Shown one piece after another: positions 1 to 64,000 of a DNA stretch of 64,000 nt; position 1 is the first letter of the stretch; the number at the start of each line of letters is the position of its first letter. The position numbers and the translations under genes were made by a program. Source of the DNA: Azolla caroliniana (taxonomy: Eukaryota; Plantae; Polypodiophyta); NCBI GenBank assembly GCA_043228905.1, contig JBHGNT010000018.1, forward strand, positions 6,696,001 to 6,760,000, written 5' to 3'. Under the pieces are notes generated by a model. The model saw only the letters and a program-made list of their open reading frames with translations. It had not been told where the DNA came from and did not search any database.

Positions 1-2
1 AG

Positions 3-440
3 AGCACTGAATCGGTAAAAACCGATCAACCGAGTCCGGATCGACCGAATACAAATCGGAAAGGAAGCCGAACTAAACGAAAGACGATCCGACGAGACCG
101 AATCGGAAGTAAGCTAATCCGACTAAACCGAAAATCCGAAAAGAAGTCGAGATTGATGAAGAAAAGAAAGAGGGCGAGAAAAGATACTACCGCGGATGAC
201 AAGGACCAAACGGGCCATGCAAAAAGCGAACGAAGACTATGGTGGATCGGATGTCGACAATGGTTCGGGTGGAAAGAATGGATGTGCTCCAAATGGAGAG
301 ACAAAGTCAACATAACAAGAGAAGTCGAGGGTACTACGAGCCGGCAACGAAACCAATCGGGTAGAGACCGGACGGAGGAGACTAACAAACACCAACAACT
401 TCGGCACATACCGGAGGATGTGCGGGTTTGGAGGGGGTGA
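3..440 (+). CDS. C-terminal part of the array Gag-like ORF (partial unit at window edge)
   Basis: Identical to the 3' end of the 702-aa ORFs. Confidence 0.7.
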   Translation, partial: STESVKTDQPSPDRPNTNRKGSRTKRKTIRRDRIGSKLIRLNRKSEKKSRLMKKRKRARKDTTADDKDQTGHAKSERRLWWIGCRQWFGWKEWMCSKWRDKVNITREVEGTTSRQRNQSGRDRTEETNKHQQLRHIPEDVRVWRG

Positions 441-441
441 G
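430..441 (+). promoter_or_regulatory. Polypurine tract, repeated every 2817 bp
   Basis: GGAGGGGGTGAG immediately 5' of the LTR start TGTCATAG; overlaps the ORF stop codon. Confidence 0.85.
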
Positions 442-1197
442 TGTCATAGTGTATTTTGTACACTACGTGAAAAACGTATATAGTATTAGATTCAATAAAA
501 AATGAAGAAATAGAAGAAAATAGCAAAATAAATGGAACATGCATAGGGCAAGATTCGAACCTTGCACCTCCATGTTAATAATGTAATGTCTTACCATTAC
601 ACTAGCATTTCATTAGTGTTAAAGTATAGATGTCCCACATAGAAAGGTAAATTCACGCTAGGATAAACATTAGAAAAACGCATAACAAAAGAAAAAGCTA
701 CACATACACATCTAGCGTGCATGATAAAAAACGCACAAGTTAGAAAAAAGCATGATCACTTTAGATAAAGCATATAGTCTATCTATAGGAAAAGCATGGG
801 GTCTATAGTTAGAGAAAAAGCATGGATTACTAAGACTTTCTCATCACTACATAAGGATGGGGAGCACAATGTAATAGGCGTGTGAAATATTTGGAAATTG
901 GATATATTTCCGAAAACACCAACCGATTAATATAATCGTGGGATTCACGAAAATAATATAATCTATACTTGTGGGATTCACAAGTTTCTTATATCTTTCT
1001 TTCAATCTAAATACATATTCTTATCTAAATATTGATTAATCGAATACAATACACTCGTGGGATTCACGAAATTTCTATCTCTCTTTCTAATAATCTATTC
1101 ATTACTAGCCTCATCTCATATTCTTCTTTCTCCTAGTCCAAAACCCCAGTGGTTCCCACCCGACTCACGCAACGATCCGCAGCCGAAAGGCACGACA
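442..1197 (+). repeat. LTR copy 1 (756 bp)
   Basis: TGTCATAG...CACGACA termini, preceded by PPT and followed by PBS. Confidence 0.93.
541..606 (-). promoter_or_regulatory. tRNA-like A-box/B-box module inside U3, antisense to the LTR, present in all six array LTRs
   Basis: Minus strand reads GCTAGTGTAATGGTAAG...GGAGGTGCAAGGTTCGAATCTTGCCCTATGC: A box TAGTGTAATGG, B box GGTTCGAATC in a GCAAG/CTTGC stem, tRNA-like spacing, T4 run downstream. Confidence 0.7.
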
Positions 1198-1201
1198 CAG
1201 T

Positions 1202-1219
1202 TGGTGAACCCGACGTGAA
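1202..1219 (+). promoter_or_regulatory. Primer-binding site complementary to tRNA-Trp (repeated in each unit)
   Basis: TGGTGAACCCGACGTGAA is the reverse complement of the plant tRNA-Trp(CCA) 3' end TTCACGTCGGGTTCACCA (recalled sequence); begins 4 nt after the LTR. Confidence 0.88.
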
Positions 1220-1235
1220 GGCGGGTGGCAAGGAG

Positions 1236-3257
1236 ATGGAGAATCAACAAGAGGCAATGAGTATAACGATGATGATGATGTTCGAGCGGATGCTACAAGA
1301 ACAACGAGTGATGTCGGAGATCACGGCGGTAGTAAAGCGGCTCGTACAACGAAACGGACAATTCAACGGAAACGATCTGTCACGCTATCTACATGACTAC
1401 AAGGCAGAGATGATACGATGTGGGATACCGGAAGGATTGCAAGTGACATCCTTCAATCGGGTGGCCACGGATGAGCTACAAGAGAGAATCCACAAGATAC
1501 GGCAACAAAACTCGACATGGGGATCATTCGAAGAAGCTTTACGAGAGGCATATGATTACAAGAGATCGAAGGGAAAAGATCGGCGAGAATTCGACGAATG
1601 GGTGGCATCGGAGAAGACCCACCGAAGTGCAACACAAGCATTCCTAGAGTTCGAGCATCGTTTTGCTCGACTCTCGGAGCGGGAACGAAGATTGGTGGGA
1701 GAAGATAAAGTCTTAATGTTCGTAAGATCGATCGATCGGAAAGAAAGGATGGACATTGGGATCGAACTCGAAGATGATGACGGTGCGAACGGCCTTACCG
1801 AAGATTGGGCCGAAGTCCAAAGGGTATGCCGGAGACATGATAAGAGGAAGATGAGAATCTTGTCAACAACATGGCCGATGAAGGATGGTCGATTGAAGAC
1901 AAACGATGGAGCCGATATGAAGGCCGAAATACAACATGATGGTGCGACGGAAGAGGGTGTAAAACAAGCTACCCTCTTGTCTTGTGAAAGAACGATGGCG
2001 AAGGATAAGGCCGATAATTCAAGTGTAGAAGGAAATTTCGGGATACAAGTGCCCGAGACATCGGGTCAAAAAGGGGTAAGCATAATAGATGTTTGCATAA
2101 TTGATGCAGATAAAGAGTGTGAAGCGGATGTGATTAAGGAGGTAGCCACAAAAGACGAAATCGAATCGGAGGTGGCTATGGACGAATCAATGGCGGATTG
2201 CCATATCGAGACTTCCCCAGCACTGATTCCAGAGACTCCGGCGGTTGCGATCGAAAGGCAACGTGAGACCGAAGAGACGGAAGGTGGTGGAGAGAAAACG
2301 AATGTCGAAGCCGACGAATACGATGAAGAGATAGCCGAGAAGAATGCTAAGGGTGAAACTACGAAAGAAGGTAAAACCGAGGATTCATGCCAACAATATC
2401 TAGAGACTTCGGCGGTTGTGTCCGAGAACCAACGTGAGACCGGAGAGACGGGAGATGGCGGCGAGGAAGGTAAAGTCGGAAGTCGGTTCGGATGGAAAAT
2501 GATCCATCCGAAATTCCAATCTAAAAGAAAGTGTGACAATGCGGAGGTCGGGTCTACGACGGGAGAAGCGCGTAATACAGAGCACGCTCTACGGCGAATA
2601 AAGAAACGCGTGTTATGGCGAATAAAGAAGCACGCGCTACGGCGAGAAAAGAAGCATGCATTACAACCACACGAGGACCGAACAACGAGCACATATCGGA
2701 GGACCTACGTAGCGAACAACGGAAAGAAGTGCCGAAAGTCGAACCGGACAAGGCAGGTGAAAACGAAGAAAAGAAAGCAAATCCGGACGAAAAGAAAAGA
2801 AAAGAAACCGACCCGAAAGAGCACTGAATCGGTAAAAACCGATCAACCGAGTCCGGATCGACCGAATACAAATCGGAAAGGAAGCCGAACTAAACGAAAG
2901 ACGATCCGACGAGACCGAATCGGAAGTAAGCTAATCCGACTAAACCGAAAATCCGAAAAGAAGTCGAGATTGATGAAGAAAAGAAAGAGGGCGAGAAAAG
3001 ATACTACCGCGGATGACAAGGACCAAACGGGCCATGCAAAAAGCGAACGAAGACTATGGTGGATCGGATGTCGACAATGGTTCGGGTGGAAAGAATGGAT
3101 GTGCTCCAAATGGAGAGACAAAGTCAACATAACAAGAGAAGTCGAGGGTACTACGAGCCGGCAACGAAACCAATCGGGTAGAGACCGGACGGAGGAGACT
3201 AACAAACACCAACAACTTCGGCACATACCGGAGGATGTGCGGGTTTGGAGGGGGTGA
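1236..3257 (+). CDS. gag: Gag-like protein (~673 aa from the first ATG after the PBS): capsid-like N-terminus, then acidic and K/R-rich tails; no PR/RT/RH/IN
   Basis: FNGNDLSRYL...WGSFEEALREAY...FEHRF pattern typical of Ty3/Gypsy capsid. Homologous fragment at 51966-52445. The GTG start at 1149 lies in the LTR, so the ATG at 1236 is preferred. Confidence 0.75.
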   Translation: MENQQEAMSITMMMMFERMLQEQRVMSEITAVVKRLVQRNGQFNGNDLSRYLHDYKAEMIRCGIPEGLQVTSFNRVATDELQERIHKIRQQNSTWGSFEEALREAYDYKRSKGKDRREFDEWVASEKTHRSATQAFLEFEHRFARLSERERRLVGEDKVLMFVRSIDRKERMDIGIELEDDDGANGLTEDWAEVQRVCRRHDKRKMRILSTTWPMKDGRLKTNDGADMKAEIQHDGATEEGVKQATLLSCERTMAKDKADNSSVEGNFGIQVPETSGQKGVSIIDVCIIDADKECEADVIKEVATKDEIESEVAMDESMADCHIETSPALIPETPAVAIERQRETEETEGGGEKTNVEADEYDEEIAEKNAKGETTKEGKTEDSCQQYLETSAVVSENQRETGETGDGGEEGKVGSRFGWKMIHPKFQSKRKCDNAEVGSTTGEARNTEHALRRIKKRVLWRIKKHALRREKKHALQPHEDRTTSTYRRTYVANNGKKCRKSNRTRQVKTKKRKQIRTKRKEKKPTRKSTESVKTDQPSPDRPNTNRKGSRTKRKTIRRDRIGSKLIRLNRKSEKKSRLMKKRKRARKDTTADDKDQTGHAKSERRLWWIGCRQWFGWKEWMCSKWRDKVNITREVEGTTSRQRNQSGRDRTEETNKHQQLRHIPEDVRVWRG

Positions 3258-3258
3258 G

Positions 3259-4014
3259 TGTCATAGTGTATTTTGTACACTACGTGAAAAACGTATATAG
3301 TATTAGATTCAATAAAAAATGAAGAAATAGAAGAAAATAGCAAAATAAATGGAACATGCATAGGGCAAGATTCGAACCTTGCACCTCCATGTTAATAATG
3401 TAATGTCTTACCATTACACTAGCATTTCATTAGTGTTAAAGTATAGATGTCCCACATAGAAAGGTAAATTCACGCTAGGATAAACATTAGAAAAACGCAT
3501 AACAAAAGAAAAAGCTACACATACACATCTAGCGTGCATGATAAAAAACGCACAAGTTAGAAAAAAGCATGATCACTTTAGATAAAGCATATAGTCTATC
3601 TATAGGAAAAGCATGGGGTCTATAGTTAGAGAAAAAGCATGGATTACTAAGACTTTCTCATCACTACATAAGGATGGGGAGCACAATGTAATAGGCGTGT
3701 GAAATATTTGGAAATTGGATATATTTCCGAAAACACCAACCGATTAATATAATCGTGGGATTCACGAAAATAATATAATCTATACTTGTGGGATTCACAA
3801 GTTTCTTATATCTTTCTTTCAATCTAAATACATATTCTTATCTAAATATTGATTAATCGAATACAATACACTCGTGGGATTCACGAAATTTCTATCTCTC
3901 TTTCTAATAATCTATTCATTACTAGCCTCATCTCATATTCTTCTTTCTCCTAGTCCAAAACCCCAGTGGTTCCCACCCGACTCACGCAACGATCCGCAGC
4001 CGAAAGGCACGACA
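3259..4014 (+). repeat. LTR copy 2
   Basis: Same sequence as 442-1197. Confidence 0.93.
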
Positions 4015-4052
4015 CAGTTGGTGAACCCGACGTGAAGGCGGGTGGCAAGGAG

Positions 4053-6074
4053 ATGGAGAATCAACAAGAGGCAATGAGTATAACGATGATGATGATGTTC
4101 GAGCGGATGCTACAAGAACAACGAGTGATGTCGGAGATCACGGCGGTAGTAAAGCGGCTCGTACAACGAAACGGACAATTCAACGGAAACGATCTGTCAC
4201 GCTATCTACATGACTACAAGGCAGAGATGATACGATGTGGGATACCGGAAGGATTGCAAGTGACATCCTTCAATCGGGTGGCCACGGATGAGCTACAAGA
4301 GAGAATCCACAAGATACGGCAACAAAACTCGACATGGGGATCATTCGAAGAAGCTTTACGAGAGGCATATGATTACAAGAGATCGAAGGGAAAAGATCGG
4401 CGAGAATTCGACGAATGGGTGGCATCGGAGAAGACCCACCGAAGTGCAACACAAGCATTCCTAGAGTTCGAGCATCGTTTTGCTCGACTCTCGGAGCGGG
4501 AACGAAGATTGGTGGGAGAAGATAAAGTCTTAATGTTCGTAAGATCGATCGATCGGAAAGAAAGGATGGACATTGGGATCGAACTCGAAGATGATGACGG
4601 TGCGAACGGCCTTACCGAAGATTGGGCCGAAGTCCAAAGGGTATGCCGGAGACATGATAAGAGGAAGATGAGAATCTTGTCAACAACATGGCCGATGAAG
4701 GATGGTCGATTGAAGACAAACGATGGAGCCGATATGAAGGCCGAAATACAACATGATGGTGCGACGGAAGAGGGTGTAAAACAAGCTACCCTCTTGTCTT
4801 GTGAAAGAACGATGGCGAAGGATAAGGCCGATAATTCAAGTGTAGAAGGAAATTTCGGGATACAAGTGCCCGAGACATCGGGTCAAAAAGGGGTAAGCAT
4901 AATAGATGTTTGCATAATTGATGCAGATAAAGAGTGTGAAGCGGATGTGATTAAGGAGGTAGCCACAAAAGACGAAATCGAATCGGAGGTGGCTATGGAC
5001 GAATCAATGGCGGATTGCCATATCGAGACTTCCCCAGCACTGATTCCAGAGACTCCGGCGGTTGCGATCGAAAGGCAACGTGAGACCGAAGAGACGGAAG
5101 GTGGTGGAGAGAAAACGAATGTCGAAGCCGACGAATACGATGAAGAGATAGCCGAGAAGAATGCTAAGGGTGAAACTACGAAAGAAGGTAAAACCGAGGA
5201 TTCATGCCAACAATATCTAGAGACTTCGGCGGTTGTGTCCGAGAACCAACGTGAGACCGGAGAGACGGGAGATGGCGGCGAGGAAGGTAAAGTCGGAAGT
5301 CGGTTCGGATGGAAAATGATCCATCCGAAATTCCAATCTAAAAGAAAGTGTGACAATGCGGAGGTCGGGTCTACGACGGGAGAAGCGCGTAATACAGAGC
5401 ACGCTCTACGGCGAATAAAGAAACGCGTGTTATGGCGAATAAAGAAGCACGCGCTACGGCGAGAAAAGAAGCATGCATTACAACCACACGAGGACCGAAC
5501 AACGAGCACATATCGGAGGACCTACGTAGCGAACAACGGAAAGAAGTGCCGAAAGTCGAACCGGACAAGGCAGGTGAAAACGAAGAAAAGAAAGCAAATC
5601 CGGACGAAAAGAAAAGAAAAGAAACCGACCCGAAAGAGCACTGAATCGGTAAAAACCGATCAACCGAGTCCGGATCGACCGAATACAAATCGGAAAGGAA
5701 GCCGAACTAAACGAAAGACGATCCGACGAGACCGAATCGGAAGTAAGCTAATCCGACTAAACCGAAAATCCGAAAAGAAGTCGAGATTGATGAAGAAAAG
5801 AAAGAGGGCGAGAAAAGATACTACCGCGGATGACAAGGACCAAACGGGCCATGCAAAAAGCGAACGAAGACTATGGTGGATCGGATGTCGACAATGGTTC
5901 GGGTGGAAAGAATGGATGTGCTCCAAATGGAGAGACAAAGTCAACATAACAAGAGAAGTCGAGGGTACTACGAGCCGGCAACGAAACCAATCGGGTAGAG
6001 ACCGGACGGAGGAGACTAACAAACACCAACAACTTCGGCACATACCGGAGGATGTGCGGGTTTGGAGGGGGTGA
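4053..6074 (+). CDS. gag: Gag-like protein, copy 2
   Basis: Identical translation. Confidence 0.75.
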   Translation: MENQQEAMSITMMMMFERMLQEQRVMSEITAVVKRLVQRNGQFNGNDLSRYLHDYKAEMIRCGIPEGLQVTSFNRVATDELQERIHKIRQQNSTWGSFEEALREAYDYKRSKGKDRREFDEWVASEKTHRSATQAFLEFEHRFARLSERERRLVGEDKVLMFVRSIDRKERMDIGIELEDDDGANGLTEDWAEVQRVCRRHDKRKMRILSTTWPMKDGRLKTNDGADMKAEIQHDGATEEGVKQATLLSCERTMAKDKADNSSVEGNFGIQVPETSGQKGVSIIDVCIIDADKECEADVIKEVATKDEIESEVAMDESMADCHIETSPALIPETPAVAIERQRETEETEGGGEKTNVEADEYDEEIAEKNAKGETTKEGKTEDSCQQYLETSAVVSENQRETGETGDGGEEGKVGSRFGWKMIHPKFQSKRKCDNAEVGSTTGEARNTEHALRRIKKRVLWRIKKHALRREKKHALQPHEDRTTSTYRRTYVANNGKKCRKSNRTRQVKTKKRKQIRTKRKEKKPTRKSTESVKTDQPSPDRPNTNRKGSRTKRKTIRRDRIGSKLIRLNRKSEKKSRLMKKRKRARKDTTADDKDQTGHAKSERRLWWIGCRQWFGWKEWMCSKWRDKVNITREVEGTTSRQRNQSGRDRTEETNKHQQLRHIPEDVRVWRG

Positions 6075-6075
6075 G

Positions 6076-6831
6076 TGTCATAGTGTATTTTGTACACTAC
6101 GTGAAAAACGTATATAGTATTAGATTCAATAAAAAATGAAGAAATAGAAGAAAATAGCAAAATAAATGGAACATGCATAGGGCAAGATTCGAACCTTGCA
6201 CCTCCATGTTAATAATGTAATGTCTTACCATTACACTAGCATTTCATTAGTGTTAAAGTATAGATGTCCCACATAGAAAGGTAAATTCACGCTAGGATAA
6301 ACATTAGAAAAACGCATAACAAAAGAAAAAGCTACACATACACATCTAGCGTGCATGATAAAAAACGCACAAGTTAGAAAAAAGCATGATCACTTTAGAT
6401 AAAGCATATAGTCTATCTATAGGAAAAGCATGGGGTCTATAGTTAGAGAAAAAGCATGGATTACTAAGACTTTCTCATCACTACATAAGGATGGGGAGCA
6501 CAATGTAATAGGCGTGTGAAATATTTGGAAATTGGATATATTTCCGAAAACACCAACCGATTAATATAATCGTGGGATTCACGAAAATAATATAATCTAT
6601 ACTTGTGGGATTCACAAGTTTCTTATATCTTTCTTTCAATCTAAATACATATTCTTATCTAAATATTGATTAATCGAATACAATACACTCGTGGGATTCA
6701 CGAAATTTCTATCTCTCTTTCTAATAATCTATTCATTACTAGCCTCATCTCATATTCTTCTTTCTCCTAGTCCAAAACCCCAGTGGTTCCCACCCGACTC
6801 ACGCAACGATCCGCAGCCGAAAGGCACGACA
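6076..6831 (+). repeat. LTR copy 3
   Basis: Same sequence as 442-1197. Confidence 0.93.
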
Positions 6832-6869
6832 CAGTTGGTGAACCCGACGTGAAGGCGGGTGGCAAGGAG

Positions 6870-8891
6870 ATGGAGAATCAACAAGAGGCAATGAGTATAA
6901 CGATGATGATGATGTTCGAGCGGATGCTACAAGAACAACGAGTGATGTCGGAGATCACGGCGGTAGTAAAGCGGCTCGTACAACGAAACGGACAATTCAA
7001 CGGAAACGATCTGTCACGCTATCTACATGACTACAAGGCAGAGATGATACGATGTGGGATACCGGAAGGATTGCAAGTGACATCCTTCAATCGGGTGGCC
7101 ACGGATGAGCTACAAGAGAGAATCCACAAGATACGGCAACAAAACTCGACATGGGGATCATTCGAAGAAGCTTTACGAGAGGCATATGATTACAAGAGAT
7201 CGAAGGGAAAAGATCGGCGAGAATTCGACGAATGGGTGGCATCGGAGAAGACCCACCGAAGTGCAACACAAGCATTCCTAGAGTTCGAGCATCGTTTTGC
7301 TCGACTCTCGGAGCGGGAACGAAGATTGGTGGGAGAAGATAAAGTCTTAATGTTCGTAAGATCGATCGATCGGAAAGAAAGGATGGACATTGGGATCGAA
7401 CTCGAAGATGATGACGGTGCGAACGGCCTTACCGAAGATTGGGCCGAAGTCCAAAGGGTATGCCGGAGACATGATAAGAGGAAGATGAGAATCTTGTCAA
7501 CAACATGGCCGATGAAGGATGGTCGATTGAAGACAAACGATGGAGCCGATATGAAGGCCGAAATACAACATGATGGTGCGACGGAAGAGGGTGTAAAACA
7601 AGCTACCCTCTTGTCTTGTGAAAGAACGATGGCGAAGGATAAGGCCGATAATTCAAGTGTAGAAGGAAATTTCGGGATACAAGTGCCCGAGACATCGGGT
7701 CAAAAAGGGGTAAGCATAATAGATGTTTGCATAATTGATGCAGATAAAGAGTGTGAAGCGGATGTGATTAAGGAGGTAGCCACAAAAGACGAAATCGAAT
7801 CGGAGGTGGCTATGGACGAATCAATGGCGGATTGCCATATCGAGACTTCCCCAGCACTGATTCCAGAGACTCCGGCGGTTGCGATCGAAAGGCAACGTGA
7901 GACCGAAGAGACGGAAGGTGGTGGAGAGAAAACGAATGTCGAAGCCGACGAATACGATGAAGAGATAGCCGAGAAGAATGCTAAGGGTGAAACTACGAAA
8001 GAAGGTAAAACCGAGGATTCATGCCAACAATATCTAGAGACTTCGGCGGTTGTGTCCGAGAACCAACGTGAGACCGGAGAGACGGGAGATGGCGGCGAGG
8101 AAGGTAAAGTCGGAAGTCGGTTCGGATGGAAAATGATCCATCCGAAATTCCAATCTAAAAGAAAGTGTGACAATGCGGAGGTCGGGTCTACGACGGGAGA
8201 AGCGCGTAATACAGAGCACGCTCTACGGCGAATAAAGAAACGCGTGTTATGGCGAATAAAGAAGCACGCGCTACGGCGAGAAAAGAAGCATGCATTACAA
8301 CCACACGAGGACCGAACAACGAGCACATATCGGAGGACCTACGTAGCGAACAACGGAAAGAAGTGCCGAAAGTCGAACCGGACAAGGCAGGTGAAAACGA
8401 AGAAAAGAAAGCAAATCCGGACGAAAAGAAAAGAAAAGAAACCGACCCGAAAGAGCACTGAATCGGTAAAAACCGATCAACCGAGTCCGGATCGACCGAA
8501 TACAAATCGGAAAGGAAGCCGAACTAAACGAAAGACGATCCGACGAGACCGAATCGGAAGTAAGCTAATCCGACTAAACCGAAAATCCGAAAAGAAGTCG
8601 AGATTGATGAAGAAAAGAAAGAGGGCGAGAAAAGATACTACCGCGGATGACAAGGACCAAACGGGCCATGCAAAAAGCGAACGAAGACTATGGTGGATCG
8701 GATGTCGACAATGGTTCGGGTGGAAAGAATGGATGTGCTCCAAATGGAGAGACAAAGTCAACATAACAAGAGAAGTCGAGGGTACTACGAGCCGGCAACG
8801 AAACCAATCGGGTAGAGACCGGACGGAGGAGACTAACAAACACCAACAACTTCGGCACATACCGGAGGATGTGCGGGTTTGGAGGGGGTGA
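6870..8891 (+). CDS. gag: Gag-like protein, copy 3
   Basis: Identical translation. Confidence 0.75.
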   Translation: MENQQEAMSITMMMMFERMLQEQRVMSEITAVVKRLVQRNGQFNGNDLSRYLHDYKAEMIRCGIPEGLQVTSFNRVATDELQERIHKIRQQNSTWGSFEEALREAYDYKRSKGKDRREFDEWVASEKTHRSATQAFLEFEHRFARLSERERRLVGEDKVLMFVRSIDRKERMDIGIELEDDDGANGLTEDWAEVQRVCRRHDKRKMRILSTTWPMKDGRLKTNDGADMKAEIQHDGATEEGVKQATLLSCERTMAKDKADNSSVEGNFGIQVPETSGQKGVSIIDVCIIDADKECEADVIKEVATKDEIESEVAMDESMADCHIETSPALIPETPAVAIERQRETEETEGGGEKTNVEADEYDEEIAEKNAKGETTKEGKTEDSCQQYLETSAVVSENQRETGETGDGGEEGKVGSRFGWKMIHPKFQSKRKCDNAEVGSTTGEARNTEHALRRIKKRVLWRIKKHALRREKKHALQPHEDRTTSTYRRTYVANNGKKCRKSNRTRQVKTKKRKQIRTKRKEKKPTRKSTESVKTDQPSPDRPNTNRKGSRTKRKTIRRDRIGSKLIRLNRKSEKKSRLMKKRKRARKDTTADDKDQTGHAKSERRLWWIGCRQWFGWKEWMCSKWRDKVNITREVEGTTSRQRNQSGRDRTEETNKHQQLRHIPEDVRVWRG

Positions 8892-8892
8892 G

Positions 8893-9648
8893 TGTCATAG
8901 TGTATTTTGTACACTACGTGAAAAACGTATATAGTATTAGATTCAATAAAAAATGAAGAAATAGAAGAAAATAGCAAAATAAATGGAACATGCATAGGGC
9001 AAGATTCGAACCTTGCACCTCCATGTTAATAATGTAATGTCTTACCATTACACTAGCATTTCATTAGTGTTAAAGTATAGATGTCCCACATAGAAAGGTA
9101 AATTCACGCTAGGATAAACATTAGAAAAACGCATAACAAAAGAAAAAGCTACACATACACATCTAGCGTGCATGATAAAAAACGCACAAGTTAGAAAAAA
9201 GCATGATCACTTTAGATAAAGCATATAGTCTATCTATAGGAAAAGCATGGGGTCTATAGTTAGAGAAAAAGCATGGATTACTAAGACTTTCTCATCACTA
9301 CATAAGGATGGGGAGCACAATGTAATAGGCGTGTGAAATATTTGGAAATTGGATATATTTCCGAAAACACCAACCGATTAATATAATCGTGGGATTCACG
9401 AAAATAATATAATCTATACTTGTGGGATTCACAAGTTTCTTATATCTTTCTTTCAATCTAAATACATATTCTTATCTAAATATTGATTAATCGAATACAA
9501 TACACTCGTGGGATTCACGAAATTTCTATCTCTCTTTCTAATAATCTATTCATTACTAGCCTCATCTCATATTCTTCTTTCTCCTAGACCAAAACCCCAG
9601 TGGTTCCCACCCGACTCACGCAACGATCCGCAGCCGAAAGGCACGACA
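8893..9648 (+). repeat. LTR copy 4 (T>A variant at 9588)
   Basis: CCTAGACCAAAA here versus CCTAGTCCAAAA in the other copies. Confidence 0.93.
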
Positions 9649-9686
9649 CAGTTGGTGAACCCGACGTGAAGGCGGGTGGCAAGGAG

Positions 9687-11708
9687 ATGGAGAATCAACA
9701 AGAGGCAATGAGTATAACGATGATGATGATGTTCGAGCGGATGCTACAAGAACAACGAGTGATGTCGGAGATCACGGCGGTAGTAAAGCGGCTCGTACAA
9801 CGAAACGGACAATTCAACGGAAACGATCTGTCACGCTATCTACATGACTACAAGGCAGAGATGATACGATGTGGGATACCGGAAGGATTGCAAGTGACAT
9901 CCTTCAATCGGGTGGCCACGGATGAGCTACAAGAGAGAATCCACAAGATACGGCAACAAAACTCGACATGGGGATCATTCGAAGAAGCTTTACGAGAGGC
10001 ATATGATTACAAGAGATCGAAGGGAAAAGATCGGCGAGAATTCGACGAATGGGTGGCATCGGAGAAGACCCACCGAAGTGCAACACAAGCATTCCTAGAG
10101 TTCGAGCATCGTTTTGCTCGACTCTCGGAGCGGGAACGAAGATTGGTGGGAGAAGATAAAGTCTTAATGTTCGTAAGATCGATCGATCGGAAAGAAAGGA
10201 TGGACATTGGGATCGAACTCGAAGATGATGACGGTGCGAACGGCCTTACCGAAGATTGGGCCGAAGTCCAAAGGGTATGCCGGAGACATGATAAGAGGAA
10301 GATGAGAATCTTGTCAACAACATGGCCGATGAAGGATGGTCGATTGAAGACAAACGATGGAGCCGATATGAAGGCCGAAATACAACATGATGGTGCGACG
10401 GAAGAGGGTGTAAAACAAGCTACCCTCTTGTCTTGTGAAAGAACGATGGCGAAGGATAAGGCCGATAATTCAAGTGTAGAAGGAAATTTCGGGATACAAG
10501 TGCCCGAGACATCGGGTCAAAAAGGGGTAAGCATAATAGATGTTTGCATAATTGATGCAGATAAAGAGTGTGAAGCGGATGTGATTAAGGAGGTAGCCAC
10601 AAAAGACGAAATCGAATCGGAGGTGGCTATGGACGAATCAATGGCGGATTGCCATATCGAGACTTCCCCAGCACTGATTCCAGAGACTCCGGCGGTTGCG
10701 ATCGAAAGGCAACGTGAGACCGAAGAGACGGAAGGTGGTGGAGAGAAAACGAATGTCGAAGCCGACGAATACGATGAAGAGATAGCCGAGAAGAATGCTA
10801 AGGGTGAAACTACGAAAGAAGGTAAAACCGAGGATTCATGCCAACAATATCTAGAGACTTCGGCGGTTGTGTCCGAGAACCAACGTGAGACCGGAGAGAC
10901 GGGAGATGGCGGCGAGGAAGGTAAAGTCGGAAGTCGGTTCGGATGGAAAATGATCCATCCGAAATTCCAATCTAAAAGAAAGTGTGACAATGCGGAGGTC
11001 GGGTCTACGACGGGAGAAGCGCGTAATACAGAGCACGCTCTACGGCGAATAAAGAAACGCGTGTTATGGCGAATAAAGAAGCACGCGCTACGGCGAGAAA
11101 AGAAGCATGCATTACAACCACACGAGGACCGAACAACGAGCACATATCGGAGGACCTACGTAGCGAACAACGGAAAGAAGTGCCGAAAGTCGAACCGGAC
11201 AAGGCAGGTGAAAACGAAGAAAAGAAAGCAAATCCGGACGAAAAGAAAAGAAAAGAAACCGACCCGAAAGAGCACTGAATCGGTAAAAACCGATCAACCG
11301 AGTCCGGATCGACCGAATACAAATCGGAAAGGAAGCCGAACTAAACGAAAGACGATCCGACGAGACCGAATCGGAAGTAAGCTAATCCGACTAAACCGAA
11401 AATCCGAAAAGAAGTCGAGATTGATGAAGAAAAGAAAGAGGGCGAGAAAAGATACTACCGCGGATGACAAGGACCAAACGGGCCATGCAAAAAGCGAACG
11501 AAGACTATGGTGGATCGGATGTCGACAATGGTTCGGGTGGAAAGAATGGATGTGCTCCAAATGGAGAGACAAAGTCAACATAACAAGAGAAGTCGAGGGT
11601 ACTACGAGCCGGCAACGAAACCAATCGGGTAGAGACCGGACGGAGGAGACTAACAAACACCAACAACTTCGGCACATACCGGAGGATGTGCGGGTTTGGA
11701 GGGGGTGA
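9687..11708 (+). CDS. gag: Gag-like protein, copy 4
   Basis: Identical translation. Confidence 0.75.
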   Translation: MENQQEAMSITMMMMFERMLQEQRVMSEITAVVKRLVQRNGQFNGNDLSRYLHDYKAEMIRCGIPEGLQVTSFNRVATDELQERIHKIRQQNSTWGSFEEALREAYDYKRSKGKDRREFDEWVASEKTHRSATQAFLEFEHRFARLSERERRLVGEDKVLMFVRSIDRKERMDIGIELEDDDGANGLTEDWAEVQRVCRRHDKRKMRILSTTWPMKDGRLKTNDGADMKAEIQHDGATEEGVKQATLLSCERTMAKDKADNSSVEGNFGIQVPETSGQKGVSIIDVCIIDADKECEADVIKEVATKDEIESEVAMDESMADCHIETSPALIPETPAVAIERQRETEETEGGGEKTNVEADEYDEEIAEKNAKGETTKEGKTEDSCQQYLETSAVVSENQRETGETGDGGEEGKVGSRFGWKMIHPKFQSKRKCDNAEVGSTTGEARNTEHALRRIKKRVLWRIKKHALRREKKHALQPHEDRTTSTYRRTYVANNGKKCRKSNRTRQVKTKKRKQIRTKRKEKKPTRKSTESVKTDQPSPDRPNTNRKGSRTKRKTIRRDRIGSKLIRLNRKSEKKSRLMKKRKRARKDTTADDKDQTGHAKSERRLWWIGCRQWFGWKEWMCSKWRDKVNITREVEGTTSRQRNQSGRDRTEETNKHQQLRHIPEDVRVWRG

Positions 11709-11709
11709 G

Positions 11710-12465
11710 TGTCATAGTGTATTTTGTACACTACGTGAAAAACGTATATAGTATTAGATTCAATAAAAAATGAAGAAATAGAAGAAAATAGCAAAATAAA
11801 TGGAACATGCATAGGGCAAGATTCGAACCTTGCACCTCCATGTTAATAATGTAATGTCTTACCATTACACTAGCATTTCATTAGTGTTAAAGTATAGATG
11901 TCCCACATAGAAAGGTAAATTCACGCTAGGATAAACATTAGAAAAACGCATAACAAAAGAAAAAGCTACACATACACATCTAGCGTGCATGATAAAAAAC
12001 GCACAAGTTAGAAAAAAGCATGATCACTTTAGATAAAGCATATAGTCTATCTATAGGAAAAGCATGGGGTCTATAGTTAGAGAAAAAGCATGGATTACTA
12101 AGACTTTCTCATCACTACATAAGGATGGGGAGCACAATGTAATAGGCGTGTGAAATATTTGGAAATTGGATATATTTCCGAAAACACCAACCGATTAATA
12201 TAATCGTGGGATTCACGAAAATAATATAATCTATACTTGTGGGATTCACAAGTTTCTTATATCTTTCTTTCAATCTAAATACATATTCTTATCTAAATAT
12301 TGATTAATCGAATACAATACACTCGTGGGATTCACGAAATTTCTATCTCTCTTTCTAATAATCTATTCATTACTAGCCTCATCTCATATTCTTCTTTCTC
12401 CTAGTCCAAAACCCCAGTGGTTCCCACCCGACTCACGCAACGATCCGCAGCCGAAAGGCACGACA
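11710..12465 (+). repeat. LTR copy 5
   Basis: Same sequence as 442-1197. Confidence 0.93.
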
Positions 12466-12503
12466 CAGTTGGTGAACCCGACGTGAAGGCGGGTGGCAAG
12501 GAG

Positions 12504-14525
12504 ATGGAGAATCAACAAGAGGCAATGAGTATAACGATGATGATGATGTTCGAGCGGATGCTACAAGAACAACGAGTGATGTCGGAGATCACGGCGGTAG
12601 TAAAGCGGCTCGTACAACGAAACGGACAATTCAACGGAAACGATCTGTCACGCTATCTACATGACTACAAGGCAGAGATGATACGATGTGGGATACCGGA
12701 AGGATTGCAAGTGACATCCTTCAATCGGGTGGCCACGGATGAGCTACAAGAGAGAATCCACAAGATACGGCAACAAAACTCGACATGGGGATCATTCGAA
12801 GAAGCTTTACGAGAGGCATATGATTACAAGAGATCGAAGGGAAAAGATCGGCGAGAATTCGACGAATGGGTGGCATCGGAGAAGACCCACCGAAGTGCAA
12901 CACAAGCATTCCTAGAGTTCGAGCATCGTTTTGCTCGACTCTCGGAGCGGGAACGAAGATTGGTGGGAGAAGATAAAGTCTTAATGTTCGTAAGATCGAT
13001 CGATCGGAAAGAAAGGATGGACATTGGGATCGAACTCGAAGATGATGACGGTGCGAACGGCCTTACCGAAGATTGGGCCGAAGTCCAAAGGGTATGCCGG
13101 AGACATGATAAGAGGAAGATGAGAATCTTGTCAACAACATGGCCGATGAAGGATGGTCGATTGAAGACAAACGATGGAGCCGATATGAAGGCCGAAATAC
13201 AACATGATGGTGCGACGGAAGAGGGTGTAAAACAAGCTACCCTCTTGTCTTGTGAAAGAACGATGGCGAAGGATAAGGCCGATAATTCAAGTGTAGAAGG
13301 AAATTTCGGGATACAAGTGCCCGAGACATCGGGTCAAAAAGGGGTAAGCATAATAGATGTTTGCATAATTGATGCAGATAAAGAGTGTGAAGCGGATGTG
13401 ATTAAGGAGGTAGCCACAAAAGACGAAATCGAATCGGAGGTGGCTATGGACGAATCAATGGCGGATTGCCATATCGAGACTTCCCCAGCACTGATTCCAG
13501 AGACTCCGGCGGTTGCGATCGAAAGGCAACGTGAGACCGAAGAGACGGAAGGTGGTGGAGAGAAAACGAATGTCGAAGCCGACGAATACGATGAAGAGAT
13601 AGCCGAGAAGAATGCTAAGGGTGAAACTACGAAAGAAGGTAAAACCGAGGATTCATGCCAACAATATCTAGAGACTTCGGCGGTTGTGTCCGAGAACCAA
13701 CGTGAGACCGGAGAGACGGGAGATGGCGGCGAGGAAGGTAAAGTCGGAAGTCGGTTCGGATGGAAAATGATCCATCCGAAATTCCAATCTAAAAGAAAGT
13801 GTGACAATGCGGAGGTCGGGTCTACGACGGGAGAAGCGCGTAATACAGAGCACGCTCTACGGCGAATAAAGAAACGCGTGTTATGGCGAATAAAGAAGCA
13901 CGCGCTACGGCGAGAAAAGAAGCATGCATTACAACCACACGAGGACCGAACAACGAGCACATATCGGAGGACCTACGTAGCGAACAACGGAAAGAAGTGC
14001 CGAAAGTCGAACCGGACAAGGCAGGTGAAAACGAAGAAAAGAAAGCAAATCCGGACGAAAAGAAAAGAAAAGAAACCGACCCGAAAGAGCACTGAATCGG
14101 TAAAAACCGATCAACCGAGTCCGGATCGACCGAATACAAATCGGAAAGGAAGCCGAACTAAACGAAAGACGATCCGACGAGACCGAATCGGAAGTAAGCT
14201 AATCCGACTAAACCGAAAATCCGAAAAGAAGTCGAGATTGATGAAGAAAAGAAAGAGGGCGAGAAAAGATACTACCGCGGATGACAAGGACCAAACGGGC
14301 CATGCAAAAAGCGAACGAAGACTATGGTGGATCGGATGTCGACAATGGTTCGGGTGGAAAGAATGGATGTGCTCCAAATGGAGAGACAAAGTCAACATAA
14401 CAAGAGAAGTCGAGGGTACTACGAGCCGGCAACGAAACCAATCGGGTAGAGACCGGACGGAGGAGACTAACAAACACCAACAACTTCGGCACATACCGGA
14501 GGATGTGCGGGTTTGGAGGGGGTGA
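12504..14525 (+). CDS. gag: Gag-like protein, copy 5
   Basis: Identical translation. Confidence 0.75.
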   Translation: MENQQEAMSITMMMMFERMLQEQRVMSEITAVVKRLVQRNGQFNGNDLSRYLHDYKAEMIRCGIPEGLQVTSFNRVATDELQERIHKIRQQNSTWGSFEEALREAYDYKRSKGKDRREFDEWVASEKTHRSATQAFLEFEHRFARLSERERRLVGEDKVLMFVRSIDRKERMDIGIELEDDDGANGLTEDWAEVQRVCRRHDKRKMRILSTTWPMKDGRLKTNDGADMKAEIQHDGATEEGVKQATLLSCERTMAKDKADNSSVEGNFGIQVPETSGQKGVSIIDVCIIDADKECEADVIKEVATKDEIESEVAMDESMADCHIETSPALIPETPAVAIERQRETEETEGGGEKTNVEADEYDEEIAEKNAKGETTKEGKTEDSCQQYLETSAVVSENQRETGETGDGGEEGKVGSRFGWKMIHPKFQSKRKCDNAEVGSTTGEARNTEHALRRIKKRVLWRIKKHALRREKKHALQPHEDRTTSTYRRTYVANNGKKCRKSNRTRQVKTKKRKQIRTKRKEKKPTRKSTESVKTDQPSPDRPNTNRKGSRTKRKTIRRDRIGSKLIRLNRKSEKKSRLMKKRKRARKDTTADDKDQTGHAKSERRLWWIGCRQWFGWKEWMCSKWRDKVNITREVEGTTSRQRNQSGRDRTEETNKHQQLRHIPEDVRVWRG

Positions 14526-14526
14526 G

Positions 14527-15282
14527 TGTCATAGTGTATTTTGTACACTACGTGAAAAACGTATATAGTATTAGATTCAATAAAAAATGAAGAAATAGAA
14601 GAAAATAGCAAAATAAATGGAACATGCATAGGGCAAGATTCGAACCTTGCACCTCCATGTTAATAATGTAATGTCTTACCATTACACTAGCATTTCATTA
14701 GTGTTAAAGTATAGATGTCCCACATAGAAAGGTAAATTCACGCTAGGATAAACATTAGAAAAACGCATAACAAAAGAAAAAGCTACACATACACATCTAG
14801 CGTGCATGATAAAAAACGCACAAGTTAGAAAAAAGCATGATCACTTTAGATAAAGCATATAGTCTATCTATAGGAAAAGCATGGGGTCTATAGTTAGAGA
14901 AAAAGCATGGATTACTAAGACTTTCTCATCACTACATAAGGATGGGGAGCACAATGTAATAGGCGTGTGAAATATTTGGAAATTGGATATATTTCCGAAA
15001 ACACCAACCGATTAATATAATCGTGGGATTCACGAAAATAATATAATCTATACTTGTGGGATTCACAAGTTTCTTATATCTTTCTTTCAATCTAAATACA
15101 TATTCTTATCTAAATATTGATTAATCGAATACAATACACTCGTGGGATTCACGAAATTTCTATCTCTCTTTCTAATAATCTATTCATTACTAGCCTCATC
15201 TCATATTCTTCTTTCTCCTAGTCCAAAACCCCAGTGGTTCCCACCCGACTCACGCAACGATCCGCAGCCGAAAGGCACGACA
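14527..15282 (+). repeat. Terminal (3') LTR of the array
   Basis: Ends in CACGACA followed by ACGT and host sequence, not by a PBS. Confidence 0.93.
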
Positions 15283-16299
15283 ACGTATCGAGTTCCTGTA
15301 TAAAACAAGAACTTGAAAGAGGAATATTGTTTTTTGTGAGAAAAGATATCAAACTTTCTCAATATGTGTTCGTGAACCTCTTTGGGGACCTTGTAGACAA
15401 TGTTGTATCCCTTTACCTTGTGCTTTGCTCGACTCTTAGTGAACTTGATTGTGATGACAACGTCAACATACATTGTTGCAGTGGGTGCATCTTTTAATAA
15501 TGCATACGTGTTCTTGCATTGTGGTAACTTTGCATAGTAGTTGCCATACACGACACACTCACCAACATTGAACATGTTGCACCAACCGTCCCTCACGACT
15601 TCTTCCAATATTGTATTTCCTTGCTTGCATACCACAATGTAGTAGTCTTCAAAATCTTCATTTTGAGGAGATTTGAGCACTGCAAAATGATGTCCAACTT
15701 CCAATAATACTACCAAGTCCTCACATTGGTTGTAGTATACAATATTGTCTGCATGTCCGTCTTCCTGGATATCCACACATTGTTCAATCTCAAGCTTTTG
15801 TAGCTTCCATGGCTCCACAATTGATAGCTTGGTGCATTCATCCCAAGCTTCATCTAAACACATGGAACAAAAGCACGATAAACTGTGGAATAACAATTGT
15901 GTTGTGTCCCTGCGACTAAACCCTAAAACACAATGGGTCTTGCGCGTCCCTGTCACAGTTTTACAACCATACGATTTACTCCTATCCACCTCATTAGCAC
16001 CAACCTCAATAAACAATCTATTCTTACCATCATTTGACATATTCCATGTCAGCCACTCCACAACGTCATGTGCATTTTGTAACTTCGCACCTTTATTATC
16101 CAACTGTTCACTTGTAAGAGCACGTTTGATCACAGCCGCTGCGCCATTGTGCTCTCCTTTTCCATGTCCAGACCCAAAGTAGTTCCATTGCATCCTAATG
16201 TTTGTCAATGAGAAGTATCTGGGTGTTTTGCATGACAGTTAGCCAACAAACAGAGTTAGTGCATTACTGGAGCTTACATCTCTTACCATGACTTAAACC

Positions 16300-17100
16300 A
16301 AAATTTCCACTAATGCACGAGAGAGGACAATACTAAGTTATAAATTAAAAGACATGAACAAGAGAGGACAATACTAAGTTATAAATTAAAAGAAATGAAT
16401 GAGAGAGGATAGTACTAAGCTATTGATTAGTACTAATGCATGAGAGAGGACAATCCTAAGTTATAACTTGGTCTTAATGAACAAGGTTGGACAGTACTAA
16501 GTTAATAATTAGTAGTAATGAACATAGTTGGATAGTTCTCATGCTAATAATTAGTACTAATGTTTGTACTAATGGGCCATGACAATCATAAGTTATAAAC
16601 TTGTGTTAATGAACAAAGTTGGACAGTACTAAGTTATAATTTAGTACTAATGCACTAGAGAGACCCATCCTAATCAGTACTAATGAAAAAAGTTATAAAT
16701 GAGTAGTAATGACTGAAAGAAGATAGTACTAAGTTATTCATTAGTACTAATGCACGACAGAGGACAATGCTAAGTTACAAATTAGTACTCCTGCCTGTGG
16801 GATGACACCACAAAGTTATCAATTAGTACTTGTGAATGCGGGATCTGAGTACTAAGTTGTAAAACATAGTCAGTACTTGTGCATGTGGGATGATAGTACT
16901 AAGTTGTAAAATAAGGGTACTTTACAAGGCGTTGAACCGTAGTCAGTAATTGTGCATGTGGGATGATACTACTAAGTTATAAAATAAGGATACTTTTCAA
17001 GGCTTTGAACCATACATACAAGACTTACACCATAATTAGTACAAACATTTCAAGATAGTACTGGTGCATGTAGTAGGAGAATTACTAATTGTATTTTATA
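16300..17100. repeat. Degenerate AT-rich minisatellite (AGTACTAAGTTATAA/TAGTACTAATG motif) in the transposase intron
   Basis: Many diverged copies of gtactaagtt/agtactaatg; boundaries approximate. Confidence 0.75.
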
Positions 17101-17198
17101 CAAACATTTTTTATGACTGTTCATATAATATTCGTACTGGTAGGAAACTCAAGCAATAGATGATGTACTATGAAGTATTACCAAAATAGACTTCCCGT

Positions 17199-17921
17199 TG
17201 TCGTGCCTTTCGGCTCCGGATCGTTTGCGTGAGTCGGGTGGGAACCACCGGGGTTTTGGACTAGGAGAAAAGAAAAATACAAATAAGGCTAGTAAAGAAT
17301 AGGTATAAAGAGTTATAAGATAAAAATCTCGTGAATCCCACGAGTTTAGTATATTTAGTCAATATTTAGGTAGTAAGAGAGAATTATTTTAGCAAATTCG
17401 TGAATCCCACGAATATTTTAGATTGATTGATCATTATAGAAAAATAATCAACAAAAACTACAATGTGCTCCCCATCCTTATATAGTGATGGGAGAGACTA
17501 AGCATAACTACATGCTTTTTCTAATATGTTCATGCACACTAAATGTGCATGTGATGTTTTTCTAATCCTTGCTTTTATTTGCTAAATATAGTGCTCATGC
17601 ACGCTAGATGTGCATGAGTCACTTTTTAGTTGCTTGCGTTTTTCTATAAAATATTCACGCACTCTAAAAATGCATGATTTACCTTTTTAATAAAGGTAGG
17701 CGCAAATAAAGCACTTATAGTTATTAAATCTATTTATAGAACACTAAAGATAAGGTAGCATAATGGTAAAGTTGAGGTTTGGCTACGTGAAGGTACAAGG
17801 TTTGAATCTTGCCCTATGCACGTGATAAATATCTTGATATATTATTTTATTTATTTATATGTAATTAAATCGGTTATATTATTTTTACTTTTTCACGTAG
17901 TGTACGAAATACACTACGACA
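17199..17921 (-). mobile_element. Solo LTR of a diverged subtype of the array family, 4-bp TSD CCGT
   Basis: Both ends are reverse complements of the array LTR ends; CCGT at 17195-17198 and 17922-17925. Confidence 0.92.
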
Positions 17922-20900
17922 CCGTTATAAGTACCAATCATATGGATTATTTCCTTACCTTGCAATGAAGTAGAAGAACCGAGCCGCCTTAAATTGCGAG
18001 GCAGCACCATCAGACCAGACCCAATGGCAATAACAGTTAACACCCAAGGACAATAAATCTACGTGGTGAAGCTTAAAACAATGTTGAACAAATAGTGTAT
18101 CATGCTTTTTATCATCTGAAATATAGAATATTGATTTCTTATGTAGCTCACCATCTTTTCTCCAATAGAAAATATGTACAAGTATTGTACATTGGTCATT
18201 GTACCAATGCATTGACTGAACCTCATTTTGAACTTTAAAGGTATAGTTCTCTGCAAAGTCAATAATAGATACCATAACATCTAGTGGTAAGTTATTTATA
18301 CATTCCTTGAACTATGAATTTTGCCAATAACTCCTAAAGTTATGTGGAATGAACTCCTCGAGTTGCTTCTTAAACTTTGAGACAAGGGTAGCAGCACATG
18401 TCTCCTTATATACTTCCTTGATATGCTTACTAACGAGACCCTTACCTATATTTTCTGTCATATACTCTAAATATTTCCATTTCACAATATGACAGTTATC
18501 CACGTCAACCTCCTGTCTACAAAATAATGGTTGTGGGCAAACCTTACATGTTCTGACAAGACATGTACGATTATGCCACTCAAATGATGGTTGTTTTTCA
18601 CAAACAAAAGACCTCCATAACTCAGAAACTGTTGCATAAGTCATGTTTCGCGCATTACATCTATTACCACTCCCATTTGGTCTACATACCTCACAAGTGC
18701 AAACACACCCATCCCCGTGTATACCCTTAGAATCAGTATGCATACTATTCACGCCAAGCCTTAACATGTCCATTTTAATGTGGTACACACAACAACATGT
18801 GTTCCTCTCCTTTAACTTCCTAACAAAAAATGGTTTCAAACCTTGGAACTTGCGAAATCCAAGATTGATGCTAGGATGTTGGTCTTTGAAGTTCATGAAC
18901 AATTCAGCCTACATCACTCAATAAATAGGTAACATTAATAGAAGAATTTAGTAAACAACAAAATATTTAAAACCAAATAGATAAAACATTGAATTACCTC
19001 AGTCATCTCCAAGAAGTGTCTTGGGTGAATCTGGTACCTACCCCAACTTATATGTTGTCTACATACATCTTTTTTATTCGGTGAGACATGTGTGTTTTTT
19101 GCCCAAAAGGAACCCATGTCCTCAACGGGCTAACCCCAACCACTTAAATTGATTTGATTGTATATTTGTCTGATGCTTCCTCAAGTTCCTTCTTTGGATA
19201 CCAAGTGCTAAGGCAACTTTAGTATCACTATATTTTTTTTTCGTTGTACCATTTACAACCATGTGAAGGGCTAATCTCTTTGCACCAAACTTATCTATGC
19301 TCTCTACCCCTTTCACTAAGTGTAGGGATGACTTCATACACTCTACAATTTCCTCTAAAACACATTGGTCCCTAAACTTAATATTCTCCATGTCTTCATT
19401 CAAAAGTTGATGGTGTAACACTCTAGAGATAATATCCCTACGATCCTCCAAGCTAAATCTCTCAATTACTTCTAGTAAACAACGGACTATGTGAAGAACC
19501 ACCCATCTCTTGCTCCTCTCAGACATAGATTTGTTAAGGGACACCTCGGTCTCCTCATCGATGACCATTGTCACTCTCATATATTCCAGCACCTAATTTC
19601 TTGTTATTTCAACACCTAATTAATCAGAATAAGTGCTTAATACATCGTAAAATAAACATAGTTAATACCCCATAGCATAAACATCAACCGGAAATCGGAT
19701 AAACATTTGAGAGTTTGCCACAATCATATATTCCTTTTCCAAAACAATTAACTTTTAAGAAATAATTGCATCAATTAACTTGTTGTTTCAAATACATAAG
19801 TTTTATGACTCACAAGATGATGAGATGCATGCATACTATTTACATCATGAAGTCTTCTTAACTAGAGTTTAAGACTAAGATAAGTATAACATAACTCATG
19901 TTATGTATGAGTTCATAACACAAACACTATTCATTTACTTTTTCCATCAAAAACGCCCCCATCAATGAAATTCAAATCTGCTGATTCTTCAAACCGTTTA
20001 TCAAGCCTTATTAACATATTGGTATTCATGTTAAACGTTTCAATCCATATAAAACCTTAACATGGATCAATTTAAGACTCCCCTGAAGATTGCCAGAACA
20101 TGCAAACACAATTTATGTTTTACGTTTTCCATGATGAAAAACTAATGTCAACTCAAACTGTATATTTTGCTGCTCCTGACTGGTCATTTTACAAGCCCAA
20201 CTTGGATGTTGCTAATCCATTATATCATTAAAACATCCACTATGATCAGTAAAATGACCAGAAGCACTTGGTTGAAACCATTGGTCAGGACATTACAGAC
20301 TCCAAATATGTAGATTCTAACAACTTGGCTAACAAGGCTAGTGTAAATATTTCAAATTCATGTTATCATATCATGTTTACATTATTTTAAGATTCCTATT
20401 CAACATTAATCTTCATACGTGCCCATTTAAGATTGCTAGAGTATACATTCAATTAACAGTACTGTATACAAATAACCACTTTATAGACATAGGCGCAGAC
20501 ATACCGAGTGAAAGAGAAGATGGAGAAGACATATCGATGGAAGGAGAAGATGGGGAAGACGAGTGACACAGAGAACAACAAAACGACATTTCGAGTGCGC
20601 TATGAAGAGCTGAGTTGGAAGGTGGAAGACCAGAGAGCGTTGTGAAGACCTGAGTTGGAAGGCAGAAGACCAAAGTGTGTTGTGAAGACCTGCGTTGTCT
20701 CAGTTGGAAGGCAGAAGAGGAGACGTCTGGGAGAAGCACCAAAAGGATTTAATGTGGCGTCCTAAATTAAACGTGAGGGGGAAATAACCCCCAAAACAGT
20801 CATGAATACGCAACAACTGTCCCCCCACCCATTCCCGGACTTTAATGCAACGTACACCACTCCCTAAAATGATTTTAATTATTTTTGATTTTTTTAAAAA

Positions 20901-22808
20901 TCACTCAGTCCTAACAGTACTCGTGATTTTTTTGGCCAAAAACAATACTTTTTTGGTACACCGTAGCGTGCTTCAACCCGACTATACAAGGAGGTGGGGT
21001 GTTCACACACTTGAGTATCCTAGAATGTGTTCCCACTCACGGGAAATTGAGTTGATTCTCAACATGCCCCTTCAAATGCAACTTCTGGACACTGAAAAGT
21101 TGGTTCGGTTCGGTCTTCGAGATTCTTCAATTCAGCTATTTGGCTGAATTGGCTTCAGCTTAACCAACTTCCGATCGTTAGATGGTTGGTTTGGATTGGT
21201 CTCTGGGTTGGCGACTCTGGCTTCGGCTTCAAATGGTCTTCGGGATACTTCGATTCGGCTGTTCGTCTGAATCAACTTCGGCTTAACAGGTTCGTCGTTA
21301 TAACTTGTCATACTTGTCATACTCCCCCTCAAACTTGGCTGGTCGACGATCGAGAGACCCAGTTATGTCATGAACTGCCGCAACTTGTCGACTCCCAGAG
21401 CCTTGGTGAAGATGTCGACCATCTACAGGTTTGTGTTGATGTGTTGCAAGTCGACATCCCCGACCAGAACTTGAGCTTAGTGTACTTCGATGTGCTTAGT
21501 CTGAGCATGGAAGACAGGGTTCCAAGCAAGGTGAATACTGCTCATGTTGTCGCAATAGAGGAGAATCTGATCCTTGATGGGAACACTCGGATCCGGTAAG
21601 ATTCTCTTGAGCCAAATGACTTCACATGCGGCGATGGCCGCACTCTTGTATTCGGCTTCGGTGCTTGACAATGCGACTATAGGTTGCTTCTTACTACTCC
21701 ACGATATGGCGCCATTGCCGAGAGAGAAAACAAATCTGGATGTTGATTTTCGGTCGGCTTTGTAGCCGGTCCAATCGGCATTGCTATACCCTTTGAGTCG
21801 AATTAGTGTGTCTTATTTGTAGAGGATACCAAAAGCCATCGTTCCACTCACATACCTTAGCACTCTCTTAGCATAGTCGAGATGGATGTCTCGCAGAGTT
21901 TGCATGAACTGGCTAAGGAGGCCAACCGGGTAGCTCAGGTTGGGTCGGGTAATTGTGAGGTAGATGGGGCTTCCAACTAGATGAGGATAGAGCATCGGCT
22001 CACACTCTCTTGTGCTTGAATCGACATCTAGCTTTAGATTTCGATCGAGAGGGGTTGTGATGGGCTTACACTGTGTCATCACAAACTTGTAAAGAAGATT
22101 GAGGATATAACGGCTTTGAGAAAACACGATGCTGTATGGAGTCCGAATTACTTCTATTCCTAGAAAGTAATGAAGCTCCTTCATGTATTTCATTTCAAAT
22201 CGGTTGGAGAGGAGCTTCTTGATGTGCTCAATATATACGAGATGCTCTCTTCCTATGACCAAGTCATCCACATAAATGATGATAAATACATGTCCTTTGG
22301 AGTCACTCCGAATGAACAGAGATTCGTTAGACTTGGACATGTTGAAGCTGATTTGATGAAGATACTAGGTTATCATTGAGTGCCATGCTCTCGGTGCCTG
22401 CTTGAGACCATATGGAGGCTTTTTGAGTCGGTAGACAACAATCGGATGCGTGGTCGACCCGAATCTGGGTAGTTGTATCATGTACACCTCCTCTTCTAAC
22501 TCGCCTTGGAGGAAGGAGTTCTTCATGTCCATTTGGTGGAGGTGCCACCCTTTTGCTTCTGCAAGCGTGATCACGGTTCGAATTGTAGTCATCTTTGCCA
22601 CCAGGGCAAAGGAGTCTTCATAATCGACACCGTGCGTTTATGCGTAGCCCTTTGCCACAAGTTGAGCCTTGTATTGATTGACAATGCCGTTGGCGTTGTG
22701 ATTCACTTTGAAGATCCACCAACATCCAATTGCCTTTTGGTGGTGTGAAGAAGGGACAAGATCCCATGTCTCGTTCTTGGAGAGTGCTTGCATCTCCTCA
22801 TTCATTGC

Positions 22809-22847
22809 TGTAAACGTAAGTGTTTGCGGAAGCGTAAAACAAAGAAC

Positions 22848-22901
<54 letters not shown>

Positions 22902-25900
22902 AAAACACAATTTCAAAATTATATCAAGACTCTGTACACACACAGTGCTAAGTAGCACTATTTATACAAGTCCTCTTGGGACTGACAGAAGTACCATGTA
23001 CTTCAATGCTCACACGAGCATCTGACACTTACTACGAGACTATAGCTACCTAGTAGTCTATCCTATACTAGGCTTCCGATTGGACTTCCGGTTACAGATT
23101 GCACCCGGCCTCCACTGCTTGCCAGTTCGGTTGCTCACCGTCATATCGATCCGTTTCGCCCGATTCGTCTCGCTTACTGGCTCCAGCTTATTCAGCCGAT
23201 CCGGCTCTGGTTGAGATTGCCGCTCAACACTCCCCCTCAAGCTCAACCTGAGGTGGGGTCGTAGTGTCGACCTCTGTGGCAGTCGGTTCTTCCAACCGAC
23301 TTCTCCTGGCGTCACTCCGCCTTGCTCGTGCTCCTCGTCCGGTCCGGTCCCGTTTGCCGTGACCCCTTTGGTTCTGCGCGCCTCGGCCCTCTCGGTCGGC
23401 ATGTCTGCTCAATAGGCCCATCTCAGCACTCACGTTGTTGTGACTTCGGCGCTTGCCGATCCGTTGGTTCTCCCACGATGGCATCGACTCCCATGATGGC
23501 ATCGACTTCCGCTGTGTCCGTGTCCCCATGGCCTTCAGTCGATCCGACTCATCCGGATCCATCTGTTGATCCGAGTCAGTTGTCTCCGACTCGTTCCAGC
23601 TCTTGTCCGAATCGGTACACTCCGATTCGACTTCCGGCTTCAGGCCTCTCACCACATCGGACCACTTCTGAGTCTTGGCCTTCTCCATGCTTCCCTCGGC
23701 TTCTTCAGCTGGTGAACCGAAATCGAATTCTTCATTCGACTCCGCATCATGGTCAGTACCGTTGTGATGACCTCCACACAACATGCACTTCTCTTCCTGA
23801 GTGCACAACTCTTCTTCATAGCCGCTTGCTCCGACCTGTTCGGATGTGTCGACTTCCTTCGTCGACTCGGCTTCCTTCATCTTCTGGTCTCCTCTTCTTC
23901 CGGCTCTCCTCTTACCGACGGGTTCAACAGTTTTTTTGCCTTTGCCCGTTTCGATAGAGACTTTGCCCTTGCTTCTCCCCCTCAAGTGCGGCACGTCGAG
24001 ATGCTGAATACCAAGCATGTCGGTAAAGTGCTGCAACTTGTCCGATCCGAGCGGCTTGGTGAAGATGTCGGCAACTTGCCGATTCGTATGAACATACCGT
24101 AGGTCAATTTCACCGCTCAGGACCCGCTCACGCACGAAGTGGTAGTGCACCTCGATGTGCTTTGTGCGAGCATGGAACACAGGGTTCATGGCGAGCTGCA
24201 GGTTGCTCATGTTATCGCAGTAAATCGGGATCGGGGTCGGTACCTCGATCCGCAAGTCTCGCAGCAGTCGCCGAAGCCAAATGGCTTCACAAGTGGCAAC
24301 GGTAGCGGCCCGATACTCAGCCTCAGTGCATGACAAAGCCACTGTGGGCTGCTTCTTGCCGCTCCACGCAACGGCCGCGCTACCTATGGAGAACTTGTAT
24401 TCGGAAGTGGAGCGGCGATCAGACGCATCGCCGGCCCAGTCAACATTTGTGTAACCGACAAGCTCTTCGGGTATACCTCGCCGGTATAGCAGTCCTCGGT
24501 CCTTAGTGCTGCTTACATACCGTAATATTCGTTGCGCGCACTGAAGGTGCTCCACGGTCGGCTTCTGCATGAACTGACTTACCATGCCGACCGGATAGCT
24601 GATGTCGGGTCGGGTGATGGTTAAGTAGATCAGGCTTCTGACAACCTGTCGGAACCGTTTCTCATTGCAGGCCAGTCCGGAGTTGGGACGGAGCTTCTGG
24701 TTCCGGTCCAGGGGTGTGGAGATAGGTCGACAATCCGTCATGCCGAACTTATACAACATATTCAACACGTAATGTCGTTGTGAGAGCAATATGCCGTCGA
24801 GGGTCCGGATCACTTCGATCCCAAGAAAATAATGGAGGTCCCCCAGGTCCTTCATTTCGAATGCGTCCGACAACTGGGACTTGACGCGGTTGATTTCGGG
24901 AAGACCCGGTTCGGTGATGACTAAATCATCCACATACAAGAGTATACATACCGGACCGTCAGAGCCTTGCCAGATGAACAACGAAGGGTCCGACTTAGAG
25001 ACAGCAAACCCCAGCTTACGCAACCGGTGCGTGATCTTCGCGTTCCAAGCTCGGGGGGCTTGCTTCAAGCCGTAAAGCGACTTCTTCAGTCGGCATACCG
25101 CCGACTTGTTCATCTCCGATTGAAATCCGGGGGGCTGAGTCATAAAGACTTCTTCTTCAAGCTCTCCTTGAAGGAAGGCGTTCTTCACATCCATCTGGTG
25201 AAGATGCCACCCCCTTGCCGCAACAACCGCCAGTACCACACGAACCGTCGTCATCTTCGCCACAGGAGCGAAGGTCTCGTCGTAGTCGATTTCGTGGGTC
25301 TGCGCGTATCCCTTCGCCACTAACCGGGCTTTGTACCGGTTAACAGAACCGTCGGCGTTGTACTTGACCTTGTACACCCACTTGCATCCGATCGGTTTAC
25401 AGTGACGGGGAGGATCAACTAGGTCCCAAGTTTCGTTGGCATCGAGTGCCCGCATTTCTTCGTCCATAGCGGCACGCCAATTTGCGTCCTTTGCCGCTTC
25501 TGCGTAGCTCTCCGGCTCACGCACTTCTGTTACCTTAGTCATGTACGCATAATGATGCGCCATGTATTCATTGTACCTGTACCGCATGACGGGATCCTTT
25601 TGGCGAGTTGATCGGCGCAACGCACTGTCACCTGATTTCAGGCCCTTCTTGGCCAGTTCGGTCTTCGTTGCCGAAGATCCGCCTTTCTCCTTTCCGGAGT
25701 CGGATACACACCGATCCGACTCTTCGTTGCCGGTTTCGAATTCCGACATCTTCCTCTTCCCCTTCTCTTTGCGCGTGAATCGTTTCCTTGGTTCCTTGCG
25801 CGGGGAGAGCACGACATAGTCTCCACCACTTGCCGTCTCTTCATCTGACTGGTCCAACCGACTCAGTCGCTCGTTCGGTCCACTCAACCGTAATGATTCC

Positions 25901-28417
25901 GGGCCCTCAGCTTGAGTCCCGGCTTCATCTTCCTCTGCCAGGGCTGATTCAGGCTCATTGGCCTGATCTTCCGGCATTGGGTCGGGATCGGAAGTCGGAG
26001 TCGGTACGGAGTACCAGGATGCCGATTCGTCGAACTCGACATCCCGGCTAACTCGGACTTCCTTCGTCCGGGGGTTATAGCACTTATACCCCTTTTGCTC
26101 TTGAGCATAGCCGACTATGATGCATTTTTCCGATTTTGCATCCAACTTTCTCCGCTTCTGATCCGGCACATGCACATACGCTATGCTGCCGAATATCCGA
26201 AGGTGTCTTAAGTTCGGCTTGCGCCCGAAATACAGCTCATGAGCTGACACCTTGTCACCGATGCGGTTCTGTATGTAGACGGCCGTCTGGACCGCCTCCG
26301 CCTAGTAGAACCGGGGCATGCTCTTTTCCTCCAGCATTGCCCTTGCCACTTCGACGAGTGTCCGGTTCTTCCTTTCGGCCACACCGTTTTGCTCCGGTGT
26401 GTATCTGCAGCTGAACTCTCACTGAATTCCCTTCTGCTGCAGATAACTAGTGAATTGGCCGGAAAAATATTCCTTTCCACCATCCTACTGAAGGCATTTG
26501 ATCTTCCTCTCCGATTCCCGTTCCACCATCTTCTAGAGGCTCCGGAAACAGTCGAAGACTTCGCTCTTCTGCTCAATGAGGTAGATCCAAGTATGCCGAG
26601 TATAGTCGTCGATGAAGGAGATGAAGTATCGGCTCCCGCCAAGGCTTACACTTTGTGCCGGTCCCCACACATCCGAATGGATGAGATCGAGCTTGTTACG
26701 GCTCCGGTTCCGTTCGGTGGGGAATGGAAGCCAGTGTTGCTTCCCAAGTTGGCAGGCTTCACAAATTTCGGCTCTCCGGCCGTTGAACTTCGGCAAACCG
26801 AAAATGACTCGTTTCGTTTGCAGATCTTGAAGCCTCCGGTAGTTGACGTGGCCTATCCGCTTGTGCCACAGGTCGATGTCCGACTCGACCTTCTGTCGTT
26901 TCGCGAACAGAACGGTGCCAAAGTCATTGGTGTCGAGGATAAACATCCTCCCGTCTCTGCGCCCTTGCGCAATGACTTCGCCCTCATCCTCAATGAAGCA
27001 CCCGAGGTGCGTAAACCGCACCTGCATCCCTTGGTCGACAATCTGACCGATGGACACCAGGTTCTTCGTGATCGTCGGAACGTGTAATACGTTCATCAGC
27101 TTCCCTTTCTGTCTGACGTGGCTTAGAGGGACTTCTCCGACGTGCACGATTGGGTGAGGAGTGTCGTCTCCGGTTTTGACTACTCCTGGTTGATCCGGTC
27201 TCTCCAGAAAGGAGAACCACTCTTTGTGGCTCGTCATGTGGTTCGACGCGCCGGAATCAACATACCACACTTCCTCCGTTTTGGAAGTGGTCTTCTTCAT
27301 TGAGTTTGCCTTGTGATTCATCACCAAGGTTGGCCCCTTTCTGGCCTTTCCGGTTCCGGATCCTTCTGATCCGTTTGCCTGGTGCGAGTTTTGCCGGCCA
27401 TCCTTACCGGTCTTGCCGGATCCAGATTTGTCCGAATCGGCACGCTTTCTCCAGCACTCGCTTTCCCTGTGGCCTTTTTTGCCACAGTACCAGTATTCTG
27501 TAGTGGATTTGTCTTGCCGGCTTCCGGCACCGCCTTGACTCCCCCTGCTTGTGGAAGTCCCAGAACTGCTGTCGGCACGCTCATAGTGCCTCCGTTCCTG
27601 CTCTTGCCGGCCGCCTCCATTGCGTGCCGACCCACCTCTTCCACCATGCCCACGGAGCCGATCCGTTCCCGTGTACAGCATTCGGCTGTCCGGGGATGCA
27701 CTGGTAGATGCACCGGCGTGGTTCTCCTCTACAAGGAGCATCGACTGTAAGTCGAAGAATGAGGGGGTATTCTCCCTTGTACACACCGCAGTTCGGAACG
27801 CTCCGAACTTGGACGCCAGGCCTCTGAGGCATACTTGCACCATCTCATCTTCCTCTACGGTAACATTGATAGAGGCGAGCAAGTCGCAGATCTCCTTTAT
27901 CCGGCCCGTGTAGTCTGCCACAGACATGTTCTTATGTCGAACATTGCTCAACTCCTGTCTGAGTTGCAGGTTCCGGGCAATGGTGCTTGCGGCGAAAACC
28001 TTTTTCAGGTTCCCCCAAGCATCCTTCGGTGTCTTGGCGTCACGGATGTGGCTGAGCAGCTGATTGCTGACACTGGACGCGAAGCAGTACATCACCCTGC
28101 TTGCCGCATGTTCCCATACTGGGAAGTCCTTGTGTGCCGAGTCGGGCGCCGCATCATTTGCTCCTTCGACATAACTCCAGTACCCGTGTCCAAGCAGGTA
28201 CTGGTGCATCTTGTAAGACCAGGATGCGTAGTTGCTCCTGTCGAGCTTCTCCACCGGGAGCGACGTAGCCATGCCTCTATCCATGTCTTCTACTGTGTTT
28301 GTTTTCGACTTGTTAGGGTTTTCTTCTCAAGAATAAATGTCTGCAGCAAAGGTTCTCAACCCTCGCGCTCTGATACCATGTAAACGTAAGTGTTTGCGGA
28401 AGCGTAAAACAGAGAAC

Positions 28418-28477
<60 letters not shown>

Positions 28478-28805
28478 AGAACACAATTTCAAAATTATAT
28501 CAAGACTCTGTACACACACTGTGCTAAGTAGCACTATTTATACAAGTCCTCTTGGGACTAACAGAAGTACCATGTACTTCAATGCTCACACGAGCATTTG
28601 ACACTTACTACGAGACTATAGCTACCTAGTAGTCTATCCTATACTAGGCTTCCGATTGGACTTCCGGTTACAGATTGCACCCGGCCTCCACTGCTTGTCG
28701 GTTCGGTTGCTCACCGTCATACCGATCCGTTTCGCCCGATCTGTCTCGCTTACCGGCTCCGGCTTATTCAGCCGATCCGGCTCCGGTTGAGCTTGCCGGT
28801 CAACA
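22809..28805 (-). mobile_element. Full-length Ty1/Copia (Bryco/RLC5-like) with LTRs at 22809-23229 and 28379-28805, TSD ATTGC
   Basis: TG...CA LTRs containing (AG)n; tRNA-Met PBS at 28367-28378; PPT next to 23230; ATTGC at 22804-22808 and 28806-28810. Confidence 0.95.
23224..28284 (-). pseudogene. Copia gag-pol with three in-frame stops (~26533, ~26487, ~26303)
   Basis: Gag CCHC-like YCGKKGHRESEC, PR VDSGASNHM, IN HKRIGH/CEAC/HSDVWGP, RT YKARLVAKG/YVDDL, RH TKHIEVHYH. Confidence 0.93.
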
Positions 28806-28959
28806 ATTGCTTTGACCCATCTAGGGTCCTTCGCGTCTTAGGAAAAAGTTTCTGGTTCTAAGACTGTTTCCACCATCATCATGAATGCATAATGGTATGG
28901 CATGTAAGTCGTTCTAGTCGAATTGGTTGACTACGTTCTTCTTTTAGGTGGAACGACAT

Positions 28960-31436
28960 TGTCGTGTGTTTTTTCACACATGATATGAAAACTAGTAAAA
29001 TAATTATTTAAGATTAGCTTAATGTATTGATATGGAAAGATAGATGTCTTCAAGAGCTTCATAACGTATTTACTACACATGAAACGGATAAATAAGTATC
29101 AAGTTATGTGAGTGTGAAGTTTGAAGAAAAAAAAAAAGAAGACAAAACTGTGAGATATCCCACATAGATAGGGTAACATTGGAACCCATGATATATAAGG
29201 GAAACCAAAACATATTCACTGTATCAATGTGTGGAGCATAGAATGTTCAAGGTGACTTGGGCTACATTGTGTGGTGTGGACGCTTTGGGCGTATGTGCGT
29301 GTGCACGATCGTGTGCACGTTTTCGAACGTACGCGCGTGTGCAAGTTTCGGGTGTAAGCGTGCACGACCGCGTGGATGTTTCGGAAGGATGTGCACGTCC
29401 ACAGCCTCGTGGGACACTCAGACGGACGTTGTGCGCGGCCTCGTGGGACACTCAGACGGACGTTGTGCACGGATGCATACACTGCGCGGTCGGGACTTTT
29501 GCGCGCGGACACGTCTACAGTTTGGTTGCGACGCACGTACGGATTGCACACGGGCTAAACTTTATGGATGATTGGGTCATTTGGCCGAATTATACGGACG
29601 GTCGCATGCAACTAAAAGCCAAGGCCATGCAACTAAAAGTAAAAGGCATGCAACTAAAAATGGAAGCATGTAACTAAAAGTAGAGGCCATGCAACTAAAA
29701 ATAGAGGCCATGCAATTAAAAGTGGACATGCAAAGTAACATTGGGAAGGAGGATCAACAAAGGGCTCGATATATGTTCCATTTTTTCCCTCTACTTTTTT
29801 TTTTCTTTCCCTTTCTTCTTCTCTCTCCCATTCCTTGGGGGAAGAAATCTCTCTCATATTGATATCGGACCACTCCTTACATGGTTGTTGGCTCCTTCCT
29901 TTCAAGAATAATCTCTCATATTCATATTGGACCACTCCTTATATGGATGTTGGCTCCTTTCTTTAAAAGATTTATCTCTCATTTTTATATCCAATCCATT
30001 GTAACATGATTCTAAGTTTATAAAGAATCAATTTCTTTTGCAATAAATGAATGTTTCCTCTCATCTACTTATATTATATGTGAATCTTGCTTATGTCATT
30101 GGTGAACCCGGCGTGAAAGCGTGGTAGGGGAGGACGGACACAAACGAATAAGATTTCGTGGAGATGATGTCGAAGACGATGGTGGATTTCACGAGGGCAA
30201 GGTGCAACGAAGAAGAAAAAAATAGAAAAAGAAACAGTCACAACCTTTGGCCCTGCCACATCACTTTTTTCTTTGGCACATGCCGGAGGATGTGTGGTTT
30301 GGTGGGGGTGGATGTCATGGTATGACGTGTGGAGTGTGAGAAAAAGCGAGGTTCCACACATATCTAATGAAATAATACATAAAATATAAATAACGATAAT
30401 AAGTAACTTGTAGTAGCTTAGTGGTTAAGGTATATAAGTATGTGTAGAGAGGTGTAGATTTTGAGTCTCTCTTCCTACAAAATAAGGAGTATTTTTGCTC
30501 CCCTTCCAATTTTGTGAAAGGAAAAGAAGAAGAAGCATATAATGTTAAAATAAGCTCCTCTTTCCTCTATAAGTGGATTTGGATTTCTAGTATTCTACTT
30601 CTTACTCGGGATATTTTAGGGTTTGGATTTCTTAAAGAATGGCTTCTTCGGCATCTCGGTGGTGTCATGATATGGCAAGACTCGAACCCATGACCTTATG
30701 CTACATGGGTCAAGCTCTTGACCATTAAACTATACATTGTAATACGTAAAATATTATTTTCATTTATGTTTTATTATAGAAAATTGATGTATATTCTAGA
30801 TTTCTCTGGAACATTCTAGAAACATCAGGAGTATTCCTTAGAACACTATAAAAGGAGGCACAAGGCATTATTTCGAACCAAATCGGTTCAACGCCAGTCT
30901 TAAGCCTCCTAGCTACTGTACATTTTCTTCACATAACATATTTCTTTTCTTATCATCACTCTCTCTCTCTCTCTCTCACCCTCCCTCTCACTCACTCTTT
31001 CCTTCTCTCGAGAGTTCTTCACCTCTCTTAGTACTAATACTTCTTTTAGTACTAATTCTTTCTCTGTCTTAGTACTGTTCCTGATAGGTGGTAGTCAACT
31101 CGGTGGCTGGTTGTGGAAGGGAGGTTGTAGTGGCACGAGAGTTACTCCGAATCGAGGCAACATAGCCGTCGGAAGTAGTCAAACTCGGAGCCCACTAGAC
31201 TCACCTTCGCCGGTTTATTTATAACCGATTATTGTAATAACCACCGTAATTGTGGTGTCAAGCCTAACAATTGTAAAAAAGAAAAAGAAAAAACCCCTAA
31301 TTTATATCAAAACTTATGTTACATATTTCCCCATGTCTTTTTTTTAATCTCCTACTTCCTCACTACTTTTGTCTCCCCGGTCCAAGGCCCCGACGGTCCC
31401 GTTCAAGTGACACACGCACCCGAAATTTTCGCGACA
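28960..31436 (+). mobile_element. Trp-primed TRIM-like composite: LTR-A 28960-30098, PBS 30100-30117, ~200-bp internal region, PPT, dissimilar LTR-B 30313-31436
   Basis: PBS TGGTGAACCCGGCGTGAA; pre-LTR sequence CCGGAGGATGTGTGGTTTGGTGGGGGTGGA matches the array PPT region; flanks ACAT/ATGT. Confidence 0.75.
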
Positions 31437-34321
31437 ATGTGGTTCTCTTGGCGCCCTCATGATGGATACATCTAGTCACAATGCTCACTGTCGGCTGAGT
31501 GGTCTAATTCATCTCTATCTGAGTCTTCATACTTAGGCATTTTGGCCTTTCCTTTGTCTTGTTTCGAACTAGGACGCGACATGCTTTGGACACTTGGAGG
31601 CTCTTGTGGTCCACTCAACCTAGTGGAGATTGGACTTTCCTCTAATGTGGGCCTCGGTCGATCATCCTCCTCTGCATCTGTGTCGAACTCGGTTTCGACA
31701 GTGTCGGATGAGGTTGATTCGACTGTATACCAGGATGTCGACTCATCGAATACGATATCCCTACTCACTCGTACCTAGTTGAGATTGGACTTTCTTCTGA
31801 TGTGGGCCTCGGTCAATCATCCTCCTCCGCATTTGTGTCGAACTCGGGTTCGATAGTGTTGGATGAGGTTGATTCGACTGTATACTAGGTAGGATGCCGA
31901 CTCGTCGAATACGATATCCCTACTCACTAGTACCTTCTTGGTAGAAGGGTTGAAGAACTTATACCCTTTTTTCTCGAGTGAGTACCTTACGAGTATACAT
32001 TTCTCCGACTTGGGATCGAGCTTCTACCGCTTCTCGCCGGGAATATGTACATATGCTATTGAACCGAATATCCTGACGTGGGATAGATCCGGTTTCTTCC
32101 CATAGAGCTTTTTGTAGGGGCTAACATCATGCACTCTTGATGTTGTGCAATGATTCATCAGATAGACGACTGTATTGGCCGCTTCAGCCCAATATGATTT
32201 TGGCAGATGTTTCTCGTTCATCATTGCCCTTGCCACCTCAAGCATGTGCCGGTTCTTGCGTTCGGCTACTTCGTTCTGCTGAGGTATGTGTCGACAAGTA
32301 AACTCCCGCCGGATTCCTTCTTGTTGAAGGTATGCGGTAAAGGCATCAGAGAAGTACTCCTTGACGCCGTCCGATCGAAGGCATCATACATGATGATTGG
32401 TTGCCTTTTCGACTTCGTTCTTAAATTTCTAGAAGTGCAAGACCACTTCACTCTTCTAGCGCATGGGATAAATCCAAGTATGTATGGAGAAGTTGTCGAT
32501 GACGTTATGTAGTATCGGCAACCACCGAATGTTGCCTTTTGGGCTAGCCCCCATACATATGAATGTATTACATCCAGGATCCATTTGCTTACATTTCTCT
32601 CCTTTGGGAATGGTTGTCGGTGCTGTTTGCCGAATTGGCAAGCTTCACACACGCCTGCACTTTCCTTTTTCGGTATGAGTTGACAGTCCGATGATGACTC
32701 CTTTCGACTGCATCCCTTTGAGCTTGTGGAGATTGATGTGGCCAATTCTTTTGTGTCATAGCTCTATGTCGTGTTGGCTGTCTAGCCCTTGGCATACATT
32801 GCCGAGTTCATCTCATGAGAGTCGAGGATGAACATCCAGCCTTCTCTCCGACCGCGAGCGATGAGTCAACCTTCTTTTTCGATGAAGCATCCTCCATCGT
32901 TGAAGCGGATTTGCATGCCTTGTTCGACTATCTAGCCAATTAAGACCAAGTTCTTTGTTATTGTAGGAATATGCAAAACATTCTTGATGTATGTTTGGTT
33001 GCCTTCCCCAAATGAGACATTGCCGATATGCTCAATGGGGTGAATTGTGTCATCCCCAGTTTCCACATAACCGGGTTGTTTGAGCTTTCGTAGCTCCTTG
33101 AACCAATCCTCGTGGGATGTAATGTGGTTCGATGCACCCGAGTTGGCAAACCATACATCTTCTGGTTTGGAGGTGTTGGTCGGGTTTGAGGTTGTCATCG
33201 AGTGTGCTCTGTGCCTGATCACAAACATTCGGCCACTATTATCATAGTTGGAGTTGGAGGCGTAGTTTGTGAGTTGTTAGCTTGTGGAGGCCGACTCACT
33301 CTTCTTTTTCCGACACTCTACCTCATAGTGGCCGAATTTACCACAATATCCGCACTAAGCGAGATTGTTTTGTCTGTTGGGTTCGGCCTGATTGCTCCCC
33401 CTTCTTCTGGACGCTCCGCCTCGTGCGTTCGAGACGTCTTGTTGGTAATGGAAGTTCTGTTCTCGGGGTTGGTCTTGGTTGTGTCGGCCTTGGCCGAATC
33501 ATCCTCTTCTTCCACGGCCTTGTCCTCTTCCTCCATCAAACTTTGAATAGAGCATTTTTCCTTCTTGCGCATTGTTTCTTGTTTGAACATGATTCTCCTC
33601 GACCAAAAGTATCGACTGGAGATTGGAGGGAGGATTCTCCCTCGCAAGGACTGCCGACCGAATGGCTTTGAACCGAGGTGCTAAGCCTCCAAGGCAAATC
33701 TGCACTATCTCATTGTCGTCAATGCTAACATTGATCGACCCGAGGGCATTGCACAACTCCTTGATCTTCAAGGTGTAGCTACCGATTGACATGTCCCTCT
33801 ATTGTATACCATTCAACTCTTGATGGAGTTGACGCTTTCTTGCAGTTGTGTTGGCCGTGGAAATCTTCTTGAGGTTCCCCCACTCCTGGTTCAGTGTTTT
33901 GGCCTCTCGGATGTAGCTGAGCATGTGATCATGGACGCATGATGCAAGGCAGTACAACCCACGACTCGCTGCTTGCTCCCCATGTGTTGGGTTGGGTTGA
34001 TTTTTGTTTGCTCCTTCGACATAATTCCATTAGCCTTGGCCGACAAGGTATTTGTGCATCTTGTACTCCCAAGATGCAAAGTTGTTTTTGTCGAGCTTCT
34101 CGGTAGGAAGAACATTTCCCATCTGAGTGTTCATTACTTCTTCTTCTTCTCCTCTTTGATACGAACTGTGCAGGTTGCTGCTACAACGATCCACCGGTTC
34201 TTTCCGAACATGGGATTGGGCAAAAAACACACAGAGGCGATGGGCTTCAATCAAGCAACCACATGCTCAGGTACCATGTAAAGAATCAAATGGATTCGGT
34301 GTGACGGAAGAACTGTGTGTG

Positions 34322-34362
<41 letters not shown>

Positions 34363-34415
34363 TACAGAAAAAAAGAAAATTGTATTAACAAGAAGCAAGA
34401 ATAACCAACAATTAC

Positions 34416-35293
34416 TGTTGGCATAAAAGGCCTACTCCTTCCAAGTTGTATCCGTCCGAGTGTGAACTCGTCAATAAGTTAGGGCTTAGTATATAAGGGA
34501 ATACCTAACATTGTATAGAGTGACGAGTGCCAGAGAGATGAACTGTCTATGCATTGTATCTCAGAGAGAGAGAGTGAGAATGAAGCAATAAAGCTTTCCA
34601 TTAAAGCTTGCACTGTGTAAGTCCACACCTGCTCTATTTTCTGTCTGCGTTGTTTGTTGTTCATAACCGACAACAGATCCATACACGTTTCAGCAAATCA
34701 CACTCGTTACCAACAACTGGTATCAAAGAAAATCTTTGCTATTCGGCGGCAATAGACAACAGAAGAAGCTGAAAGAAAAGACCAGGTCAGAAATCTCAAG
34801 TTCACAAAAAGAATATGGCTTCAACATCCGGAACAGGAGTTGAAATCAGAAAATTTGACGGCAAAAACTTTGCCTTGTGGAAGGAGATGATGCAAGATGT
34901 GCTGATCATTCGAAGATAGGTCGAAGCCATTTAGCACAACCAAAAACCTGCTTCAATTACAGCCGCGGAGTGGAGATCAACGGATTAAATCGCACGCTCC
35001 ACCATCCGAATGCATTTGGCCGAAAACGTCTATTTTAGCATGGCGAAAGAGACGATAGCATTCTCATTGTGGGAGAAGCTACATGCCGTTTATGAAAAGA
35101 AGTCCTCATCTTCGAAATTGATTTTGATCAAACAACTGTTCAACATAAAGATGAGAGAGATTGATCCGGAAACCTCCCACATGAACACCTTCAGTCGGGT
35201 GTTGTCTGAGCTCTCGTCACAAGGGATCAACTTTGAAGAAGAAGTGAAAGCCCTTGCCCTCCTATCGAGCTTGCCGGCGAGTTGGGAGGTATT
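34416..35293 (+). mobile_element. 5' fragment of a Copia element (Tork/Tnt1-like): LTR 34416-34715, Met PBS, degenerate gag
   Basis: TGTTGG...CCAACA, TGGTATCAAAG at 34718, EIRKFDGKNFALWK and LLSSLPASWE. Confidence 0.75.
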
Positions 35294-35597
35294 TGTTACC
35301 ATACGAGATGTACGGGTGATTGATAAGTGTGATAAGTAAGGGTGAACGATGTAATGCGTTCATATGTATGTGTAATGTTATACGATTATGAGTGTGAGTG
35401 TGGTGGATACAAAGAGGTGTGAGTGAGTGACTAGGTGTGAATGCCCACGGGGCCTTGCGCCCTTGTGTATCTACCCTTTGTACCTATTTAACCCCTTATG
35501 GGGAATGAATGAATACAAGGAACATTTCTCTCTCAATCTCTCTCTCTCTCTTGTCATCTCTCTTTCTCTCTCTCTCTTCCCTTACATTAAACCCCCT

Positions 35598-36522
35598 TGA
35601 CCAAGATGCGTAGTTACTTCTGTCGAGCTTCTCAGTTGGAAGCGAACTAGCCATACCTCTATCCATTTTTTCCTTTCTGTTCTTCACCGAGATTAGGTTG
35701 ATTTTTTGTGTGTGTTTCGAGCTGAAGTCAGCTGCAGAGGTTCTCAACCCTCGCGCTCTGATACCATATGAAATGTAACGTGCGGAAGCTATATGACACA
35801 CAGAATACCATCAGGAGGAAACAATAGGTTTAATGGAGAGCTTAAGACACAATGTACGTAGGAGAGACAGAGAGGGAAAAAATAACACAGAAGAAACTGA
35901 ATTCAAAATAATGTGTAAAAACTCTCTACACATAAGATGTGCTCAGGGAGAACTTTAATACAAGTCCATATGGATTGACAGAAGTATTGACACGTACTTC
36001 AATGCTCATAATTGAGCTCCTACACTAACTCCCAAATATATTCCCTCGCGGAATATTTGTTCAACGGCCTCCCGATTTCCGCACCGATCCGGCCTCTTGT
36101 TGCGCACCGGTTTGCGCACCAGTTTATGCACCGGTTTACAGCCAATGTTGAGCTTGTATCTCAACAATCCTCTTCTAGGGCCCTTGACCACATCTGACCA
36201 CGTCCTGGTTCTGGCCTTCCTCTTTAGGTCGGCTCTGCCCTTCTTGGCTCTGCCTCCCCCTCATTTGGTTGACTCCGGCTTTGTCTCTCTCTTTTGACCA
36301 CTCCCCCTACAACAGACTAGTCTTCTGATGTTCTCTTTCTAGTCTTTTGTAAGCTGTTCTCCTTCCACTTGTCGTCTCGTCTGATCCATCTTTGGCTTCT
36401 TCAATTGATCCAGACATTCTAGCTTCTTTAACCGTTCTGGATTTGAATTTCACATCTAATTCGGCTTCTTGGACATCTCTCCCCCTCTCACCTTTGCTTC
36501 GTCTTTCAATTCTCCCCCTCAA
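35598..36522 (-). mobile_element. Nested Bryco-like Copia fragments: gag N-terminus + PBS (35755-35766) + LTR (35767-36166) inserted in another copy's 3' tail
   Basis: MDRGMASSLPTEKLDRSNYASWS; GCTCTGATACCA; tail with WSDVVKG homologous to the 23.6-kb region. Confidence 0.75.
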
Positions 36523-37239
36523 GGGAAATTTTCCGATTGCCCTTCTAGTAACAATTCGAACTCCGAGATTTTTTATTTGTCAGCATCCGCTTCCAACAAT
36601 TGCTACGACACATGGTTAGCCTACCATCTCGTAAGAAAAGTGCGCACATGCGCGTCCGCGTCGGCTTCATCTTTGTATTTAGGATAGGTATACACGACAT
36701 TGTATCCTCCTCACAAAATTCGAATAAGTATTCTTGGTCGGACTGCTCCTTATCCGAACTATCGAGAAGTGCTCTGAATTCCCCTTCAACTTCTTGCTGG
36801 ATTTGTTTGACAAACTCTGAATTGTTGGAATTACCTTCTTCTGCATGTCGGCTCTCCGATCTCGTGCGAGGTCTTCTGCTTTCTACAAGCTGGTCCGTAT
36901 TGAGTCGACTCGATGATATCCATTCTCCTTGTTCTTTGCTTGTAGTAGATGTAACCGAGCATGCCAAAATATTGTGTTGTTCTTCCGACAACCGACAGAC
37001 ACAATAGGTCGAATGTCTTATGACCAAGAACATTCTATCAAGATTATTATTGTTGGAGAGATGGTATGTGTGGAGTCTACTGTTACTGGTTAGGAACACA
37101 AGCTACCCTCAGTCCTTCGAGGTAACTTACAAGGTGATTGTGGTGCAAACGAATAGAGATGCGTAGTGCGTGATCAATAGGGCGTAAGGAGGAGACGGCT
37201 ACAACCTAGCCTCCTTAGGGCGTAGTACCCAACGTGTAC

Positions 37240-39230
37240 TTACCGTAGTCCACGCCGCCCATCCTTTGTCCAATGCCACTTTCAATTGTGTTGTAAACCG
37301 CTCATGATTTGTTTGAAGGAGGATGCAAACATTGTTCGTTAGCGTTTGGGCACGGGCTTGCACTTCGTCCAGGGCCTTCTTGAGGTTTTCGATTTTACGC
37401 TTATTGGCCGTCGTTGCTTCCCCAGAGTAGCTCTTCATCTTTGCCTATATCTGAGACTCTTTTAAGTGTAGTTCTTCGAGCTATCCCATTTCATTGTTCA
37501 GGTGGATTTCCACCTAATGCGTTTATTCACGTTCACGCACGATCTGTTCATCGTACCATGCTTTCTTCCTTTCTATTAACTCGCGGAGCCCCGCAATGAC
37601 GGCCTCCGTCTTCTTTGCTTCCTCCTATAGCTTTCTCTTTTCTTCTTTCGTGCTGATTTTGGCTGCTTTCTCTGTGTTGAGCTTATCCTCAAGTGCTTTG
37701 GCCTCCCTTCTTCCTTTGGCCCTGATATCCGCTTCTCTGTCTGATGACTGGCGGAGTTCTGCGCGGAGTCGGTCGATCTCAGTCTCGGCTAACTGCGTAG
37801 CCCTTTTTGCTTTTGTGGTTATGGCGGTTTGAGCTTCCACCTCTTCTCGTAAAGTGTTCAACTCGTTATTATTGGGGGAAGGTCCAAGGATATCTTGCGC
37901 TGTAGTTGTGTTGCTTTCTAATTGCGCAATGCGCTCTTGTGGCTTCCGTAGTTGGTCTTGAGTCAGCTTGACTTCCTTCCAGACATTTTTATTTTTAATC
38001 GCCATATCCAGGGCCATATTTAATGGAGGTAATTCGATGCCCATACGGCGCATTCCCACGTTACGCTCTCTACCCACCTTGGCAAGGGCCCCCTCATCTT
38101 CGCTTTCCGCCGTACTTGTCAGCGCACGCTCAATCATTTGATGTTTAGCGTGCTCTTCAGCCATTCTCTGGGACACATTGATCTGCTGTGTCGCCAGAAA
38201 TTCCATGAGTTCGTATGTCGTTCCAAATTGCAATAGTGCGTTGAACTCATGGGCCGTATCCGGAATGTCCGGATATTTCAGGACTTCGCTTTCTACTGTG
38301 AGCACTCCTTTGCCACGTTGAGACTGAGCCATAACGATCGGCTACAGCTCATGGATTATCTCGAATGTGGTTTCGGGCTCCGTGGGGCGGAAGTTTCAAC
38401 TCATGTGGCTGTATCTTTTACCAGTCTGCACCCATCTTTCCGATCTAGCCCACGATGCTTAGGATTTGGGCTTCCGCGATTGAGTTTTGGGTCCTGCTCA
38501 CCCCTTGTTGTTGGTGCTTCGACGGTCTCATCTGGCTGCTCTGGCTGCGTTGGTTCCACGACAAAGGGGCAAGGCTGTGGTTCTTCTTCCCATTCTGTGG
38601 TTGCCAATTCTACTAGTCGCCGTTTCGCAGATCGTGGCGTGGGTGTAGGTTTGCTAGTTGCCGGAGCGGGGACTCCGTGTGGTGGAAACAGTATCGTAAG
38701 GTACTATTGAATAATCGGCCTTAGCTTCTTTCCGGCTTGGTCTTTCCGGCTTGGTATGTGTGGTCCCTCTTGCAGCGCCGGTCCCGTAATTACTCCCAAA
38801 TCTACTACGTGACCTTCGAATGTGTCAATGATAATGTCTGCCTTTTGTTTTGGCATTCCGTAGGTGTTAAGATGTACGCATCCAACTTCTAGCAGGAACT
38901 TTGCAATCTCCCGAAAAAATGGATCCGGGATTTTCTTTGTTCTGTATGCCTTGGCGGATGTCAAATAGTGTCCAAAATACCTCTCCAGTTCGTTAGATGG
39001 AGGAATTTCGAAGTGTTTCTCACCTGTTGCAGACAAATACAACTTCTTCCGGATACTAGCATTCAACACCGTGTTGATGTTGAGCTTCCTAGCGATGTCT
39101 AGTGCATCGGGGTGCGGTGGTGCTTCTGCTACCCGGATGTACCCCTCAAACCCCTTTTCCAGGAGCCATTTGTGCAAGGCTGCCGGGATGATGATCGGCA
39201 TCGTGGGTTTACAGGGTTGGTGCGGAGAGA
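37240..39230 (-). pseudogene. Fragmented additional ORF downstream of pol (globular N-terminus, disordered linker, coiled coil)
   Basis: ORFs 38704-39201, 38401-38607, 37625-38332, 37199-37438; homologous motif at 56942-57373. Confidence 0.65.
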
Positions 39231-39564
39231 GTTGGATGGGTGAAGCACGTGAGCTGCGTTGTATGTGGTACCTGTGGTATGTAGGAGCACGAGGAGAGTG
39301 AGGGGAACGAGGAGATAAGAAGGCTGGAGGCTATTTTCTGTAATGTGCAGAAAACCTTCTATTCCCTTCTTTTTGTGCATTAGGGTTCATAGGCCTGTGT
39401 GACATTGTGGCGATGCGTGTTCTTGTTTTGGGACTTGTGCATGCATAAAGTCCTTTTAATAGTCGTGAATATCTTCTCTTTCTTTTTTTTTCCAACAGTT
39501 ACTGGTACAACATTACTATTACATTTGTTACCCGTGGGTCCCGACTACTGGTTAGTGTGGGATT

Positions 39565-40017
39565 TGTTGAGAATCAAGCTCAACATAGCACAACGTGTGA
39601 ACACACCTTTTGAGAATCTATGATTACTCAAAGGTCAAGAGTCACACCACTACTCTCTACACATTAACTATGTGTCATAGAATCATATTCTATGACACAT
39701 AACTAATGAGTTACATATTCCCCATGACTATGAGTCTTCACATTCCCCAAGAGAGAGAGTGGTTGTTGTAAGTTAATGAAGAGGGAGGGTGACTATCTAT
39801 ATAAAGCACCCTCCTCATACTTCATACTAAGTCGGTTGTGACTCCTTATTATGCTACATTTTGTAATTCTTATTCTACTTGTGAAATATACACCTTCTTC
39901 TTGAGTATTCCTTTTTCTACCTATCTTGTGTTCTCTCATCTCTCCTCTAATTCCTCTCACACATACACATAACGCACATCTCTTCCGCTACACAAGAATC
40001 ATACCCGATTCTTTACA
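39565..40017 (+). mobile_element. Solo LTR
   Basis: TGTTGAG...TTTACA, TATA-like CTATATAAAG, TSD GGATT/GGATC. Confidence 0.7.
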
Positions 40018-43000
40018 GGATCCATCCGCCGTCTCCGTTACGGCGTGAAACAGGTTTGGCGGCGTAGATCCCAGTTAAGGCTTCAGTCGGAATCCGTTCA
40101 CTTTTTGGCGTAAAACTTCTCCGGTGAGGGTACCTAACTAAAAGGCCCCATTTTCTACCCCAATTATCCAGTATGGCTCTGTCCAGCGGAATCGTAACTT
40201 TCTTGGCATTGGCCCCATGCGCGTTTGAAAGACTAGTACGACTTTCCCAACCTTGAAGTCTTTCTCTCTTCTATCCTGATATCGATCTACAAACGCCAAG
40301 TTATGCCGTCATTGCTCTTGTTCTAATATGGCCATGCTGCAGACTCGAGCTTCGCCTAGTTCGAGTAGTTGTTGTAGCTGGATTTGCTTAGACTAGCCCT
40401 CCAACAATTTGTCGCGTACTTGAATCTGCAAACTGGGCACCTGGAATTCGATGGGCATCACGACCGCTAACCCAAACGCTAACCGGAAAGGCGTGGACTG
40501 TATACTTGTTTTGTAACTCGTTCGGTACGCCCACAACGCATTGTGCAACTTTGTGTCCCAGTCTGTTCTATTCTCATTCAATATCTTTTTTAGGATATTT
40601 GTAGCATCTTGTTCGTGGATTAGGCTAGCCCATTTGCCTGTGGGTAATATTGCGTACTCTTCTTGTGTACCACGACGTAATGGTGCGTGAGTTCATGGAT
40701 GACCGAATTCAAGAAATGGCTCCCTTGGTCGCTTATGAGCTCTATTGGGCAACCAAAACGGCACCAGATGTGTTCATAAAGGAATTTTGCCGTGGACGTT
40801 GTAGTATCGTCCCGTAACAGTTTGGCTTTGACCCACTTTGTGCAGTAATCTGTGGCCACGAGCACATATTTGTTGCATGTCCGTGCTGCTGCCATCGTAA
40901 AGGGAACAACAAAATCGAGACCCCAGTTTTGGAACGGGTCAAGCGGAAGTACTAGTTGGTGAGGCATTCTTGCGAGCTCCGTAGGTTGCCCCAAACGTTG
41001 ACACAGATCACATTGTTTACAGTATTGATATGCGTCCTTTTGCATAGTTGGCCACCAAAGACCCGCTTGCCATACTTTTCTAGCTGTGACATCACCTGCG
41101 TAATGTCCTCCGGTCGTACCACAATGAGCTTCGCGTAGTACGACTTCCTTCTCATCCTGCCGTATTCCACGCTGCCAAATGCCATCACTGCCTTTGTGGT
41201 AGAGTATGCCCTTGACCAGACAGAAGTTATGACTTTGGACTGCCGGTCGTTTCTTTTCGTCCGTCCGTAGTTGTGGTGGAGGCAACCCCGTGGTAAAAAA
41301 GTAGGTCATTTCCATGAGCCAATGATCCGGAAAATTCTTTTCTTCTCATGACACCGTGGTCGCGACCCGTAGAATATTAGCGTCAGGAAATTCATCATCT
41401 TACCACAATGCGTTATCACCGTTATCTATTCTGCTTAAGAAGTCACCTACGACATGCTGCGTACCCGACTGATGTCTAATCACGAAGTCGAACTCTTGGA
41501 GCAGCAACATCCACCTGGCCAGCTTCCCTGTGAACGTCTACTTCTCGACCAGGTAGAGTAATGCCGCATGGTCTACGTGAAACGTAAATTTCCGTTCGAG
41601 TAGATAATGCCGGAATTTGTTGATGCCGGAATTCGGTCGTGGAGTAGTTCTGTTTGGCATCCAATAATTTCAGATTGGCGTAATAAACCGGTCGGTACCA
41701 ATTAGGCTCTGTGAGCTGCATCAATGCACCACCTATTGCGATATCTGAGGCATCTACAAATACGTGAAAAGGTGTCGTCCAATCTGGTGGTTCTACAACT
41801 GGTGCTTGGGTTAGCATTATCTTTAGTGCCTCATACGCTTTGTCTTCTACTGCCGTCCACTAGAAAGGAGTGCGATGTACGACGACATATAGTGGAGTCG
41901 CAAAATCCACCAAGTATCGTAACATACGGTTTTGCTAGCGTATTTGTCCTAAATAACGGCTAAGGGCTTTGGCATTAGTCGGGGTCCTCGCTTCGATGAT
42001 TGTCGTGATTTGGTTAGGGTCTACTGCTATCCCCTCCTTGCTTACTATATGTCCGAGCAGTGCTCCGCTGGTGACACCTAATGCACATTTCTTTGGATTG
42101 AGACTGAGGTGTGACGTACGACAACGTTCCAAACAAAGCCGTAGATGCCCCAAATGTTCTCCTCGCATTCCATACACTGCAAAGTTATCGAGAAAAACTT
42201 GCATAAATGCAGGTATGTATTCTCCAAAAATCTCCACAACTTTTTGCTGGAAAGTGGCGGGCGCCGTTTTTAAACCAAACATCATTACTACGGCAACGAA
42301 CACGCTCCAGTCCATGACGAACGCAATCTTTTCTTGGTCTTCAGGGTGCATACGTACTTGATTGTATCCATTGAAGCCATCCAAAAAAGTATACATGTCA
42401 TGGCCTGCCACGACGTCTAGTATGCTATCCGTAAACGGTAGGGGAAACACATTTGTAATTGTTACAACGTTTACCTTGCGGTAATCCACACAAACGTGTA
42501 TTTTCCCATTCTTCTTTGGCACTACGACTATTGGACTCAACCACGTGGCTTGCTTGACTGGCCGAATGAACCCTGCTTTCAATAGTTTGTCAATTTCTTC
42601 TTTTACGCGAGCCACGTAATTTGAGGTCAGATCCCTAGAAATTGAGAGTAGTCGTGGCACCTCTGTCGTTCCGATGTTGACTTCTTCTAATGCAGAAGCA
42701 GTGACGCAACACGAGATTTCCATTTCTTTTTCGAACGCTTCTCGTGCCCTACTCAACTCTATTATCGACTCAGGATCAGGCTCATACTCCTCTTGAAGTG
42801 TACTGGTTGGGGCGTACTCCGCAACGGTTTCCATTACGCCAATTTCGAATAATGGCACAATCCATGGGTTTTCAGCAAGGTATGCCTCAAGCTCAGTATC
42901 CTCCAATCCTTCCAACATATTAATATCTTCGGCGTATAATGGCGTGATGCCCTTGGTTGGTGTCGCCGTTTCCTGTGTAGGGACACAAACTTTGCTATGG

Positions 43001-43263
43001 CCTCGTTGGAAGCTGATATAGTTATGCCACCAATTTTGTTTGATGTTGGCAGAGCGTAACCATGGTCTGCCTAGTAGAATTGGATATGCTCCCGGATCAT
43101 CTAATGCGAGTACCACCGTAGAGATGTCAAAGTGATGGCCTCTGACGACAATTCCTAATTTCCGAATTAACCCGAGGGGCCTTATGGAATGGGTGCTTGC
43201 CATACAGAGCTAGAAAGGGCATGCTTCCCAATCTGTAATGCCCAGTCGAGTACACGTGCTTGT

Positions 43264-44022
43264 TGTTGGGAGACAGGTCCCTCCGGATGGGAAGGGAGAA
43301 GAACAATGCCGATGAACAAACTCGGCCGAGGCCGAAACCGGATGACGAGTACCCAGCTACGGAGAGCCGGATGGTGCAGACCTGGTGAGAACCGGATGAG
43401 GAGTACCCGGCTACGGAGAGCCGGATGGTACAGACCCGGTGAGAACCGGATGAGGAGTACCCGGCTACGGAGAGCCGGATGGTGCAGACCCGGTGAGAAC
43501 CGGATGAGGAGTACCCAACTACGGAGAGCCGGATGGTGCAGACCCGGTGAGAAGTGCTCACCGGATGAAGAGACATATTCGTAAATATGTTTCTGAGAGT
43601 CCATCATGGCTATATTTGTAAATAGCCGAAAAGTCATATTAGTATAAATATGACTTAGGGCAAACTTTTATTTGTTGTTGTCATTTCTTGTTGGTGTAAG
43701 AAGAGAGTGTGTGTAACATTGTACAAAGAGTGAGAGAGAGAGGAAGAGGTCGTTGCCTCTGTTGTAACCGCCGCCTGTGGCGAAGATCGTGAGCACGAGG
43801 TCGTTGCCTCCGTGAACTCACTGTTGTACATTCTAACATAGTGATAGTTTGCAGCCTGTGGGCTGCCGTGGTTTTTCCCTTAGTTTGGGTTTTCCACGTA
43901 AACATCCTGTGTACTTTTCTCTCCTTTGTGTTGTGTCTTCACCTTTCCCGTTTTTTCTGTGTATGATTGTAAGCTCGGTTGTGGCTGAGAGTTGCGCATA
44001 ACGGAGCGATTAGTTCCCGTCA
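43264..44022 (+). mobile_element. Solo LTR inserted in the Gypsy protease region, TSD CTTGT
   Basis: TGTTGGG...CCGTCA; removing it restores the frame ISTSTCTRLGITDWE. Confidence 0.85.
43333..43552. repeat. 54-bp tandem repeat (about 4 copies) in the solo LTR
   Basis: GAGAACCGGATGAGGAGTACCCGGCTACGGAGAGCCGGATGGTGCAGACCCGGT repeated. Confidence 0.9.
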
Positions 44023-46929
44023 CTTGTGCTAATGACATTTACGCTGGACCCCCCCTCGATGATGGATCCCGGTATTTCTTGGCCCTTCAGTACCAATTTA
44101 ATGGCCGGGTTGTGGTGACCTACTACTGCTGGGCCGGTACTAGACTCCGCGAAATTGGCCGAGATGTCTAATCCGGTTGTGCCTCGTAAATGATTATCCA
44201 CCACTTGTCGGAATCGTGGAACCAAGTGGAGGAGCTTATCCATGGTCATCTTTATTTCACAGTCTGCCAATGCTTGCCATATGGGGTCCGATGATTATGC
44301 GTTATCGCCCGTCTGTAAGCGGGTGTTCGCTGATTCTTGTTTCATACGCTCCGCATTCACGGCATTTTCTTTTTCTACCCAAGCCTAGGCTTCTTTGCAT
44401 ATCTCATCTTGTTCTGCCCATTCTGTGTTTTTCGCCTGTTGCCGTGTCGTGACCTGTTGGATTTTGGCCGTGATTGTATTGATGGTTGGTTCCTTACCTT
44501 TGCGACGCGGACACTCCGCCGCATAATGACCGGGCTGCTGGCATGCGAAACAATGTACGCTTGACTCGCCTCTCTCTACAATCGGTGGTGTATTTGTTTC
44601 TGCCGGTGCGGCTTGCTCTTTCTGGGGTTGTTGAATTCGCCTGTTATTCCGGGATTGTTGACGATATTCTCGGCATAGCATTAGGCGTTGTTCACTTTTG
44701 AGCTCTCCTCATAATGGCGCCGGTCCCTAGGCGGACGATTGTTACCATTTCGACGAGGTCCGTTGAATCCTTTGCGGTTGTGGGTGGGCCTTCGATTGTC
44801 ATAGTGACGCCCCTCCAGATTGTAACGGTTGGTATTTCGGTACTCTTCCCCTTCCTGCTCTTCATCATCGGAATACGGGTTGTTGTTATGGTGGTGACGG
44901 TATTGACGCTCCGTTCTTTGATTTCGGTCTATATATCGGGGACGATCTTCTTGCCGGCCTTGTTCATTTCTGCGAAATTGTCGTTCGGGCTCCATACGGC
45001 GTACTACAGTTGTGGGCCTATTCAACATGTTGTACTCACATTGCTCCACCGTGAGTGGAAAATGGGGCAATGTATTCTCATATTACATTCTACCATGGAA
45101 TGCCCTGAGTTTAAACAGATTGTGCACAAAATGGCCTGGCGGAATCGATGTTCTTCTTCTTGGGGCAACACCTGCTGTAACGATGCCATGGACAGTCCTT
45201 CATCTTCCTCATCTAACTCGAGTTGTAATGCTCGCTCGATGACCATATCCGACGTGTCCCCTTTCACATAGTGCATGTTTAGCGTCGTCCAGATAGGCCA
45301 TCTTGGGGCTGCCAAAAACAGTTCCTTGGCCTCTTCGTTTGCCAGGGCCCGTGTAAGGTTCCATCGTAGACTCTCGAAACACAGACTGAAATCCGCTATG
45401 GATTCTGTGGGAAGTTGCTTGATGGTATAGAACTGCACGATTATTTCACGTTGTGGCACCCTCTTATGAAAAAAACGCAAGAACGCCGATTGCAATTGGT
45501 CGAAGGTTGTGATTGCTGCCAGATCCATTTGGGAATGCTAGCACGCAACCCGACCATCCAAAGTTAACTCGAACTCGGCCATCCTTGAAGCATGAGCTTC
45601 TGCGTTTGGAAAACGCTGCGCGATGTGATTAGAATTCCAGACATTGAGGAACGATCATAAGTGGCTTGTAGTGTCAGTTTATCCGTGAAAGCGGGGCTAT
45701 GAGAAAGACATTCTGGTTGCGATGGTGACGGTCGGCCAATGAAGGCTACTGACCCTGCAGTGTGGGCTACTGTGGCGTTTGTTCGCACTACTTTGATCGT
45801 GCGGCGATAAGACTTTGTGATCGAAGCCACTCAGTTCTGTGAGCATGGAGTCTACCATATACTCCTGAAAAGAGGAGGTGTGGTCGTTGAGCCGGGGTGT
45901 TCGCGTAGCGCGTTCTTCTGTCTGTCTGGTGATGGATCTAGTTAGTGGTCGATCTTGTCGCATAGGTTCTTTGATACGTCAACGGCTAGACATCCATTCC
46001 TTGCTTGCTCGGCTGCGAGGATTCACAGAACACCATGCGTGCCAAAAGTGTTACCGGTAAGGAACACAAGCTACCCTTAGTCCTTCGAGGTAACTTACAA
46101 GGTGATTGTGGTGCAATGGAATAGATTACGTAGTGTGATCAGTAGGGTGTAAGGAGGAGATGGCTATAACCTAGCCTCCTTAGGGCGTAGTACCCAACGC
46201 GTACATACCTTGTGTTAATTGTAACACAGTCTTCTACAGAGAACGAGACACAAAAACAAGACACCAATCAACCAATAGACAGGACACCAAGATCAGAGAA
46301 GATAACTATATTAAAACGACACTCTCATAATATGCTAGTCATTACAATGGTCTCTCGCCCTTTATATATACAAGGCCTCTAATCGGTTATGCTCCCTGGG
46401 TACAACTGTTACATGCGTTACTTTTAACGCTCCTAATATAATACTCTATTCTTCATGGGTTATGTCCGGCGGTTACAATTCTGGCGGACAACATCTAGCT
46501 TAGAATCCTATGTAAAACAATCATCATTCAGAAATTAATTACTTAAAACTAGAAGTTGTGATCTTGATCGACTGTTAGTATAACATAATCAATGTAGCAG
46601 AGAATAAGCTCGAACATTTGACATAGTAAATAGACAGATGGAGAATAATAAAATAGTCGACATAGAAATACTCTAGCTACAAAACTTATACTAAAACCAA
46701 AGCAGAACGATAATGATACAATGCTCTCGGTCCCTTTTTATAGGCGATCTGAGAGTCTTTTCCAAGATGATACACTTGCCTATTCGGCAAGAACCTAAAG
46801 TTATACAAAACTGTCCTATTTCCTAAATTACTATATTTTTTTATACTCAGCAAAATTATATTTTAAATTCTGTCTTTTCATACTGTCATACTTCGACATC
46901 GACTCCGACTCCGAATTTCGACCATTATC

Positions 46930-48500
46930 CTTCGGGTAGCCGACCGGCTAACAAACAACCGACAGTTGCACTGTCAAGCATTGAGGCCGAATACAAAGGA
47001 GCGGCTATCGCGACATGCGAAGCAATATGGCTTAAAAGGTTGTTGAAAGATCTGCGTGTGGAGGTGTCTAATTTGACTGTGATATACTGGGACAATCTCA
47101 ACAACATTCAACTAGCCAAGAACCCCATCTTGCATGCTCGCACAAAGCACATTGAGGTGCACTATCACTTTGTACATGAGTGGGTTCTCTCTGGTGAAAT
47201 GGAACTTGTATACATTCCCATGGATCGACATTTGGCCGATATCTTCACCAAACCTCTTGGCCTGGACAAATGTGGCAATTTTTGACAATGCTTGGCTTAT
47301 AGCATCTCAACTTGCCGAACTTGAGGGGGAGAAGTGAAAGCAGAAGCAAGAGTGATAACAAGAGATGAAGTCCGAGAAGCCAAAGTGGATGCAAAATCCG
47401 ATTTCGGAATGACCAAAGAAGACAAAGACGCATCAGATAAGAGGACGTATGGAAGAAAATCGGCTAAGTGTAGATTAACCAGATGCAGGGGGAGCAACCG
47501 AAATAGAGCGCCAAAGCCAAAGACATCCGAACAAGGGGGAGGTAGAACCAAGCGGGGCAAGATAGGTTGCAGAGCGGACCTGAAGATGGAAGCTAGAACT
47601 AGGACTTGGTCAAGGGCCTTCAAATGGACGAATTAGAGACAACCAATTCAAGTTAAAAGAGGGAATGGATCGGAGACAACCAATCCAGCTGAAAAAAGTG
47701 ATTTGGATGAGACAGATTATGCAAAGGCCAAGCCGACAAGAGGGCAACCGAAGCAGATGTCGATACGAGGAGCCGATGGGTGGAGGGGCGCCAATGCCAT
47801 GACAGTAAGGGAGCTGACAAGGGCCTGGAAAGTAGATGAGCCAACCGAAGGGGTCGAGCAGCGTGAAACCGGACAAGTCAAGAAGTGTTGGATTAGAGGG
47901 GTCAAGGAATGCAGAGTCGGACCGAACAAGGAGCACAAGCGAGGTGTGAAGACACCAAGAGATATTCAGTCCAAGAACCGACGGATGTTGAGACAAGGAA
48001 CCTCAAGTTGATCTTGAGAGGGAGTGTTGAGTGAGCAAGTCAACAACATTGGCCGAATTGGTTGAATAAGCTAGGAGCCGGATCAGACAAAGGCTGATCA
48101 ACTAGGCCTGAATCGGCTGAAGAAGCCGAGAACCAGATCAGACGTAGGGCGATTAGCTAGGCCGAATCGGTGAGGAGTCAACAGGCCGTTAGGGGTCTAT
48201 ATTCCTATTTTAATAAACAAGAATATTATAGGCTGTTAGTGTCAGATGCTTGATTGATGAGCATTAAAGTACCTGTCAATACTTTTGTTAGTCCGTTTGA
48301 AGGACTTGTATAAAAAGTGCTCTATGAGCACATTTGTAATGTACAGAGTCTTTTTGTAATAGAAAAGTTGTTGTCTGCTGTATCTTTGTCTCTCTCTCTC
48401 TCTCTCTCTCTCTCATCTCTGTGTGTACTTTGTGTACTTTATGTCTCGCATAACTCTATCGTAAAGATTGTGGTTGTGTGTCACAACTACTGGGGTTCTG
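46930..48500 (+). mobile_element. 3' remnant of a Bryco-like Copia (RNase H, extended tail, PPT, LTR from ~48025)
   Basis: KQPTVALSS.EAEYK, HARTKHIEVHYHFV, DIFTKPLG; GAGAGGGAG-TGTTGAG junction; boundaries approximate. Confidence 0.8.
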
Positions 48501-50172
48501 TGACTCGGGGATAATCGTGTGCATGGTGTGATGACAAGAAGGGGAGAAGATAAGATAGATACGACGTTGTCACATCAATAATTTTATTTGTAAAATATCA
48601 CTTACAATATTTGTTTGCCAAAAGTTACTCGAAATATCACTTACTTGAAATTAGCTCCTCTCTTGGAAATAAGGTTTATCAAATATACCACTTCAACTCT
48701 TTTCTTTCTTTATTGATTAAATTTTCTTTTCTTTATATTTAATATTTACAAAACATGTTTCCCAAAATAAGTTGTTTTGGTAGGATTCAAACTTACAACC
48801 TTTATTATGGAAGAGGCATTTGAGATAAAGCACTTCACTAATTTCCTTCTTTTCATTAATGTTTATTGGATTAAAGCCCAACCACCCTCCTTGAGAACCA
48901 CCTCATGCATGGGCGGTTGTTATATTTATTATTATTATTATTATTTATTTAGAAATTATAAAATCACCCGCATTTAATTTCGAACTTTGAGTAATCTTGA
49001 AGGTAAAATTGATCCTCCTAGAGGCCGTATCTTAGGCTTCTGAACTCCGATTCACAAACTAAAAATTCCTACATGCTCTTCGTCGCAAGCTCCAGATGGA
49101 AAATGTGCTTCTAAAGATTTTTAACATTGTTTCGATATTGTGAAGTCTCAACTTCACGACACCCATCGCCTCTGAAATTGGACACTTGTGGGCGAGTTCA
49201 CACCACTTCATTTTGATCCTCTTCAAAACATTCTTCATCCTCATGTTCTATGAAATTCAGTTCAGTGTCTTATTCCTTTTCCCGGAATCAGTGTTTGTAT
49301 CTCAGTCCCATCCAACTCGTTCCAGTAATAGGTAGCCTTATCAGTCACCTTGCATACTTTGTAAGGCCCAAACCACAGTTTTACAAACTTCCTCATTGTA
49401 CTATATTGGTTCTCAAGGCTACTATCTAGTACAAACACCTAGTATCCTTGTTGAATATTTCGTGGTCGTAGTTTGTTTACTTTGTCAAATCTTGCTTTGT
49501 TCTTTATCCAAGCTTCCTTCAACTTCTCAGGAGCCTTTCTACATCTTCTGCTTGACGTTGTAGTTGTCGGATACCAACAACTAGCAAGTCTTCTCTACTC
49601 ATCTCCGACTCCCATGGCAAGACAACCCATGTAGCAATCTTCTCTTCAATCTGCATGACCGACCTTTGTCCTGTCATGAGCTCTATCGGCATATATCCTA
49701 TCACTGAACTGTGTGTAGTCCTATCCGCCCATAATGCATATAGCAAGACCTTCGGCCAATTACCTACTCTACCTTTGCACGCCTTTGCAAGTGCTTTAAC
49801 TATCGGGCTATGACCTCTTTCTATCTTTCCATTTGCCTCTAGATTATATGTTGTTATCAATGATGGACAAATTCCAATTCTATCAAAGAACTCCCTTTGC
49901 CTCTTCATCGGAATTGAACTCACCTCTGTCAACCACTATCTTTGCTACACACCCATATCTACATACTATATCCTCTCATATGAATTGGCATACTACCGAC
50001 GTGGTCTTCGATATTAATGCCCTTCCTTCTACTGGATTTGTAAGGTTGTCTCTAGCAAGTACCAAGAATTTCTTCTAAGCAGCCCCCATCAACATTGCCA
50101 CTATATTTACCATCCATTTGTAGTGTACACCCGGCGAGTAGGTCGAGTGCGACTCATCTCTATGCTTAACGT

Positions 50173-53100
50173 TGTCGTGAAGATTTTCGGCAATGGTGTG
50201 AAAATCACATAAAACTACAAAAAGATGGAGGTCTTGAGGAACTTTCGGATACACTTTACTACATAAGAAACATACATCTAAGTGTCAACTTATGTGGGTA
50301 TGAAGTTTTCCAAAAGAAAAAGAGAAAAATAAAACTGTAAAATATCCCACATAGATAGGAAAGTTTAGGCTTCAGCTATATAAACAAATTGAGATCCATC
50401 ATATTTCATCTATGTGTTAAGGGCACATAAGAAATAGTTGGACTTGAGCCACTTTTATCTAGATGGACATATGTGGCTAAGTCGTTGGATGTGGCTAAGT
50501 GCCTAAACCGGCTAGTGAAGAAACTCAAACCGGTCGACGATAGAACCGGAATTTGGATGGAGCCGGCAATTGGTGACCGGAGGGATCCGGTAGTCGGGCG
50601 ACAGAACCAGACGGTAATCGGTGATCGGTGTCATCCGGCGACTGGACGGTAACCGACATCCGACGACCGACGTCAACCAGCGGCGACCGACATTTGTCGA
50701 ACCGGTGGCATCCGACATCCGGTGAGACGGCGACCAGATAGATATATAAATAAATAAATAAATATATGTATATACATACATATATACACAAGGAGTGCAA
50801 GTGTGGATTTGAACCTTGCACAAGTTGAGAGTCTATAAGCTTACCACTAAGCCAAGACATTTCCGTGAAAATAATATTTTTATCATTATAGTTTTTACAT
50901 GTAAATTCTCATACATGAGAGCTAAAATGAGTGACATGGTTATCATGCACTACATGTAATACATGAGCGCCAAATGGCAAACATGCATTTTATGCATGTT
51001 TTGTACCCTCAAATGCATGAGAGCATCTATAAAACAGGGGAGGAAAAAGATGAAAAGGGGAATGTAAAATTATTATAAAGAGCTTTGTACTTTATATCGA
51101 AATTAATATTAAGAAGAAAATTCGTTATCCTTTTGATGATATACCTTGTTCTTCAAATCTAAAGTCAAGAGTTCAATCTTAATCTCTCTCTCAATCTAAA
51201 ATCAAGCGTTCTATCTTATCTCAATCTCTCTCTCTTTCAATCTATCTTAAATACTTTCTCGCTAAAGCTAGCGCCAACTTTGAGTCCTTCCGGTCCAGAA
51301 CCCCGACGGTTCCGCCTCACGATCCGTGCGTAGTAACGGATCTTCACGACATAATTAAGTGGTGAACCCGAGGTGAAACGAGGTGGCAGGAGGATATCAA
51401 GTGCGACTTGTGGCAAGAGAGCGTTCGGGCTTGCCCATGCACCTCTCCTTTCACGAAGGCATTCGAAATTGTTCCTCCCGTGTGTAAACCTTGCTTGTGT
51501 GTTCGTGCGACTTGTGGCAAGGGAGTGTTTGGGCTTGCCCATGCACCTCTCCTTTCACAAAGGTGTTCGAAATTGTGTCTCCCGTGTATAATCCTTGCTT
51601 GTGTGTTCGCGTGTTTTGTAACAAGGGAGCATTCGGGCTTGCCCATGCACCTCTCTTTTCACAAAGGCATTCGAAACACCTCCTTTTCCTTGTGTGTCCG
51701 TGTGTAAGCCTTCCTCACGTGCATTCGTTTGCCTTATGACTAGGGGTTGATTCGGGCTTGCTCATGCACCTCTCCTTTTCACAAACACGTTTGAATACTC
51801 ATGCCTTGTTTGTGTAAGACTTCCTTGTGTTGTGCGTGCAAGCCCTATTTCCTTCCCGTCCATAACCTTGGCGGTTCCGCCTCACGATCCGCACATAGTG
51901 ACGGATTTTCACGACATAATAAATTGGTGAACCCGACGTGAAATGAGGCGGCAGGAGGATATCTTATGAAGGCATATAGATACAAAGAGCTGAAGAGATG
52001 CAACCTATACGAGTTCGACCAATGGGTATCATCATTAAAGACCCACCAAAGTGCCATGCATGCTTTCGTTGAGTTTGAGTGTCGCTTTGCACAATTCTCG
52101 GAGTGGGATCAAAGATTGGTGGGGTGGGAAAAAGTCCTAATGTTTGTGAAGTCAATCGATCGGAAAGAAAGGAAGGCCATTGGAATCCGACTTGAGGATG
52201 ATGATGGTGCAAATGGCCTCACCGAGAATTGGACGAAAGTGGAAACAGAATGTCGATTACATGATAAGAGGAAGACAAGATTCTTATCAGCAACAACACA
52301 ATCCACGACGGATGGTGAAAGGAGGACAAGAAGCAACTACAAACTACCACTTAAAGAAGAGAGCTTGAAGAGGGAAGGTTCGATGGTACTCGACATAGAG
52401 GCCTTCATAAACGAGGAATATGAGAAATTAAAGGTGCAAGTTTAGGCCAAAGAGAATCTTATAATGGAACCAAAACGGATTAAAATGGTAATAAAGGAAG
52501 AAGAGACCTCCCAACAAAGGTGGAGTAATGATACGGCCAATACGAAGGCCCAAGTTTGGTACGACAGCACCACGGAAGAAGGTGTGGAAGAAGACACCTT
52601 CTCGTCTTGCAAAGAAACAATGGGGAAGAATGAAACAAATGAATCGAGGGTGGCGAATGCCACTTCAAGCGAAGGCAAATGTTTCGAAACATGCATCGTG
52701 TTTGAAACATCAAGTGATGAAGGTGCAAGCATGAGCAAAGCTTGCATGATCAAGGGAGAACTCCATATAAAATTCCATTTTTTTCCTACACTCATACTCT
52801 GTCTCGTTTATTTTCTTTTCCTTCTTAGCTCTCTTATCTTATCCTAATCCTAATTTTCCTTAGGTAACTCATAAACCCTAATTTCCCTACGGAAGCCATA
52901 ACACTCATAACCCTAATTTCCCTACGGAAGCCATATCTCTCAAAAACCATAATCTCTTATCAAAACTAAAAACCCTAATTTGCTATCGAATCCATATCTC
53001 AAATTCTTCTAATCTATTACTCTAGCAATCTCCATAAGCTAAACTTTTGTAATCCCAATCTTAGGATTGATTGTAATCTTTCTTTTCCTTTGTTAATGAA

Positions 53101-53223
53101 ATTTGTCAATCTTTTTTATTTCGGTTAATTCTTAGTACATAAACATACAAATTTGATATCCTTTGGTCGGAGGCCCCAGGGTCCTGCCTCAAGTTCACGT
53201 GTCCTCGTCGTATTTTCGCGATA
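50173..53223 (+). mobile_element. Trp-primed composite element with TSD ACGT: LTR 50173-51351, PBS, ~100-bp repeats, second LTR end + PBS (~51870-51943), truncated gag, dissimilar right LTR end
   Basis: ACGT at 50169-50172 and 53224-53227; host integrase frame YSNV|KHRDE is restored on removal. Confidence 0.8.
51966..52445 (+). pseudogene. gag: Truncated homolog of the array Gag
   Basis: EFDQWVSS.KTH.SA..AF.EFE.RFA..SE...RLVG.EKVLMFV.SIDRKER..IGI.LEDDDGANGLTE.W. Confidence 0.85.
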
Positions 53224-54524
53224 ACGTTGGAGTAGATTTGATAGGTTGGGCATGTCTCGACATACCTCTTTATTTCATTGTAGAATCTTGGCCACCAGTA
53301 TCTTTCCTTTATTTTATTAAATGTTGCCCAGACTCCATGGTGTCTGGCCCACTCTCTATCATGCAATTCCTTTAATATCTGCTCCCATTGCACTTGGTCG
53401 CAGATAACCCATTGTGGATTTCCCATTTTACACTTCGGATGCTTCCAAAGGTAACCTTGATGCTTCTTTCGGAAATTCGAGAAGTTTCTCCCACTCCAAA
53501 TTCCTTCTTTCCATGGTGCTTGTAGATACTTCCCATGTTCCTTAAACTCTTCGTTATATTCTTCTTCTTTAAACTCATGTGCTTCATGTGGCTTACCCCC
53601 TCAAATTTCATTTATGGGTAAAGTTGATTCTTCTTCTTCTTCACTATCCAATTCTCCTACTTCCCCGTTTTCGTATTTCGCTCTGCACAACATATCAGCC
53701 GTTGCGTTCTTCTCACCAAATATATGCCGAACCTTAGGGTTGATGGTTTTGATGTAGACACACCACCTAAGCATTGCTTGGTTTGGAATATTGCAATTTA
53801 TAATAATCCTGAGAACTGGCAAGCAATCTGTCTCCACAATCGCTATTAATGAATGTATTGGGTCATTCCACCTAGTATTATTCCTTATCTCGTCGCCAAC
53901 CTTCCGTAAGTCTTGCGGTTGAATTCTTTTGTCATTAGAGGACTTTATTACCTTTTCCCAGAATCTTGATTTGATCTAGGGATCATCAACATTCAACCCG
54001 GTGGTAATCGAAAAGTACATCTCCTAAACATTCTTCGACTCTTTTTCCTCCATCAATTTGTTCATCCTACCTTTGCCGAAGTTAGATTTTAGGGGTTGTC
54101 AAGTCTCCGATGAGTGGATTCTCCCATTTTGAAAGAAGATAAGGTTTCTTTCTAATGTTTCCTTATGAATCTAACAATCCCTTTTGAGGTGCTTCGTGCT
54201 ATCGCACCATATGCACCAATGGACAAATTCACCTTTTTCTCCCTCATTGGGCTTTTGTTTGATACCTGAGCTTTCACCCTTCTCAAGCTTTGTGAACTTG
54301 AGCTACAAATCCCTCATTCCCTTTACTTGCTCATCGATCGTGGACTCTGGTTGTTTTCCTTTGCCAACATCCGTTTTGGTTCCTAAACCCTAAACCCTCC
54401 ACTTGTTTTGGATGTTCTTTGGTTGTTGTCTTTATCCGGTTGTCACAACCTTCCTCCATCCTTAGGGCTCTCCTTCTTAGTACTCGACAAGCCTCGGGTA
54501 CCTCCGCCCAATCAGACACCAAAT

Positions 54525-57514
54525 TGTTGTACGCGGGCTAGACAAGCCCCTAGCACAGGATGTCCCTCTGGAACCCTTCACCAAAGGGGTGGTATAGTAA
54601 GGAATGTGCTGACCGTAATATAGAACCAATCCTTCTCGATTACTATCCGGAAATGATTAACTTGATACATGCGTATGATAATCACATTAAGCACAGAGCA
54701 ACATTAACAAGATAAGTAGTACGTAAAGCCACAACACTTCTCTATTAATTATCCGTTGTTACTTACATTGTCTCCGGATCCTTTTATAGGTATTCGGCTG
54801 GGTTACAAACCGGTGCCAACCAGCAACCGGCTATGAACTGGTTCAGATCCGGATCGGCATACCGATTCCAAGTCCGTCCGTCCACTCTTATAATTATCAC
54901 AATTTATCTAATTACAACTCCCAAAACCGGCTCCCCTTTCATACTCTAGCCTAACCGGCCAACACATGGCACGCCTGTGGGACAATACATTGTACGTCGA
55001 ACCCACGGTTAGCCCCTTCATTCATCCTCCAAAATGGCCAGAATGCTGTGGTCCAGGGGTTCTAACGGTTCATCGGGTAGTTGCTCCATCGGTTGTTATG
55101 GTTGCTCCTCCGGTTGTAGTTGCTATTGTTGTTGGTGGTCTACGACCTGCTCTTCCTCCCCAACTCTATCCGTTTCCGGCTCTACTAGTCTAGCCACTTC
55201 TAGCTCCGGCTCCTCCGTCCTTGGCTCCTCCTACTGCTGCACTGCGGCTTTGTCTGGCTCCTCCGTTTGACTTCTTCCGGCTATTCTACTCGGGCTTCGT
55301 TTGGATGGCCTCCGCCGGTCCCAGCTACATTCAGTGGTTGCTCTGGAGATTCCTCTCCGTTACTAATGTTAATTTCCGTCGACATTTGCGATGCTATCTG
55401 CCGTCTTCGCTCTCGTTCATATCGCTCAAACTGGAGTTGAGTGCCAAGTTGGTCATCATCCAGCTGTTCTACTAGCCTCCTTACAACCGCCAATTGTTCC
55501 CCTGCAAGGGACAAGAAATTGTCCAACAACTCCTCCTGGATAGTCACAATGCTCTCCGCATCCATCTTGTAGAAGTTGTCATCGTCCTTCCTCCGGTTTT
55601 CCGCGTCCGCTCGCAACATCTGTAATTCCGCCGCCTATTGTGCCCATTTTGACCACCATTGCACTGAGCTTTTACCAATCATACTCTTTGTCCTTTGAAC
55701 TTTGATTCCATGCTAACACAATGGCGCGGGTGAGCTCCAACCGGTCCCTTACTGCTTCTTCCAGTGCTTTTACCATGTCGACCGCCTTGGTCCACTCTTC
55801 CGCCACTGCCTCCGTCGCTTTGTTGACCTCATTCCGGTGTTCCCTTAGCTTCTCCTATTGCAGGTCACCTTCTGCAATCAACTTCTTGTGCTCTGCATCC
55901 AAATGCTTGTTATCTCATTCCAGTCGTTCAAAATCCTCCGTCTTCTGCTTCAGCTTTTGGTTTATTTAGCGTCGGGCACAATCTTCTTGGTCTTTCTGCT
56001 ACCGGAGTTCTTCTTTGAGCCGCTCAATTTCAGTTTCTGCCAATCGCCGGAGCTTATTCTTCTCTTGTAGCAGCTTCTCCTTTTCTTCCTTCAACCGGTC
56101 ATTTAATTGGTAGCTTTTCCGGAGATTTTCTTGGAGTCTTCGTTTCTAATCCTTCGCTGCCTTCTTCTGCTCTTGTTCTCTAGTCCTCAAGGCCTCCTGG
56201 GCTTCTAACTCTTCCCTGAGAGTGGAGAGTTCTTGCTCCCATGTAATACTTGTTGTGTTTGGTGATGTAGGAGCCACCGACGTGTTATTTATCTATTCAG
56301 TCACTGGTGCCACCGGTTCTGGTCCTGTCGGCGCTTCTGCTTTGACCTTCTCTATTTCTTTCTCCATGCTCTGGATCCTTGACCGGGCCTTCTCAAGTTC
56401 TTCGGTTGTGACGAATAACCAATACCGTTGTGCTCTCTCTTTCGCTTCGATTTGGCTTACAACCCCGACCACCTGCTCTCTGATTCATTGCAAGCATTGA
56501 CTGCTGGTGCCTTGTTGCCTTGCCGGTTTTGGTTACGGTGTTGGCTCTGCTCTCGACACAAACCCTTGTTGTATTGTTGTCTCTAGTCGCAACTCCTTCT
56601 ATTGTTGTGCCTGTCGACCCGGTGAGATTGGTACTTCTTCTATCGTTACTGGCGGAATAGGCTCCGTTTCCTTCCTTAGTTCTAGTCCCTCGGAGCGGGG
56701 TGTCGGTGTGCTATCCTTTACCGGACCCGCTTCGTCCCCCTTCTGCTCCGTGTCACTTCTCTTCCGACGACGTAGGAGAGTGTCAGCGGGTTCTTCCTCC
56801 GCCTCCTCCTCTTGTGTTCCCATGTTTATCCCTTGAGCCAAGTTAGGCGGCTCTTGTTCTTGCTGACACAATCTGATTTTAAGAGGCCTAGCTGATTGCG
56901 CTACTAGTGCCTCTGTCTCCGCTTGCCACTTTCGATTAGGCTTATTCCTTTTCTTTCTGTGATGAGCCTCCCTTTGTCCAACCGGGAGTATGCTTGGCAA
57001 GGAGTTGTTGTTGCTTCGAGGGCTTGTTTGGCGTCGTATCGACCATTCGGCCCCCCCTCTTTGCCTTTAATGTCAACACCAACGGTACCAAGAGAGTGAG
57101 CCATTGAGCCATTGAGTTACTGTTGTCCGACAATCCGATTAAGGCGCATATGGCCTCCTCTGTGATTACTTCTAGGTCGATCTTCTTCACGACCTTTTCC
57201 GCTTCTTCATGTGGAGGTGCCTCTGCTATCCGTAGGAAACCCTCCAGGACATGTTGAGTGAACCATTTCTTGGCAGTCTCGGAAAGTGCCATGGGCTCCA
57301 GTGTGTCCTCTATTTCGGTGGTGGTGGGGAGCTTTGGTGTGCCTATGGTAGCTTCTAGCGTTCGCCTAATCACTTGTATCCGCCTCTATGTGCTAAGTGC
57401 TCTGTGTTTGCGAAATTAGAGCGACTCTGTTATGTTGAGGTTTTGTGTTCCCATCCTTGCCTCCTTTTCTCGATTCCCGCGCATGCACGTCCTGTGCTTT
57501 TAGTTATGAAACGT
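54525..57514 (-). mobile_element. 3' part of a second Athila/Tat-type Gypsy: LTR 54525-54964 plus fragmented additional ORF (~55280-57300)
   Basis: TGTTGT...CCAACA with minus-strand CCTATAAAAG; EGFLRIAEAPPH homologous to the 39.1-kb ORF; coiled-coil fragments. Confidence 0.7.
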
Positions 57515-58330
57515 TGTCGTGAAGATTTTCGGCAACGGTGTGAAAATTGGATGGAATGTACAAAATCGAGTGTGGTTCTTCACACAAGACATGAAACAAA
57601 AATAGTGAAGATACTATTTTAGATTAGCTTAATATCTTGGTACGGGAAAATGGAGGTCTTCAAAAGCTTCCGAATGCATTTTACTAAATGTGACATGGAC
57701 AAATTAGTGTCAAGTTATGTGAGTGTGAAGTTTGAAGAGGAAAAGAAACCTGTGAGATATCCCACATAGATAGGACAAGTAAGACTCTCACCGTATATAA
57801 CCAAAGCTAGAAGTTATTACTTTTTGTTTATGTGTGGAGCACATAATGTTCTTGGGCTAAATTGTGGCTTAACTACTCTTAATGGTTTTGGTGGAACCAA
57901 AACCGGAATCGGAATCGGACGGCGATGGAGCCGGAACCAGCATCGGACGGCAACAAAGCCAAAACCGACACCAGCAACGGACGGCAACGGAACTGGAATC
58001 GGAACAGACGGACGACGACGGAACCGAAACCGACATTGGAATCAGAACCGGAACGGATAGACTAGATCACCGAATTGGAAGCGGACCGGATAGACGGATC
58101 GATCGGATAGGTTGATCGTGATGACTTCGGTGTGAAACGAACAAAATCATCTAGACTAAAAAACCTATTAGAAATTTGTAATCAAAGGGATGCAAACAAG
58201 GCTTGAACCTTTCACCTCCAAGATAGGAGGCAATGAACTTACCACTAAACCAAGTCATGTCTTTAAAAATGTTTTTACTATCATTATACTTTCACATGTA
58301 AACTTTTATGTTAGAGCTCGATTGAGTGTA
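57515..58330 (+). mobile_element. Truncated LTR of the Trp-primed family (left flank ACGT)
   Basis: TGTCGTGAAGATTTTCGGCAA start shared with 50173; tRNA-like module at 58190-58252; right boundary approximate. Confidence 0.75.
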
Positions 58331-61300
58331 GCTATGTATGTTAGGACGCATCTTAGGCCAATAAAATTGAGTGGAGATGAGAACGAGTGTACGATGTATT
58401 CCAGGGTGCCCTGCTGAGGGTGCATCATGGCATTCAAAAAGAATCCTCTTTTTGACCTCGGGTAAATCTAGAAAACACAAACCTTCCCATTACGGTAGAG
58501 CAAACCGTTAGCAATGTGGAAGTATTCCTTCAAGGATGTGGTGGTGTCTGTTCCAGACTCAACTCTTGCCCAGTATTTTGCGAAATAACTATCATCAGGA
58601 TACTTTCCTCGAAGGTGATCATAAAGATCTGATGATATTTCAGTGAAGCTAAGCGTGTTAACTTCACGGCTGCGACTTAGTGCATCAGCGACAATGTTCA
58701 TGGAACCTTTACGATATCGTATGGAAAAATCAAAGTCCTGGATGAGATCAGCCCATCGTGCCTTACGACCTTTCAGGTCTTGTTGGTCACAAAAATATTT
58801 CAAGGACTCGTGGTCCGTAGTTACCACAAAGCGATTTCCATAAAGATAATGGCGCCATGTTTTGAGCGCATGTATAACTGCAAATAATTCCTTTTCTTGA
58901 ACGGTATACCGACATTGAGCAGAATCAAGTTTCTTACTCTCGAATGCTATTGGTTTACCATCTTGATACAAGACAGCACCTATAGCATAATCGCTTGCAT
59001 CGGTTTCAACCTCAAAAGGTTTTGAAGGATCAGGTAAAAGAAGTGAAGGAGCCTTGCAAACCAGGTCCTTGAGTTCCTTAAAGGCGAGGTCTAGTGTACC
59101 ATTCCACACAATAGGTTTTGTAGACTTACGCGTTTGACCTTTTAAAAGATCAGTAAACGGCGTCGTCAATTGGGAGTAATTACGAAGAGACTTTCGCAAA
59201 AACCCGACAAAACCAAGGAATGATCGAACTTCTCAAATATTCCGAAGAGTGGGCCAAAGCTTGATTTTCTCAATGCGAGAAGGATCAATTTCAACTCCTC
59301 GTTCGGTTATGAGATGTCCTAGATAAGTAATTGATTTCTTGAAGAACTCACATTTTGAGATCTTCGCATAAAACTGTTTGTCACGTAATGTTTGTAAAAC
59401 AAAGCGGACATGTTTAGCATGTTCTTGTAATGTACGGCTATAAAATAAAATATCATCCAAGAAAATAACGACAAATTTTCCAAGTTGTTCTCGGAAAATG
59501 TCATTCATTTCTTGTTGAAAAGTAGCGGGAGCATTGGTCAAACCAAAAGGCATAACCAAAAACTCGTAATGGCCATAGCGCGTATGAAATGCCGTTTTAG
59601 GAACATCGTCCTCACTTATTCGTATTTGATGGTAGCCAGTACGGAGATCAAGTTTCGTAAAATACCGAGCTCCTTGGAGACGGTCAATTAGATCGTCAGC
59701 CCGGGGCAATGGGTACGAATTCTTGATCGTCACTTTATTCAAGCGTCGGTAATTAATACACATACGCCATGTGCCCTCTTTCTTTTTAACCAAGAGAACT
59801 GGTGCACCCCATGGAGATTTACTATAACGTATATAACCCATTCGTAAATAGTCCTTGAGTTGCTTAGATACCTCATCTTCTTCGGATCGACTTAAGCAAT
59901 ACGGAGGTATACTTATTGGTGCAACACCAGGTACAATATCTATACGATGGTCTATATTACGTTTAGGAGGTAACCCATCAGGTAGTTCACTTGGAAAAAC
60001 ATCATGAAAATCATTTAAGATTTCATCAAGTTGTTGTTGTTCAAAATATGTTAATTGAACCGGGACATTATCGATATTGTAAACGTGAATGTCCGGATCA
60101 AGTACACAATAAAATAACATAGAACAAGACAACTCGGATGTTGATGGACACGAGGAAACAATCGAGAGGGATTGTTTTTTTACACATTGAATAAAATGCG
60201 TACAATCGTTCAGTACAAAAGAAATGGAATGGCGAACCCAATCAATAAATAAAGAAGAGTTTTTATTATAAAACCAGGGATAACCCAGTATTACATCGGT
60301 GGTACAAAGATTCATTACATGGAAGTCTACTTCCTCTATATAAGTATCAATAGAAATTCCTAATGAATGAATCGCCCCGTTGATGTATTGTACTCTTCCA
60401 TCAGCCAAGTGCACCGTGTAGGTGTGATCACTTACGGTGGGTTGGATTCCCCATATTTGAACCAAACGATCATTCACAAAATTGTGTGAGCTTCCCGAAT
60501 CAAATAAAAATTGTACGGGAGATCCATTGATATACCCGTTTGCACGTAGTAAATCATTTGGACCCAATACATAGTGAGGGAAAGAACATTGACAATTACT
60601 TAAATGATGTGTATAGACCTGAAGGACATTAGGAATCTGACCTTTATGGTCTGCAGCTTTAGCTTTGTTGTCGTGCTCTTTCCGTTGGAGCTTTCGACAT
60701 TGATCTTTTGTATGACCCTTCTTTTTGCAGAATACGCAAAAAGGATGTTGTCGCTTACAATCGTGATCCAGGAATTCGTTGGGTGTCTTGCGTTTCCCAA
60801 CAAATTGCGACTGCTTAGTCCCGGGCGCTTCGTTGGGTTTGTTATGGTCCTTCTTCGAAGTGCGTTGATAGCGAAGAACTATTTCAATGGCCTCTTCGAA
60901 GGATTTTGGATCCTTATCGTGCACTATCCAGTGATAGTCCGAATTGGGGATGCCATTGACAAAACAAGCTATCAACCAATTGTCCCCTTCTAGACCCGAT
61001 GTTTGGATTTGGGTTCTAGCATGGTGAACATAGTCTTCTAGAGAGGAAAATTTCCTGCTAGAGAGGTTCATTAAAGCTTGTGCTGCCTCGGTTCGAGAGG
61101 GAGGTTGCAGAAATTGGCCCTTAAAAACCGTGACAAAATCTGTCCAGGTATCGGGCAATTTCCCCATAGTACGGAGCCCACGCCACCAGGCGGCGGCCTT
61201 ACCCCCGAGTTCTCGGCCAACATATGCAATCTTCGTACTATCTGGCATGGGATAGAGCTCAAAATGAGACTCCCATCGTCCCAGCCATGTGCAAATTGCT

Positions 61301-63700
61301 TCTTCGGTTCTTTCCTTTTTGTCTCCCGTAAATGGCTTAACGACAAATGATGGTTCACCTTGTCGCTCATCAGGTCTATTAGTCTCACGTTGTAGACTAA
61401 TGACACGTGCCTCAAGAGCACTCTGAGATTGCCGAAGTTCGGTTATCTGTTGAGCGGTGAAACTAAGGTATTGGGTTATTTGTGCCAAATACATCTCAGT
61501 GGACATTTGTCCAGGAGGATTCCCTTGAGTTCCTTCCGCTTGAGCGGATGACATGGGGTCGTGAATTTGAGCCATTAAAGATTATTTATGGAAAAGAAAT
61601 AGGACAAGGTCAAAGATATAGTCATAACATCATGTCGTGATGTAAACATATCATGGGCGAGCATTAATCGATATCATTATCTCACGTCAATACCCCTCTA
61701 GACGTATGAGATGAGGTTCAAGATCAGGTTACTATGGTAACACAAAGGTGTTTTAAAAACCATGGGGGTGACAAATAAATGTCTTTCGCTTATCTCTATA
61801 TCGATTTTTTCCATGGTGGCTCCCCGAGGCTCAACCATGTATGTTCGCGTCATGAATAGTTTATACACGAAAAAAATGTTAACAATAAACTATGTTTCCG
61901 TGCCCACATATGTGGTTTCGGTTCTTTAAGTCCTATTACGAGGACCCCGACTTGCACTTAGACCTTAAGTCTAAACATGTGTTATAGTCATATGTATCAA
62001 AGATGTTGTATGGTCTTGGTCATATTTGAACTCGAGACCTTGAGAATAAATACATTAAACACTTGAGCCAACCAAGTAAGTTACTCTTCTCGAATGCTTA
62101 ATGTTTGATGCGTATAAAAGATATGCGAGGCAATTGATCATATATGTTTTTTTTAAAAGAACATATATGTCAAGGGTCCTTATTTCACCCTCATCTACCA
62201 AAACTATGTTGGTACATTACCTAACCTCAAGCCTTGTAATTACGATGGCATACGCCAAAGTGCAACCTAATGGTCAAGCCAAAATGAGCCCTCGTTTCGT
62301 AGTAGGCTCACGTGGGCCATCACATGGTCATGTCATTACGAATGCCTCTCGTAAGAACGAGCTCATGGTGGCATCGTATCCATGTAACGAGGGAGGGATG
62401 TTGGATACGTGCGTCATTGGAGCGACCTCACTTGAAGTGGGTCAAGCCCTACGTACTCAACATCATTATGGCTATTGGCGTTTCTTTACGTAACGAAATC
62501 GAGGTCATCAACGGGGTTATCAACAATAAAAAATTGTTGAAAAAGGAATGGTGACAACGCCATTCTCACAAAAATGTGAGGACGGCCACCAACATCCTTT
62601 TCCTGACAAGGACAACTTTCGATATAATCACGTATTAACGAATATACACATATGTTCACTTATCACATATATACGATCAAATACATATATATGTGACCAC
62701 ATATGCCTATATTAAACATATCGTTTATATTAAATAGCCACAAATGATGTGATCGAGATACGTAATCGAGGTATATACCACTACGCACACGAAACATCCT
62801 CAAATAAGAGATCATCGTAATACGCAATTGAGGTATTGACCTCTTACGCATACAAGACCAACCGCATATCGTTTACAACAAATCAAGGTATTAAACCCAT
62901 ACGCAAACGTAACATATGTTCGTGAACGTAATACGTAATTGAGGTATTAACCTCGTACGCATACGACACTCATCACATATTATTAATATGTCAAACGAGG
63001 TATTGGCCTCGTGCACATATGTAAACGTTTTAGATAATCAATTAAAGACCACTACAACATCATTGACTTAATGAAAAAAATTACATATAAACTAAACACA
63101 TGATTAGATGGGAGAAGAGAGAATAGAAAGAAAAATTATGGAAAGAGTTACCGAAGTTCTTTGCTGATCGTTGTCTGGATCAAGGCCGACCGCACATTGA
63201 TCGATCAGCATCAATCAAAAGACAAATGAAAAACAAAGAAACATTAGTACGTAGCTCTGATACCAAACATTATAGATCTAAGTACTAAAGTAAGCTTAAG
63301 ATAAGGATAAAGTAATGATAGATAGAAAGGAGAAAGAGAAAGAAGGGTGCCGATCCACCCGACCACCCCCGAGCGAAGGGATCGAGACGGACTCGAGCCT
63401 CGATCGGCGTCCCATACCACTGTCGTGGCGTCGAGTCGTACCTGGTGCTGGCGCGCTCGCTACAAGAGTTGACCCACCACACGAGCAGAGTCTCGATGTA
63501 GTCAAAAGATGATCAAATGAGGGTAGCTAGGCCTCTTATTTATAGCGATACCCAAGGCCCCCAGGCAAGTTCACACTTGACCTAATGGGTTGTCTCAATC
63601 CCGAGGATTAAAAGTAATCCTCCCCTTCTTTACACTCTCGTTTAACCCTCACACTTATCCACGTGTATAGAATACTACAGTAAATTCTCACCATGGGATA
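58330..63700 (-). mobile_element. Chromovirus-type Ty3/Gypsy, 3'-truncated; Met PBS at 63254-63265, long 5' leader
   Basis: GCTCTGATACCA; gag-pol downstream on the minus strand; outer boundaries approximate. Confidence 0.8.
58468..61575 (-). pseudogene. Gypsy gag-pol (Gag, CCHC, PR, RT, RH), with one in-frame TGA at 59233-59235
   Basis: [61 protein letters not shown]. Confidence 0.92.
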
Positions 63701-63709
63701 TTAAATGGT

Positions 63710-64000
63710 CATACCCATAACAGGCACAGAACGTTAATCTTGGCGGGAGTCGATATTTTGTCTCCTTCATCGACGACTATACGTGGCACACGTGGATCTA
63801 CCTCCTCGAGAAGAAGAGTGAAGTCTTCGACTATTTCCGGGACCTCAAAGGGTTTGTGGAAATGGAAACAGGACGAAAGATCAAGTGCTTGCAGTGGGAT
63901 GGCGGAAAAGAGTACTTTTCCGGTCAATTCAACGAGTATCTACAGCAGATGGGAATTCGGCACGAATTCAGTTGTAGATACACGCCGAGAAAAATGGCGT
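63710..64000 (+). mobile_element. Bryco-like Copia integrase fragment (runs off the window)
   Basis: AQNVNLGGSRYFVSFIDDYTWHTWIYLLEKKSEVFD, homologous to 26400-26660. Confidence 0.85.

What the first reader, a model, noticed from the sequence alone, without database searches (positions are those of the whole stretch)
1..15282. Near-identical head-to-tail array of a Gag-only LTR element sharing single LTRs
Seen: six LTRs alternate with five complete internal regions plus a partial one. By eye I found only one difference (T>A at 9588). Every unit keeps its PBS, PPT and open ORF, so each LTR-int-LTR segment is a structurally complete element. Inference: very recent amplification by LTR-LTR unequal exchange, rolling-circle replication of a 1-LTR circle, or concatemer integration. 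It may be an incipient protein-coding satellite in Copia-rich heterochromatin.
Basis: partly seen in the sequence, partly recalled or inferred. Interest (0 to 1): 0.75.

Follow-up and report, generated by a model that had tools for sequence, protein, structure and literature searches.

The report
Tandem stack of Gag-only retrotransposon
Six near-identical head-to-tail copies of a small plant jumping gene that codes only for a capsid-like protein sit at one insertion site, likely multiplied in place by recombination between its end repeats, which is a real but already well-described kind of structure.

Summary
Confirmed and completed. The array has 7 LTRs (756 bp) and 6 internal regions (2061 bp), period 2817, 17,658 bp. 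It starts 2.4 kb left of the window, has ACGT on both sides, and interrupts a DNA-transposon-like repeat whose intact paralogs exist in the genome. The unit is a non-autonomous Ty3/gypsy element of TR-GAG type with Phygy hallmarks (4-bp NCGN duplication, tRNA-Trp primer site); at least 437 internal units and an autonomous partner occur genome-wide. Five other shared-LTR arrays of the family were found. In four arrays, derived LTR variants are shared between inner and end LTRs with the polarity expected from 3'LTR x 5'LTR exchange. This favours growth in place after insertion over a concatemer made at birth. Contig depth in one public run weakly supports about 4-6 units; no long reads were available. 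Nothing here supports a centromeric satellite: a host kinase gene lies about 10 kb away. Such arrays are published (rice, Cassandra, sugar beet up to 21 LTRs), and this scan noted similar ones in fungal genomes. Two side features remain leads: an antisense tRNA-like cassette in the LTR and a conserved Trp-rich protein tail.

The parts
1..15282 (+). In-window part of the tandem array; the whole array is G000:C18:6693625-6711282 (17,658 bp, 7 LTRs, 6 internal regions), starting 2375 bp left of the window
1..441 (+). 3' part of internal region 1 (the rest and LTR1 lie left of the window, L001 6625-9000)
442..1197 (+). LTR2 (shared), 756 bp, TG...CA
1236..3257 (+). 673-aa Gag-only ORF, unit 2
3259..4014 (+). 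LTR3 (shared)
4053..6074 (+). 673-aa ORF, unit 3
6076..6831 (+). LTR4 (shared)
6870..8891 (+). 673-aa ORF, unit 4
8893..9648 (+). LTR5 (shared); carries the derived A at 9588 (LTR position 696), also found in LTR1 and in 0 of 55 other LTR copies checked
9687..11708 (+). 673-aa ORF, unit 5
11710..12465 (+). LTR6 (shared)
12470..12487 (+). Primer-binding site, 18-nt complement of tRNA-Trp(CCA); same in every unit at steps of 2817
12504..14525 (+). 673-aa ORF, unit 6: residues 1-205 capsid-like, 206-420 acidic, 421-673 basic; no zinc knuckle, protease, RT, RNase H or integrase
14325..14366 (+). Codons of the Trp-rich C-terminal motif conserved in diverged Gag-only relatives, not found in the autonomous partner
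14515..14526 (+). Polypurine tract abutting the LTR (holds the ORF's stop codon); same in every unit
14527..15282 (+). LTR7, the 3' terminal LTR
14633..14689 (-). tRNA-like A-box/B-box cassette, antisense, in the left (U3) part of each LTR; weak Rfam tRNA match, 13.4 bits, below the cut-off of 29
15283..15286 (+). Right copy of the 4-bp target-site duplication ACGT (left copy at contig 6693621-6693624)
15287..15330 (.). Continuation of the interrupted host repeat (palindromic end region of a DUF7869 transposase element)
17199..17922 (-). Solo LTR of an older subfamily of the same lineage, with CCGT on both sides; an independent insertion

Best explanation
A single copy of a non-autonomous, capsid-only Ty3/gypsy element sits between two copies of a 4-bp target (ACGT), likely inserted with enzymes borrowed from its autonomous partner, and was likely multiplied in place to six units by repeated out-of-register recombination between its two LTRs. 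Shown: the unit's anatomy, one TSD around the whole array, host continuity, the partner's Pol domains, and the variant patterns. Inferred: mobilisation in trans (shared LTR ends, PBS, PPT and NCGN target); the first dimer by exchange between the 3' LTR of one chromatid and the 5' LTR of the other; further exchanges, of which at least two (or one gene conversion) came after the single T>A change, since it sits in LTR1 and LTR5 only. Excision of a one-LTR circle followed by homologous re-entry at the same locus would give the same hybrid LTRs and is counted within this reading. The array is most likely a neutral, unstable by-product, not a functional satellite.
For: One ACGT duplication brackets all six units; two intact host paralogs join the left 62 bp and right 48 bp with a single 4-bp site. 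14 of 18 dispersed loci have 4-bp NCGN TSDs and 0 of 18 a 5-bp TSD (3 of the 4 misses were not complete in the stretch fetched). Autonomous elements share the LTR ends, PBS and PPT, have 56% identity over 204 Gag residues, and carry protease, RT, RNase H and integrase. Of 11 other multi-junction loci fetched, 5 are shared-LTR arrays (2-4 units; 4 with one TSD, 1 cut at its 5' end), 1 is an array of partial units, 1 a chimera with unequal LTRs and a mismatched TSD, and 4 are nested or separate insertions. Derived variants shared between an end LTR and inner LTRs: 4 of 4 have the predicted polarity (left-end sites go with the 3' LTR: C5 site 52, C1 site 34; right-end sites go with the leftmost LTR: C3 site 774, this array site 696). 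Three more derived variants are shared by inner units only (C5 sites 83 and 409, C17 internal site 29). In C5 the end LTRs differ at 5 sites while its four internal regions are identical, which a concatemer made at birth would not give. Published work reads TSD-retaining tandems as intra-element recombination (PMC13570524, PMC5932611, passages).
Against: Four polarised sites is few (1 in 16 by chance), and the C3 array lacks its true 5' end. This array itself gives only one informative base, which could be a polishing error copied between LTR1 and LTR5. PMC11899658 and PMC7215508 keep template switching or read-through transcripts as open alternatives. Unit number rests on the assembly plus rough contig depth: the LTR marker gave about 14-18 copies (15-17 in the assembly, 10-12 if only two LTRs); the internal marker gave about 7-9 (10 in the assembly, 5 if one unit). 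At three other internal sites the array's allele was not seen in that run's contigs. Mobilisation in trans and expression are untested.
Confidence: 0.72

Rival explanations
1. The array was born as a concatemer: read-through transcription, template switching in reverse transcription, or rolling-circle copying of a one-LTR circle made multi-unit DNA that integrase inserted in one step.
For: One TSD and near-perfect identity of all units; the C8 array has no variant at all; template switching and multi-unit transcripts are documented for Cassandra (PMC7215508, passages).
Against: All LTRs would be identical at birth and later changes private. Instead LTR1 and LTR5 share a derived base, and the C1, C3, C5 and C17 arrays show shared derived bases among subsets of units. 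A 17.7-kb cDNA is 2.4 times the autonomous element's length (about 7.1-7.4 kb).
Confidence: 0.13
2. A real insertion of one to three units was inflated by the assembler.
For: Units are identical over 17.7 kb, longer than many long reads; the inner A could be a misplaced copy of the array's start; the internal-marker depth points to about 4-5 units, not 6; three array alleles were not seen in the contigs.
Against: Both junctions are clean with one TSD. Junction-spanning contigs in run X3 have depth 35.5-38.6, while the LTR-end variant contig implies about 620-640 per word, about 16-17 copies against 15-17 in the assembly. Shorter arrays of the same family, easily spanned by reads, have the same design and internal variants.
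Confidence: 0.1
3. The array is an incipient functional satellite (centromeric like tRLC5, or a selected Gag-dosage locus).
For: All ORFs are intact; across 15 family copies the ORF shows pN/pS 0.30-0.54 and only in-frame indels; truncated tRLC5 copies cluster at putative moss centromeres (PMC7466625, passages).
Against: Intact ORFs are expected in copies this young. The selection signal is that of the transposing family, not of this array. A host kinase gene lies about 10-11 kb away. The family is dispersed (437 internal-motif matches), with small arrays at about 3-4 of 93 loci in the first 100 listed matches. tRLC5 is Copia.
Confidence: 0.05

Closest known systems
Tandem LTR-retrotransposon structures sharing internal LTRs (Morales-Diaz et al. 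2025, PMC11899658; parts 1-4 of 6 read, whole main text)
   Same: Alternating LTR and internal regions, begins and ends with an LTR, one TSD, gypsy-type, young, inserted in another transposon
   Different: Here six units of a Gag-only element with a 4-bp TSD; their detailed examples are dimers with 5-bp TSDs, and they could not separate the mechanisms, whereas LTR variant polarity here favours recombination after insertion
Tandemly arranged non-autonomous LTR elements of sugar beet (PMC13570524, passages) and Cassandra arrays (PMC7215508, passages)
   Same: Non-autonomous units in shared-LTR arrays; 97 copies in 38 families with 3-21 LTRs in beet, up to 12 repeats for Cassandra; most keep a TSD
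   Different: Those units are mostly short and non-coding; this unit is 2.8 kb and keeps a 673-aa ORF under purifying selection
TR-GAG elements (Chaparro et al. 2015, PMC4350172; abstract and passages)
   Same: Under 4 kb (3.57 kb as a single element), LTRs, PBS, PPT, one Gag ORF, no Pol
   Different: 4-bp instead of 5-bp TSD; no zinc knuckle; long acidic and basic tail with a Trp-rich motif; the word 'tandem' does not occur in that paper's main text
Phygy lineage of non-chromovirus Ty3/gypsy (Neumann et al. 2019, PMC6317226; passages and one supplement row)
   Same: 4-bp NCGN TSD, tRNA-Trp PBS, no chromodomain found in the partner's Pol
   Different: Partner is about 7.1-7.4 kb, just under the listed 7.7-10 kb; placement by RT tree was not tested
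Helenus / TRIMp3 (Kojima 2024, PMC10886601; abstract start and passages)
   Same: tRNA-like box A and box B inside the LTR of a non-autonomous element
   Different: Helenus are tiny non-coding TRIMs; here the cassette is antisense, in a coding element, and degenerate copies occur in the autonomous partner too

Membership tests
Tandem LTR-RT structure (PMC11899658) | Alternating LTR and internal regions, starting and ending with an LTR, inner LTRs shared | tested here: met
   7 LTRs and 6 internal regions, period 2817
Tandem LTR-RT structure (PMC11899658) | One TSD around the whole structure, flanks continuous | tested here: met
   ACGT on both sides; intact host paralogs L057 and L058
Tandem LTR-RT structure (PMC11899658) | Confirmed by spanning long reads | not testable with these tools
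   Only assembled contigs of public runs were offered; depth is rough support only
TR-GAG (PMC4350172) | Under 4 kb with LTRs, PBS and PPT | tested here: met
   Single copies 3.1-3.6 kb; PBS; PPT
TR-GAG (PMC4350172) | Single ORF with a Gag domain | tested here: met
   56% identity over 204 aa to the partner's ORF1; Atlas features match Retrotrans_gag clusters at 0.94; the top 13 fold hits are Arc, PNMA2, Ty3 and Copia capsids, best E 0.02, none at E<=0.001; no Pfam hit on the ORF itself
TR-GAG (PMC4350172) | No RT, RNase H or integrase | tested here: met
   No Pfam domain; DNA likeness to the partner is limited to the first ~340 and last ~50 bp of the internal region
TR-GAG (PMC4350172) | 5-bp TSD as reported for angiosperm TR-GAGs | tested here: not met
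   4-bp TSD in 14 of 18 loci, 5-bp in 0 of 18; a trait of the partner's integrase, so filed as TR-GAG-type structure, not as one of the described families
Phygy (PMC6317226) | 4-bp TSD with NCGN preference | tested here: met
   NCGN at 43 of 48 left and 38 of 48 right ends; reference
Phygy (PMC6317226) | tRNA-Trp PBS | tested here: met
Phygy (PMC6317226) | Gypsy domain order, no chromodomain, no extra ORF | tested here: met
   Partner: protease in ORF1, then RT, RNase H, integrase; no chromodomain hit at E<=0.1
Phygy (PMC6317226) | RT/RH/INT phylogeny within the Phygy clade | not testable with these tools
   No reference Phygy sequences were on hand
Ty1/copia | Integrase before RT; RVT_2 | tested here: not met
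   Partner has RVT_1 before RNase H and integrase
Helenus / TRIMp3 (PMC10886601) | tRNA-like box A and box B in the LTR | tested here: inconclusive
   Strict A+B pair in 46 of 51 distinct LTRs of this type, 0 of 15 of the main autonomous type, 0 of 20000 shuffles (pattern chosen after seeing the sequence); Rfam tRNA 13.4 bits, E 2.6 in a 141-bp scan, nothing in wider scans; ARAGORN none
Helenus / TRIMp3 (PMC10886601) | Miniature, non-coding internal region | tested here: not met
   2061-bp internal region with a 673-aa ORF
Centromeric retrotransposon satellite (tRLC5-like) | One cluster per chromosome, CENH3-bound, gene-free setting | tested here: inconclusive
   CENH3 not testable; family dispersed and an EDR1-type gene about 10-11 kb away argue against

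The most novel reading that the evidence does not exclude
This lineage carries an antisense RNA polymerase III-type cassette in its LTR that makes each shared LTR a fork-pause and recombination site, so arrays grow in place. The arrays multiply a gene for a capsid fused to an acidic-basic, Trp-rich tail that joins the autonomous partner's particles and redirects or poisons them: a self-amplifying defective-interfering retroelement.
Probability: 0.07. Interest if true: 0.65.

Novelty: new member of a known kind. Interest (0 to 1): 0.27.

Why it matters
As a structure it is ordinary: shared-LTR tandems are common in plants, flies and fungi. Its modest value is as a clean test case. One family offers at least six young arrays with single TSDs, and the left/right polarity of shared LTR variants is a simple way to separate growth after insertion from concatemer insertion, a question PMC11899658 left open. 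The element also extends Gag-only non-autonomous elements to the Phygy-like lineage, with two unexplained conserved features (antisense tRNA-like LTR cassette, Trp-rich tail) that can be tested cheaply.

Tried and rejected
Raw or long reads: none offered; no RNA holder listed, which says nothing on expression. Runs X1 and X6 had no cover over the array-type LTR end and junction at 15265-15279; contigs cannot show absence, so insertion polymorphism is not claimed. X7, the same sample as X3, listed no junction contig. Pfam found nothing on the 673-aa ORF; a sequence search of solved structures gave only chance hits; the Atlas gave no usable hit for the C-terminal 114 aa. The wider structural search could not be run because the machine was busy, so the capsid fold rests on weak Foldseek E-values. 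Rfam scans of 14400-18100 and of an autonomous LTR found no tRNA match. A first tRNA-Trp pattern found nothing; a corrected one found 55 matches. No single genome-wide census of shared LTRs was obtained; frequency comes from the first 100 listed matches only. Four loci with paired PBS hits proved to be nested or separate insertions. One LTR pair (L006) was mis-parsed and dropped from the LTR-LTR comparison. The idea that the Trp-rich motif is a frame-shifted piece of the partner's Pol was tested by tblastn and not supported. It may be a nucleotide signal rather than a protein motif, since an ORF-less 438-bp derivative keeps it. Literature searches for a polarity test of inner LTRs and for Pol III-driven LTR recombination each returned one paper, neither describing this; these searches were narrow. 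Earlier scan notes on this genome concerned a different, PPT-less family.
Full report
Observation. The window's first 15,282 bases repeat with a period of exactly 2817; one variant base (9588) explains the only two mismatches. Five whole units hold the same 673-aa ORF. The window lies at G000:C18:6696001-6760000. The left neighbour shows that the array ends one unit beyond the window: 7 LTRs of 756 bp (TG...CA) and 6 identical internal regions of 2061 bp, 17,658 bp in all, with ACGT before the first and after the last LTR. LTR1 and LTR5 carry A at LTR position 696, the other five T; 55 of 55 other LTR copies checked have T. Two paralogs of the host repeat join the 62 bp left of the array to the 48 bp right of it with a single 4-bp site, and a contig of run X1 shows the same join. 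So this is one insertion with one target-site duplication.

The unit. The PBS is an 18-nt complement of the genome's own tRNA-Trp. Dispersed copies have 4-bp NCGN duplications in 14 of 18 loci and none of 5 bp. Neumann et al. (PMC6317226, passages and one supplement row) give 4-bp NCGN and tRNA-Trp (81%) as marks of the Phygy lineage, described from a moss; the host is therefore likely a non-seed plant (inference). Autonomous elements of about 7.1-7.4 kb share the LTR ends, PBS and PPT and encode Gag-protease and an overlapping RT-RNase H-integrase frame without a chromodomain hit. The ORF's first 204 residues are 56% identical to their Gag. The Atlas places this part with Retrotrans_gag clusters (0.94), and a model with pLDDT 87 has Arc, PNMA2, Ty3 and Copia capsids as its top 13 fold hits, though none reaches E 0.001. 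The rest is an acidic and then a basic low-complexity tail without the partner's zinc knuckle. Across 15 family copies, picked for likeness and so biased to intact ones, pN/pS is 0.30, 0.54 and 0.39 for the three parts, and all indels (9 of 15 copies) are in frame. Relatives at 28-37% identity over more than 90% of the length exist in public assemblies (4 of 22 hits). This is a long-lived Gag-only lineage of TR-GAG type (PMC4350172, abstract and passages). The genome holds 748 exact LTR-PBS junctions (both element types), 161 of one PPT-LTR junction and 437 of one internal motif.

Other arrays. Of 11 other loci with repeated junctions that I fetched, five are shared-LTR arrays (C17, 4 units; C5, 4 short units; C3, 3 units, 5' end lost; C1 and C8, 2 units), one is an array of partial units (C12), one a chimera with three unequal LTRs and a mismatched TSD (L050), and four are nested or separate insertions. 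Among the first 100 of 437 listed motif matches, 3-4 of 93 loci are tandem. This array is the longest I saw, but the lists were cut.

Mechanism. If the 3' LTR of one chromatid recombines with the 5' LTR of the other, the new inner LTR takes its left part from the 3' LTR and its right part from the 5' LTR. A concatemer made during reverse transcription starts with identical LTRs, and later changes are private (reasoning from the standard replication scheme, recalled). Polarised against the family, four derived variants are shared between an end LTR and inner LTRs, and all four fit the exchange: C5 site 52 and C1 site 34 with the 3' LTR, C3 site 774 and this array's site 696 with the leftmost LTR. 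Three more derived variants are shared among inner units only; C8 has none and C17 has one private LTR change. C5's end LTRs differ at five sites while its four internal regions are identical. The pattern A,T,T,T,A,T,T needs at least two exchanges, or one conversion, after the mutation. The sample is small (1 in 16 by chance), and a circle that re-enters its own locus by homology cannot be told apart. With one difference in 756 bp between the end LTRs, the insertion is as young as its dispersed sisters (0-5 mismatches in 11 LTR pairs).

Artefact check. Only assembled contigs were available, and the tool warns that their depth is no copy number. In run X3 two junction-specific contigs have depth 35.5 and 38.6; the contig with the array-type LTR-end variant (524.8 over 21 words) implies about 620-640 per word, or 14-18 copies, against 15-17 in the assembly and 10-12 if the locus had two LTRs. 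An internal marker gives about 309, or 7-9 copies, against 10 in the assembly and 5 for a single unit. Against this, three other array alleles were not seen in X3's contigs, and X7 of the same sample listed no junction contig. A multi-unit array is likely; the exact number is not proven.

Setting. An EDR1/CTR1-type kinase gene lies about 10-11 kb to the left; the right side is a nest of Copia and gypsy remnants. Nothing points to a centromere; the moss centromeric tRLC5 is Copia and clusters once per chromosome (PMC7466625, passages).

Comparison. Shared-LTR tandems are frequent in rice, Arabidopsis, almond and cotton (PMC11899658, main text read), in Cassandra (up to 12 repeats; PMC7215508, passages), in sugar beet non-autonomous families (97 copies, 3-21 LTRs; PMC13570524, passages) and in Drosophila (PMC5932611, passages). 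Earlier notes of this scan describe similar arrays in fungal genomes (unchecked). The finding is a new member of a known kind.

Side leads. Each LTR holds an antisense stretch with tRNA-like A and B boxes 43 nt apart: 46 of 51 distinct LTRs of this type, degenerate islands in the autonomous type, 0 of 20,000 shuffles, with a pattern chosen after the fact; Rfam's tRNA model scores it below cut-off. Helenus TRIMs carry such boxes (PMC10886601, passages), and tRNA genes can pause forks and raise recombination in yeasts (PMC5368702, passages); a link to array growth here is speculation. A Trp-rich motif near the protein's end is kept in 11 of 14 aligned relatives (one of the other three is an autonomous-type Gag) and is not found in the partner; it may act as protein or as nucleic acid. 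Truncated Gag proteins that restrict their own element are known for yeast Ty1 (recalled, no call). Verdict: real, well explained, interest 0.27.

Noticed in passing
window 14633-14689 (-), and the same place in every LTR; also 17199-17922: Antisense tRNA-like A-box/B-box cassette in the LTR, kept as islands even in the autonomous partner's otherwise dissimilar U3; possible Pol III promoter or SINE remnant
   Followed up: partly
window 14325-14366: Trp-rich motif near the ORF's end, conserved in diverged Gag-only relatives; its DNA matches exactly at 437 places in the genome; no family found
   Followed up: partly
L034 3390-8781 (G000:C5): Four-unit array of a TRIM-like derivative (728-bp LTR, 438-bp internal region) with hybrid inner LTRs; the clearest record of exchange after insertion
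   Followed up: yes
L036 2585-8931 (G000:C12): One full element followed by three partial units (229 bp of internal end plus a slightly shortened LTR) inside one CCGG duplication; not LTR-LTR exchange, likely microhomology-driven
   Followed up: partly
L050 1067-6980 (G000:C4): Three-LTR chimera with LTRs of different lengths and a mismatched TSD, likely recombination between two different copies
   Followed up: partly
L038 1556-3074; also L010, L012, L023: Another family member inserted into the same palindromic motif of the DUF7869 host repeat, and several fetched loci lie beside this host; possible preferred target or just host abundance
   Followed up: no
L037 (G000:C4 about 4361400-4362400): An autonomous-type copy inserted exactly at the ACGT inside another copy's PBS, i.e. 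the NCGN target lies within the family's own primer site
   Followed up: no
window 15265 and loci L051-L054: The array's LTR-end variant is absent from 55 sister LTRs but shared with about ten autonomous-type LTRs; recurrent change or exchange with the partner
   Followed up: partly
   Followed up: no
G000:C8 17801960-17823373 and C16 4993948-5087205: Clusters of 16 and 15 tRNA-Trp 3'-end matches, many about 1.2 kb apart on C8; tandem tRNA gene arrays
   Followed up: no
window 51966-52445: Fragment of a more distant Gag-only relative (65% identity over residues 102-212)
   Followed up: no

What the first reader, a model, noticed from the sequence alone, without database searches (positions are those of the whole stretch)
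541..606. tRNA-derived Pol III promoter-like module inside the LTRs of a tandem-forming retrotransposon family (a possible tRNA analogue of Cassandra)
Seen: the array LTR minus strand has A box TAGTGTAATGG and B box GGTTCGAATC in a 5-bp stem, at tRNA spacing (~45 nt), with a downstream T4 run. The same geometry recurs in diverged family LTRs whose spacers differ: 17756-17820 (TAGCATAATGG / GGTTTGAATC), 30674-30732 (TAGTTTAATGG / GGTTCGAGTC), 50795-50854 (TGGCTTAGTGG / GGTTCAAATCC) and 58190-58252 (TGGTTTAGTGG / GGTTCAAGCC). These are antisense to their LTRs; weaker sense-oriented copies lie at 30414-30467 and ~48780-48840. Known: Cassandra TRIMs carry 5S Pol III boxes in their LTRs and form shared-LTR tandem arrays, and TFIIIC-bound boxes can act as chromatin barriers. 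Inference: boxes kept while spacers drift suggests selection for Pol III/TFIIIC recruitment, for example a short antisense RNA, an anti-silencing insulator or integration tethering.
Basis: partly seen in the sequence, partly recalled or inferred. Interest (0 to 1): 0.85.

Follow-up and report, generated by a model that had tools for sequence, protein, structure and literature searches.

The report
Backward tRNA promoter in retrotransposon LTRs
Some plant jumping genes carry in their end-repeats a conserved, backward-facing remnant of a tRNA-gene promoter that points away from the element's own gene and likely recruits the host's tRNA-gene machinery to help keep the neighbouring promoter open, a variant of the tRNA-bearing end-repeats already described for Helenus elements.

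Summary
The boxes are real. A tRNA-type A box (604-594) and B box (561-552), 32 nt apart, lie antisense in U3 of each 756-bp LTR of a 2817-bp shared-LTR array. The element encodes only a Gag-like protein and has Phygy Ty3/gypsy marks (tRNA-Trp primer site, NCGN target). One homologous cassette recurs at 17756, 50854, 58252 and in 5 of 29 related LTRs from other samples (3 intact, 2 decayed). Across unalignable LTR families the B half keeps 81-83% identity, the A box 60%, the anticodon region 45%, flanks 28-38%. It is not a tRNA, has no conserved terminator, is scattered over the Gag tree and is absent from the closest Gag relative. The 'tRNA analogue of Cassandra' is already published (Helenus), and this is not one: too long, coding, and backward, so Pol III cannot make the element's RNA. 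Best reading: an optional captured TFIIIC/Pol III cassette upstream of the Pol II promoter, likely a boundary or chromatin opener; binding and transcription are untested. An RNA-hairpin role is the main rival. The scan noted LTR-borne tRNA-like promoters in other genomes, not this family.

The parts
1..15282 (+). Shared-LTR tandem array, period 2817 bp, five whole units plus a part cut by the window start; last LTR followed by ACGT (NCGN target)
   Evidence: units differ at 1 site in 5; first and last LTR identical
424..441 (+). Polypurine tract
   Evidence: sequence
442..1197 (+). LTR, 756 bp, TGTCA...CGACA (copies 3259-4014, 6076-6831, 8893-9648, 11710-12465, 14527-15282)
594..604 (-). A box (D-loop-like), followed by a conserved TAAG at 593-590
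573..589 (-). Anticodon-arm position, the drifting part of the spacer
   Evidence: 4 of 17 identical to the solo LTR; 45% across families
562..572 (-). Variable-loop/T-stem position, 5' arm of a hairpin around the B box
   Evidence: 83% across families; pair counts
552..561 (-). B box (T-loop-like), CpG intact in the array
537..552 (-). 3' arm of the B-box hairpin
   Evidence: 14 of 15 identical to the solo LTR
525..528 (-). First T4 after the B box; not conserved in the other families
847..854 (+). TATA-like box (CTACATAA here, CTATATAA in the solo LTR and L018); promoter role inferred from motif only
1202..1219 (+). Primer-binding site, tRNA-Trp type
   Evidence: 13 of 14 bases match the 3' end of the eukaryote-type tRNA-Trp(CCA) gene in L130
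1236..3257 (+). 673-aa ORF: Gag-like N-terminal 210 aa, then acidic and basic low-complexity tail; no protease, RT or integrase
   Evidence: no Pfam hit itself; 54% to P0003, which carries DUF4100 and a weak protease match
17199..17921 (-). Solo LTR of the array family with 4-bp TSD CCGT
17756..17808 (+). Homologous cassette, antisense to the solo LTR; B box with C-to-T change
50173..51351 (+). LTR of a second family (ACGT before it, Trp primer site at 51360)
50806..50854 (-). Homologous cassette with a 4-nt deletion in the spacer
57515..58328 (+). 3'-truncated LTR of the second family
58200..58252 (-). Homologous cassette
30313..31436 (+). Third Phygy-type LTR (family PPT before it, family U5 end), otherwise unalignable; may be composite
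30679..30732 (-). Non-homologous antisense tRNA-like cassette, closest to the tRNA-Arg(CCG) of L063 among eight tRNA-like sequences: likely a separate capture
   Evidence: E 3.8; z 8.0
30414..30467 (+). Weak sense A/B-like pair, one B mismatch, not hit by the profile
48785..48837 (-). Weak sense A/B-like pair in the 3' half of a fourth LTR family (start 49161, minus strand, integrase-like DNA upstream); L062 has two such pairs

Best explanation
A tRNA-type A-box/B-box cassette sits backwards in the U3 region of some Phygy-like Ty3/gypsy LTRs, 160-270 bp upstream of a TATA-like box, and likely binds the host factor TFIIIC (with Pol III), which would hold open or wall off the chromatin next to the element's Pol II promoter. 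Shown: position, orientation, fixed spacing, conservation above flanks, patchy spread over the Gag tree, a hairpin around the B box. Inferred: capture of a tRNA gene or SINE head into one LTR; copying to both LTRs by reverse transcription; spread between families by U3 recombination; a second, separate capture at 30732. Untested: TFIIIC binding, any outward Pol III RNA, any effect on LTR activity. Because the cassette faces the LTR 5' end it cannot make the element's genomic RNA, so it is an optional accessory, not a Cassandra-type promoter.
For: Pattern excess 6 vs 0.29. Array vs solo LTR: 3' arm, B box and variable part 32 of 36, A region 12 of 15, anticodon part 4 of 17, flanking U3 40 of 65 and 40 of 96. 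Eleven cross-family pairs of six intact copies: A box 0.60, next 4 nt 0.91, anticodon part 0.45, variable part 0.83, B box 0.81, flanks 0.28 and 0.38; alignment z 4.7-10.9 for the cassette, -0.5 to 2.5 for 60-nt flanks. In runs labelled as other organisms (D, E) the contigs that lie on the LTR pile up on the LTR ends and the cassette; seven listed X21 joints link the LTR start to the cassette across unlike DNA; the X21 loose end behind 14662 (18 records) has the A-box complement at the same spacing, 12 of 13 letters, after a spacer with 2 of 14 alike; these records were laid by their B half, so their A box was not selected for (compared by eye). All 9 distinct profile hits to the cassette are antisense inside Trp-primer-type LTRs; none free-standing in 324 kb. 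That TFIIIC-bound tRNA genes act as chromatin boundaries is recalled, not from a call.
Against: No binding or RNA data; no RNA run shown to hold it. Six of the seven intact copies were first found by a box pattern, which inflates box conservation; the two copies found by homology alone (L083, L018) have decayed boxes, and with L083 included the values fall to A 0.53, B 0.69. 24 of 29 Trp-primer LTRs lack it (many are near-copies of each other), including L009, the closest Gag relative at 89%. In the second family, whose LTRs align throughout, other U3 parts are as conserved as the boxes (96 of 100 at 50931-51030 vs L059). The 11 nt before the B box, which TFIIIC is not known to read (recalled), are conserved as well as the B box, which points to a structure. 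Second-family LTRs also have TATA-like motifs on the other side of the cassette. Run depth is not a copy number (tool warning).
Confidence: 0.45

Rival explanations
1. The constraint acts on a hairpin in RNA (the 3' U3 of the element's genomic RNA, or a short tRNA-like Pol III RNA), used for packaging, strand transfer or stability; the boxes are kept as part of that fold.
For: The two arms around the B box give 7-11 Watson-Crick pairs of 11 in six of eight copies; L008 has A-T where others have G-C, and the solo LTR has a paired change against the array in the outer stem (by eye). Fold z-scores of -3.2 to -4.2 on at least one strand for the array, L046 and L059.
Against: No consensus fold on the automatic alignment (energy about 0); w58 and L083 give only 4 pairs in the fixed register; z near 0 for L008 and w58. 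The A box is kept at a fixed distance although it lies outside this hairpin. G-T and A-C counts do not tell the strand.
Confidence: 0.2
2. A neutral relic of an old tRNA or SINE insertion that hitchhikes in successful LTR lineages and is reshuffled by U3 recombination.
For: Absent from most related LTRs; decayed in 2 of 5 outside copies; B-box C-to-T changes in 2 of 7 'intact' ones; simple-repeat tail after the cassette in the second family; 5 changes on the Gag tree, equal to shuffled labels. Kojima reports that 'not a few LTRs' in Repbase hold part of a tRNA.
Against: Uneven divergence inside one 53-nt piece (0.45 beside 0.83) and the same spacing in runs of other organisms are hard to get without constraint; a second, unrelated antisense cassette sits in similar geometry at 30732.
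Confidence: 0.18
3. The bound cassette acts on DNA traffic: a landing pad for Pol III-targeting retroelements, or a polar replication-fork pause that promotes the recombination behind shared-LTR arrays.
For: Ty3 inserts at TFIIIB/TFIIIC targets and Tf1/2 LTRs carry a polar barrier (PMC5371812 passages); tRNA genes pause head-on forks in a TFIIIC-dependent way (PMC5368702 passages). The freshly amplified array has an intact B box.
Against: No insertion just upstream of the A box in the array LTR, solo LTR, 50854, L046 or L059 (alignments); the junction 76 bp upstream of 58252 joins to integrase coding DNA, not to an LTR end. Phygy targets NCGN. Tandems arise without such boxes.
Confidence: 0.08
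4. The backward boxes are the 3' half of a bipartite primer-binding site: on the element RNA they would pair with the D and T arms of primer tRNA-Trp, as in Ty3.
For: Explains the antisense orientation and the U3 position; Ty3 does this (PMC5371799 passages). L046 pairs best with the Trp proxy (-45.0 vs -43.2 for the next).
Against: For the other six homologous copies tRNA-Trp of L130 is neither the best aligned nor the best pairing partner among eight tRNA-like sequences (array z 1.2 vs 3.0-3.3). The 5' primer site is already a full 18 nt and implies a T stem unlike the cassette's. The proxy is not the host's own tRNA-Trp.
Confidence: 0.07
5. A Helenus/Cassandra-type element whose genomic RNA is made by Pol III from the LTR boxes.
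For: tRNA-like boxes in the LTR; tandem array; the array's TATA-like box is a variant.
Against: Wrong orientation; 3573 bp LTR to LTR with a 673-aa ORF, against 311-1263 bp and no coding for Helenus.
Confidence: 0.02

Closest known systems
Helenus (tRNA-type TRIMp3; Kojima 2024, PMC10886601; parts 1-4 of 6 of the text, passages and supplement search hits read)
   Same: tRNA-like sequence with conserved A and B boxes inside LTRs; not a working tRNA; PBS, PPT, 4-5-bp TSD; tandem arrays seen for one family; origin proposed by SINE insertion. By eye the box regions of L046 resemble those of Helenus-1_SMo.
   Different: Helenus is 311-1263 bp and non-coding; the three Helenus LTRs I saw in the supplement have the boxes in sense orientation; the only plant family is in Selaginella (120-bp LTR, 5-bp TSD). 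Here: antisense, 720-1180-bp LTRs with TATA-like boxes, Gag-coding, Trp primer, 4-bp NCGN TSD, optional.
Cassandra TRIM (as summarised in PMC10886601)
   Same: Pol III-type promoter boxes in LTRs; shared-LTR tandems.
   Different: 5S-derived, sense, shown to drive the element's RNA. No 5S match here.
Phygy clade of non-chromovirus Ty3/gypsy (Neumann et al. 2019, PMC6317226; passages and one supplement row read)
   Same: tRNA-Trp primer (81% of Phygy) and 4-bp NCGN TSD (100%).
   Different: Reference Phygy are 7.7-10 kb with pol; the array unit has Gag only. No LTR cassette is mentioned in the passages read.
TR-GAG-type non-autonomous elements (definition recalled; term seen in 10.64898/2026.03.01.708851 passages)
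   Same: LTRs, PBS, PPT and a single gag-like ORF.
   Different: A tRNA-like LTR cassette is not part of the definition as I recall it.
Ty3 bipartite primer-binding site (PMC5371799, passages)
   Same: tRNA-complementary sequence in U3 of a Ty3/gypsy RNA.
   Different: No preference for the primer tRNA here; tRNA-gene spacing is kept.

Membership tests
Helenus (TRIMp3) | tRNA-like sequence with A and B boxes in the LTR | tested here: met
Helenus (TRIMp3) | Short TRIM (screen limit 1000 bp, longest 1263 bp), no protein | tested here: not met
   3573 bp with a 673-aa ORF
Helenus (TRIMp3) | Boxes placed to transcribe the element (sense in the examples seen) | tested here: not met
   antisense in 9 of 9 homologous copies; sense in the three supplement LTRs seen
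Helenus (TRIMp3) | PBS, PPT and 4-5-bp TSD | tested here: met
Helenus (TRIMp3) | Pol III transcription | not testable with these tools
   needs RNA ends or ChIP
Cassandra | 5S rRNA-derived LTR segment | tested here: not met
   no 5S match at E 10 in 12000-64000
Cassandra | Shared-LTR tandem arrays | tested here: met
   not diagnostic
Phygy (Ty3/gypsy) | tRNA-Trp primer-binding site | tested here: met
   13 of 14 bases to the tRNA-Trp of L130; 81% in Phygy
Phygy (Ty3/gypsy) | 4-bp NCGN target duplication | tested here: met
   CCGT on both sides of the solo LTR; ACGT after the array and before 50173 and 57515
Phygy (Ty3/gypsy) | Placement by RT/RH/INT phylogeny | not tested
   the array unit has no pol; no reference Phygy proteins were at hand
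Functional tRNA gene | Cloverleaf with acceptor stem; covariance-model match | tested here: not met
   ARAGORN 0; Rfam none; bases 1-7 do not pair with the 3' strand
tRNA-derived SINE (SINE2) | Free-standing copies with own TSD and tail | tested here: inconclusive
   none in 324 kb, but that DNA was chosen by the primer site; simple-repeat tail only in the second family; no SINE library at hand
Ty3-type bipartite PBS | U3 segment complementary to the primer tRNA in particular | tested here: not met
   with a proxy tRNA-Trp; L046 is the one exception

The most novel reading that the evidence does not exclude
Phygy-like retrotransposons of seed-free plants have captured tRNA-gene promoters more than once and trade them between LTR families as portable, outward-facing TFIIIC devices that shield the Pol II promoter from silencing, so that a selfish element carries its own tRNA-type insulator; the freshly amplified array with an intact B box would be a product of it.
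Probability: 0.25. Interest if true: 0.75.

Novelty: new variant of a known kind. Interest (0 to 1): 0.45.

Why it matters
Known Pol III boxes in LTRs (Cassandra, Helenus, Ajax) are read as promoters for the element itself. A backward cassette in long, coding LTRs cannot be that, so its conservation across LTR families and host labels asks for another use of TFIIIC or of a tRNA-like fold by a retroelement. It comes with natural plus and minus versions (array vs L009, intact vs decayed copies), which would make TFIIIC boundary function in plants directly testable. If it proves neutral it is an ordinary captured tRNA remnant.

Tried and rejected
No whole genome is held, so no genome-wide alignment of copies, no search for free SINE copies and no insertion-site test. 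No RNA holder listed; RNA-guess runs X23 (3 contigs laid) and X19 (20 contigs) say nothing on expression. ARAGORN and Rfam found no tRNA in the cassette. A generic A+B weight matrix over 45 primer-site loci gave no family-wide excess (score 18 or more: 3 antisense, 1 sense, 1.3 expected). Consensus folding gave nothing. The donor tRNA is not identified: the anticodon-loop position reads like CTT in L046/L059 and CCT in L008/58252, while best overall likeness among eight sequences was to the iMet-like pseudogenes of L041. Four scans of viral contigs gave no plant LTR; one genome scan was empty. The ungapped figures had L008 out of register and were redone; only the alignment z-scores and TATA distances are used. 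Literature searches that found no description of an antisense tRNA cassette in Phygy, moss or fern LTRs; subscription journals, Repbase entries and bioRxiv supplements were not visible and may hold one. No structure or complex prediction was run.

Full report
Setting. The window is repeat-dense plant DNA with copia and gypsy coding pieces. Run labels are coded (organism A and B, leaf and plant metagenomes); the Phygy marks below point to a seed-free plant, moss or fern, which is an inference. Bases 1-15282 are a head-to-tail array of period 2817 whose five whole units differ at one site. Each unit is a 756-bp LTR (442-1197), a primer site at 1202, a 673-aa ORF and a polypurine tract. The first 210 residues are 51-54% identical to proteins of which P0003 and P0004 carry DUF4100 and a weak aspartyl-protease match; the ORF itself has no Pfam hit and no pol. 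The primer site matches a eukaryote-type tRNA-Trp at 13 of 14 bases (L130). A solo LTR at 17199-17921 has the 4-bp duplication CCGT, and ACGT flanks three other LTR ends. Neumann et al. give tRNA-Trp (81%) and 4-bp NCGN (100%) for Phygy (passages and one supplement row). So this is a Gag-only, Phygy-like element; phylogenetic membership was not tested.

Observation. A strict consensus finds 6 pairs in 12466-64000 against 0.29 in shuffles (0 of 100 as high); allowing one A-box mismatch removes the excess (6 vs 3.98, 23 of 100), allowing one B-box mismatch keeps it (11 vs 3.99). One strict hit (27187) is in copia coding DNA. No tRNA is called by ARAGORN or Rfam.

One cassette, several hosts. A profile of seven copies, run over 324 kb (window plus 126 loci), hits the array LTRs, 17756, 50854, 58252, L046, L059, L008 (training set), and two further copies, L083 (E 4e-6) and L018 (E 0.01), both with decayed boxes; a tRNA-iMet-like pseudogene in L041 also scores E 0.007. 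All nine distinct cassette copies are antisense inside Trp-primer-type LTRs. Of 29 loci in which the LTR could be judged (24 with a visible start after dropping L041 and L052, four, and L046), 5 carry it; many of the 24 without are near-copies, so this is not a rate. On a tree of 36 Gag pieces the label needs 5 changes for 5 carriers against 18 non-carriers, the same as shuffled (10 rows under half filled; the link of the 51963 Gag to the 50173 LTR is uncertain). L009, 89% identical in Gag, has a different U3 without it, while L059, 33% identical and with a full zinc-knuckle Gag, has it. The cassette therefore likely moves with U3 exchange and is optional.

Constraint. Array vs solo LTR: 3' arm, B box and variable part 32 of 36; A region 12 of 15; anticodon part 4 of 17; flanks 40 of 65 and 40 of 96. 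Across three LTR families (11 pairs of six copies; 50854 left out for its deletion): A box 0.60, following 4 nt 0.91, anticodon part 0.45, variable part 0.83, B box 0.81, flanks 0.28 and 0.38; with decayed L083 added, 0.53, 0.70, 0.40, 0.65, 0.69. Six of seven intact copies were first picked by a box pattern, so these figures lean high. Within the second family other U3 stretches are as well kept as the boxes. A less biased view comes from laying public contigs on 14400-15400. In runs of organisms A and B the summed depth rises over the cassette, the LTR ends and the TATA region. In runs labelled D (X20, X22) and E (X21) cover is nearly confined to such parts: X21 gives 2691 and 5140 in the two cassette bins against 14, 31 and 0.6 beside them. 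The tool warns that depth is no copy number and cannot rank parts, so I rely on what contigs bridge: seven listed X21 joints run from the LTR start to the cassette over unlike DNA (15 joints not shown), and the loose end behind 14662 carries the A-box complement at the same distance (12 of 13 letters, spacer 2 of 14); X22 behind 14657 gives 8 of 11 after 7 of 19 (by eye).

What it is not. It is not a tRNA (no acceptor stem). It has no conserved terminator: first T4 at 14, 23, 36, 36, 118, 211 nt or none in 400, with 52% of positions in the array LTR having a T4 within 40 nt. It is not matched to the primer tRNA: against eight tRNA-like sequences fetched here, tRNA-Trp is best for pairing only with L046. 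It is not Helenus or Cassandra. Kojima 2024 already named the tRNA counterpart of Cassandra: short, non-coding TRIMs, with one plant family, in Selaginella. Those boxes are read as the element's promoter; here they face the LTR 5' end. Tandems are general in non-autonomous elements.

Second signal. The 11 nt before the B box pair with the DNA after it: 7-11 Watson-Crick pairs of 11 in six of eight copies, 4 in the other two, with one or two paired changes by eye, but no consensus fold. This keeps an RNA-structure role alive. The 30732 pair is of other origin (profile E 3.8; closest to tRNA-Arg, z 8.0) yet is also antisense, 114 bp upstream of a TATA-like box, in an LTR with the family PPT and U5 end: likely a second capture.

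Mechanism. In six LTRs the A box lies about 160-270 bp upstream of a TATA-like motif, so TFIIIB would be placed between cassette and Pol II promoter and any Pol III RNA would run outward. I commit, at 0.45, to an optional TFIIIC/Pol III-recruiting accessory that keeps the LTR promoter open or bounded (boundary role of TFIIIC recalled; fork pausing and Ty3 targeting from PMC5368702 and PMC5371812 passages). Rivals: RNA hairpin 0.20, neutral relic 0.18, landing pad or fork barrier 0.08, bipartite primer site 0.07 (PMC5371799 passages), self-promoter 0.02. Nothing here shows binding or transcription.

Novelty. Nine searches (listings and abstract starts only, apart from the papers named) found no account of an antisense tRNA cassette in Phygy-type LTRs, but Kojima notes that many Repbase LTRs hold tRNA-like parts and followed only the short ones. 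Earlier notes of this scan describe LTR-borne tRNA-like promoters in other genomes and none like this LTR by sequence. Verdict: new variant of a known kind; interest 0.45.

Noticed in passing
window 1-15282; runs X1, X9; protein P0002: Contigs matching the array LTR with 0-1 differences have depth about 18,000 (X1) and 9,000 (X9) against 10-70 for diverged ones, and a same-length 673-aa relative sits on a 2819-bp contig, about one unit: this subfamily may form large, recent arrays. Depth is not a copy number.
   Followed up: partly
window 847-854: The array's TATA-like box reads CTACATAA where the solo LTR and L018 have CTATATAA; the T variant is common in the runs (place 14935), while the array's B box is intact.
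   Followed up: no
window 579-604: In the array the A box pairs with the spacer in a 10-bp hairpin not shared with the solo LTR; template switching could explain the unusually low spacer identity.
   Followed up: no
window 62071-62020, minus strand: A weak A/B-like pair in sense orientation in the long 5' leader of the gypsy element whose gag-pol starts near 61581; not hit by the profile.
   Followed up: partly
window 48464-49161 (minus); L062, L049: A further LTR family with integrase-like DNA upstream has one or two sense A/B-like pairs in its 3' half, with a weak A box.
   Followed up: partly
window 28961-31436: Two unlike LTRs around a 215-bp interior (Trp primer site, PPT), flanked by ACAT and ATGT, which could be opposite-strand decays of one ACGT target: a chimeric mini-element.
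   Followed up: partly
L063 1150-1224; L041 2244-2685: A tRNA-Arg(CCG) gene about 210-280 bp outside one Trp-primer LTR and a tandem of tRNA-iMet-like pseudogenes upstream of another: 2 of 56 loci scanned have tRNA genes close by.
   Followed up: no
window 16309-17014: 41-bp tandem repeats beside transposase-like reading frames (15204-16238), probably a DNA transposon end into which the array and the solo LTR inserted.
   Followed up: no
L128 98-173; L130 150-223: Eukaryote-type tRNA genes on short contigs of bacterial assemblies; L128 has a Trp-like body with a CCG anticodon.
   Followed up: no
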